Position numbers and translations under genes: made by a program. The notes below the pieces were generated by a model. The model ran no database searches. It was given only the letters and a program-made list of their open reading frames with translations, and was not told the DNA's origin. A stretch of 64,000 nt of DNA from Azolla caroliniana (lineage: Eukaryota > Plantae > Polypodiophyta): contig JBHGNT010000013.1 in assembly GCA_043228905.1 (NCBI GenBank), positions 496,001 through 560,000 on the forward strand, written 5' to 3'. Positions 1 through 64,000 of this stretch are shown in pieces (position 1 is the stretch's first letter; each line of letters starts with the position of its first letter).

Positions 1-2
1 TA

Positions 3-785
3 CAAGTCGCGGCCGATGGGATGTATGAAGGCCTGCCGCTCTTTCCAAGGTTCCATCACCGCATGACCTGCCCCAGCCAGTTCAGTGATGGATCTGAAGA
101 ATCAGGAGAAGAGCAAGAGGATGCATATGGTGATGGTCATGGCCATGGCCATGGCGATAGCGATGGCGGCAAGAATGAGGGACAGGGCGAGCATTACGAG
201 GGCCATGATGATGGTGATAGCGATGGCGATGATGATGATGATGCGTATGTGGATCCAGATGTGGGCTATGGTGATGAAGCTCACGAGGGTGAGGGAACCG
301 ATGGCGATGAGCAGAAGCTGTATGATGATGGCATGGAGGATCGGGACGATGAGGAAGAAGATGAGATTGACTGCAGGCAGCAGGAGCAGGAAGAAGAGGA
401 TAGTGATGATGGTGATGGTGATGGTGATGGTGATGGTGATGGTGATGATGATGGTGATGGCCATGAGGTCAAATTGTATGAAGGCAATGAATCTGAGTTT
501 GAGAAGGTTTATGATGAGCACAAGGATGTGTTATTGGACCATGTTCTACGTGGCTATGTCTTTGTGGAAGCCCGGGGGGCTAACGATCGAGGAGGAGATG
601 CGCTCACGGTCCATCACAAGCTCAACATTAATGGTGGTAATTATGTTAATGATGATGTTAATGATGATGTTAATGATGATGTTAATGATGATGATAATGA
701 GGATTATGGTGGTGATGGTGACCATCATGATCATCTGGTTGGGGAGGAGGATAGTTATGTTCTTGTCAACATAGATAGTCAATGA
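3..785 (+). CDS. 3' part of a possible protein with a very long Asp/Glu/Gly-rich low-complexity tail
   Basis: Frame is open from the window edge (QVAADGMYEGLPLFPRFHHR...) into (GAT/GGT)n-derived acidic sequence. No recognisable domain is visible. Confidence 0.35.
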   Translation, partial: QVAADGMYEGLPLFPRFHHRMTCPSQFSDGSEESGEEQEDAYGDGHGHGHGDSDGGKNEGQGEHYEGHDDGDSDGDDDDDAYVDPDVGYGDEAHEGEGTDGDEQKLYDDGMEDRDDEEEDEIDCRQQEQEEEDSDDGDGDGDGDGDGDDDGDGHEVKLYEGNESEFEKVYDEHKDVLLDHVLRGYVFVEARGANDRGGDALTVHHKLNINGGNYVNDDVNDDVNDDVNDDDNEDYGGDGDHHDHLVGEEDSYVLVNIDSQ

Positions 786-865
786 GGTGGTGAGCACACT
801 CAGTACCTAGTGAAAGTTGGTTGGTTATGTGGTTGGGACAAAAATGTGTATAGACAAAAGTAGTA

Positions 866-869
<4 letters not shown>

Positions 870-921
<52 letters not shown>
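870..921. repeat. (GA)n microsatellite
   Basis: About 25 perfect GA units. Confidence 0.95.
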
Positions 922-923
<2 letters not shown>

Positions 924-2409
924 AACATCATATATTAGAAACCATGTGATCCACTTACTAAACTTCACTAGAATGGATTATGTACATAAAGTAGATCATG
1001 AGGACCCATCTATTATTATATATGTAATATATAAATGCTTGTATTTTGCATTTTCTCTCTTCAAAGAGTCTTATGAATGTTGTCATTTCTCGAACTTAAT
1101 ACATACTTGCGAATGTTTTCGTTTCTCGAACTACAAAACCAAAGCTTATACACACTTTGCTTGCACGTGTGGGAAACGCTCACCTAAGGGATGAATCGGC
1201 ATTCTATCTTTCCATGTGTACATCACATGCATTTTAAGAGATGAGGGTAAATCTAAGAAACATGGAAAAAACTTTCCATATGTATATATGGGCATCGATG
1301 TTTAATAGGATATTAAAGATTAACCATCGATTATCCAATTCTTCACATTTTTATTAGATGCATGACATTAACAATATGTTTTGTGTTTATATGTAGTTAT
1401 CTCTAGAAGTATTTTCTAGCATAATATAGATTAAGATCGCAATATGGGACTGTGAATTAAGCGACCCAAGTTGAAGACAAACACGTCCATCATATTATGA
1501 ACATATGACATGTCAAGCACAATAGTTCATGTTGGAGGGGTAGGGGGCACTTTTTCCTTAGCTTTATGTCACAATAATCAAGATATGTGGCTCATGGTGG
1601 GTCGGGGGACACTTTTTTGGGTATACCATATATGTATATTGAATGTACAAATAATGCAAATATATCATTGCCTTAATACTACATATGGTCTTCAGTAGTG
1701 GGACATAGTCTCTTGGCTTTGATCCCCCTTAAGCACAACATAGTTGATGAGATAGAGGTAGTTTTCTCCAAAAGTATAGTACGATTTGAAGAACCAAAAT
1801 GTCACATCGATAAAGGAGGATCAGAAGGAAGACATTAGTTCTCGCCACGTGATATAATAGTTAACACATGAAAATATAATGCCAATATTTACATTAGTTT
1901 TAAATTTGTTGCACATGTCCCAATTGTTTTCTTCAATCGTGTCTATGGGGAGGGTTTTTGTGGGACCCTCCATCAACCTCATCCCTCCCACATGTGACAC
2001 TATATGGTGACGAGGGATCGTTTGCCTCCTTTAAAATACGTATAATTTGTTATGGTGGACTAGGTGGACGATGATAACATTTAAAAGTATACTATAATCA
2101 ATCCAACATATGCATCATAGATATCTATTTCGAGTTGGTTGTGGTTAGATGATTCAATATAACAGAAATGTGTCGCCGCAATTGTTCACCTTGGCTATGG
2201 CTCAAACCTAGAGTTCACCAATCAATTACCGCGTGATTTGATGGAATTACTTAATTTGTAGCCACTTGTGCATATAGCCAAAGTGCATGAGGACATTATT
2301 TTGGAGTTAGTTTGATTTCATTAGAATAATCAATATGGTTTTAATATTCTCTCAATTTTAAACTAGGTTAAGCCAAGTGATGAGAGAGGAGTAGATGAAT
2401 AGGATTTTG

Positions 2410-2600
2410 TTAGTGAAAATATGTATATAATAGAGACAAGAAAAGTTGAATTTCGAACCCAAGGCCTAGGATTAAGTAGTCTTACTACTTACCATTAGGG
2501 TAAACTAAACTGCTAATTACAATTAGCAATAAAGATTAAGTGGGCTTATTACTTACTATTAGGTTAAGCTAAATTGCTAATTACAATTAGTAATAAAGAC
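2410..2600 (-). mobile_element. Partial, diverged copy of the tRNA-derived SINE-like repeat, with a local ~65 bp tandem duplication
   Basis: 'tatataatagaga...aagttgaatttcgaacccaa...acttaccattagggtaa' matches 16308-16387. The unit 'gattaagt...gctaattacaattag.aataaa' occurs twice. Confidence 0.55.
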
Positions 2601-3010
2601 AGAACACAGAGACAACGATATGCATAGACAGAGATATCAATCAGACCATGGAATCACCACCAACAAGAAATTGCTAATTTCCTCTGCCTCTGCTTCTTCC
2701 TGCACTTCCACAAAACCCTAAACCAAATCATAAATTTAACGCGATCAACCCTAAACCAAAACCCTAATTGCTAATTTCCTCTGCAGGAAATGGCTCTAAT
2801 TCTGATGGTCAGGTGAGTAGATCTGCCGGACGATCTGCAGCAATTCCCTCCTCATCACTGTCATTGCCGTCTTCTTTGTGGGAAGAATTGGGTGACATCG
2901 GAGATGTGTCAGATCGGAGAAAAGGTATGTGCCCTGCCTCTTGAACGTTTTTCCATAGCTGACCTTGGCCAGATTTTCTCTTTCGAGACATGGAAGTTTG
3001 TGCTTAATGA

Positions 3011-3049
<39 letters not shown>

Positions 3050-4539
3050 TTTCCTTCTCCCTCCATCAGAGGGACCTTCTGAAATCAGGACAATGTAACC
3101 ACTTTGTTAATCCACATATAGAGATGCTATAATATTGTGGCAGCAGAGACGTCGGAAATACCATAACCATATGGCAATAGATTCCTTGAGATGCGGCATC
3201 TATGGCAAGAGTATTCTGATTCTAGCATTGAAGAGAAGATGCAGGCATAGAAAGAATTGAAATTGAATGAAGGGAAACCCTCTTGTGAAAGAAATGTAGA
3301 GCGATCCTTCCCGAGTGTCTGTTTACAGAACCTCTTGTTGCGAAAGGCGCACAGTATCTTATTGCAAAGGGAAACATCAAAGCCTCACATTCTCACCGGA
3401 TTGGATTTTTATCAGCAGAATCCCCATCTCCGATATATATATATATATATATATATATCAATATGAATCTGTTAAAAACATAGAATGAATATCTTTGGAA
3501 GTGATATGAGAAGATAACTCAGAGGTGTCTCGGAACAAAAAAGCTAAGGAGACACTCCCCAGAAATAAGAAAGTGAAATGCATCAAGAAAAAGCTCAATG
3601 AGAATCTCCAACAGGACGTCAACAGAGTGAATGAAGAGCTAGATCTTTGTCCAATGGGTGAGAACAATGTTGATGAGGTCCAGAAGAGTGATGAAACAAA
3701 AATAAATATGAGACACAAGGTTCAGGCCGAAGAGCAAGCTGCATTGCAAAAAACAGTGAAGAAGATCTGGTGATGAGAACAAACCTGAATGAGGAAGATT
3801 ATCTTGCTGAGAAAGAGATGCATGACATTCTAGATGATTAAGGACCACTCTGAAACACAGGAGAAACATTCTAAGCAGAAGAGAAAGAAATCAAAAGCAA
3901 GAAATCATTCTCTTGAAATCTTGCAACCTTAATGGAGGATTTTCGCAACTTGAAATTGCTAATCTGTCAAAAAATTCAAGAAAAGCTCTGGTTTCAGTCC
4001 CTCCAGCAGCATTGAGCTTTCCATTCTCAGGGATTCATTTACTGTCTGCGGTAAAGTATTCTCTGATTGTTTGTCATGGGGATGGATCACATCTTCAAAT
4101 ATGGAGCATACAACTCATAGTCAAGTAGCATGAGGTGCTACTTAACTAAGGTGATAGTTTTAACTATAATTACTAGAAGACATTATAATTTTTCTACAGG
4201 ATAAAACTCTTAGTTGACTAATCGTTCATGAGCTCCCACCCTTCTTGCTCATCATCCTCGTCAGTGTCGTCTTGAACTCTATAGATCTTTGTGTCCTTGC
4301 TCATGCAAAGGATATCATTTCCAAAACTCATCACAAGACGTTGTCGTGAGTTACACACATTTAGCAACGAGACTACTAGGAACCTAAACCAACAACGATG
4401 ATTTTGATGGAGTTAATTATTACGATATTTTCCCTAAATATTAGTTGCATGTAGGTGTTTGATCTCTTGGAATGTCTCGTTGAGTTCACACATAACTCTA
4501 ATTTATGTGTATTGAATGTGTCTATGTTCTTAAGTAGGA

Positions 4540-4920
4540 GATGTGTGTCAAGGTATATGTGTATGTCGGTTTGTCTATGTTTATATGTATATGTGTGTAC
4601 GTATATATGTGGATTTAATATGCGGAAGTGTGTAAATATGTATGTATGTATGTGCGCGTAAGTAAATGTGTATGTACATAGGTATATAATTATGGTTGTT
4701 CATAGGTATGTCACATGTGTATGTTCAAATATATATTTGTGTGTATGTACTTTGTATGTTTTAAGTGTTCATGTATGTCTGTATGTGCAAATATGTTTAT
4801 GCTAATGTATACATGTGATTGTGCAAGTATGGCTTTGTGTATGCATGAAGTATGTGGGTTGGTTTGTGTGTGTGTTGCAAGCTTATATATTTTATTTGTC
4901 TTATATAGGGGTGTAGGCAT
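4540..4920. repeat. Degenerate (TG/TA)n low-complexity tract
   Basis: Imperfect tatgtg/tgta repeats. Confidence 0.85.
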
Positions 4921-4999
4921 ATAATTTTGTGTAAAGTGGAAGGCCGTTGAGTAACAACAAGAGGGTCAACAATCCCCTCATGCAATGGGCTAGTGATGA

Positions 5000-6368
5000 T
5001 TCATTTGGCTAGCCTTTAGCATTGTCCTTCGTACGGATAGCACACTAGGCCTCGTGTGCTACATTCGTTTCACTTGGGTCGTCGTCCTTTTCTCTCCATG
5101 CACCTTGGATCGCTTGTTGGTTGTCAACGGGTTGGGTACCAAGCAACTGCAGGTTTCCCTCTTTTCCTTCCGTGTGAAGGCAATGCACGAAGATTCTCCT
5201 ATTTCGTGTGTTGGTGAGTGCATGATGTTTGTCCTCCTTTGAGCATGAGCTTCCTCTTCTTTATATGTTAAGGCACACAAACCCTTTTCTCTTTCGTATG
5301 TTCTAACATATGAGCCTTGTATGTTATAACACATGTCTCTCTGTGTTTTGTTTCACACGAATCCTTGTGTATCAAGATTTTCAATGACCCTTTGCCTTTA
5401 GATGGAGATTTTACTTGGTGTCCTTGAAAACACAAACGTTGTCCACTTGGCTAAGCACTCAGTCTCTTGGGATTCTACACCTCCATGTTTGAGAGAGTTG
5501 TTATGTATGCTCAAAGATTGCACATTGTAGAAGGCATCCCATGTGTTTGACAACGAGCACCATGACTTGGATCTTCAAGTCCAACCTCATTTTCAACCCC
5601 TTCAACTATTGAATGATGTTATGGCAACCAAGTTAAGCTTCCTTTATTTCAAACTCTAAAACCTTGCATGAGGTTTACCTTGTTTGATTTAGTGCTCTCC
5701 TTGTTTGCGTCATGCAATTTGTTCCACATCTCTCCTGAGGTTTGGCAATCGATTGAAAGTTTAATGATGTTCTCAAGATGAAGTTGGGTCATTAACATCA
5801 CAAGGTAGTCAAGATCCTCACAGTCTTCATTTGTCATGTCGGTGGGTTTCTTCTGATTGACAAAATTCTGTTTCCACCTTTGAATTAATACATCTCAATT
5901 GTCATTCTTCCAAGGGGTGGCGAAGCGTGCATTGTAATACTTTTGAAACTCCTAGCCTTCTCATTATGAAGTTCCCTTGAGTGCTTCCCATTTGCAATTA
6001 GTCACTTATTTATGTGTGATGAGATCGAGAAAATGACAATTGTCTTTGAGTGATTGAGTTCCCATCTTAGGTTCCATTTTTTCAACACTCAATTAATCTT
6101 CTATTTCTCTTCTTCTCTTGTGAGTGTTCCTTTTGAGCATTATTGAGTCTTCCAAACTTCTTCATCGTTAACCTATTGTACTTGAACTTGTCAATCTAAT
6201 ACACCTTGTTGGAGTTAGAGCAACCCAAATATGAACTAAGCCCTCAAGACCTAAAGATTTTACACCAAAAAGAATGCAAACAATGGAAAGATCACAATGG
6301 TAACACAACACTCAAAGACACAATGAGATAGTACACGTAGAAGGTAGCTTTACTATTTATAATAGTTT
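5000..6368 (-). mobile_element. Old, degenerate Ty1/Copia remnant (gag fragment, degenerate PBS, part of an LTR)
   Basis: ORF 5649-5837 (IDCQTSGEMWNKLHD...SNKVNLMQ) resembles Copia gag. 'atctaatacacc-ttgttggag' near 6194-6215 resembles a reversed PBS/LTR junction. Confidence 0.5.
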
Positions 6369-6631
6369 TTTTGAGAATCAAACCCAACTTCCGCAATGGA
6401 ATGGCTTTCACACTAGCAATGCACACACTAGGCTAGTTTTGTAAATAGCAAAAAGGGTAGTTGGTATTTAAACCAACCTTTTGTAACTTAGTTACTATTG
6501 GATGTAATTTTATAATTTGCTAATATAGCTTCTTATTCCAAGCTCTCTCTCTCTCTCCTGCTTACCTTACGAACACACACACACAGTTCACTTCCGTTGC
6601 ACAAGATCACCAACACTCACGCTTCTTTACA
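6369..6631 (+). repeat. Copia 5' LTR
   Basis: Aligns to 10867-11068 and 13390-13507; ends in ...tttaCA next to the PBS. Confidence 0.9.
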
Positions 6632-9600
6632 TGGTATCAAAGCGAATAGTTTTCTGATCAAGGTTATTCAACCATGTTATGTCTCACGCTGACAACCAAA
6701 ACACAATCGGCTCAACGATAGAGGAGAAAAATGAACACTCAGATGGGAAGCGTTCTGCCCACAGAGAAACTCGACATATTGAACTTTGCATCTTGGGAAT
6801 ACAAGATGCACCAATATCTTGTTGGTCAAGGATATTGGAGTTATATATCGAGGGAGCTCAAGAAACGCAACCGAACCCAACACACGTCGATTACCCAACA
6901 TGGGAGCAAGTGGCAAGCCATGTGTTGCATTGTCTTGCATCATGCGTTCATGATCACATGCTCATATATATTCGAGAGGCAAAAACACCAAAAGAATCTT
7001 GGGGCAATCTCACGAAGATTTTTGTGACCAATACGGCTCATGTAAACTTCAACTCTGAGAGAAGTTGAACAATATACAACAAAGGGATATGTCGATCACT
7101 AGCTATACCTTGAAGATCAAGGAGCCGTGTGATGCCCTTGGATCAATTAATGTCATCATCGACAATGATGAAATGGTGCAAATATGCCTTGGCGGCCTAG
7201 CACCACGATTCAACACGATTTGATCGGCCATTCTTGCAAGGGAGAATCCTCCCTCCTTTTTCGACCTTCAATCGATATTGTTGGTTGAAGAAAATCATGT
7301 CGAACAAAGGAGCAATGCGCCTAATGGTTATATGCTCTACTCCCAATGGGATGAGGGAAGAGGATTCGATCGAGGAAACAAAGACCGATTCGGCCAAGAC
7401 TGACAAGGTCAGCCAACCCGAGAACGCAATTCCCACCATTAGCAAGAGACAAGGTCAGCCAACTCGAGTTATATTCATGGATTATAATTAGCAGTATCTT
7501 GATAAATGCCAAAGCTTATATTTGGCCTTGTTTTTTATAATATATATTTGTGGAGATGAAACAATATTATGTACTATCTGTATACTGCCTCCGGGCCTTT
7601 TATTAATACCAATGGAGCATATGTTTTATGGAAAAAAAAAAACAAGGCATGTAAGTGCGGTTCAACAATGAAGGGTGCTTCATTGAAAAAGACAATTGAC
7701 TCATAGCTCACGGTCGACGAGAAGGCCGAATGTTCATCCTCGGGTCGAACAAGGTGAATTCAACCATGTTTGCAAAAGGCCTCAAAGTCGAAACCAACTT
7801 GAAACTATGGCACAAGAGAATCATCCTTAAGGGAATGCAGTCGAAAGGAGTCGTCATCGAACTCCCGACTTTTACCGAAAAGGAGATTGCAGGCGTATGT
7901 GAAGCCTGCCAATTCGGTAAACAACACCGACAATCGTTCTCGAAAGAGGAACGTGAGCAAAGGGATCCTAGATGTAGTATATTCAGATGTATGGGAACCA
8001 ACACAGACAACCACATTCGGCGAATGCCAATATTATGTCACGTTCATCGATGACTTCTCCAGGCACACTTGGATCTACCCTATGCGGCAAAAGAGTGAAG
8101 TTCTAAGACACTTCCAAACATTTAAGAACGAAGTCGAAAAAGGCACAAATTGGCATGTCCGATGCCTTCAATCAGATGGGGGCAAGGAGTACTACTCAGA
8201 CGAATTTACAACTTATCTCCAAAAGGAAGGAATTCGATGAGAATTCTCGTGCCGACACACACCTCAACAAAACGGCGTAGCCGAATGAAAGAATTGGCAC
8301 ATAGTAGAGGTGGCAAGGGCAATGATGAACAAGAAGAACCTGCCGAACTCATACTGGGAAGAATCGGTTAACACAAGTGTCTACCTCATGAACAGGTGTA
8401 CAAACTCTAAGGTACATGACGTCACACCCCACGAGAAGTTCTTCGGAAAGAAGCCGGATTTATCCCACGTCAGGATATTCGGCTCAATCGCTTATGTACA
8501 TATTCCCACCGAGAAGTGACAAAAGCTTAATCCCAAGTCGAAGAAATGTATCCTTGTAGGGTACTCACTTAAACAAAAGGGGTACAAGTGTTATGACCCA
8601 GCTATCCGAAAAGTTTGAGTGAGTCGTGACGTCATCTTCGACGAATCGGCATCCTGGTATGAACCAGCGCGACAACTCTGACACCAACCCCAGTTGACCC
8701 GAACTCGGCGGACCAAGAGATCGAAGACGAAAGTCGATTTCGACACATATTCGAAGAAAATCCAATAACGACCAGATTGACTGAACCTCAAGACCCGTCG
8801 AGCGATCAAAGCACAACTCGGCCAACTCCGAAGTTGGACAAATGAAAGGCCAAAATGCCGAAGTACGAAGATCCAGTCGATAACGAGTCTACTCACTCCC
8901 TCGACAGTGAGTTCGAAGCCCTTGATGTCCCAGTTATCCGGACAAATAGAGTTAAGAAAGCCATAGCTACTGCAAACGAGAAGCTCTATCGCTCCACTTT
9001 AGAGAAAAACCCAGTCAGTCGATTCGGCTACGATGACTCTATGGCATATCATTATGCCTTTATGATGAAGGTGGCGACCATCCAAGAACCAGAAACTTTT
9101 TCCGAAACAGCCAAGGATCCACAATGGGTCGAAGCCATGACCAAGGAAATGCATGCACTTTGCAAAAACGAGACATGGGATCTCAGTCCCTGCTCCACAC
9201 ACAAGAAAGCGATCGGTTGCCGGTGGATCTACAAGGTCAAATAGAATGTTGATGGCTCGGTCAACCACTACAAGGCACAACTCGTAGCTAAGGGATATGC
9301 TCAAACACATAGTCAATTATGACGAGACCTTTTACCCGGTGGCAAAAATGACAATTGTTGAGACAAGCAATGTTCTCGTAGTTGCTAAAGGTTGGCATCT
9401 CCATCATCAAATGGACGTAAAGAACGCCTTTCCTCAAGGTGAGTTAGAAGAGGAGGTTTTCATGATTCAACCCCCTGGTTTAGAATCGACCAAGCATCTG
9501 ACCACAATCAGCTGACTCAAGAAGCCATTGTACGGACTCAAGCAAGCAATTGCGTGCTTGGCACTCGAAGATCACTCAGTATCTTCATCAAATCGGCTTC

Positions 9601-11068
9601 TGAATGTCGAAATTGGATAATTCCCTCTACATTAGAAGCGAATCGAACAACCTGATTGTCATCATCCTTTACGTAGATGATCTAGTCATCGGAGGAAAGA
9701 ATCTAGCTGACATCAATAAGGTCAAATCACTCCTATCAGGCATATTCAAAATGAAAGATATGCATGAGCTCCATTACTTCCTCGGTATCGAAGTAATTCG
9801 TACATCAGTCGGGATATTGATCTCCCAACGACACTACATTCTCAATTTACTCTACAAGTTCGGAATGACTGAGTGAAAACCTCTATCAATCCCCCTCGAT
9901 TGCAACCTTAAGCTCGATGTTGACTTAGGAACAAAAGAGTGTGAGCCGACTGAATATCGTCAACTAATCGGTATCTTAATCTATCTAACCATCACACGAC
10001 CCGACCTCAGCTATTCGGTCGGTCTCTTAGCCAATTCATGCAGAACCCTCAAAATTTTCATCTCGATTGCGCTAAGAGAGTACTCAAGTACGTTCGTGGG
10101 ACAATGGATTTTGGCATCTTGTATAAGTCGAACACGATCATTCGACTCAAAGGGTACATAGATGCTCATTGGGGCGGCTATAAAGCCAATAGACGATCAA
10201 CATCGGGATTCGACTTCTCCCTCGACAATGGAGCCATCTCGTGGAGTAGCAAGAAGTAGCCGACAGTTGCATCGTTGAGCACAGAAGCTGAATATAGGGG
10301 CGCGACCGTCGTCGCATGTGAAGCCATGTGGTTCAAAAGAATTTCGAAGTATTTGGTCATTTCTATCAACTTAGGATCTGATTCTCCTGTACTACAACAA
10401 CATGAGGAATATTCATTTGGCTCGGAACCCCGTGTTCCACGTGCGCATGAATATCGAAGTACACTATCACTTCATCCGAGAGCACATCCAGGCTGGAGAT
10501 GTTGACCTGCAGCACATTAGCACAAATCTTCAAGTTGTCGACATATTCACAAAAGCCTTAGGAGTCGACAAGCTCGAGCAATTTACATAGGACCTAGGTC
10601 TAACGATATGTGCATTGCCAAGCTTGAGGGGGAGTACAACAACCGACGAGTACAACGTAGCACCCGAATAGTAGCCAATCGGGTAATCAGTGGACACAAG
10701 CCGACCAAGGGGAGTTGAAAAAAAGCCACATAAATCAAACGAGTCGAAACGATCAAAGCCGAGCCAACCGACTATTCGGCCATAGAGCCGAGAAATCTAA
10801 AAAGTTGAAACGAACCGAATGACAAGACAATCTCTCTGATGATCGGAAGTTGCGTTCGAAAGGGTGTGTTGAGAATCAAATCGAACTTCCCCAGTGGAAT
10901 GGCTTGCACACTAGTTGTGGACACACTAAGCTAGTTTTGTAAATAGCAAAAAAGGTTAGTTGCCCTAGGATAGTTGGTATTTAAACCAACCTGTTGTAAC
11001 TTCGTTATTGTTGGATGTAATTTTATCATTTGCTAATATAGTTTCTTGTTCCAAGCTCTCTCTCTCTC

Positions 11069-13383
11069 AGCGTATTCCATGTGACTCTCTCTCTCTCATC
11101 CTCTCTCTCATCCTCTCTCTTTGTAACGACTCTTTCCGTTGTTGTTGCCATCTATTGTTGTCGCCGTTGTCGTCCTTTGTTGTCGCCGCTATCATCACCT
11201 ATTGTCACCGCCGTCTGCTACCATTGTTGTTGTAGTTGTCCACGCCGTCGTCATCTGACGTCTGCCAAGTGTCGTCGTCGCCCGACGTCAGTCGTCGTCG
11301 TCGTCGTCATCTTCGTCTACCGTCGTTGGTTCTTGACCGTCGTCGTCTCCGCCGTTGTCGGGTGTAGTCGTTGCCGTTGTTGTCATTGTCGGTCACCGCT
11401 ATCACCTACACTTTTGATGACTTCATCGATTGGGTAAACGAGCGAGCGTACATGTGCTTCTACACTCGAACTTAGCGCGCAAGGCATCGATGCCCAACTA
11501 AGTTTTTCTGTCCTTTTTGTCTTTTCTTTCTTCTATCTTTGGAATTACAACATGACTTCTAGACGAAACCATAAGGAAACACACGAAGAAATTATAAGTA
11601 AGGAGGAATTTTTAGATGTCCTTAACCGTTTAGTTAAAATAGAAAAATGGGCGAAAGAGATTAAAGCCGAAAAACAAAAAGATAAGGAAGAAAGAGAACT
11701 GCTTATTGCTGAAGTAGCGAAACTTAAACTAGCCAATGTGAACCTTCAAAAACAAATTAAGGACCTTGGGACATGTAGGAAAGATGGTAAAATATCTTCC
11801 CTAGAGGATATTAAGGATGAGATAAAAAAGGTTAAGGAAGAGGTTAAAAGCGATATAGAATTTAATTTAGCAAAAATTGGGTGGGTTGATGTAGTAAAAC
11901 GTAATATTAAAAAAGAACTAGGATGAAAACATTGTAAACACTACCCTTGTAAACATTGTAAAACGTAATATTAAGCTCTTCGACTCATTAGTGACCCCTT
12001 CCCTCATGCATGCATCAGTAGTATGGGCTCCATGTCTACCATCTTTCATGTGGACGCAATTAGAGAGACCTTTGGTGACGATGTTATCACGTCAACTCCG
12101 AAGCAAATCGACAGTACCACATGACATTATTAGAGCAGAGTTCAGTCTACCCCTGATGTTAGTAGAAGCACTGTTTCAAGTGGTAGTTTTTATTCATCGG
12201 ATACATAGTCAACCACAAGATAGGATATCCCGTCCAGCCTTTGAGGCATCCTGATCCCTACATGCGTCTGGAGACACTAGCTCTTGGTATAACATTGTGG
12301 TGAGTTGGTTACTTGCAAACGGCATAAACATTAATAACCTACTTCCCCTTAAGTACAACCATGGGACTGACTAAACCCTAATCTCTCATGAAGACCATAA
12401 TAAAGTGATACGCCAAGAAATATGGCAAATTTACACTCGATATAAATGGATCACCCCACGAGAGGCACTCCCATCGAAAATGTTGTAGTATAAGGAACAT
12501 TTCTTGCACTTCTCTAAGTTAGGTTTTATCACACAACCAAGATATCTAGATACATTCTTATCAAATGCACTAAGGGTGGCCATTGGACAACTTAGGATAT
12601 CATCTCACCAACTTGAGATTGAGAATGGTCAAGCTAATAGAGTCCCTAGAGAGGAAAGACCATGTAGGTTATGCCAAATAGAGATAGAGGATAAGTATCA
12701 CTTCACATGCAAGTGCCTAGCTTATGCCGAGATACGGGCGGAATACCAAGACATATTAGGACCCTCTTCCCCCCTCTCCAAACTATTAGATACCCCGAGT
12801 GTAAAGAGACTAGGTAGGTATATCTTAGAACTAAAACAAGATAGGGAGAATAAATTACAAAGTGTTAAACATAACCCTTTTGCTATTTATCAACATGTAA
12901 CTAGTTTAATTTTTCAGGAACAAGGGGAGACGACGAATGTGGATACACTTACACCGCTTGGCCTCTCCCTTGAGGAAGCAAAAATGCAAAGAACAACCAA
13001 ACGCCCTCGGATGTTGGGCTTCAAAACAAGTCGACGTGGAGTAGAAAAGATTAAGAAGATAAGGGAATGTGAGTTATGTCGACTAGAAGCTATGGTTGGA
13101 TAATCTTTTACATTGGGACCACGAGCCACATCCACATCACAACCCTTTGACCTCTTGCTTCTCTTCAAGAGACTTGGATGGAAATGAAATTAGGCCTAGT
13201 TGAACATTATTTTCATTGTAGAACATGTTTTTTATATAGAACAGTCTTGTTATTTTCATAGAACTATTTAGCTTAAACTCTATTTTTATCTTATTTTTAT
13301 TTTTACTTTCGATGAATGGGTAAATATCCCATTTTTTTGTAAACCATTTGTCTCATGGGCGAATTTTAGCCTTAGAAGATGTT

Positions 13384-13389
<6 letters not shown>
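11069..13389 (+). mobile_element. RTE-X-like LINE family B, copy 1 (5' UTR + ORF1 start, large internal deletion, ORF2 C-terminus, 3' UTR)
   Basis: (GTC/GTT)n-rich leader, coiled-coil ORF 11552-11926, and ORF2 C-terminus with SSHQLEIENG...CRLC..EIEDKYHFTCKC. Closely similar to 17842-19215 (reverse strand). Flanked on both sides by (TC)n. Clade label is from motif recall. Confidence 0.85.
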
Positions 13390-13432
<43 letters not shown>

Positions 13433-13811
13433 CTTGTCTTACGTACACACACACACACATGGTTCACTTCCGCTACACAAGATCACCTACACTCATGCTT
13501 CTTTACAAGAGCATTTCAATATATATTGATTTTAAAATAGAGACTAACACTTTTTATATGAGAAAGTTGTCGTGAATAAATGTTTATGCATCTGTATATG
13601 GATGTTGTGAGCATAACCTAGAAAAGCCAAAGGAACAAGCCCTAAAAAATCAAGGGTCAAGCTATAGTCCAACAAGGTGTGGACACAACATGAGAAAGGC
13701 ATGCATTGATTGATGTGAATAAGACATACTAGAGAGAAAGCTCAATTGGGCCAATTTAGATGAGGCATTGATATTCTTTGAGTTTTGTTTTGTAGAGAGA
13801 GAGAGAGAGAG

Positions 13812-15024
13812 TATATTATCGTCTTCGGAGGTCAAATATGACCTATGAGACCAAAAATATTACATTTCACGTGATACGTGTGAAGGTGACTAGCGACTCT
13901 CGATGTTCAAGAACTTTACCAATGAATGTTGCAATCAAGAGTGCACATCGTGGTTGTGAGAGAAATTCGTGCAAGGATTGGGTTGGATCGAAGAGATGTG
14001 GAAAGCATGGTCGAATATGATCAAAGGTTGAGCATTGTATCAAAGTGTGACTCAGATTCGCAAACTTGTTTAGGGCGAAGTGTTCATAGCGGACCACCCT
14101 CATCACTTGTGCCCCAACATTCTGTCTCACATCGCAATGGATGTGAGCTAAGTCGCATGGAAGCAATGTTTCAAATGGCAGATAACGGTATGGGCTCTAA
14201 CATGTATCGATGTGTATGGTTTCCCCATTCCGCAAAGAATATGGTTTTGTAGTTAGGTGCAACATGTGTAGTATAATGTGTGAAGCATGTGCCTCCACAT
14301 TTGTCCCATGTCATGATACATTGGTGTTGCAAAAAGGCCTCATTTACAGAGGAATCTAGTGACGCATCATGAAGCAAGTGTCTCGCATCCCATCTACCAA
14401 ACCATTTTTCTAAATCTTGCATCCAACCGGAACAAAAAATATTGTTTTTATACGTCTTTTGGATCTTTTTGCTTGCTTCCCATGCAATTCTAGGAAATCG
14501 ATGTGAGGGACTTTGTTGAACCTTAAGTATGTATTCAACAACCCTTTCCATGGCCAAGATCTCAATGGGAAGCGATCCCGTCTCAAGGACGAGGAGGGTG
14601 TAGGGCGTTTCTTTCTTAACTTGTAGAAACTTTGTAACAAAATGTTTTTGGACATTTTCAAAATCTTTAAACATAGATTTAGGGATTCTACCGCCCCATA
14701 CTTCCACCCCATAAAGAAGAACCGGTGTCACCAAAGTGTCGAAAAGATATTTCTTGAGGACCCAACACTTAATATCTCCAAGATTGCATGTGTTCTCAAA
14801 TGCATAGTATGATCGTTTACCCGCCTCTAAGCAGCGTGTAGCACAATCATTCCATTTCTTATTTGAAGGAACTTCAAGGCCAAGATATTTGAAGCTTTCC
14901 ACACATTCAAGTGGCTCATTGTTGTACATATTGCATGGTTTATCTCTTTTTTGGCTCTTCACAAACATAATCTTTGTTTTAGAGCTATTGAGACTTAATC
15001 TAGTATGCATGCAAAAATTGTTTT
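13812..15024 (-). mobile_element. RTE-X-like LINE family A, copy 1 (5'-truncated)
   Basis: ORF 14171-15010 (KTKIM...FKYLG...LLYGVEVWG) is the post-RT region. Flanked by (GA)n at 13794-13811 and 15025-15039. Confidence 0.85.
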
Positions 15025-15039
15025 AGAGAGAGAGAGAGA

Positions 15040-16134
15040 TGTTGTAATTCTTTGCAAAAAGAGTTATTGTGTCTTCTCGGTTATTATGTTGGCTTAGAAA
15101 AGAGAGATTGTGCTCTCAATTTAATCATTTGTTTCATTTGGGGGTCAAAGAGGTGGGAGATATAATTGAGGCTGCATCTCAAAGAAATTTGGGTTTGTTG
15201 AAGCACGACAATTATTATGCAACCCGCCTACTTACAGGTTTATCTTGTAACAACAACAAAATATTGCATTGATGCAATGTCCTTTACGTTTACAAATAGG
15301 AGAGCAATTGTAGATTTATTGGTCTTTACGAGGCTAGACGTTGTTTTTACAAGTGACTATCAATCTTTTGTATCATTTCTCCGTTGAGTCTCTTCGATGG
15401 CGATCATCTGAGGTTGAAGAAGAATAGAAAATACATAACTCTAATTATGGATGGTGACAAAATCTTAAGACGTCGTTGACATTCTAAATTGGTGCTCGCA
15501 ACAACGGTCTTCATTTGGAGAGTTTTGATTGGGATTTGCCTTTGGGATTAGCTCTAAAGAGATGTGGACTAACAAAGGGCAATTGTTTCTTTTGCATTGT
15601 TCAAATGGAAGATAATACTCATTGTTTCATGCATTGTTTGATTGCTTGTCAAATTTGGAGTTACATTTCTCAAAATTGCCGAGTTTTATGACAATGTTAT
15701 TTGATGCCTAGACAATGGGTGTTCGCACAATTTACACAATTTGACCCAACATCACAGATGGAGATCATTTTCCTATTTCTGAGGTATTGGGGAATGCGTC
15801 ATAATTGGGACATGGGTGTTCGCACAATTTACACAATTTGACCCAACATCATAGATGGAGATCATTTTCCTATTTCTGAGGTATTGGGGAATGCTTTTGT
15901 ATTTTATGGTAGGCATGGAGTCAAAGCATATCTACGAAAGTTTACAGGAGTACTAATGTGGCAATTTTCATTATTGGAGAAAGTGGAAATTTTTTTCTCA
16001 GTGGAGTGTTCGCCTTGCCTATTGGCAATTCAACATGTTCCACAACCCATGTAGTTAGTGGGTGACCATACTCCATTGTGACACCCATTGTAAGTAGTGT
16101 TTTTCACAAACATTTATTAATATAATTGTGTGTT

Positions 16135-16139
<5 letters not shown>
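15040..16139 (+). mobile_element. L1/Tx1-like LINE, 5'-truncated and decayed copy
   Basis: Homologous to 22229-23254 (zf-RVT region) with the same 3' terminus ttaatataattgtgtg-tttt. Flanked by (GA)n. Contains a ~98 bp tandem duplication at 15714-15894. Confidence 0.8.
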
Positions 16140-16194
<55 letters not shown>

Positions 16195-16197
<3 letters not shown>

Positions 16198-16400
16198 AGA
16201 TGGATGTAGCTAAGTTGGTAAGGTTGCCCAATGGAGACCAGGTGGTCATGGGTTCAACCCTTACATTCCACAGTGACATCTAGTGAATTAAGAGATATAT
16301 AAGAAGTATATAATAGAGAGGTGAGGAAGTTGGGTTTCGAACCCAAAACGCATTGCTTGTAGTGCTAACAACTTACCAGTAGGGTAAGGTAATTACGATA
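16195..16400. mobile_element. SINE-like element with two convergent tRNA-like modules
   Basis: + module 16202-16268 (A box tagctaagttgg, B box ggttcaaccc). - module 16329-16387 (taccctactggtaa, ggttcgaaaccc). Second full copy at 28644-28825. Confidence 0.7.
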
Positions 16401-16441
16401 AATAATAATAATAATAAATAAATCAAGATAGATATATAGAT

Positions 16442-17815
16442 TATATTATCGTCTTCAGAGGTCATATTTGACCTATGAGACCAAAAATATTACATTTCAC
16501 GTGATACGTGTGAAGGTGACTAGCGACTCTCGATGTTCAAGAACTTTACCAATGAATGTTGCAATCGAGAGTGCACATCGTGGTTGTGAGAGAAATTCGT
16601 TCAAGGATTGGGTTCGATCGAAGAGATGTGGAAAGAATGGTCGAATATGATCAAAGGCAGAGCATTGTATCAAAGTGTGATACTCAGACTCTCGAACTTG
16701 TTTAGGGCAAAGTGTGCATAGTCGGCCACTCTCATCACTTGTGCCCTAACGTTCTGTCTCACATCTCAATGCGTGTGAGCTAAGTTACATGGAAGCAATG
16801 CTCCGAATGGCAGATATCAGGATGGGCTCTAACATGTATCGATGTGTACGGCTTTCCCGTTCCCGAAGAATATAGTTTTGTGGTTAGGTGCAACATTTGT
16901 AGTATAATGTGTGAAGCGTGAGCCACCACATTTGTCCCATGTCATGATACATTGGCGTTGCAAAAAGGCCTCATTTACAGAGGAATCTAGTGACGCATCA
17001 TGAAGCAAGTGTCTCGCATCCCATCTACCAAACCATTTTTCTAAATCTTGCATCCAACCGGAACACAAAATTTTGCTTTTATGTGTCTTTTAGATCTTTT
17101 GCTTGCTTCCCATGCAATTCTAGGAAGTCGATGTGAGGGGCTTTTTTGAACCTTAAGCATGTATTCAACAACCCTTTCCATGGCCATGATCTCAATGGGA
17201 AGTGATCCCGTCTCAAGGACGAGGAGGGTGTACGGCGTTTCTTTCTTAACTTGTAGAAACTTCGTAAGAAAATGTTTTTGGACATTTTCAAACTCTTTCC
17301 ACGTAGATTTAGGGATGCTACCGCCCCATACTTCCACCCCATAAAGAAGAACCGGTGTCACCAAAGTGTCAAAAAGATATTTCTTGAGGACCCAACAATT
17401 AATATCTCCAAGATTGCATGTGATCTCAAATGCATAATATGCTCGCTTACCCGCCTCTAAGCAGCGGGTAGCACATTCCGTCCATTTCTTATTTGAAGGA
17501 ACTTCAAGGCCAAGATATTTGAAGCTTTCCACACATTCAAGTGGCTCATTGTTGTACATAATGCATGGTTTATCTCTTTTTTGACTCTTCACAAACATAA
17601 TCTTTGTTTTAGAGCTATTGAGACTTAATCTAGTATGCATGCAAAAAAAATTCAATGCCTTCATAAGCTTTTGTGCATCTCCTAAAGTATTTGCAAAAAG
17701 CACTACATCATCCGCATATAACAAAAGCATAATCACAACATTCCCAATGGCAACTTCTTCAACACATTCTTCCTTTACAAACTTGGTAACCATTTCTTCT
17801 AATTCATCAATGCAT
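16442..17815 (-). mobile_element. RTE-X-like LINE family A, copy 2 (5'-truncated)
   Basis: ORF 17041-17793 with LLYADDVVL; closely similar to 13812-15024; (GA)n at 17816-17838. Confidence 0.88.
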
Positions 17816-17841
17816 AGAGAGAGAGAGAGAGAGAGAGAAAG

Positions 17842-20455
17842 ATATATTAACGTCTTCTAAGGCCAAAATTGGCCCATGAGACAAATGGTTTACAACAAAA
17901 AATGGGATATTTACCCATTCATCGAAAGTAAAAAATAAAAATAAAAATAGAAACATGTTCTACAATGAAAATGATATTATACTAGGCCTAATTTCATTTC
18001 CATCCAAGTCTCTCGAAGAGAAGCGGTAGGTCAAAGGGTTTCGATGTGGATGTGGCTCGTGGCCCCAATGTAAAAGGTAAAAGGTACCCCAACCATAGCT
18101 TCTAGTCAACGTACCTCACATTCCCTTATCTTCTTAATCCTTTCTACTCCTAGTCAACTTGTTTTGAAGCCCAACATCCGAGGGCGTTTGGTTGTTCTTT
18201 GTGTTTCGGCTTCCTCAAAAGAGAGGCATAACAGCATCAGTGTATCCACATTCATCGTCTGCCCTTGCTCTTGAAAAATTACACTAGTTACAAGTTGATG
18301 AATAGTAAAAGGGTTATGGTTAACACTTTGTAATTTATTCTCCCTATGTTGTTTTAGTTCTAAGATATACCTACCTAGTCTCTTTACACTCGGGGTATCT
18401 AATAGTTTGGAGAGGGTGGGAGAGGGTCCTAATATGTCTTGGTAATCCACTCGTATCTCAGCATAAGTTGGGCACTTGCATGTGAAATGATACTCATCCT
18501 CTATCTCTATGTGGCACAACCTACATAGCCTTTCCTCCCTAGGGACTCTATTAGCTCGACCATTCTCAATCTCAAGTTGGTGAGATGATATCCTAAGTTG
18601 TCCAATGGCAACCCTTACTGCATTTGATAAGAATGTATCTAGATATCTTGGTTGTGTAATAAAACCTAACTTAGAGAAGTGCAAGAAGTGTTCCTTATAG
18701 TACAACATTTTAGATGGGGGTGCCTCTCATGGGGTGATCCATTTATATCGAGTGTAAATTTGCTATATTTCTTGGTGTATCACTCTATTACTGTCTTCAT
18801 GAGATATTAGGGTTTAGTCAGTCCCATGGTTGTACTTAATGGGGGGTAGGTTATTAATGTTTATGCCATTTGCGAGTAACCAACTCACCACAATGTTATA
18901 CCAAGAGCTAGTGTCTCCCGACGCATGTAGGGATCGAGATGCCTCAAAGGCTCGACGGGATATCCTATCTTGTGGTTGGCTATGTATCCGATGAATAAAA
19001 ACTACCACTTGAAACAGTGCTTCTACTAACATCGGGGGTAGACTGAACTCTGCTCTAATAATGTCATGTGGTACTGTCGATTTGCTTCGGAGTTGACGTG
19101 ATAACATCGTCACCAAAGGTCTCTCTAATTGCATCCACATGAAAGATGGTAGACATGGAGCCCATACTACTGATGCATGCATGAGGGAAGGGGTCACTAA
19201 TGAGTCGAAGAGCCATCCCTTAGTTCGTGGCTCTTGAAAGTATGCCTAGTGGCCTTGTCTCTCTAGGAGTGAGAGGGATGCATACCCTCTCGTTAGCCTA
19301 TCTTTGGCTACCTGGGTCATCGAGAATTTACCTGAGCGAGCACTAAAAGTGACTCCCAAGTATACACATGATCCAACTACCGCAACTATTTTATGGGAGA
19401 GGATTAGGTGACATTTACTCCTAACTCGGGATGATGTATGAAAGATAAGGACTTTAGTTTTCGCTAGATTCACTATCAGCCCTCGTTGTGTACAAAAGTC
19501 ATCTAGGGCATTAAGATGCTTTTGTAGGTCGTGTTTTGACTCTGAGAGCAAGACAATGTCGTCTGCATAGAGTAAGAGACTAACTTGCATATCCCCAATA
19601 GCTAATCTCGTGCCTCCCTTACGAGCAATAAAATCAGTGATCTCATCAATGTAGATCCCAAAAAGAGTCAGTGATAGGGGGCAACCCTGTTTTACACCAA
19701 TGGTGCTAGTGAAACAATCGGATAGGCCACCTAGGGATCTTACACACCTAGAGACTTGCTCATATAGGGCATAAATGGCCCAAATCATGTCATTTGGTAT
19801 CTCCAAGCTCTTAAGTCTATCAAACAACTTCTCCCTAGGAACTGTGTCAAAGGCTTTGCGGAAGTCCACAAAGCAACAATATAGTTTCTTTTTACGAGCC
19901 TTCATCTGGTCAATTAAGCACCTAAGTGTGAAGATATGGCAAATAGTGGAGAAGGCTCATCTAAAGCCAGCCTGCTCAGGTGCTCGAAGACTTAATGTTT
20001 CCATATAATCGCTAAGCTCTACTTCCATTACCGCACCATATAGTTTAGCAAGCGTATGGCCTATCATAATGGTCCTATATGTATTTGGGTCCCCTCCTTT
20101 ATGTATAGCGGCCACTATGTTCAGGGTCCATTGTGGTGGAAAACCCTCGGCGAGGGTGCGGTTGAAGATTAGAGTGAGAAAGGGGGCTAGGCACTCTCGA
20201 ACATATATGATGTGCTCAGCTCGCAATCCTGTGTGGTCCATGGATTTCCTATGTTGTAATTTTTTTATGGCCTTCGTGACCCTAGAGGTCGTGAAAAATG
20301 TCCCCATGTTAGGTCGAGGTGTGGAAGGCATTGGGATGGGTGGTTGGTTCGGGACATGGTAGAGTCTCTCAATATATGTGTGCCAAATATTGGGATCCTC
20401 GGTGGGTGTTTATGGTTGCGGTTCCCGTAGTCTCTTCCATGCAAGGACTGATTTC
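17842..20455 (-). mobile_element. RTE-X-like LINE family B, copy 2 (5'-truncated, RT to 3' end)
   Basis: EQAGFR, FVDFRKAFDTV, GVKQGCPLS, LLYADDIVL and C-terminal RLCRLC...EDEYHFTCKCP; 3' end abuts (TC)n on its sense strand. Confidence 0.9.
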
Positions 20456-23251
20456 CCAACATTTTTAAGGATTAAGACCACCATATGCTCGTTCAAATGT
20501 GGTACAAATTAGGATAGGGGATGACATTGTTGTATACCCAGTCAAGGTTATTGAGTTATGTATTACTCATTTTAAGAATTTTATTGGGCCAGAGTTGATT
20601 ATTAATGAGGATGTCTTGAAAGCTCAACAAGAGTTTTATAATGTAATTGGGAGTGCCGTGAATACAAATATTTGTCAAGAATTGGATGTTGATTTTGAAG
20701 AAGTTGAGGTGGAAAAGGTATTGTTACACCTTCCAAATGGTAAAAGCCCTCGCTGGGATGGTGTTACAAATGAAGTTTTTAAGAAGTATGTGAGCCTGCT
20801 TAAGAGTCCATTCACACAAATGTTTCAACAATGTTGGGATTCTATTCTAGTTTCATGCCTGAGAGCTGGAAGGTGGGCTTAATCAAATTGATACCGAAGC
20901 TACCATCTCCGGAGTCATTTCATCTATGGAGGCCTATTTCATTGATGGGAGGGTTGTACAAAGTGTTTGCAAAGATATTATCCAACTGACTTAAGAAGTT
21001 CTTACCTCAACTTATTCATCCATATCAATATGGTTTTATTATAGGTAGAAATATATTGCATAATGTTTTGAATGTTCAAATGGCGACCGATTATGTGTGA
21101 CATACACATCAAGAAATGGTTATGGCGCAATTAGATTTGGAAAAAGCATATGATCATGTTAATTGGTCTTTTCTCTCAGGTGTGATGTATAATATGGGGT
21201 TTGGTCCTCGTATGTGTCGACTTATCTTTTTGCTAGGGCAAAATGCAACCTCCCATGTGATGCTTAATGGCGGAGTCACTCCGAAAGTGTTTCTTACTAG
21301 ATCCATGCGGCAAGGATGTCCACTAAGCCCATTATTATTTGCTATTGTTACACATCCTTTGTTAGTAATGTTGTCAAATCTTGCGGCCAGTGGTGATATT
21401 GTGGGTTTGCATCTTCCTTCTAGTGGACAATTGGTGGCACAAGCATTGGCAGATGATTCTTTTATGTTTTTACAAGCCTCAAAAGAAAATCTTAAAAGGA
21501 GTATGCAAGTTTGGGATCAATTTGCTTTGGCTTTAGGGTTGTATATCAATTGGAGGAAGTCTCGCCTTATTTCTTGTACGGAGAGTGATATGGAATGTTT
21601 GGGATGGCGAGGGTCAGTGATTACACGAGGTTCAATTTATTGACATTTGGGTTATCCATTGGGCATTGATGTTACAAATTTCAATTGATTGATTGGATTG
21701 GTAGTAAATTGAGGGACAAATTTATGTATTGGAAGTCTCAATTATGGCCCTTTCATGTACGACTCAAAGTGGTGCAATGTATCTTGATACCCATGTTATT
21801 ATATTTTTTGCCTTTACTTTCTTGGACTAAGAAGGCATTACAAAGCATGTTACAACCTATTCGGTTCATGTTGTGGCGGAAGGGAGAAATGATGGGAGTT
21901 ACATGGATTTCATGGGACCATTTGGCTACTCTTAAAACATTAGGTGGTGCAGCAATATTGGATTTGGAAAGGCACTTGATGGCTCGTAGATTTACATTAT
22001 TACGAGATATATGTCAACAAAATCAACCATGGATATCTATGATGCAATATTTTATTGAGCATGAAGGATTGATGCATGGGAAAACAAAGATTCAAGCATC
22101 ATGGTGGTCACTACTGAATGAAAGTATTCCTCTAAAGATTCGACATTCTGTATGTGGACAACATTTGGTAAGATCGTGGCAAGATGCATTATCTCTTTTT
22201 GAATAGGGACCATCAAGTGATCGAGAATATTGTAATTCATTACAAAATGAATTGTTTGTTTCTTCTCGAGTGTTGTTTTGGCATGGGAAAGAGAAGTTGA
22301 GATCTCAATTCAATCGTTTATTTCGATTGGGGATTGTACATTTGGAAGATGTGGTTGATAATGAATCTCAAAGGTTGTCGGGTTTTGAAGATGCCAAGAG
22401 ATGGTTATGTATTCCCCCAAATTATGGATTTATTTGGGAGAAATTACATGATATACCATTGTTGCAAGGATCTTTGCCATTGAAAACCAATTTTGCACCT
22501 TGGGTAGATTGGCGGTTACAAGATGGTACACGCTTGTTATCGGTCACTACAAATATATTGTATCATCATGCGATGGCATCATTATATTGGCTATTTCCTA
22601 AAGCAACGAAGGTGTGGAATGTATATAAGTCAGATGCAATGTGGTGGAAAATATTACAACGTGGTTGGCATTCCCATCTACCATTTCATGCAAAGGTATT
22701 CATATGGAGAGTCATGATTGGTGGGCTCCCATTAGGTTCGGCCTTAAAGAGACGAGGACTAGGATTTGGCACTTGTTTCTTTTGCATTGTTCTATTGGAG
22801 GATAGTACACATAGGTTCATTAAATGTCCTATAGCGTGTACCATTTGGAAGTACTTATTGGACATTTGGCAAGTTTTAACCCGTTGTTGTTTGAGGCCTC
22901 AACAATGGGTTTTTTCTCAATATGTTCAAAATGGATCAAATGATGAGATGGAGATCTTGTTCCAATTTTTACGTTATTGGGGTCTACAACACAATTGGAA
23001 TATACGTAATGCTTTCATGTTTGATAATAGACATGGGGTGAAAGCCTATATAAAGAAGCTTAAAGGTATTCTCATGTGGAATTTTTGGATGTTAGAGCAT
23101 GTGGGGATCATTTCCTCAAATGCATATTCAGGTTTTTTAGTAGCATTACGGAATGTCCCTCTCCCTACATAGGCATATGATATGTAGAGGAGACTAAGAA
23201 GTGTTGTAACTAAGTGGATTTTACATACAATTAATATAATTGTGTGCTTTT

Positions 23252-23254
<3 letters not shown>
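20456..23254 (+). mobile_element. L1/Tx1-like LINE ORF2 (RT + zf-RVT), 5'-truncated, with stops
   Basis: GKSPRWDG, LDLEKAYDHV, RQGCPLSPLLF, LADD, KVFIWR...CFFC...EDSTHRFIKCP; 3' end runs straight into (GA)n at 23255-23302. Confidence 0.92.
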
Positions 23255-23306
<52 letters not shown>

Positions 23307-23965
23307 GGAAATGATATCATATTATTTAGCAAGTACTATCTAGGCTTTCACAAATATTTGTAAAACATTCATGCATCGATTAAATTCTTATACATACTTA
23401 AAAGTCAAAGATAGGGGGGCAAATGAGATTACAAATTATTGAAAAACCATAATCTCATTATGCATTGCATATTTTAGGCATCTTCCATTATCATCGAGAA
23501 CAACTAGGAGCACTCATATAATTTAAAACGTGAAAGCACGGTTTTCTTAAAAAACTCCAATGTCAGTTATCTTTTACGTTTGAAACAAAGGATTTGTGTG
23601 TGTATGTATGTTCTTGCTTCGGACATCTTTATGCGAGTGGGACCCTTAAGGTTTAGTAAAAAGAGGACATGTGTGATGTGTATGAATACATAAAATGCTT
23701 AAGTAGCGAATAAAGGTTACGATCATAAAAGGGATCCACCCTATGGGTTCTTTACTTCAAGAAACAATATTATCCCCTAAGCTACACAAAGAGCCGAGAC
23801 TAGGCAAACATATAGCTAATAGTGTGGAGACTATTGCGATCTCCAAAGGATAACCAAACAGATACGGGCCCTCGTCGTCTTCTTTTCTATTTCCGGCGGT
23901 CGAGACAAGAATGGCACGTAACCCGAGAGAAAGCCAAGGACAAGGTATTGACGAACAATGTGTGT

Positions 23966-24140
23966 ATACGTGGATCCATACTCTTCTTCTTCTTCTTCTT
24001 CTTCTTCTTCTCCGATGTACATGGATCCATACTCTTCTTCTTATTCTTCTTCTACAGGGAGTACATGGATCCATATTCTTCTTCATCTTTCTCGTCTTCT
24101 TCTTCTTCTTCTTGGGTGCACATGGATCCATATCTTCTTC
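23966..24140. repeat. Four TGGATCCAT core repeats separated by (TTC)n-rich spacers, upstream of UBC
   Basis: Copies near 23971, 24020, 24064 and 24121. Confidence 0.85.
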
Positions 24141-24433
24141 AAGAGAGAGAGAGAGAGAGATGAGAGAGATGTAGCCAGCTAGCCAAAAACAAGCCCTATT
24201 TTTGGAGTTTTGTAAAAGAGAGGATGGGGTTCCTTCTTGTAGAAAGGCCATTTCTATAATTTCCTCTAAAATATCTTTTCTTCTCTCTTTCTCTTTCTTC
24301 CTCTTTCTTTCTCTTTCTCTCTCTTCTCTGTGTGTCGTGTATGTGTACATATTTGGAATGGGTCGTTTTTCATCGCCCATGTCCCTTTTCTGTCTTCTGT
24401 CTTCTTCCGTCTTAGCCTCTCTGATCCCTCGCC

Positions 24434-26759
24434 ATGTCTTCTCCAAGCAAGCGCAGAGATATGGATGTCATGAAGCTGTAAGTCTCGAAAGAAAAGTTAT
24501 CCTCTCCAGTATATCTTTCTTTCAGATTCTCTGTTGTTCACTATTTCCTTGTTTCTATGTTCTTTTTTTTTTTTTGGGGGGGGGGGGGGGGGGGCGGTTG
24601 GGGTTTGTTTCTTTTCTGTATCTCTAGGATGATGAGCGACTACAAAGTTGAGATGATAAATGACGGAATGAATGATTTCAAAGTCGAGTTTCATGGGCCT
24701 CCAAACAGTATGTTCTTCTTTTTCTGGTTACCAAGTTTCTTAATTTCATGGCTTGCCACATTTCCAATCCACATTTTTTGGGTAAACAATCATGGATGCT
24801 TTCACCTAATTTATAGAATCTGCAGTCTTTTCACCTTTAATGTAGTTCCTATAACTTACAATGCGAAATAAACTTGTATAAAATGTTCAAAGAGACTGAT
24901 CTCATGATAAAGGGGAGGTGCTTTATCAGCAAAACATTCTGTATCCTCAATCAATCGCTGCAAAAATGAGAGGAAACAAATGTTAGTTCTTTTGGGCTTA
25001 TTTAATAAGGATTGATCTTGAGAAACAGATAGAGAAGGAATTGGGCATATACAATGACAGAAGCTTGTGAAAAAAGTAAAGGTTCGAAGGTATCTGATAT
25101 TACACAATGATCAAGTATTGTGACAAAAAGAAACCCCATGGAGCATTTGAAGGGATTTTTCATATATATTTATTTGTATATACCCCACGCCAGAAATGAA
25201 TTATGTATAAACATATATTTTTTGCAAAAGTCCAAGGTGATATATGAGACCAAAGGTTACGCCCATATGAATCATATAGAATTGAATGTGGAAGTTTAGC
25301 GTGTCTAACTTATCTTCTACAAGCATATGTTTATGTTTATCGATTTTGTGATACAGGCCCTTACCAAAATGGAGTGTGGAAGGTTAGAGTGGGGCTACCA
25401 GAAGCATATCCGTACAAATCTCCATCAATTGGTTTTGTGAACAAGATATTTCACCCAAATGTTGATGAAATGTGAGTTGCTTTTCACAATTTATCAACGT
25501 TTCTGAAAACTCTTTAAAACCTTGCAGTTTCTTGAAAGATTCTTGGACTATGATTAACAGACCTAGTTTGTAGTTTTCATATTTCACTGTCAGTATTATG
25601 AAGGGTGATATTCATGTTATCTCATGTGTGTTGTTAAAATTAATCCAGGACCAGGAATTTTTTGCCATCTTTACGTCCTCTGTTATGGTTGATTTCTAAC
25701 AGTCTTACGAAAATAGCGCATATTATGTTTAGCAGAATATTTCAGAATGTTAGGTCTTATTCATGTCTTATTCAGAATATTATATATGCAACTTTTTTAT
25801 CTAGGATTCCACCAATAAAGCTCAGGGATATTTTTTTCAAATAAGATAATTGAACCTTGTCATACTTTCCTATGAATTCGTTTGCCAGTAGAGAAAATTT
25901 ACTTATGCGAATTGGGGTTTCTTGTACAAAACAGGTCAGGTTCAGTTTGTTTAGATGTAATTAATCAAACATGGAGCCCAATGTTTGGTAAGCATTTTTT
26001 ATTAACCTAAATTTAAAGCATTTGATGATTGTTCTGTCTTAGTTGAAATTTGGCATGCTTGGTGTGCATTTATGTGCCCATAACAAACACTTATTGATAG
26101 TGTTAGGTTTTATTGAAAGCGTGGGATTATGTTTGTGTGCAGATCTTGTCAATGTCTTTGAAGTATTTCTTCCACAACTTTTGTTGTATCCAAATCCATC
26201 CGACCCATTGAATGGTGAAGCAGCTGCTATGATGATGAGGGATAAAGCAAAATATGAAGAACATGTTAGAGGTATGTTACTGGAATTCATAAGAAAGGAA
26301 CATGTAAAGAGGTATGTTGCTTTCTTATGAATTCCTAATAGAACTGCAAATGTTTTTCCTGCTATAGGAAAGATTACATACATATTTAGATGATTTGGGA
26401 AGGAAGTGGGACAACAGACAAATATGGGTGTCACGGAGTGAGAAACAATTAAGCACGAAGAAAAGGAAAAGTAAAAATAATAGGAAACAAAAAAGGAGAG
26501 GAAAATCCTTTTGCAGAGCACTGTAACAGTTGTCAACACGTTTTGCTTGATGTACATACACTTTATCCACAAGAGCTTGCACGGCTTTGAATTATGGTTA
26601 CATTCTAATACTGAGAGCTCTTGCTATTCAGAGCACTGTGAAAAATATGCAAAAGCCGAGGATAATGGAAGTCAACCCGAAGAAAGTAGTGATGCTGAGC
26701 TGAGCGATGGTGAGTATGAGTCTAGTGATGAGGAAATGGCAGGTCCATCTGATCCCTAG
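24434..26759 (+). CDS. UBC5: Ubiquitin-conjugating enzyme E2 (UBC4/5/6, UBE2H-type), 6 exons: 24434-24477, 24628-24707, 25357-25471, 25935-25987, 26143-26271, 26632-26759
   Basis: [23 protein letters not shown]...[41 protein letters not shown]...[12 protein letters not shown] with an acidic tail; GT-AG introns join in frame. Confidence 0.95.
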
Positions 26760-28004
26760 CTATTCAGTAAAATGTAAATTTCTTTCTTTTGTATGTTTGT
26801 TTGACAAGCCATGTGCTATCTGGAAAATACCCAACTGTAAATACATTTATGGGTCTGTATAGTTATGATGTTCATGGCAATTATTTTTCTTACCTGGTGT
26901 ATAAACTCAGTTTCAGTTCTCTTCGTTTTCAAAGAAAATGTTGGTTTATACTCTGTCCAGAATTTCATATTGTTATTTACATTTGCACGCCTCAGGTTTG
27001 GGAACCAAGTGAATTTTGTATTGTTATTATTACATTTGCTAGGCTAAGTTTGAGAGTGAAGTGAAGTGCACATTTACCCATGCTAAAAGGCAATATTCTG
27101 GAGTAAATCTAATGCACCAAGGAGTAAAAATGTAAGTTGTGGAGTGTGACTGGGGTATATACAAGGATCAATTTTTCCTTATATAAAGATTTATTGTCTT
27201 ACCAACATAGTCAGTCTAAAGTATCAGAATAAATTTTCCTGCCTGCATAAATTTGGCGCAAACATATTCCCTTTACTGATTGTTATCCATATCTATATTG
27301 TAGAGATTTTAAGTCATCATTATGTAATTTTGAAACAAAATTTTACTCTGGTTATTTCCTGTGCCTTTTAATCTTTGACCATTTTAGTATGATTTTTGAA
27401 ACAAACATTTTGCTTTCAATTTTGTCTTTTTTGTCTCCATGCCATCTTTGTTTTTTGAAGTTTCCTGTAGATTATAAAAATGAATTTGAAATTGGTGCTA
27501 ATATGAACCTGACTATATATACCTTGGCTTTGCCCCCTGGCTAGAATTAGGACTTACGGGATATAAAAAACTTATCTGCTACGGGTGTAAGTAAATGTTT
27601 ACTCAATTTTCTTATCAGAAGTAGATTTGTCATTAAATTTTATCATCTCTCAAGTTTACTCAGAAATTAAATGATATTCAGTTAAACTATACACGGTTAT
27701 CTCTTTTTATTTGTGATTAGCATGATTTGAAATAATTAACTTTCAGTAACTTAGTTAATATTCGAACTTAACAGAGGAGAGGAGTCTGTTTATGAGCTAG
27801 TTTACAAACAAGATGAAATAATACCCTCGGTTTTTATATCGCTGAGCTTGAACTCATAAGGACTACATACAAGACATGTGACCACGACTTTATACATCGA
27901 AACAAACTATATACATGGTCCAGTCTTCTGTAGCGTATATCTTCTTTTCTTTTGCTCTAATGGCAGCGTTAATTGAGCCACTGTTTATGAAGTTCGGCAT
28001 TCTT

Positions 28005-28823
28005 CTACCCCAATTGCTTCAGAGCTTTGATAATCTCTTCAGTTGAAAAGTTATTTTCTGTGCACACAGTGCAAGGACTGTTTGACGGAACCACATCCTC
28101 CCTTGCATAGCTACCACCACTTCGGAGAAGATTCTCAGAACCACCTTTTACACTACCTTTCAATATAACAGTTTTATGTGCACCAGATAGTAGTCCTTCA
28201 TAGTCAGTATCCCCAGCCTCGCCAATGAACACCACCATGTTTGCAACATCGATTCCCCATCTCACAAACAAATACCTGTCATCATTTTCATATTCTCATA
28301 AAAGCATGTGAGCATAATGATCCCAAAGCCAAGCTAACAGTGCCTAGTTGAGAATGCACGTTTCAAACATGCATAAAGAAAATGCACCTCAAGGCTTGAG
28401 ATCGAGAAGCCAACAGGGGAATAATGTGAAGTTTTGTGGAATGTTGGCAGTAAATAAAATGGCTTCTTAAGCCTTGAAGTCTAAACTGCATCCTGATCTC
28501 ATCCACTTTCCAGCACTGCAAGAATACATTAAGGATGGATATAAAGTAGACTATATTCGCTACAAAAATATAATTCTCTCCCTTTCTCTTTTTCTCTCGT
28601 AACACCATATATACTCTCACTAGCCCAATCTCGTTTATCATATTTACCCTGCTGGTAAGTTGTTAAGACTAGCACAACATCTTGGGTTCAAAACCAAATT
28701 TTTTAACCTCTATTACTCCATACATCTCTTAATTTACTAGATACCACTGTGGAATGTAACAGTTGAACTCATGAGCTTCTGGTCTCCATTGGGCAACCTT
28801 ACTAACAAAGCTACATCCATCTC

Positions 28824-28871
<48 letters not shown>

Positions 28872-31800
28872 TACCATGTCTACATCCTTCACATTATAAG
28901 CTAGGCAATATTGGTTGGAAGGGCAATCGTCTTCAACTAGTGCTCGTGAAAGCTGTTCATATTTTGTTAACCATCTAGACATCGTCTTCCTCACACTCAC
29001 TCTGTCCCAACGATATGCAATATGAGTGTCATAATTCTCGTCTACACAAAGCTGTGGATCAGAGCTGCCTCCATCTTCTGAACCTAGATAGCCTGGATAA
29101 AAGAGTTCACTGCCACTGCTACAGATTAAGACATCAAACTCATATGCAGAAATATTGCCAGATTCCAGGATTGTGAGGAGTTCAGACAATTTCAAGGAAG
29201 AAGACAATACATATCCTGCATTACGGTATGTTGGCGATAAATGTGTGGCTTCAAAAATATTCTTTATTACTGAAACCAAATCCGCACCCTGGCTTTGTGT
29301 TGAACCATAGCAATCAACAGCTATGGTGACTAGGCGCTTCCTTCTTCTGACGTTTGGTGTTCGGAATGCTAAATTACCAGTATGCAGTTTGGGAAATGAT
29401 GATAATTTGTTGGGCACAGAGTTAGCAGTTTGTGTTTGTGTGGTTCCACTCCCCTCTGAGATATCTATGTCATCAAGCGAGGTTAATGAGACTTCAAGAT
29501 CACCAATATCACGTAACGAGTCTTCATTAGAATCGGGTTCAGCCGCTGAGTCATCATCATTCTGCCATTTGGGATACCTCATCCTACATAAGGCAATCCT
29601 TGACAAATAGGTCTTGCAATGCTCAGGCCATGAAAACAGATGTATATTTTTCAATCCATTACGCCTGCATTCCATCCAGAATAGCTTGTCAGCCAAGAGC
29701 TTCAGTAAGGCATCCGCAACACCTGCTTGATCATGGGGATCTACCAGTATCCCGTTGTTTAATACCTGTCATAGAAGAAAGTAGCTTTTGGGATCACATT
29801 CCAGGTTTGAAACAAAGATGCCTTCCAACATAAAACAAAGAACACTTCAGTTAAGCTATAAGTTGATTTCAAGGGTGGGTATTAGATATGTGCCCGATGG
29901 ATATCAACTGGTCCTCCATTTCGAGTTGCAACCATCGGTAACCCATTTGATGCTGCCTGTGGAAGGTAACACAGTTATTATCACGTTTGCTTTTGATGTG
30001 ATGATAGCAGCAGGTTACATGAATTATTAAAAAGTACTATCACTGTGTGCCTCATACCTCAATCAATGTAAGCCCAAAAGGTTCAACTAAAGCAGGATTG
30101 ATGAATACACCCTGGTATGCAGCAAAACATGGACTGTTAATACTTCCAGATGTTTATTAACAATATCATAATTGACAATATATCCTGCTGCTATACATAT
30201 TTCAGTTTCCATTGCCTGGCATCAGAACATTTACTGCTGCTAGAAACTTCAATATTTTACATTCAAACCCTAGCCAAAATTCAGAAATTTTGAAAGAATG
30301 CAGGCTTAATAGAGAGAAATTTTCTCCAAGTTCACACTTCCGGCATGAGAAGACATAAGATGCTACCGAAGGAAATGAACAGGCCGCGCCTTTTCATGAA
30401 GATGCTTCTACGTGATATTGCCTGTATTTCAGATATGTCATCCTTACATATTCAATAAGTTCTGTAGAGCTCTTGGCATTTGAAGACCAGGAACTTTATG
30501 ATTCTTCCCAAAACCTTCTTCAGAATTTGATAACGCATTAGCAGTTTTAAATCATTCGTGTGAGAAGTCATGTTAAGGCACTAATATGTTCATTAACTAA
30601 TGACTGTGGAGCCTGAACAGAAAAAAATTTAAGTGTCATTTGGCAATCATCACAAGCATAAAAGGACAGGCCAAAACGCCATTTCATCCAGAAAGATGAG
30701 GAAAAACCATACAAATTTCTGCGTTGATGTCATGAGGATTCAAACACTCCTCACATGTGCATCTTCAAACATCCAGTAAACCATTAGAAATTGTCATTGA
30801 CACTCTAGAAGTCACTCTGGAGTACATCTGATTTATATTATAAAATCTTTTCTTCAACAGTGGAATTTTGTTGACACTTTTTTATTGTCCTCACAAAAAC
30901 CCTACATTAACAAACTTAACATAATCAAGTATTCTCAATACAAACAAATTGGTACCTTCGTTTTTGCAGCAAGCCGATAAATATCAGAGACTTCTGACTG
31001 TTTGTGATGTTTTGGATATGCCACAAGGCCATAAAGATCATATTTGTCAATTAACTTCAAAACTGTTGTCAGGACTGTAGAGCTACTCGTGGGCATTTCA
31101 TCAATATCATCACGATTCCCCAATATAAGTGTCTAAAGAATCAAACATATCCTATCAGCAACTTACATGCATAAAACTTCACTAAATTAAGCTGGATCTT
31201 ATTCCATTGTAAACTAAAGATAGGACTCCTTATTAGTATTAAGAGTTTCCCAGAAGAAAGCAAATATCTATCAAGGAAACATTAAGTTAAATCAAGAGAA
31301 CCAAAAACTAAAGCCAGTCTACCACAAATCAAAGATTATATCCTGAAGGATTATGAAAGTCTCGACTAGAAAGAACATATTAATGAACGATTACATGCAT
31401 CTGTATAGTTTATGGATGTATATATGCATGTATCAATATATAGATAGGTATGCAAATAGGTACATATTACACGCATCCATAAGTAGAACTGTCTATATAC
31501 ACATACTAAATTTGCCAAATCACGAAGAGGACGACATTCTCCAAATGCTTTTACTAGTGTTGTAATGTTCTTCTTTGGATCTGGTCGTGCAAGTGCAAGG
31601 ATCATTGGCTTCCTTGGATTTGTAAAGAATCGCATAATCTGGATATCATAACCAGAGTGATTATTGCTTTCTCTGTAAAATTAGTATGAAGTATTTATCG
31701 TACAAGAACAGGGAATCTCACATCAGCCCATATTGGTGGTTCTTCTCCAATAGACATATCTCCACCTGTATCTGCATCACTGTCAGTGGCATCTCCAGAG

Positions 31801-33481
31801 TCAGATTCAAGATGTTGGCTGAACTCCATTCCAGGAGGAATAACCTAAGAACACCTTGCTTAGCTCTTGCATATATTCCAGGAGTCAGAAAATTTTGGAA
31901 TAAATAGGGTTATGGCCTGAAGAAAGAGAACCTACCACCATCCGCGGGAAGTAATGACCATGACAGCTGAGCTCATATTTAGCCCTTGCACGGAAATACC
32001 GTTCAAGCTTAACATCAAAACCATCATAAAGGCCCCACTGTTCATCGATTTCTTGCTTAGTGCTGGTTACAACAAGTTCCGATGAATCAAGAGACAGCTC
32101 CTCTGCTTCTATACGGCGCATTATTTTATATGTTGCATTTATATCCTCTTTAGATTGACGACCTTGTTTCAAAAGTTGTTCCAGTTTATTTCTACCTAGA
32201 GAATGTCCAGTAGTAACCATCGGCACATTTAGTGCACCAGATAGGAGAGAGGCTGCATGAGCAGCATCTGCATAGTGACCATGAACAACATGAGGCCATA
32301 CAAGGTCTCCCGCAGCAACCTGCTCACCCAAGACCCTTGACATGTTATAGATATGAACCAGTGCACCATCCACAAATTCCTGAATGTATGGCCACAATAG
32401 TTCTTTACGAATATATCTATCTCTTGGGCCAAACGGGATTCTAACTATATATGCTCCACTGCTTTCCCCAATCTGTTGCTCTTCAGTAGCATATGATTTT
32501 GAACCAAGCATCTCAGTGGGTTCTCCGTATGTCCAATGAACATCTTCTGAACATATCTGACGAGTTAAGAGATCTACTCTGTACACTTGCGGCATATGGG
32601 CCAGTGCTCTTGCCAACTCTACAACATATTTCACCTGTTTAATTAAATATCAGTTCAAGACAAGAAGTTTCAAAATGCTTCATAATTTTTCAGTGCAAAC
32701 AAAGCTCACCTGGCCACCTGTGTCAGAGTCTCGACCAAGTTCCATGTCATCACCTCGCACTAGTCCATGCAAGCTGCAAAAAGTACAGCAAAAGGAAAAT
32801 AAGATGCTTTCACATAAGCTTGTCACTCATGCATGCAGGTGCTAAATGCATCAAAGAAATCTGGAAATGGTCTGCCATACCTAATCAAAACAATGTATAA
32901 TTTCTTCTCTTTTGGCTGTTCCGCCCATTCTGCAACACGGTCAACAGAGCTCACTCTTGGCATTCCTTTACCACCAGTAATGGTGCTTACAGCTGATGAT
33001 GAGAAATCCGGTTTCTCTCCTGACAAAAAATCAGTCAGGTCTTCAGTTGCATCTTTGTGTCCTTCCTCACGTTCAATCTGTCGCTTTGCAAGCCTCTGAG
33101 CTTGGTCCCATGCAATCTGGATCAATAACAGGAGCATGAAGCTTTAGGGACTCTTGAAGATACAAAAGCCTGGCCCTCTTGATGTATCAATCAATGAGGC
33201 TCAGTTAGAGCACAAGGTTTCCTCAATAGAGAAAAAATCATTCCCTCATTAATGTATAAATGCATTAGGCTTTCTATATAGAAAATCAAGAAATCTTGCC
33301 CTCTTAATGCATGAATACTTAAACAATATTTCCTCAATGCATGAAATGAGGAAAAAATCAAACATTTAATAACTTAAATTTCTACCTGTTTCTTCTTTCG
33401 GGCAAGGTGCCATATCCTCCAACACATGTTCTCCAACCGGATGTTCCGTTCGTGGATATTCTTTGTCGCAGTTGCCTGCAG

Positions 33482-33534
<53 letters not shown>

Positions 33535-35151
33535 AGCTCCCCTCTGTAATTTCTCAGCCTGCCCCTCCAATATCCCTCTACCTCCATCTCCTTTTACTTC
33601 TCATTCAGCCTCCAGTGCCCCTACTCCTCCAATGTGCATGCTTTGAGACCTTAAAACATGACATAATAGAAGTAATTTGAAAATTCCTTCAAAAATCCCC
33701 ATTTAAAATATGGGAATCTCTAGCTCAGAGAGTGGATGGGCGACACATTGAGGATGCTCGAAGCTCTAAACACATGGTCAGGGTCATCAAGCCATGGCTA
33801 GCCATCAATCTGAAGCAAATTTGGAGTTACAATCGAGAACAACTGTTTTAGCACAAACTTGAATTACGAGGTCTAAACCACAACTGGAGGAGAAACATAG
33901 ACAACTTGAAGAGAGGATGGCCACACAAGCAAGGGTAATCTCAGCAAGCAAAGCCAAGTTCGACGTAACGATGACGGAAATAGAAGAATTCAAGCAGAAG
34001 ACACACCAAGTTCTTGGCCAAACATTGTCAATAAAGAAACCCCACATGTGAACTCTTGGAACTCCTTCCCTGGGGAAGCACTTCAGCTCACGAGTAATGA
34101 GCACAGTCAGAGGCTGAAACGAGCCAAAATCATCATAATACAAGGATTGATTGCTGCACCTAGAGCGAGATATCCTTGTATTATGCCTCACCTCCTACCC
34201 AAGGCCAAATTGGAAGTAGGCGATAAACCACAGAAGAACCACTAAAGCAAACGCATTTCTTCAGGTTTAGTTTCTTGCCATTCCTAAATGGTTTGCACTT
34301 CAGAACATAGAAGAGTTCTTGAATGTCCGAATCGAGGATGACAAGACCACATAGCATAAAGACAAATTTTTTTACTTGTTCGAAAACTATTGCCACTACA
34401 TAAATCCTCAGTCTTGAGAGCATTACAAGCAATCGAAAGCTAACAGCCCAGACCAACATTCAGCTTCAGACCCATATTTGAGCACCCATGTGCATGAGAG
34501 CAAGGCATCCCATCATGTTGTTGATGCATTCACATGCTCACATGACGAAAACAGAAACATGTTTCTAAGGCAGAATATTGAGAAGAAGAAGAAGAAGACA
34601 ATCCTGAGACCAGAAATTTGTGGAGTAAGGCAGAATATTGAGGAGAAGAAGAGAACATGTCACCAATGCAGACTTGATCAGCCTGAGACATGTCACATTG
34701 CAATCCAGGAACTCCTAAAAGGGTCACCATTCTTGCACATATTCGAATCAGATGCCTAGCTACAACAAGATCCTACATTCTTATTTTGATTTCATTTCAG
34801 CTAGCTACTGTGTGAAAGCTTGGAGATCACATGGCTCATTATGCCCTTCCTTTCTTCTTTTTTAATCCTCTGTGCAGGAGAACAGAGCAACCATCATCAT
34901 CTCTCATGTTAAGATTTACAATGAAATTTGGCAGGGAACTTGACCTTGAGCCAGGATCGATGAATATCGCTCTCATCGAAGCTTCCGACAACCTCCTCGA
35001 CAAAGTATTGGGTGGGGTTGAAGATGCGGCTCTCCGCGATCGGAGCAGGGATGGGATGCTGCGCAGTAGTTGCTGTTGCCATTACCGCTGAGGATGATCC
35101 AGCATCCAAGATCGCTTCAAGGTAACCATCGATCCAATCATTCCCTGCCAT
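28005..35151 (-). CDS. SPS: Sucrose-phosphate synthase, about 13 exons
   Basis: [89 protein letters not shown], and C-terminal GEAGDTDYE. Confidence 0.97.
28644..28825. mobile_element. Second copy of the double-tRNA-module SINE-like element, in an SPS intron (inverted relative to 16195)
   Basis: Reverse complement 'gatggatgtagctttgttagtaaggttgcccaatggagaccag...ttacattccacagtg...aacaacttaccagcagggtaa' matches 16199-16387; abuts (TC)n at 28826-28856. Confidence 0.8.
33533..34760 (+). mobile_element. Probable decayed LINE 5' region / ORF1 relic in SPS intron 1
   Basis: Starts directly after (TC)n at 33485-33532. Contains [16 protein letters not shown], similar to the RxxNIIIxGL motif of LINE ORF1. 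Confidence 0.4.
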
Positions 35152-35280
35152 CTCCTCTGTTTATCTCTCTCTCTCTCTCTCTCTCTCTCTACCTCTCTAC
35201 CTCTCCTGTGATCACAGGAAAGAAGGAAGGAAGGATGATGATGACTATAAGTCTATAAGCCCCAAGAAGAAGCAGGAAAG

Positions 35281-35385
35281 CCCAAAAAAAAAGCAAAAAG
35301 CAAAAAAGCAAAAAAGCAGAAAGGCAAAAAAGCAAAAAGCAGAAAGGCAAAAAGCAAAAAGCAGAAAGGCAAAAAAGCAAAAGCA
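35281..35385. repeat. (AAAAAGC / AGAAAGGC)n minisatellite upstream of the SPS start codon
   Basis: Repeated aaaagca and gaaaggca units. Confidence 0.85.
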
Positions 35386-38300
35386 GTCTCCGGTCCCGCG
35401 ATACATGAATGTCATCCACCGTAAAGCAAATCGACCCTTTTTCTCTCGTTGTATTAAAAACTACTTTTGAATGAAATGAGCTCATTTCCATTAGAATATG
35501 TATAATATCCAACACAATGCTCGTGGAAAAAGCGATCTGCTGAAGTACAGATGTCTAGTCATGTATACAGTGTTGTGGTTGGATCCACCAACGTGTCATC
35601 AATCGTAACCTTCTTCCATCTTGGCAAACTCAAATTTCCAAGGTTCGACTTTAATAGTTTCAACCGATTTTCGTCGAATCAATAAAGTAACGTGCCGAAG
35701 GAGAAGTCCTCATATACTATGGATGTGACTAAGTGACTAATGTCCACATTGCCAAATATTAAAGCATTTGGAAATTGGCCGGTATGCAAAGTTGCTTGTT
35801 GACGTGAATAAACCAAATAAGATGCCAGAATATCCCCTTCCCAACCCAAATAAGCATAAGAACAAATATCTACAAATCCAATATCTCTATATTTAACACA
35901 TGAGAATGTTGCCTAGATGTGATATCAAAACATCTATGATAAAGCATTTGATAGCTTTGATATGAAATATTCTATATGTTAGGGGCCTTTATTAATAATG
36001 TTCAATTTTCATCCAACTCCTTCCTTCCATGATGGCCATTGGAAGGAATAGCAACCAAAATTGTGATAAATGAATAGGAAATATGTACCTTTCTTTGAAA
36101 GAACTAGACAATTTACATACCCATCCAATTTCTATCAAGGTAGTCTCTAGATAGGTTCATACTTCTATTTATTTTTCCAAAAAGAACACTAGTTCGCATT
36201 AGTTAGCAAACAGGTTCATACTTCTATTAGAAGAACACACATAAAAGTTTCAATATAAACCATTGCTTCAAGCGTTAATTAATGTGTGATCTTTAGCGGT
36301 GATTATCATTGGTTTGTACTTTGTTGAATTGTAAATTAGTTGTTTATCATTGTTTAATTATCCCCCTTTTTTTTTAATGTACTGTCTTTTAGTAATGTTG
36401 TGTATTGTCTATCTCTCTCTATTCTTCCTCACACACATATACAAATCATACACAATCTATTTACCTTTGTTGTCCATATATGTGACCATCTATAAAAAAA
36501 TACTCTTAGCTCTCTATAGGTTCTCAACGCATCGAGCCTAGTTAGTGAATAAAGCACAAGTAGTTCAAACTTGTATGAAGGGCAAAGCCACAAAAATGAA
36601 GCCATGATATGGAATATTGATTTCAGGTTGTGTGCACTTCGATTTTCACCATTTTTTATGGCATGCCTCAATCTTATTCTTTTTTTTTTATTTGATTGAC
36701 AGGCATTGAGATATTACTTCACACGGGGTTTCTATTATATTTAAGATTAGAAAATCATGCATGTCTTTTTACTCATTCTTAAAGCCTAAACACATGTTTA
36801 TTATGTAAGCTTCTCAAAGACACTTTCTATATATCTTGACAAAGCTTCAAATTCATTATAATGAGCATTGCTCACATGAATTTGAAAGTCATGCTTTTGG
36901 CAGGGAGAGAGTTATGGCATGTGGTTGTCAATAATAAAATTGCATTGGGGTATTTTAGTTGTTGTGGCGTGAAGTAGGAAGTGAAGGTTTTGACCACCAT
37001 GTTTTGAGGGGTAAGACACTGATTAAGAGAAATAACCCATCAATTCCAAAACCTAACTCTACCCTTTTCAAGTTTGCTATCAAATTGTACATTGTAACAA
37101 AAAACAATTAAACTGTAGTAGGAACTTGTCATGATAGTAATCAACTTAGGCTTTTGAAATTAATAATCTATTTTTGGGTAAACTATAACATGATGTTTTC
37201 ACATTTATTGGATAGAAAATCTTCACTTTTAACTTTTCAAATGGAATGGTGTTTATCTCCCACCACCATATCATGACTTGCACTTAGGTAGAAAACAAGT
37301 TGACAAAGCATTCATTGGATTGTGAATGCAAATCATATGTTTGTATTTGTACGAGACTCTCATGGTTAAGGTTTCATTGAAAACCCTTTGTAATTTAGGA
37401 AGGTCAACACAAAACCACATAATCCATCAATGGGGGCTCTTAACATTTGTTTCCATCTCTTACGAGGTTGATTCAAGTTCTTTGTGTGCGTTGCGATGCC
37501 CTTAGTTCTATAAAAGGGATTTCTCATTAACAATTATTATGAGTATTCGATGATTATATGAACTTAAGCTAATCAATTTGATTCCAACAATCAAGCATTT
37601 ACTATACACGAAGATCAAATTGAAAATATAAAATAAATCATAATAACCTTAGAAACTCAACTCAAGCCCCAATGATCAAGCATCTATGATACATGGAGAT
37701 CATACATTTGAATGACCGCAATCAAATATCTTTGAGCAAACAATACAAACGTAAAGGAAAAGAAAAGAAAAAAAGAAAAAAAGAAAAAGAGAAAGGTGAA
37801 GTGGTCTACCTTGAAGCCCTTGTCCTCATATAGAGGACATGAGTTTAAGTTCAGCAATAAAATATAATGTGAAGTTTGCAACCTTTACATTTGTACCAAT
37901 GATGACATACACCAAAGGAGTAGGGATCCCAACACATGGATCATGGAAATGCAATTCTTCATCGACCTAAATCTCCTTCTCATGGGTATGAACAAAGATG
38001 AATGTGTTGCACCTTGTAATTTGTAAGTGGAACTTCTCCGTTTTTTTATGACACACTCTACCACAAGGGGTACGATGGCATTTGGCTATTAATAATTACA
38101 TTAGAAGGTGAGACACGTGTAGGCATCATCTCATATGTACTTGTGGCAGCACAGTTTTGATCATCATTGGGCGTGTAGGCATAATGCAAGTAGTTGTCAC
38201 TGTGCACATAGGCATTCTATTTTTGAGATCCAACCATTGCCCTCATCCTCAATAGTACGAGAAGTCCATCATGTGTTCCATAATGGTAATAAAATTTCGA

Positions 38301-38729
38301 AGTGGGTTATAATCGAGACTTCAAGATGATGGCTTTGCTCATGTAGAAGAACATTGGGAAGAACTAACTCCTCAAAAGATTCACACCCCATATGTTTACA
38401 CCATCAAACAAATACACCCTTGGAGTCTTAATCAGATGTTGTCACTAAACGATGCATCATGGCAATCAAAGGGTGACACAAGCTTGTCACGAAATGTGTC
38501 CCTAACAATTACTATTCCAACTTTGTGGTGAATGTTGGTGGCCATTCATGTTTTTGTTTTCATTCCCAGTAGAGAGAGCCTCTAGCCCACACACGTACCA
38601 TGTGTTTGTTCATCCAACAAAATCCTCATAATATGGTCGACGATGTAAATTAGTTAAGCTATAGGATAAGTACGGAGAGAGGAAAAGTAAGGGAAATTAA
38701 GAAAGTATTCGTCCAATAAAATCTTCAAA

Positions 38730-39110
38730 GATACAATACAAAACGATATGATATGATACAATAGTACAATGCAATACAATATACAATACAATATATATAC
38801 AAATACCCATACATATACAGTTATATGTACATATATGTACATGCAGTAGTACCTTTGGGAGGGGTATTTCTGTAAATATCCAAGTCAAGCTTCCTCTTCT
38901 ATTCTCTTACGATAATACAATACGATACGATACGATACGATACAATGCAATACGATATACAATACAATGCAATGCAATACGATATACAATATATATATAT
39001 ATAAATACGTATACATATACGGTTATATGTACATACATATATGTACATGCAGTAGTACCTTTGGGAGGGGTATTTCTGTAAATATCCAAAAGTCAAGCTT
39101 CCTCTTCTGT
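38730..39110. repeat. Tandem duplication (~190-210 bp unit) just upstream of PPR1
   Basis: 'tatatgtacatgcagtagtacctttgggaggggtatttctgtaaatatcca.gtcaagcttcctcttct' occurs twice, each copy preceded by (ATACA/ATACG)n. Confidence 0.9.
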
Positions 39111-39189
39111 TCTCTTACCTTCTTCTTCTTCCCCTGCTCTGCGCTCTGAGCTCCTCTGCTCCTGCTCCTGCTCCTGCTTTGATTGCTTC

Positions 39190-42100
39190 ATGGAGCTCCT
39201 CCTGCCATCTTCCTCCTCCTCCCCTGTAACCCTAAACCCTCGGACCCCTTCCTCAACCCTTTCTTCCAAGGTCCCCATTCTTCCTTCTCTTTTGGAAGCT
39301 CCCATAGATTCCTCGCTTTGGTTCTGCCGGGAATTCTCTTTCACTATGGCTTCTTTTCTTTTCTCTTCATTTGATTTGTTTTCCTATGCAGCAGGCACGC
39401 TCTTTACATAGCAGAGAAAACCTCGAGCTCTTGTCCCCGGTTCCATCTATCGGAGATTCTCTCAAAGAACTTCTTTCTGTTGGTACAGCAAATGGGAAAG
39501 ATTACAGGCAAGGTTACCTGCTAGTTGTAATCATTTTCTTTCTTTTTCTATCCTCTAAACATCATTTGTTCTGCGTTTGTATGAAGGTCTGGTCCTAGTT
39601 ATGGGACGGTTTCGCTGGAAGAGACACGTGGGACTTTATCATTAACTGATACATTGAAGATGATGAAGCTACAGGCAGAAGAAGAACGAGGGTTCTCTAT
39701 TTCAATGACAACTAGTCAGGTATTTTTCCACCTTCTAGAAAGATGTATCAGCCAGAAAAGCATAGAAAATGCTAGGGCTATTCATTGTCTTATAATCGGC
39801 TTCGGGTTAGATACTGATGCTTTTCTAGTCAGCCACCTTATTCGCATGTTTGCTTTTTTTACGAGGCTACCTGAAGCTAAGCAAGTGTTTAATAAATTGG
39901 CCGAACCTAATGTATTTTCATGGAATGCTATCATTTCAGCCCATGTTAAGCTTGGGCACAATGAGATGGCAATTAACCTTTATCATGAAATGCTAAATTT
40001 GGGCATAAAACCAAATGGACATGTTTTTGTAGAGGTTTTGAAAGCCTTATCATACATGGGAGATCTAGAAGAATGTAAGATAATTCATGGATTTATTGTT
40101 GAAAGTGGAATTGAGTTGGATGTATACATCGCGAACACGCTTATAGATATATATGGGAATTGTAGGAGTAGTCTAGATGATGCTTTTAGGGTCTTTAGCA
40201 GGTTGGAGACGAGAGATATTGTGTCATGGAACACATTAATTATGGCCTGCAGTCGGTATGGGTATGTTCAAGAGGCCTTCTGTCTTTTTAAACGATTGTC
40301 GTTAGACAGATTAGAACCGAACCACATCACATTCTTAAGCATTTTGAAGGGCAAGTCATTGGAAATCGGGCTGAATTCAGGCATGCAGATCCATGCCTAT
40401 GCTATCCAGTATGGTCTGGAAAGTAACAGGCTTGTTGGTAACAGTCTCATTAGCATGTATGTGAACCGCTGCTCTTTTAAGGATGCATGCTTACTTTCTG
40501 AAAAGCTACCAAAGAGGAATCATGTAACGTATAATACATTGATTGCTGGTTGTGCACAATATGGATATGGTGAGGTTACGTTGCAGCTTTTTCAGAGTAT
40601 GATATATGAGGGTATAGAACCAGATTGTTACACATTTGTTAGTTTCCTGAAAGGATGTGTAAAGTTAGGCTTTCTTAATGAGGTTATGTGGGCTTACAGC
40701 TACATAGTTGAAGGTACGTTTGAAGTTGACAACTATATTGCCAGTACCCTTGTCAGTGTTTTGATGAAGCATGGAAAGTTAGACGATGCACAGAGGGTAT
40801 TCGACTTATCAAGGAAGGAAAACATTGTAATCTGGAGTGCTTTGATAGATGGGTATGTACAAAGTGGATGCACTGCAGAGGCTTTTAACTTGTTTGACAA
40901 GATGAAGCACCAGCATGGAATGAATCCCGGTCCAGTGACATATGCGTCACTGTTGAAAGCTTGTCCATGCCTACACCAAAATGGCAAATGGATTCATTCT
41001 CAAATAATTGAAGATGCAATTGAATCAGATCAATTTGTTGCTAGCAGTCTTATTGATATGTATGTTAGATGTGACAATCTTAAGGATGCATGCATAATTT
41101 TTGAAAGGTTGGATCATTGCAATATTGTGGTATGTAGCGCACTTATCATTGGACTTACTAGGCAAGGCCATGGTCATAAAGCTCTTATGTTGTTTGATCA
41201 AATGAGACAACAAAATAACTTGTATATAGATGAAGTTGCATACGTGAACATTATAAATGCATGCTCAGAAGTTTCAGCTCTTGTTAAAGGCCGACAGGCT
41301 CATGCCCACATTATTGAAAATGGGTTATTGTGTGATGCGTTTGTTGGTAGTTCTCTCATTGATATGTATTCAAATTGTGGGAGCTTTGATGATGCATACA
41401 GTGTGTTCAATTTACTCAACACACAGACAACGGTCACATGGAATGCAGCCATTTCCGCATGTGCTCGGCACAACGAGTATAGATTGGCTGAAAAACTTTT
41501 CAAGGATATGGTACAATCAGGATTACAACCAGAAGAAGTCACTTTCATATGCGTTCTTTCAGCATTTAGCAGAGCAGGTCTAGTCGACAAAGGTTGCCAC
41601 TACTTGAGATTGATGATCACGAGTTTTGGCATGTCACCAACCTTGGAACATATGAACTCAATGGTTGACATTCTTTCCCATGCAAAGAAGTGGGAGGAGG
41701 CAGAAGATTTACTTGAAACTATCCCATTTCATTGCAACAGTGTGGGTTGGATGTCTCTGCTCAGTTCCTGTAGAACATACACTACTTTAAGCTTAGGGAA
41801 ACGATGTTTCAGTTATGTTGTTGTAATGGATCCTTCAAAAGCTTCAGGATATGTTCTAATGTCCAACATATATGCACGTTCTGGTATGTTGGAAAATGCA
41901 GAGAAGATAGATGAGCTGAGACTATCTGCAAATGGATGGAAGAAACCAGGAAAGGCATTCATTGAGGTTGACAATCTTGTGCATGATTTCTCGGTAGAAG
42001 AGAGAGATCATCCGCGCAACAACGAAATTCGTGAAAAGCTAAAAGGTTTGAGTGCACAAATGAAGCAGGAAGGTTATAAGCCATGTGTGGAGTTAGTATT

Positions 42101-42347
42101 AGGTCCATTATCTGCAGAAGAGAAGGAGGATGCCTTGAATGGACATTGTGAGAAATTAGCTGTAGCATTTGGGCTAATTAGTACACCGCAAGGCACTACC
42201 ATTAGGATTGCAAAGAACCTTCGTATGTGTGTAGATTGTCACTCAGCAACAAAGGCTATATCAAAGATTGAACTGCGTGAAATAATTATTGCTGATACAC
42301 ACTGTATACATAAATTTAATAATGGAATATGTTCTTGTTGTGATTAA
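39190..42347 (+). CDS. PLS-class PPR protein with DYW:KP-type deaminase-like domain (main exon 39587-42347; predicted transit-peptide exons 39190-39270 and 39412-39512)
   Basis: PLS repeats, E domains, WKKPGKAFIEV, HCEKLAVAFGL, KNLRMCVDCH, ending CSCCD*. The upstream exons splice in frame via GT-AG and give a Ser/Pro-rich N-terminus (upstream exons inferred). Confidence 0.92.
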
Positions 42348-43930
42348 GACTTACTTGCGTACAAACAAAAAAAAAAGCCAACCGATACGCCTAGTACAAG
42401 AACATTTGCCTAAATAGACACTATTCCCTATGCATGCTGCAGCAGGCTCCTAGCATTTAAGCTGTCCCGACCAGGGAAAATTCTGAAGGATATATGTGGT
42501 TCGTAAATTGATTCAACAAAGATTGTTACTCTATAAAGAGGGGGGGGACAAAGCCCATTTCCCACAGGTTACCATCATTTTTTTATTTTAATAAAGGAAC
42601 AGCTAATGCGTTTTAGATAATGGTACAAAATCCCTACTTGCATTGTATATATACTGCTGTGGATAGAAAGAATAGTGTCGCAGCAAAATGCAGCCTAAGA
42701 TAACTGTCATAAAAGTCAGAAAACAATAAGAGCAAAATTCGTAGAGGAAGCCACATCTATGTACAAGAGTGTGCTCTCAGCTTCCATCAGTTTTAATGGA
42801 AATAAGAGTTATTTTCTCCCCTCCCCACTCACACATGGAACTTTTAACCGAGAACACCAGTAATGTTGATTGTCCACTCGCCTATGACATGAAGACAGAT
42901 TTCCTCAGAGGTCCATAAACTTCTGTGATTGATGTTGGGTTTTGGATCAAATTAGAACTCTTCAACAAGGTTCTTGGTGATTCTATTAGTATTTCCATGT
43001 GCATCCTTAAAGTGGATTGTAATGACTGTAGTGTATGAGGGTTTGGTTCAATATAACATGTAAGTATTTTTGTGAACTTCTTTCTCCATGTGACACAGTC
43101 ACTGTATGTCACAATGTGCATCCGTATTATTGTCTCTAAGTCTTCAATTTTCCCCCAAGACAGTGTTTAACATAATCTTACTGTGTTCGATAAATACATT
43201 TAAATCACACAGCAAAGTGACTTGAATCAAAAGATTGTTAAACTGGAAGGTTCATAAATTCTATGACAACTGAGGAAATGCAAATTTGCCTGTTAAGTCT
43301 GACAAAAAACATCATGTTTGCATTATAGAAGTATCCATTAACTTTCTGGATTCATGAACCTGTGTTATCGAGAGCAACCTGTGTCTTTCAGAGCGCACAT
43401 GAATCTCTATAAATTCCTCCACGATGATGATACAAGTGAGGTTATACATCAACAATAGAGACCATGAAGGTCTTCATGCACATTACCAGACCTCAAAGTT
43501 CTACATCACTGCAACAGAAAATTCCATTTAACATGTGCATATTTCATGCAATGTCGTGACTATCTCTTTATGCCATATGTTTATTGAGGACTCCTTTTGA
43601 AATACAATCCACACAACAAGAGATTCAGATTGGGTTATGAATTGTACAAGGGTTCGGATTGTGCAATACAGGGTTGTTTAATTGAACAAGGAGTATACAG
43701 TGTTGTCAAAAATAAGATTTGAAGTAGATTAAGGCTCTATTTTGTGTGAATGTGAACCTTAAAGATCAAATTTGTACTTCTCTCTTGTTCTGAAGATTTA
43801 TTGATATTACAAAATAAATATGAATGAATAATAAAATCAATAAGCTCTCTGCAACTCTAGAAATCACCATAGTTGCTCCTAACTGGAAAAGGCTCTTGCT
43901 ACATACAGGTGAACTATTTCCACTGGACAA

Positions 43931-46192
43931 TTAGTTGAAGCAACATTGCATGTCATTATCACAAGCTAGTGTCTGTGCCAATTCTAAAGAAGGCATATAT
44001 CCTTCCTCTTGCATTTGTATACTTAGATTTTTCAATTTTCCAACATTACGATGGTTTTGTTCTCCAACAAGAAAACTATGCACCTTATTTTCAATCATAA
44101 TGAAGGCATTTCCAGGCTTATTCCACGCATTACCACAGTATCTCAGTTGTTCCACAATCTCTGCATCATTCGGTCTACCAGCATTAGCAAAGATATTTGA
44201 CATGAGTATATAGCCTTTAGAGTTTTTGGGATCCAGAACAACTACACGATGGAAACACCGCAATCCGACTTCTATATTGCTATGTGCTCTACAGTGACTT
44301 AGCAGTGATGTCCACCCAATAATGTTTGATCCTGATTCACCAGCTTTTAGCACATCTTCAGCTTCCTCAACATCCCCTACACGACCAAGAAGGTCAGCTA
44401 TACAGTTACAATGATCAATAGTAGGTTCCAAACCATGGTGTTCCCTCATTGACTTAAAAATATCATAGCCTCTAACCACAAGGCCCTGATTACTACAGCC
44501 AGAGAGGAGGCTCAGAAAAGTCACATTGTCTGGTTCCATGTTTGCATGCTGCATTTCTTCATATTTTCTCCAAGCAAGTTCATAGCTATTACATTGAAAA
44601 CAACCTGCAATCATAGCATTCCATGTGATGGTATCCTGCTTTGGCATTGTAGAGAAAACCTTACATGCATCCTCAAGACTCCAACAATTTGAATACATAT
44701 CAATTAGGGTGTTGTTTAAACCTATGTCAACTTCAAAACTGTTCTCAACAATGTTTGCATGAACTAGCTTTCCATCTTGTAAAGATCTCAAACTACCGCA
44801 TGCTTTGAGAATGCCTATAAACACTATGTTATCTGGTCGTATCCCCTGTTTTATCATTTCACTAAATAAAACAAGACCAATGTGTTCTTGCTCAAACTTG
44901 TTATGACCTAAAATCATGGTTGTCCAAGTGATCACATCTCGTTTCGATATACTATCAAAAACTTTGCATGCATCTTCTAGGCAAGCTGAATTAGTGTACA
45001 AATCAATCAGTGCATTGCCAATGGAGACATCTAGTTCAAGCCCCATTTCAATGACCAAACCATGAATCAACTTTCCATGTGCACCTGTTCCTATGCTAGA
45101 ACACGCTTTTAAACAACTCAAACATGTAACTCGATCCACCTCTACATCTGATTGTTGCATTTTATTGAATAAGTTGAGAGCCTCTGTAACACAGCCATGC
45201 TGCACATATCCTCCAATCATAGCACTCCAAGTCACCACATCTCGAGTACATGATCCTTCAAAAACCTTCCATGAATGTACGAGGTCTCCAACTTTCGCAT
45301 ACACGTCGATCAAAGTGTTGATGACACATACATCTGATTGCAAACTAGACTCGATGATCTGCACATGTATTACTTTGAGAACTTGTTCAAATCTCTCTAT
45401 ATTTGCACACGCTGCTTTCAAAATATTAATGAAAGTGACTAGGTCTGGCATTGTTCCTTCGAATTGCATTTGCTTATAGAAAGAAAGAGCTTCCCACGAA
45501 GACCCACATTGTGCATATGCCATGATCATCGTACTCCAAAGTACCACATTCCGATCAGGCATCATATGGAAGATGCAAAGACCATCTTCTATATTTCCAT
45601 TTCTTGTATACATATCAGTAAGAGCACTGTTAACGAACAAGTTCATTTCATGTCCAGTTTCTATAATATGGGCATGAATTAAATGGCCATAGCTATTGCT
45701 TACTTTGCTAGCTACACAAGCTTTAAGGGCTGCAACAAAAGCATGCCCATCTGGTTGGACATTCAATTCGTGCATTTGATGAAAGCAATGGAAAACTTGC
45801 TCAATGTTACCATGCTTTGAATGAGCCGAAAGAAGCGAAGTCCATACGAATACATCAGTTTGAGTAAGATCAAAAACAACTTTAAGAGCATCAGATAGGT
45901 TCCCGCACGAATCATACATTCGGATGAGGTGATTGCCCAAAAAGGGGGTCTTATGCAACCCGCTATTCCGAAGGAGGCCATGAACTTCTCTGCCAATGTC
46001 CAAGTCTTTCTTGTGGGCACAGCCCACAAGAAGATGATAAAAGAAGCTGGTTGGGACCAGTTTCCCCTGCTCAGCCATGCGAGACACAACTTGGAGAGCT
46101 GTGCCAATCTCTCCATGTCTGCATAGAGTTATGAAGCTCTGCTTCGTAATGGGCAGAAGTGGATCAACCCCACCCACCAGTGCAGATGGCAT
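43931..46192 (-). CDS. PLS-class PPR protein, E/E+ with KP box and truncated DYW domain
   Basis: 753 aa ORF of PLS repeats; AWNKPGNAFIMIENKVHSF...EEGYMP, then a stop before the HxE motif. An upstream exon may exist (acceptor near 46213). Confidence 0.92.
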   Translation of the reverse strand: MPSALVGGVDPLLPITKQSFITLCRHGEIGTALQVVSRMAEQGKLVPTSFFYHLLVGCAHKKDLDIGREVHGLLRNSGLHKTPFLGNHLIRMYDSCGNLSDALKVVFDLTQTDVFVWTSLLSAHSKHGNIEQVFHCFHQMHELNVQPDGHAFVAALKACVASKVSNSYGHLIHAHIIETGHEMNLFVNSALTDMYTRNGNIEDGLCIFHMMPDRNVVLWSTMIMAYAQCGSSWEALSFYKQMQFEGTMPDLVTFINILKAACANIERFEQVLKVIHVQIIESSLQSDVCVINTLIDVYAKVGDLVHSWKVFEGSCTRDVVTWSAMIGGYVQHGCVTEALNLFNKMQQSDVEVDRVTCLSCLKACSSIGTGAHGKLIHGLVIEMGLELDVSIGNALIDLYTNSACLEDACKVFDSISKRDVITWTTMILGHNKFEQEHIGLVLFSEMIKQGIRPDNIVFIGILKACGSLRSLQDGKLVHANIVENSFEVDIGLNNTLIDMYSNCWSLEDACKVFSTMPKQDTITWNAMIAGCFQCNSYELAWRKYEEMQHANMEPDNVTFLSLLSGCSNQGLVVRGYDIFKSMREHHGLEPTIDHCNCIADLLGRVGDVEEAEDVLKAGESGSNIIGWTSLLSHCRAHSNIEVGLRCFHRVVVLDPKNSKGYILMSNIFANAGRPNDAEIVEQLRYCGNAWNKPGNAFIMIENKVHSFLVGEQNHRNVGKLKNLSIQMQEEGYMPSLELAQTLACDNDMQCCFN

Positions 46193-46440
46193 GCTTTTAC
46201 AACAACAAACATCTGCTCAACAAGAAACACCAGTAGTTGAGATTGAGGGTATTGTACATACCCCAAGAGAGGAGGATTTCCAATGGGAGTCTGGTCTGCA
46301 TACAGGCAAAGGCAAGCAAACAAGGGCAGAGCAGAATCGCCATTCTCTTCCGATGGAGCCTTACATTCACATCTATGCATGCATATACATACATAAAAGA
46401 GGTAGGTATGTAGTTGAATGAGATGCCAACTCCCAAGGCC

Positions 46441-46506
46441 CAAGGGCTAGATTTGAACTCAAGCTCATCAAAGACAAAGAAGCTTATGCAAATTGAGCTT
46501 TCTCTC
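46441..46506 (-). mobile_element. Possible tRNA-derived SINE head
   Basis: Reverse complement: gagaga-aagctcaatttg (A-box-like) ... gagttcaaatc (B box). Confidence 0.3.
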
Positions 46507-46689
46507 GTTTGAAGGGATCGAATCGAAATGTGTGTACAAGTGAAACGACTAGAATCGAGGAGCCGATTGAGATTGCAATTGAGATTGAGTTAAAGCGATC
46601 GAATCACCCCGTATGTCCTGTTTGGAGAGCATTATGTGGTACTCAAACTTTCCTTATATCGTTTGAGGACTTAGAAACATGCATGGGCT

Positions 46690-47700
46690 TAACTAACTCG
46701 GGACTACACAACATGGGTGGTATGGAAAACATTTATCTCAACTTTCCTCTTAGAAACATGGAGGACCTTAACTGACTCCGGGCCAAACAACATGGGTGGT
46801 ATCAGAACGAGAGTGTCTCCACACCACTTGGTTAGCTACACTGACATGGGCTCATGGCCAAATTACAATGGCCTTACATGATTCCCTCTAGGAGGCAACA
46901 AGGAGCACGGTTTATATATCTTCAAGAAAGGGGGGAGCCCCTCCTAAACCAATAGAATTCTTTGGGGAAGGGGAATCGATGATCCGCAACTATAGAATTC
47001 TTATGTGGAAAGCTTGGATCGTGTCCTGCACCACAACCATTAGATGCTCGCTGTACATCCTCCCCAATTGAATTGTAGGGCAATGTTTGGTAGGTTCCCA
47101 TTATGAACCACAATATGAGGTACTCCCATCTTAGTCCATGTGTTGGACATACAGTCCTTAAGGAAAACTCTTAGAATTGGTTGAATGCTGCTATTGGTGA
47201 CCATGTATGGCCAAAAATGTCCTAGACAACGTGTCTCGATGCATTTGTTGTTAGACCTCTTAAGTATGAGAGGGTTGCAATCTTTGGCCATCCTAGATAG
47301 GAAACAACGAAACGTGTCTGATGACTTTGTTATGGGTTTGTCTTGTACCTTAACGTCAACACAATACAATGTTAGTTATAGTTGACCGGTTGACTAAAAT
47401 GGCACACTATATTCCAACTACAAATAAAGCGTTTGGTACGTAGATCGAGGTACTCATTTCACAAGGACTCGTTTATTTGCAAGACTAGGCACCAAAACTA
47501 ACGTTTAGTAGTGTATTTCATCTTAAGATTAATGATTAGACAAAAAAGAGTTAACCAAGCCTTGAATGGTAAGCCAAGGGCATATTTGTTTGTTTTTTGG
47601 ATTGACTAAGAGACGATGAGAATGTATCCTTGCATTTTTAGCTAACATAGATCCTTAATGTTATAAATGGTGGGTTGTTGCAAGAGAGAGTTTCACAACA
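46690..47700 (+). mobile_element. Degenerate Ty3/Gypsy relic (PBS-like site and integrase fragment)
   Basis: tggtatcaga at 46797; DFVMGL near 47322 and VDRLTKMAHYIP near 47381. Confidence 0.65.
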
Positions 47701-49229
47701 ATGACTCCCATGACCACACAAATTGAATCCTTATTTTAGCACATGTTTCATGCTACAGAGAATAGCAATGTGTGGCGAAAGTTGCGACCATCGTAAACAT
47801 GTGGAACCTATTCACGCTTGTCTCACAACACGAGGAGTGGGAGTGCAAAAAGAAGCATGGAATACAAAATTAACAATGACAATGTGAACCAACCTAATGA
47901 GTTTGATGAGGGTAGTTAGGCCTCATATTTATACTTCTTCCTAGGCCCTTTGAACAGATATGCTTTTCTAACTGTCTTTCCATTCATTGGTTGTGAAGAT
48001 CATGATAGTGCATGCACATATAATTCCTTCTATCCAATCACATTAGTCCTTTTCTGACATTAGTGAACATACCAAGACAAGGCCTAGGGTTTCCATTTTA
48101 TTTTCCCCGAATGCCCCCACTTGATCAACCATGCATGCCCCTCTCGGAAGAGAGGAGCCCCCCCCCCCCCCCGTTCTCATTACTTCCCTGAATGAATACC
48201 CATTCATGATCAACGGTCCCTAGAGACATGTAGACATACATACATACATATGAATCGGTCAGGCAAGCGAGATTGACTCCAGGCATCTCATCTCATGGAA
48301 AGAAAAGAGTTGTGTGTGCGTGCGTGTGTGTGTGTGTGTGTAGGAATCGGCAAAGGCTCGGCTCAAGCCTAAACCGAACCGTTCAATCGTTATTAGACGG
48401 TTTGGCAGTTCGGTTTGGTTCGGTTTAGGCTTGGGCACTCTCTCCATCTACACTCACCCAGGCTTTTCTTATTTTTTTTCTGCATAAGAAAACGTTTGAA
48501 ATGCGAGGAGTCGTGATTCCTCAATCTCCTGAATATGTTGTGTACATCTGTTCCCCGCCCCACCCCTCTCAAATTCTGCACCAGACCCAATCTTCAGGTG
48601 AGAGATCTCTCTGTCTCCTTCTCCTTTAACGTCGGAAGAAGAATAGATTGTATATCTGTTGCTTTACATTGGACAATCACACCAAGCGCAATCAATCTGC
48701 TCAGCCCAGAATCCAACCGCATTCTCATGATAATGGCTTCCAAAAGGATCCCATTTGAAAAACAATTTGTTTGAACGCATTCCCAGTTCTGATTATGTAG
48801 ATGCTATCATATGGGCTTTTCCATGGTTGTTATGTGAGTCTTCTTGATGATCATTTTATGACATGGAATGAATTATCTCTTTTCATGCATTCCCAGAAAT
48901 CATTTCATTAACTCATCGCATTTATTCCTGATGAGTAACCATCCAGGGATGGCTTAGAAATATGTGTGTGTGTGGTATGGCTTCAAATCATTGGTAGATA
49001 TGGTATGCCATTCCCTCACAGTATATAAATCATTATACGGATTCGTTTATTTAACATGTGGAGAGAGAGAGAGAGAGGTACATACATACCTTTAGGGTTT
49101 AGGAATAATCCAACTATTAGATGAATGTTTTGCAATTTTAAAGACCTAAATGTTTTCCAACATTCCATTCAGAGATCCTTTATTAATATTCACATTTAAA
49201 AGTAAAAGAAGAAGAAGAAGGAATCAAAG

Positions 49230-50803
49230 ATGGGTTCAAGAGTGGGAAAGCAGCAAAAGTGCAAGGGACCATCAGGAATTGAGTACAAAATGGTGAAAGC
49301 AATGAAGGACCGTGGAGCGGCAGCCAAGAGCTCCATCAAATCATTCAATAGCATCATCATGAAGTTCTCAAAGATCGATGCCACATTTGAGAAAGTCAGA
49401 TTCACATTCAAGCGTTTTGGTAATGTTCCATCATCTTCACTCTTCGCCGATGGATATTTATCATGGTGTATGATATTCTTCGTCGCTAAATTATAACTGT
49501 AAGTAAGCTTCCAGTGTTAAGATATGCTGGTTATGGGTCTTCATAGAAGTTTTTGCATGGAGGGAATTTGTTGTGATGGATCACAACAACTTGGATTATG
49601 GGCCTTCGTGCATTAACCTAATGATAGGTCTTCATAGAAGATTTTGCATGGAGGGAAATTGTTGTGATGGATCTTCATGCATTAACCTAATGATAGGTCT
49701 TCATAGAACATTTTGCATGGAGGGAATAATTGTTTTATGATGGGTCTTCATGTAAGATTATTTTGCAAAATAAGGAATCTTTCACTTATATGTTTGGGCA
49801 GTCCATAATGTGATTTGCATTGAATGTTCTCAGACAAGGATGGTAGTGGGACCATTGATCTGAACGAGCTGAAGGAGTGCTTTAGGCAACTGCAAGTCTC
49901 ATTTTCAGATGAAGAGGTCAAAGCTTTTCATGAGGAAAGTGATATGGACTCGAGCAAAGGAGTGGATTTCAAGGAATTCATCATTGTGTTGGCGCTTGTT
50001 TACCTTCTTGGAACATCAAACGAAGGCTCCTCGGTATCAATCTCTACACTTCTGGAATCAGACTCTATGCAATTCCATGCATATGAATATAGGAAACTTG
50101 GTGTTCTTCCATTAAATTGTAATGGCGTTTTGGGTTACAATTGAATCCAAGTTGGATCTATCGATGGTTGAATTGGCCATGTGAAATTACCATAGGTTTC
50201 TCGGGGTATGTACCCGAGGAACCAAACGGAGAAATGTCAAAAAGCGAGCAATGATAACATATAGATGGAGAAATTAAAGCTAACCTTGAGTTTGTGCTAA
50301 ATGGCGATACACTAATGACATTCATTATTTCACTAATGACATTCATTATTTCATACGCACTTGGATTTTTTTAATTGGTCCTCATCATGAAAGATGCAAA
50401 TAATTCCTTGATTGTGTCTTATCCTAGAAATCAAGAATTGGCTTGCCAGAGTTGGAAGCCACATTTGATACCATAGTCGATGCGTACCTCTTTTTTGACA
50501 AGGACAAAGATGGCTACGTGAGCAAAGCCGAAATTATCTCAGCTATCGATGAATCCTCATCAGGGAAGAAGGGCAATGATCAAATTGGGATCAAACGATT
50601 TGGTTTGTCTCCTTTTCGCTGAATGATATTCATTCAATGAGGTTCAATCTTTCAATATAAACTACTAACTGCCTGCATGTTGATCTTTTTGTCATGCAGA
50701 AGAAATGGACTGGGATAAGGATGGTAAAATTACCTTCAAAGAGTTTTTGTTCGCATTCACAAACTGGGTGGGTGTCAAAGATAACGAAGATGAGGATGAA
50801 TGA
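49230..50803 (+). CDS. CML21: Calmodulin-like EF-hand calcium-binding protein (CML21/22-like), exons ~49230-49419, 49834-50033, 50428-50602, 50700-50803
   Basis: KSFNSIIMKF, DKDGSGTIDLNELK, DMDSSKGVDFKEF, DKDKDGYVSKAE, EEMDWDKDGKITFKEFLFAFTNWVG. Confidence 0.92.
49535..49755. repeat. Three imperfect ~70-90 bp tandem repeats in a CML intron
   Basis: 'ggtcttcatagaa..ttttgcatggagggaa' occurs three times. Confidence 0.85.
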
Positions 50804-52410
50804 CATCAAATTGGATCGATAAAACTAATCTGAACACAGATGATATTCTTTCAAATTTTAAAGTTAATATTACCACTCACATAACAATTTTCATGATTAT
50901 AATCTGATACAGTTTTATAATCTAATCCAAGTATGACATAAACATACTGACTTAGGTTCAATGTGAAATCTCCCTCCGTAAAGGCTATATGTTTAGCTTG
51001 TAATTTACTGCCAGTTTTAATATAGAAATGCAGAAAACGACTTGGATCTGTGCCACACACCTTTTTTCATATGTTCTACTTCAAGTATCATTATTATAGT
51101 TCACTTGATAGTGCAAGATTCAAGCATTTCGCACATGCTAGCTCACCATAGGACATAGTGGTTTAACAAGCACACGTAAATTCAAGCTAGACCAAACTAT
51201 CTTCTACTTGTATCAGCTATGAAGTTTGCATCTGTGACATACAAATGAACTAAATAAAGCCATGAAACATAAAAATTGAATGACTGACAATACCATTTCA
51301 AGACCTTCCACATTGACTCCAAATATAATTCGTAACAAATTGGACGCATCATCAATAACCAAATATGCCTATATGATTTATTACAAATGACATGCACTTG
51401 GAGCTTTAATTAGATATTTTACTATGATCTCTTCCTAAAACCTACATTCATCTCAAAACATGATCACTGCAAGCATTTTGTAGAGTATGACACTGCAACC
51501 TTCAAGGATGGATTTAAACTATATGTAAAAGACCCTTTAACTTCAACATGATTACGTTACGTAGTTGCTGTTGTCTTTGGTTGATTATTACCTGTGGTTA
51601 CTGCATTTTCACATGCTAAATGTGTCATATAGAATTGCTTTTGATCATGTCTGTAAAGAGGATGTAGCATAAAGCAACGGACATGATTGAGCAAGGTGTA
51701 ACCTTTGTACACTCACTGTCTGTGCATTGGATAGATTTCCAGTGAAAGTCTTGCAAAGAAAAAACTCTGATAATGTATTATCTTATACCGTCCAGAATAG
51801 AAACTACACACAATATAGAGATGGTATCAAGACCATATAATAACATCACCAATGCATGTCATAAGCTGATGTTTCCTGGCTGAATGAAAAAGATCCCAAA
51901 AAAAATACGCATAACATGATTAACGAAGAGATTATGGTTGGGGAAAAAGTCAATATTGACTACATATGAATTCATATGTAGTCAAATGAATATCTCCAGA
52001 CAATGCTTATTAGTTAAGTTCATGCAAATGAAAAGAGAATTGCAATAAAGAAGGTATCAGTTAATTTCATTGAACCACATAGCTTCTCGTTATGATCATA
52101 ACAATAAGATATCCATGACCACAACCAGAATTCTAAAACATCCCAGTGGCTATGCCTTTGAGATTTCAAAGGTACTTCACATATACAGCTACCTTAAAAG
52201 TCAAAATCATTCATTATTTTTGACATGTTGAGAGACAACCCTCCTATCATCAGGCAGCTCTATAATAAGACACGGCAAAGGTTTAACTAAAACAAAACAA
52301 GTATCAATCTAAATCGCCAGTAGTTAACCAGCTCTGCAAGACGAGATTGGATTTAAAATCATACAATCAATCTATGTCCTTCATGCAGCATTGTAACTCA
52401 CTATACTTCA

Positions 52411-55024
52411 CTAGCGATGACCTCCATATGGAGCATAATCTGGAGATCGGCTGCGATAGCGACGTGGAGGTGATCTGTAATAATAATCCAATACTAATAA
52501 GCATCATCATGAGAAAGTTCTAATCACAACTGCAGAGGTAACACAAATACCTTGAATGCTGTCTATATCCAGGGCTCCTTCCACGTCCATAATCTGGACT
52601 ATCTCGTCTTCCTCTTCTGGGACTAGCACTACGACGTTCACCAGATTCTCTCTCACGTGCAGCATACTCAACAGTTATGACACTGTCCAGTATCTTGCTG
52701 TTACATTGAACATTAATCAGCATAGGCCATATAATAACTTTAACACGTTGAAATCTTTTTCTAAATACTTATCTATAAATTTGAAACAGTTTTCTAACTT
52801 CAAAAAAATGTAGCACTGTTCCAAGCAACTTGACACTTTTGTCTAAAGCATTTTTGTAAACATTTTCAAAAGATTGGAAACAGCTCCTAGACAGATTGAA
52901 ACACTTTTTGACATAAGAGTGCCACACAAATAACCACTCAATTTGTAAACGAATGCCAACCTCATGTTAGTGGATTCAAGTGCTTTTGTGGCTTCTTCTT
53001 GTGTCTCATACTGGATAAAGGCAAAATTCTTTCGAATCCTAACTTGAACAATCTTTCCATAAGGTTCAAAATGCCGCTCTAAGTCACGTGACCTTGTGTC
53101 CACAGGATCAAAATTGACAACAAAAAGTGTTTTTGTAGGTCGCTGTTTCGTGCTGCTTCTCCTAGCATCTTCACGGCTTCGAATAGCACCATCACCTTGC
53201 TGAAATCCAGCAGATCACCTTACAAAACAATACTAAAAGAGAGCACCCAATTCAATTTCAAATCCTTACTATAAATTCACAACCTTGGCCCACTCTACAC
53301 GAAGGTGTCGTCTTTGTCTCCCAAATTCATAATTATCCAGCGCTCGAATGGCATCAGCTGCATCACGCTCATCCTCCATGTACACAAACGCAAATCCTGC
53401 TGTGCAATGCAAAAAAACAATTAGTGCATCAATTTAAACCATATCTCCTACGGTCCAGCGTCTAAGAAGGTGGCTCAGTCTTAAAAGCACATTCTACTTA
53501 TGTGATGTTATGCACAAACATGTTTAAGTGTCTTATGATGACTGGAAGAGTCAGCTACAATAGGATGAACTGCACGTTGACAATGGACGAGGTCTTCGGT
53601 CAGGATGTGCCCGTTGAGCATGCAATGAATCATCATGGATGAGCTATGAGGATGATCTGACAAAGCTGTGGATGATGATTCCCATTGCTTTTTCTATTGT
53701 TGTAGGATGTCAGGTAAGAGATAGGATCAACAAACTTGAAGAAGCCAAAGGGCTTCCGAGCGTTCAAGACAAAGCCTGCGCCAAATCAAAACTTAAGTAC
53801 CTCGTTTGCATTCAGCATAAAGTAAAACTTGCCTCACTGAAGACATCACCCTATAGAAGAGCACATACATTTAAGTCCTAGAACTCTACAATTTGCTACA
53901 AAAGTACGGATCATGAAATCAATCCCTTTAATGCACCTTTCAGTGGAATAATCAGCACTCTCTAAATTTGTTTTTAAATTAAGGAGCTTCCTTGGGCTTT
54001 TCTGGAGAAAGGTATACTAGAAAATCTCCTACGTGGATACACTACTTTCTTCTCATCCATATAATATTCTCTCACCTGGAATCGCGATATATCCTCCATG
54101 GTAGCCCATATCCATAGCATTTGTTGTTTGGGTAAAGGTAACTGGCACCGGGAAGATATACAGACTTTTATTGCATGAAAAACATATATCTTAGGCATAG
54201 AGAGGATTCGCCAGACCACTCCCCCCCCCCCATAAAAAAGAAAAATGTGAGCAGTGGTTGAGAAGAAAATCCAGTCTTGCAAATTTACGAGTATCCAGCT
54301 GTTTGGCATACCAAAATGGCTGCTCTTATATATCAAAATACCTTTAGAGCCAAGAATTGCAAGATGTTGTTAGTCTACTCTTATATATACCGTCTACAGA
54401 GCCGGAGATTCTCTCTCACAGCATTGCGCTTTAAGATACATCTCAGATTTCTTTTCTTGAATCTTTCTATGATTCTTTGCAACATTCTCAGGCTATAGTA
54501 ATGACAGTTCTATGAATCATTTTCCACATCCTCTTCCAAGCTTTTTCCTACTACCATCTCTGAACCAAAGAACAATGCTCAAGGGAAATTTTTTTGTCAG
54601 ATTTCACTGCTACTATCCCTACTTCCAATTTTTGAACCAAAAAAAGGCAGGTTCTAATTCATTCAAGGAATTTCATATCTATGTTCAATTATAGACGGAA
54701 AAACAAAAAGCTCAAACTCGTGAGAAATTGCCTTATCAGATTCCGTATCTACTTTCCACAGTTCCATTTCTCGACCAAAAAACACCTGTTTCAAACCTGA
54801 GAGAAAAATTCCCTACCTAGTTTCATAACCATTTCTCCTACGGTCCGGTCCTACTCCCAATCACGAAACAAGAGAAGTCCAAATTCAAATTTAAGGGAAA
54901 TTTCCTTACCAGATTTCATATCCACCCTCTCCACTTTTCCATATCTAACAAACAATCGCTCTATCTCGGAAGATCGGGCATCATACTCAAAGTTCCCACA
55001 GAAAATGGGCCTGATAGTCGCCAT
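52411..55024 (-). CDS. Plant RS-subfamily SR splicing factor (RS31/RS40-like, two RRMs), exons 55024-54910, 53396-53284, 53199-52961, 52697-52551, 52474-52411
   Basis: [17 protein letters not shown]...[18 protein letters not shown]...[17 protein letters not shown]...[16 protein letters not shown]...RSRSP; long intron within RRM1. Confidence 0.94.
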
Positions 55025-55394
55025 TTTGGTGGTACAAATCAAAAGGCAACTCCACTAGGCCTTCAGATCTGCAGAAGAGAAAACAAAGCACGGATCAGTG
55101 AGGCATACATAGAACAGATCCATCAACATAGATATATATATATACACGACAAAGATGGTTTAACGCATAAAAACTATGTACATCTTGCTACTGAAAGACT
55201 CAGAAGCAGGGAGAAGAATCTCTCGGGGGAACGGAACAGGAAAAGGAAGGGTTTGCGGGAGCACGAGTCATATGCAGCACAGGAAACCCTAAAATTCGGC
55301 GGTCATACCTCGAGGCGAAGAAGAAGGCGTTGGAACCTTGCACAGTACGCACGCACTCAGGGATAGCCTCCGTCTTCAGTGTGACTCTAGTCTC

Positions 55395-55402
55395 TGTGTG
55401 TT

Positions 55403-55444
<42 letters not shown>

Positions 55445-55489
55445 GTGTGCAAGTGAGTGTGTGAGAGACAGAGAGAGCTCTTCTTTGTA

Positions 55490-55551
<62 letters not shown>

Positions 55552-55670
55552 GCTCTTCTTTGTATTGTGTGTGTGAAAGAGAGAGAAAGAGAGAGAGCTC
55601 TTCTTTGTATTGTGTGTGTGTGAAAGAGAAAGAGAGAGAGAGAGAGAGCTCTTCTTTGTTGTGTATGTGT

Positions 55671-55708
<38 letters not shown>
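55395..55708. repeat. Compound (TG)n/(GA)n minisatellite upstream of the RS gene
   Basis: Unit (GA)n-gctcttctttgtat-(TG)n occurs four times. Confidence 0.9.
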
Positions 55709-55709
<1 letters not shown>

Positions 55710-58700
55710 GTTACCGGCCGGCAAAGGAGTCCAGAGTGGGAAACGGAGAGCTAATTAAGTAGTAGGAATGTGGGTGTAATTAAGCTATGAGTGTGGACGG
55801 ACGGACCGGAATCGGTATGCCGTTCCGGATCCGGACCGATCCCGAACAAGTGCGGATGGCACCGTTTTGTAATACAGACCGGAAACCTATTTAAAGGCCC
55901 AGATACAATGTAATATTTAGCGGTTAATTAATGAAAGCTTAAGCGTTGTTATATCTCTGTGTTAATTGCCGTTCTGTCTTAATTGTTATATCTTACGCGT
56001 GTTATGAAATACGATCCTAATAAGTAACTTAACTAAGTCGGATTAAGCGTTGAAGTCTAATCTGGTTGCCGTAACACCCTTTGGTGAAGTGTCTCCCGTA
56101 GACACCCTGTGTTAGGCCATTGTCCGGCCCGAAGAGTTAACACAGTTTTTGGTGACCAAGATTCCTGTTTTTGCAGCGAACGACGGCACGGATGGATGTC
56201 TAGATCAACGCACGACTTGGTTACAGATCGAACTCGACGCCTTGCCGAAAGGCAAAGGAGATGCGAGGCTTTCCAGCAAGCGGCGCAGGAAATTAGAGCG
56301 GATCGCTCGTTTTCCAACGTAATCCGGAGAGTAGCGGAGGACTCCCTCTGGTTACAGCAAACATCGCACCCGGACGACGGCAGCAGCCTAAGCAGCCTCC
56401 GGGAAACCGAATCCCTTCTCCACGCGTTGGCAAACGGAGAAGGCGAAGCAGAGGCCTTTTCAGCATATGAATCGGACTCCGAAGGGGAATACAGCGTGCA
56501 CACGAACTACCGTAGCAGCAACGAAACCCCGGGCGGACCGGAGGACGAAGGATCGGATACCTTACCGACACCGGAACCGAAAGTGCTAACGCTGGAACCC
56601 CCGGAACCAGCAGAAGAAGAACGACCTCCGACACCGGAAGTCGAGGAGGAGAGGCCTCCGTCACCAAAGGAAGAGAAACAACCGACACCGGAATCAAATC
56701 GGGAAAGACCACCAACACTAGAGAAAATTCCGGAACGAGCACCAACACTACCAGCCCACGCACCGATACCGGACGACGACATGTCGTTCCAGTACTCCAA
56801 GTATAGAGATGATCCGGACGCGGAAGCTCATGTGCACGCCTTTGAACAGACATGGGAAGCCAACCATGTGTCCCAGCTACTGACACCGGAGGAAGAAGAA
56901 CGCTCTAAGATAGCAGAGTTTGGCGTCACATTGGAGGGACCGGCAGCAAGATGGCACCGGACTCAGGACCTGTCTACCATCAACACCTTTGCAGATTTAA
57001 AAGCTAAATTCATGCATTTTTTCAAAAGAAGGTGGACCAGACCGTAATAGTAGGCTTATTTTATACCATCCGGCAAGAGGCAGGGGAGAGCATTCCCCAA
57101 TTTGTCATCCGGTTTCAACGGATGCATAGTCAGCTTACCCGTGCACCCCCGGAGGAGGAATTACGGACGATATTCCTAAACGCGCTCCGGGAACCCCTAC
57201 GCACGGTTTGCACGGTAATCGATTTCCACACAAGTACCATCGACCAGGTCATTGATTGGGTGAAAGAGATGGAAAAGACAAGCTCCTGGCTCACACTGGT
57301 CACACTTCAACGGGCGTTACCGTCCGATGAAGACCTCCGGTTTCGGCAAGCAATACAGTGCACAACCTGCTTGAATTCCGGACACTCGGCTCTAGAATGC
57401 ACTATGAGGACGCAATGTGTAATCTGTCAATCCAAGAGCCATACGACGGATAGGTGCGAATATAATATGTTGACTCGGCAAGCACCGCCCGTCTGACAAA
57501 TTGAGCCACGCAGCAGCCGGGATGAAGAAGACGAACGCTGGCGGCGAATGGACCGTGACCGACCGGCACAGGATGTCCGGTATGGCGAGCGACGGGAAAA
57601 TAATGTCTGGTACGGTGAGCGACGGGAAAATGATGTCTGGTACGGTGATCGGCGAGAGAACTATGACCGGCATGATCAGTACCAGGACTACAATAGACGA
57701 TACGAACAGTACGACCGGGAGCACTCCCCCGGGTATCGTCAGCAACGGGAGGAATACGGCAGATATAACGGGCAACCCTGTCAAGAGTACCGTAATAAGA
57801 AAAGCTATAACAAAAAACAACATTTTAAAAAAGGCGGTTACCCCTGGGATCCGGAACAAGGCACTCCAAGTAACTAACCGGTACAAAACCCCGCGCGTAC
57901 CGTAGGACCTGCCCCGGGCACAACAGACAATGCCGAATCTAGCAATGCCCGGAAGGCCTACTACTACTATTGCCGACAGGAAGGCCATTATAGTAACCAA
58001 TGCCCGGTGAAGAGCTATGAAAAACGACCGGCGGTAAATATGGTAGTCCCTGAGGTGGCAGACCTGCAACAGGTGACCACAAGGTCGAAGGGCATGGCCA
58101 AAGAATGGGAGACACAGGAGACCATCCGGAAACAAGCAACGGAATGGGTAAAGAAAGCAAACGAGCAGAATGTCACAGACTTACAGCAGCAAAAGGAGAA
58201 CACCGCAAGGCTTGCCGGCGGTGGTCACTCCGAGAACGAGACATGGCAGGCGTTGCAAGAATGCCAGATTACGTTACCACTAGGAAGACTCCTACAACTC
58301 GTGCCTAGATTCACGGAAGGACTGAAGACGGCCATGACGGCAGGAGAACCATCACCGGCACCGGTACTCTTCTCGAATCCGGAGGAGGGACCAACAGTGG
58401 TAGACACCAGCAGTCCGGTAATCACTGCCATTGTAAAAGGGAAAGAACTCCCCAGCACAGTTATAGACGGAGGCTCTGGGGTAAATGTAATAAGCCTCCG
58501 AACGTGTGAGGACCTAGGAATCCACGAGTGGGAGCCGTGTCCGTTCTGGTTGCGGATGGCTGATACAAGCTCAGTGCGGCCGACAGGATTAATACGGAAA
58601 TTAGAAGTCACCGTCGGCGGGCATACATTTCACATCTCGGTCGTAGTGCTACAATTACAGGCACAAGGCGCATACCCGCTATTGCTGGGGCGGCCATGGT

Positions 58701-59447
58701 TAAAAACGGCACATATCAAACAGAATTGGCGAAAAAATATAATTACCTTCCGGCGAGGAAAAGCCAAGGTACGGGTACCAACACAGCCAAGGACGAGCAC
58801 TGGCAAGGAATGTACACCGTTGTATGCGGAATGCGTCAACATGCTCGAAGGGTTAGCGGACAAAGAAGAAGCTCAATACCTGCAGGAAAACCCGAAGATC
58901 ATACCCCTCTTCGAAATTGACATTGCCGAAGCCGTAGCACCGTACTTACCGCAACCGAAAGAGGCGGAAGCAGAACCGGATAAAGACGCAATCTGGGAGT
59001 TACGGCAAGCGCAGGAAGCGTTGGAACGGGAAATGGCCGTTTCACAGCGCGTAAAAGCATCACAACTAGAAGAGGTGAATTTAGGCACCACGGACGAAGC
59101 AAAACCGGTGCACATCGCCAAGGAGATGAAGTCCGAAGACAAAACGGCGATGATAACACTTCTCACGGAATTCCGGGATGTGTTCGCCTGGTCATACGAA
59201 GATATGCGAGGACTCGACCCTCAGTTATACCAGCATCAAGTACACTTGAGCAAGGACGCAAAACCAGTGGCACAAAGACGGTACCGGATGAATCCCAATT
59301 ATGCTGCCAAGGTCAAGGAAGAAATCGACAAACTGCTAAGAGTTGGCTTTATCCGTCCGGTAAAGAAAGCGACATGGTTGAGCCCGATCGTAGTCATACC
59401 GAAGAAGAACGGAAAAATTCGAGTTTGCGTAGACTATCGGAAACTCA
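55709..59447 (+). mobile_element. Ty3/Gypsy LTR retrotransposon, 5' part (LTR, gag, zinc knuckles, protease, start of RT), interrupted by Copia
   Basis: LTR starts tgttac and ends gtaaca at 56076 (alternative end 56142). Gag (LEGPAARW), CxxCxxxxHxxxxC, protease IDGGSGVN, RT start WLSPIVVIPKKNGKIRVCVDYRKL. Confidence 0.92.
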
Positions 59448-59620
59448 TGTCGAATACAAGTGTATAATGGACGTATTCACACTATCCCTTTGGGCCATTT
59501 GTGTAATTAGCATAAAGGGTAGTTGCCCTAAGTCGATCACTATATATAGTGACCTTGTAACCTTTTTGTAAGGTTGGGGGTTGTATTATTGTTTCTATTG
59601 AATAGAAAGACTCTTTTGTG

Positions 59621-59657
<37 letters not shown>

Positions 59658-62600
59658 ACGATCTCAGAAACTGTCATACGCAGGTACTCAATCCTAATCG
59701 AATACTCTTCTTGATCTTCCGCATAGACGACCTTGTTTCCAACATTTGGTATCAGAGCCTGCACAGTATTCGGTCCTTCAATCCGCTGTCGGCCGTCGTC
59801 TCAGCCTGCACAGCATTCGGTTTCCTGCGTCATTCGAAGAAGAGAGAAGAAGAAAAACGAGGCTTGCACCTCATCGCGTTAGATCATCTTCGCTTGGAGT
59901 AAGCCAGCGCGTTGTACTCTGTTCCTTGTGATCGTAACCGCTCGAGGTGAAATCCCCTTGTGCAACATTGACACGATCGTGCTCCACTCGGTTAAATGGC
60001 ATCCGAAGAGGTCAACAAACGCTGCTCGCCGCTCATTGTAACCACTCGGTGCAGATCGGTCTCAAGACAACAACCCCAATTCGTGCTTCATCCGGCTGAT
60101 CGACATTCGAGAGGATCAGTTGGATCCGTCTCTCTCGTCGCTGCAGTCACCCGAAGCAGAATCGGTCCAGACAATCGGTTTCAATAATCGGTATTCGGCA
60201 TATATATCCAAAGCGAACCGGGCTCACTCCGACTCGGCAACATTCGGGAAGACCAGTCGGTTCTGTCCCTCAAGTTACCGGAGTCAATTCGAGCAAGTTC
60301 AACAATACATATATCCGAAGCCGAACCGACTCGGGTTCAAATACGACTAGAACGATATCGGGTGAGCCAACCGGCTGCAGTCCAACAAGGTTCGTAGTCA
60401 ACTCCGAACCGAGCCTCGTCAACCGAAACCGAATTTGATGGCATCAACATCCGGCTCGTCAGAAATGAGTCTACGAAAGTTCGATGGATCGAACTTTAAC
60501 TTCTGGAAGGAGCAAATGCAGGACTATCTCATAGTCAAGGGGCAAATCGATCCCATCGAAAATGAAGAACCTCCAGAAGGATACAAACCAATTGAGTGGC
60601 AGAAGCTGGACAGAATCGTCCGCGCCACGATTCGGATGCACCTATCGGAATCGGTATACTTTACGGTGCAATCGTGTACGACAACATTCGAACTGTGGAA
60701 AACACTGTCGGACACCTACGAAAAGAAGGTCGCTGCAACGAAGATGTTTCTGATCCGGCGCCTCTACAACTTGCGGATGAAAGAATCCGATTCGGTTCAA
60801 GCACATCTCAACGAGTACGAAAGCATAAGCTCCCAAATCTCATCTCAGGGGACGGCAATCGAGGATGAACTCAGAGCAATGATACTCATGAGCAGCCTTC
60901 CCTCATCATGGGAAACTTTCGTCACAACCGTGTGCAACGCGTCAACCACGGCTGTTAAATACTCCGAAGTCACGAGCGCAATCCTGACCGAAGCAGCTCG
61001 GAGAAAGTCTTTCGCCAAAGACTCAACAGACGACGCTTACGTAGTACAAGGTTCGACAGACCGATCGGACATACGAGGAAGAGATTCCTCACGGCCGCCG
61101 AACAATCAGCGAAGACGGAGCCAGTCACGGGATAATCGAATCTGCAACTATTGCAAGAAACCCGGACACATCAAAGCCGACTGCCGCGCACTCAAGAACA
61201 AGAACGACAAGTCTCAGAGATCAGACAAGAAGAGTGGCCGGCATGAGGAGATCAATTACGTCAGCTTCTCAGCTGATGTGCTACCAGACGACCCGAATAT
61301 ACTATCAATCGAAAATCCAGTTGGATCAGAAGTCCTACTCACGACTGAAGAGTCGAGCACATGGCTCTTAGATTCGGGCGCGTCATTTCACGTGACTCCT
61401 CATCGATCCCAATTTCGGCAATATACGATCCGTCATTCCGACTCAGTTCGAGTCGGCAACTCACAACACTGTGACATCATCGGAATCGGCACAGTAGAGC
61501 TCAACCTTGCAGGCGGCTCTACACTTGTACTTCACAATGTCCGACATGTACCCGAGCTCTCGAGGCCATTGATCTTAGTCGGACAACTAGATGAAGACGG
61601 CATTCGTGCCGGTTTCTCTTTGGGAGGGTGGACACTCCACAGGGGGAACCTCCTGCTTGCTAGAGGACCCAAGATACACTCACTGTACCCGTTACATGTT
61701 ACGCTCAGAGAGGGTAACCTATTTTTGGTGGATATTCCTGTGTCATCACTATGGCACCGAAGATTAGGACACCTCAGCAAGGCCGGCATTACGCATCTAT
61801 CCAGAGCCGGGTACATCCCCAAACTCTCCTTCTCCGACCATCAATTCTGCGAGCATTGCCAGTATGGCAAACAAGCAGCCGCATCACACCCGACATCAGC
61901 ACCAAGAGTAACGAGACCTCTCGATCTAGTCCACTCGGACGTCTGTGGCCCAATGCCGCATCAGTCTCTTGGCGGTGCCTCTTACTTCGTCAGTTTTATT
62001 GACGATTCGACTCGAAAGGTGTGGGCTTATCCAATTCGCACCAAAGATCGTGTGTTCTCGATCTTCTCCGATTGGCTCGCTATGGTAGAAAATCAAACCG
62101 ACCGAAAACTGAAATGCTTTCGGACCGATAATGGGGGAGAGTTCAAATCCGATGAATTCGTCAAATTCTGCCGACAACGCGGCATCCGACGTGAATTTAC
62201 GGCACCACACAGTCCGGAGCAAAACGGGATTGCAGAACGAATGAATCGGACAATCCAAGAACGGATAGTTTCCATGCTCCAACACTCCGGACTGTCGGAT
62301 GGCTTCTGGGCAGAGGCTCTACTCACGGCAGTACATAATCAATATGTCGCCAAGTAGACCTCTAGGACTTCAAATTCCTCAGGAACTATGGATCGGCAGT
62401 AAGCCGAATTACGACAAGCTGAGGATCTTCGGATGCGAGGCGTACACCCTTATTCCGAAAGATGATCGCCGAAAACTTGCACCTCGGTCCAGGAAATGCA
62501 TTTTCCTTGGATATGGATCAGACGGCGCAATGGGATACCGACTCTGGGACCCCGAACGCAGACAAATCGTTCGAAGTTCGGACGTTGTGTTCAACGAGTC

Positions 62601-64000
62601 GGCTATGATTCCATCAGTCAAAACACCGATCGAAGTCCGAAGGGTAACATTTTCCGATGTGCCGACCCTTCAAGAAGGCCCCGCTCTTAACACACGGTCA
62701 GCTTCACGGGTAGCTGCACCTTACACTACCGACTCGGACAACTCCGACTCGGTACAGCCGAATGATTCGCTTTCGGACCATCCGACCTCGATACCCGATG
62801 CGACCAGTCCAATCATACCTCGCCGATCCGAGAGACTGTCGCAACCTCCGGAGAGGTATTCTCCTGGAATTTTCTTCACCGACGCCGGTGAACCGACGTC
62901 TTACGAAGAAGCATCGACATCTGTCGATTCAGCCACCTGGCATCTGGCGATGGAGTCGGAAATGCACTCCATCCGGGCAAACAAGACTTGGGACCTGGTC
63001 GAATTACCTAGGAACCGACGTGCTCTTCCTTGCAAGTGGGTTTATCGACTAAAAGAGACGTCTGATTCGACCACCCCAAAGTACAAGGCCAGATTAGTTG
63101 CGAAGGGCTTCCGACAGGAATATGGCGTCGACTTCGACGAGATTTTTTCACCAGTGGTGAAAATGACAACCCTTCGTTTCCTACTCGGCGTAGTGGCAGC
63201 CGACAACTTGGAGCTGATTCAGCTAGATGTCAAAACAGCCTTCCTCCATGGTGATCTTGAAGAGGAAATTTATATGGAGCAGCCAAAAGGCTTTGTGGCA
63301 ATTGGCCAAGAACATCTAGTCTGCTGACTCAGGAAGAGTCTATACGGCCTCAAACAGGCACCGCGACAATGGTACAAGAAGTTCGACGACTTCATCCAAT
63401 CGATCGGCTTCTCAAAAAGCGATGAGGACCATTGTCTCTTCACCAACACAGCTCAAGATGGATCACCCATCTTCCTCATCATTTACGTGGACGACATGCT
63501 AATCTCTGGACGCCACGCGGGCGAACTTGCCGAGCTCATTCGGCAACTGCGGTTGAAGTTTGCCATGAAGGACCTCGGTCCGGCACGACACATACTCGGC
63601 ATGAAGATTAGTCGGCATCGCGATAAACGACATCTTTTTTTGTCTCAGACCGACTATATCGGACGTGTCTTGGAACGCTTCAACATGCAATCAGCCAAAT
63701 CTGCTTCAACCCCGCTCCCCATGAATCTTCGGCTCTCTCAGCGAGACTGCCCGACATCTGGTTCGGAGGGGGAAGATATGAAGTCGGTACCGTATGCACC
63801 GGCAGTCGGCTCCCTTATGTACCTAATGGTCGCGACACGGCCTGATATTTCTCATGCCGTAGGAGTCGTTAGCAGATTTATGCATAACCCTGGCCGATCG
63901 CATTGGAACGCAGTCAAGCATGTGTTCAGATATCTGGCTGGCACAAAAGACCACGGCATTCTTTTCGGTCCGAACCGAACCTCAGGCGTAGTCGGTTACA
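59448..64000 (+). mobile_element. Ty1/Copia (Tnt1-like) retrotransposon, near-intact, continues past the window
   Basis: LTR TG...CA 59448-59744 and PBS tggtatcagagc 59747-59758. Polyprotein from ~60438 with CNYCKKPGHIKADC, WLLDSGAS, integrase and RT (YVDD near 63484). One frameshift near 62340 and one stop at 63325-63327. Confidence 0.96.

What the first reader, a model, noticed from the sequence alone, without database searches (positions are those of the whole stretch)
11056..23302. A train of several retroelement families docked at (GA)n/(TC)n microsatellites with family-specific orientation
Seen: from 13794 the order is (GA)n - LINE A(-) - (GA)n - L1(+) - (GA)n - SINE - LINE A(-) - (GA)n - LINE B(-) - L1(+) - (GA)n, plus LINE B(+) between two (TC)n tracts at 11069-13389. 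All four RTE-X-like copies read (TC)n on their sense strand, while both L1/Tx1-like copies end into (GA)n. Three 5'-truncated copies also have the repeat at their 5' junction, which a simple 3' tail cannot explain. Known: microsatellite-specific non-LTR elements exist in animals (e.g. Kibi/Koshi of the Tx1 group, Waldo). Inference: a multi-family guild in this plant targets the same dinucleotide repeat, from opposite strands, and regenerates target sites with each insertion.
Basis: partly seen in the sequence, partly recalled or inferred. Interest (0 to 1): 0.8.

Follow-up and report, generated by a model that had tools for sequence, protein, structure and literature searches.

The report
Fern LINEs dock at GA repeats
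Six copies of four jumping-gene (LINE) families lie almost end to end at GA/TC repeats in what is likely a fern genome, one of them inside a repeat that existed beforehand, so two unrelated LINE groups likely prefer the same simple repeat and enter it from opposite strands, a habit known from animal LINEs.

Summary
The train is real. It holds two RTE-X-like families (A, B), two distinct L1 families and a 200-bp repeat; homologs point to a fern. Four of 6 LINE 5' junctions sit at GA/TC tracts, which cover about 1% of the window; relatives from other organisms show 0 of 15. Public contigs hold further L1-(GA)n-A tail-to-tail joints. Corrections: copy A2 ends in an (ATCT)n-type tail, not (TC)n, as do many A copies elsewhere; two 5' junctions (B2/L1-2) have no repeat; the three 5'-truncated junctions share two tracts; the SINE label was not confirmed. 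Likely mechanism: target-primed insertion in which each clade nicks the strand that pairs with its own RNA tail. This fixes orientation and leaves new tracts. It looks like a preference, not strict specificity. The genome-wide 5'-junction count could not be run. New variant of a known kind (Kibi, microsatellite-targeting MITEs).

The parts
6371..6633 (+). Copia LTR, upstream copy; holds the intact (CT)7.5 tract at 6543-6557 and serves as the empty site for B1
   Evidence: aligns to both halves of the interrupted LTR, 154 of 172 and 67 of 76 ungapped columns; followed by a PBS-like TGGTATCA and gag/integrase remnants
10869..11068 (+). Left part of the downstream LTR, ending in (CT)6.5 at 11056-11068, the 5' junction of B1
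11069..13389 (+). LINE B1 (RTE-X-like): CT-rich 5' UTR, coiled-coil-like ORF1 piece (about 11552-11926), internal deletion, then ORF2 from about residue 845 to the 3' hairpin
   Evidence: 11781-11949 is 73% identical to the ORF1 region of relative L002; 11976-12668 is 87% identical to P0001
13390..13429 (+). (TC)20: tail of B1 plus remainder of the LTR tract
13430..13509 (+). Right part of the downstream LTR
13510..13793 (.). Low-copy spacer, left flank of the train
   Evidence: one contig per run covers it in 4 of 4 runs (tables 2 and 8)
13794..13811 (+). (AG)9, at the 3' end of A1
   Evidence: flank-tract-A1 junction lies on one contig in 3 of 4 runs
13812..15024 (-). LINE A1 (RTE-X-like), 5'-truncated
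15025..15039 (+). (AG)7.5 shared by the 5' junctions of A1 and L1-1
15040..16139 (+). L1-1, 5'-truncated L1-clade copy with a 97-bp tandem duplication; no poly(A), ends directly in (GA)n
16140..16194 (+). (GA)27.5
16195..16400 (.). About 200-bp non-coding repeat (SINE- or MITE-like; class and strand unresolved), abutting the GA tract
   Evidence: 79% match to 28644-28822 and 74% to 2418-2508; no tRNA or Rfam hit
16425..16441 (-). (ATCT)n-type, degenerate 3' tail of A2 (not TC)
   Evidence: the same tail type shows in loose ends of other A copies
16442..17815 (-). LINE A2 (RTE-X-like), 5'-truncated within the RT domain
17816..17838 (+). (AG)11.5: tail of B2 and 5' junction of A2
17843..20448 (-). 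LINE B2 (RTE-X-like), 5'-truncated upstream of RT
   Evidence: 87% identical to P0001 residues 430-1075; RVT_1
20449..20462 (.). Head-to-head junction of B2 and L1-2 with no GA/TC repeat (counter-example)
20463..23254 (+). L1-2, 5'-truncated L1-clade copy of a second family; no poly(A), ends directly in (GA)n
   Evidence: 87-92% identical to P0121; RVT_1 and zf-RVT
23255..23303 (+). (AG)24.5, right end of the train
28644..28856 (-). Second copy of the 200-bp repeat, with the same end against (GA)15.5, in an intron of a sucrose-phosphate-synthase-like gene
   Evidence: gene name recalled from the translations

Best explanation
Two RTE-X-like and two L1 LINE families lie end to end at GA/TC tracts in opposite orientations, likely because each prefers to insert into such tracts by nicking the strand that can pair with its own RNA tail. 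Shown: the arrangement, a pre-existing (CT)n target for B1, pyrimidine tails behind a shared hairpin in A and B, and (GA)n ends without poly(A) in the L1 copies. Inferred: the A/B endonuclease nicks the GA strand, whose 3' end pairs with the (UC)n or (AUCU)n tail and primes reverse transcription, so the element reads (TC)n. The L1 endonuclease nicks the TC strand, like the pyrimidine-strand nick of human L1 (established knowledge), so the element reads (GA)n. Each event splits the tract and adds tail repeats, which leaves a tract on each side that the next element can use. The preference is loose, at least for family A.
For: Empty paralogous LTR with (CT)7.5 exactly where B1 sits. 4 of 6 5' junctions at tracts that cover 1.2% of the window. 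None of the 6 LINE copies shows another element inside it, although tracts are about 2% of the train. L1 3' end joined to an A 3' end across the repeat, an order absent from this window, in 5, 4, 4 and 0 contigs of the 4 runs (2 of the 15 rows shown of 1198). Random placement would give about 0.02-2.1 such pairs under rough copy-number and genome-size guesses. Conserved 3' hairpin in A, B and relative L003 with changed but paired stems. Control: 0 of 15 clear 5' junctions of metagenome relatives lie at GA/TC, so the pattern is not a clade-wide by-product of having a repeat tail. Tail-to-target pairing is a published model for RTE-clade LINEs (PMC6007223, passages).
Against: One locus and one empty site. 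B2 and L1-2 have no repeat at their 5' ends. A2 and many other A copies end in (ATCT)n: 79, 102 and 72 contigs in three runs, against 59 and 50 with at least nine GA units in two runs (rows shown, 24 of 5286). One listed A-A joint has no GA between the copies (table 5c). None of the 24 loose-end rows shown of 661 had a GA consensus, though most are diverged A sequence and not junctions. A full-length relative (L007) has a CT-rich 5' end of its own, so part of B1's 5' CT may be element-encoded. No endonuclease data.
Confidence: 0.62

Rival explanations
1. The tracts are fragile DNA (breaks or single-stranded, triplex-prone stretches) and the LINEs use the free ends without a sequence-selective endonuclease; tail pairing alone sets the orientation.
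For: Explains why unrelated clades and a non-coding repeat share one target, why the preference is loose, and why B2 and L1-2 meet head to head without a repeat, as if both were primed at one break.
Against: Intact relatives keep an APE endonuclease domain. In the known animal cases target choice is attributed mainly to the endonuclease (PMC4494074, passages). No direct test here.
Confidence: 0.2
2. The repeats are only the elements' own 3' tails. The cluster is a tolerated intergenic dumping ground and the 5' contacts are chance.
For: Short tandem tails are general in this clade. Family A is very abundant (summed depth up to 7.9e5 against 50 for the single-copy flank). About half of the window's 20 tracts have no element beside them.
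Against: Does not explain the empty LTR, the tract at 15025-15039 that is the 3' tail of neither neighbour, the 4 of 6 junctions, or the lack of internal nesting.
Confidence: 0.1
3. Separately inserted elements were brought together later by deletions between GA tracts, or were joined by the assembler at the repeats.
For: Repeat tracts are plausible recombination and mis-join points. Only the left junction of the train was seen on independent contigs; no listed contig bridges the inner junctions.
Against: The LTR continues in register on both sides of B1. A homology-driven deletion needs GA on both sides, and the element side of the 5' junctions has none. The B2/L1-2 junction has no repeat to mis-join at.
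Confidence: 0.08

Closest known systems
Kibi (Tx1 clade, teleost fish; inserts into (TC)n) and Koshi ((TTC)n); crocodilian Tx1 families at (TTCC)n/(TTTC)n (PMC4494074 and PMC3812793, passages read; the primary paper, doi 10.1093/molbev/msg235, is not held)
   Same: APE-type L1-group LINE without poly(A), abutting a GA/TC dinucleotide repeat
   Different: Here a plant lineage that forms its own clade (SH-aLRT 99) and is not nested among the fish and frog sequences. It shares the target with an unrelated RTE-X-like group in the opposite orientation. Specificity looks loose.
RTE-clade LINEs and Au-like SINEs with microsatellite-like tails that influence the insertion site (PMC6007223, abstract and passages read)
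   Same: 3' hairpin followed by a short tandem tail; proposed pairing of the tail with the nicked strand
   Different: There the overlap is one to a few bases at dispersed sites; here whole GA/TC tracts are occupied and split. A and B have a real ORF1, which RTE proper lacks or has only as a rudiment (PMC3905857, passages).
Plant microsatellite-targeting DNA transposons: Ac-mMITEs of pineapple (PMC8449440, passages), MuTAnT (PMC4486113, search listing and start of abstract), Micron (named in PMC3812793, passage)
   Same: Flanked by dinucleotide repeats on both sides; Ac-mMITEs form clusters by adjacent insertion (46.1% in clusters)
   Different: Those are DNA transposons and the targets named in the passages read are mainly (TA)n; here retroelements of two clades at GA/TC with strand polarity.
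Waldo, Mino (AC repeats) and Dong (TAA repeats) (PMC3812793, passage)
   Same: Non-LTR elements inserted in microsatellites
   Different: Animal elements of other clades (clade names recalled), each with its own repeat.
RTE-X and L1-Tx1 annotations in the fern Ceratopteris (PMC6890710, passages and Table 2: 8733 and 23635 elements)
   Same: Both classes are already annotated in a fern genome
   Different: The passages read say nothing on target sites; the word microsatellite does not occur in the main text.

Membership tests
RTE-X clade (families A, B) | RT groups with named RTEX reference elements | not testable with these tools
   No named RTEX references on hand. The tree shows only that A and B are sister groups (SH-aLRT 99) apart from the L1 sequences. 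The label rests on recalled C-terminal motif likeness.
RTE-X clade (families A, B) | ORF2 with APE endonuclease and RT | tested here: met
   Exo_endo_phos and RVT_1 in the nearest intact relatives P0001, P0003, P0036, P0042; the window copies lack the endonuclease part
RTE-X clade (families A, B) | A true ORF1 (unlike RTE proper) | tested here: met
   B1 carries an ORF1 piece matching L002; ORF1 of 207 and 327 aa in L002 and L007. Not examined for family A.
RTE-X clade (families A, B) | Esterase in ORF1 (present in some RTEX members, PMC3905857) | tested here: not met
   0 Pfam families on the ORF1 of B1, L002 and L007; the feature is not universal in the clade
RTE-group 3' end | 3' stem-loop followed by a short tandem tail | tested here: met
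   Hairpin z -2.5, -3.9, -1.1, -2.8 for A1, A2, B1, B2; -3.4 and -0.2 for L003 and L005; alignment
L1 clade (L1-1, L1-2) | ORF2 closest to L1 ORF2p; APE, RT and C-terminal zinc-binding domain | tested here: met
   P0121 and P0125 best match human L1 ORF2p (E 1e-38, 2.5e-55); zf-RVT in L1-2. L1-1 is placed only by 41% identity to P0121/P0122.
L1 clade (L1-1, L1-2) | Poly(A) 3' tail | tested here: not met
   2 of 2 copies end directly in (GA)n
Tx1 clade / Kibi | RT groups with Kibi, Koshi and other Tx1 elements | tested here: inconclusive
   The fern lineage is a separate clade; its link to angiosperm and liverwort L1 has support 81 only; the quick tree holds no named Kibi or Koshi
Target-specific LINE (criterion of PMC4494074: the target in more than 20% of flanks) | Genome-wide share of copies flanked by the target | not testable with these tools
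   No genome held; in the window 4 of 6 5' junctions; contig tables too truncated to count
tRNA-derived SINE (16195-16400) | tRNA-related head | tested here: inconclusive
   0 ARAGORN genes, no tRNA match in Rfam at E up to 5; A/B-box-like motifs seen by eye at both ends in inverted orientation

The most novel reading that the evidence does not exclude
In ferns, two unrelated LINE clades and a non-autonomous passenger have converged on one GA/TC duplex from opposite strands. Each insertion makes new targets for all of them, so the guild builds multi-family trains genome-wide and generates much of the genome's GA microsatellite content. The repeat-free head-to-head B2/L1-2 junction would record two different elements primed on opposite strands of the same site.
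Probability: 0.35. Interest if true: 0.75.

Novelty: new variant of a known kind. Interest (0 to 1): 0.5.

Why it matters
Microsatellite-targeted LINEs are described from animals, and the plant examples I found are DNA transposons. A plant L1 lineage without poly(A) and an RTE-X-like lineage that share one repeat from opposite strands would extend target-selective retrotransposition to land plants and to a further clade. It gives a natural test of whether the endonuclease or the RNA tail picks the site: family A has two tail types on one body. It also bears on where fern GA repeats come from, on the reliability of GA markers, and on assembly of these regions.

Tried and rejected
No whole genome is held, so no genome-wide flank table. 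A second laying of contigs on the A2/B2 junction gave no depth over the repeat or B's 3' end, so B's tail types were not counted; its listed loose ends were mostly diverged A sequence. Two listed joints link a 5'-truncated A or L1 copy to a GA tract (2 of 12 rows shown of 496, table 5c), and one 3-contig loose end is GA-rich. I do not count these as support: with thousands of junctions, about 1% would hit a tract by chance. In run X8 (another organism code) the flank contig runs through the (AG)9 tract and ends 6 unaligned letters later. This hints at a longer tract without A1 beside it, but the letters were not shown. Pattern scans for the A/B 3' end in genome contigs and viral contigs, and for the L1 3' end in viral contigs, found 0. 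No unique TSD can be resolved inside the repeats, and none was found for the Copia element. Microhomology at 5' junctions is at most about 2 bases for A2 and undetermined for the others, so it is not evidence. The B-type endonuclease had no PDB match by sequence, so no loop comparison with site-specific endonucleases. The careful tree did not finish; the quick tree is reported (84 rows: 80 of 240 stored proteins picked by hand plus 4 window pieces). Earlier scan findings: six answered look-ups returned nothing on this topic. Literature: ten searches listed no report of plant LINEs targeting microsatellites. Repbase and most subscription papers are outside the library and no supplements were read, so a Repbase entry describing these families may exist.

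Full report
What is there. The region 11056-23303 holds six LINE copies and one short non-coding repeat. Named homologs among the best hits are from Adiantum and Ceratopteris, so the host is likely a fern; the species was not determined and no genome is held. From left to right: B1(+) 11069-13389, a 284-bp low-copy spacer after the LTR remnant, (AG)9, A1(-), (AG)7.5, L1-1(+), (GA)27.5, the 200-bp repeat, A2(-), (AG)11.5, B2(-), L1-2(+), (AG)24.5. A1/A2 are 93% and B1/B2 89% identical. L1-1/L1-2 are only 66% identical and are two families, though they share their last 35 or so bases. No LINE hit lies elsewhere in the window.

What the elements are. In a quick RT tree of 84 rows, A and B fall in sister groups (SH-aLRT 99), well apart from the L1 sequences. 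L1-2 lies in a clade with Adiantum sequences (99) whose link to other plant L1 is weak (81), and it is not nested among the fish and frog sequences. Intact relatives of A and B have an APE endonuclease and RT, and B-type elements have an ORF1. This fits RTE-X, but no named reference could be compared, so RTE-X-like is as far as the evidence goes. The L1 relatives match human L1 ORF2p best. Tx1 membership is open. The 200-bp repeat has a second full copy at 28644-28825 with the same end against (GA)15.5, and a partial third copy without a tract. It has no tRNA or Rfam match.

The 3' ends. A and B share a hairpin just before the tail, also present in relative L003. A2 does not: it ends in an (ATCT)n-type tail. 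In public contigs this tail type is at least as prominent for family A among the rows shown: 79, 102 and 72 contigs in three runs, against 59 and 50 contigs with nine or more GA units in two runs (24 of 5286 rows shown, so not a census). Relatives from other organisms end in (TCTT)n, (GTAA)n, (AAAG)n or (ATCT)n. A repeat at the 3' end is therefore ordinary and says nothing about targeting by itself.

Evidence that the repeat is a target. First, an empty site. B1 sits inside a Copia LTR. The LTR copy at 6371-6633 reads CCAAG-(CT)7.5-CTGCTT; the copy downstream reads CCAAG-(CT)6.5, then 2.3 kb of B1, then (TC)20-CTACTT, and aligns in register on both sides (about 89% identity). The tract was there before B1. 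Second, 5' junctions: B1, A1, L1-1 and A2 start at a tract, B2 and L1-2 do not. That is 4 of 6, or 3 of 5 with the shared tract counted once, against 1.2% of the window (P 2.7e-7 and 1.5e-5, optimistic because the window was picked for this). The tract at 15025-15039 lies between two 5' ends and is the tail of neither. Third, the copies are packed end to end without internal nesting, although tracts make up about 2% of the train. Fourth, contigs from 3 of 4 runs join an L1-1-type 3' end to an A 3' end tail to tail, an order not present in this window (5, 4 and 4 contigs). Random placement would give 0.02 to 2.1 such pairs under rough guesses; the tool warns that summed depth is no copy number, so this is an order of magnitude only. 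Fifth, a control: of 80 metagenome loci of the wider clade, 50 had a close partner and 15 gave a clear 5' truncation junction. 0 of 15 lay at GA/TC; one lay at (ATGA)n, like the tail of its family. Two of the 15 share a flank and are not independent.

Evidence against strict specificity. The B2/L1-2 junction has no repeat. One listed A-A joint has none. Family A has mixed tails. L007 shows that full-length elements of this group carry CT-rich 5' ends, so the inner CT runs of B1 at 11085-11120 are likely part of the element.

How it most likely works. In target-primed reverse transcription the nicked strand primes on the RNA 3' end (established knowledge). An RNA ending in (UC)n or (AUCU)n can pair with a nicked GA strand, so A and B read (TC)n. 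An L1 RNA can pair with a nicked TC strand, so it reads (GA)n. Orientation then follows from tail chemistry and needs no further rule. The tract is split and extended at each event, so targets persist on both sides and a train grows. The strand choice, the pairing and the role of the endonuclease are inferred, not shown (confidence 0.62). The main rival (0.2) has the same outcome but places selectivity in fragile repeat DNA. Tails plus chance (0.1) and later rearrangement or mis-assembly (0.08) fit poorly; only the left junction of the train was confirmed on independent contigs.

Comparison with what is known. Kibi inserts into (TC)n in fish, and other animal LINEs into AC, TTC or TAA repeats (PMC3812793 and PMC4494074, passages). 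Tail-guided site choice is proposed for RTE LINEs (PMC6007223, abstract and passages). In plants, pineapple Ac-mMITEs target dinucleotide repeats and cluster by adjacent insertion (PMC8449440, passages). RTE-X and L1-Tx1 classes are annotated in Ceratopteris with no mention of microsatellites in the main text (PMC6890710, passages). Ten searches listed no plant LINE that targets microsatellites; Repbase was not searchable.

Verdict. A real feature, partly mis-described. It works like Kibi-type microsatellite targeting, in a plant and in two clades at once, with loose specificity. New variant of a known kind; interest 0.5.

Noticed in passing
window 16195-16400, 28644-28825, 2418-2508: A 200-bp repeat with two inverted A/B-box-like motifs. 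Both full copies put the same end against a GA tract; the intronic copy has GA-rich sequence beyond its other end too. It could be a GA-associated MITE or a SINE.
   Followed up: partly
window 20449-20462: B2 and L1-2 meet head to head with about 4-14 unassigned bases and no repeat: a later deletion, or two elements primed on opposite strands at one site.
   Followed up: partly
window 16425-16441 and loose ends: Family A has two tail types, (TC)n and (ATCT)n, behind the same hairpin, a natural test of whether the tail picks the site.
   Followed up: partly
window 6371-13509: Copia element whose LTR copies are about 89% alike, with no TSD found and 234 bp between the purine tract near 10620-10634 and the start of the LTR match; the two LTRs may not come from one insertion.
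   Followed up: partly
window 11069-13389: B1 keeps the 5' UTR and part of ORF1, then jumps to the 3' third of ORF2: an internally deleted, possibly non-autonomous form.
   Followed up: partly
window 59622-59653: (CT)16 at the end of a Ty3-like element, probably in its LTR, with no insertion beside it.
   Followed up: no
window 55395-55708: Compound (TG)n/(GA)n array with a 45-bp higher-order unit.
   Followed up: no
window 24465 onward, 28700-35200 (-), 39585-42347 (+), 43931-46216 (-): Host genes recognised by eye from translations: a ubiquitin-conjugating enzyme about 1.1 kb right of the train, a sucrose-phosphate synthase, and two PPR genes.
   Followed up: no
L070:6958-7002: A 5'-truncated relative whose junction lies at (ATGA)5, like the tail of its family; a possible second case of tail-matched targeting in another organism.
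   Followed up: partly
L007:316-1308: ORF1 (316-1299) and ORF2 (from 1306) of this relative lie in the same frame, six bases apart.
   Followed up: no
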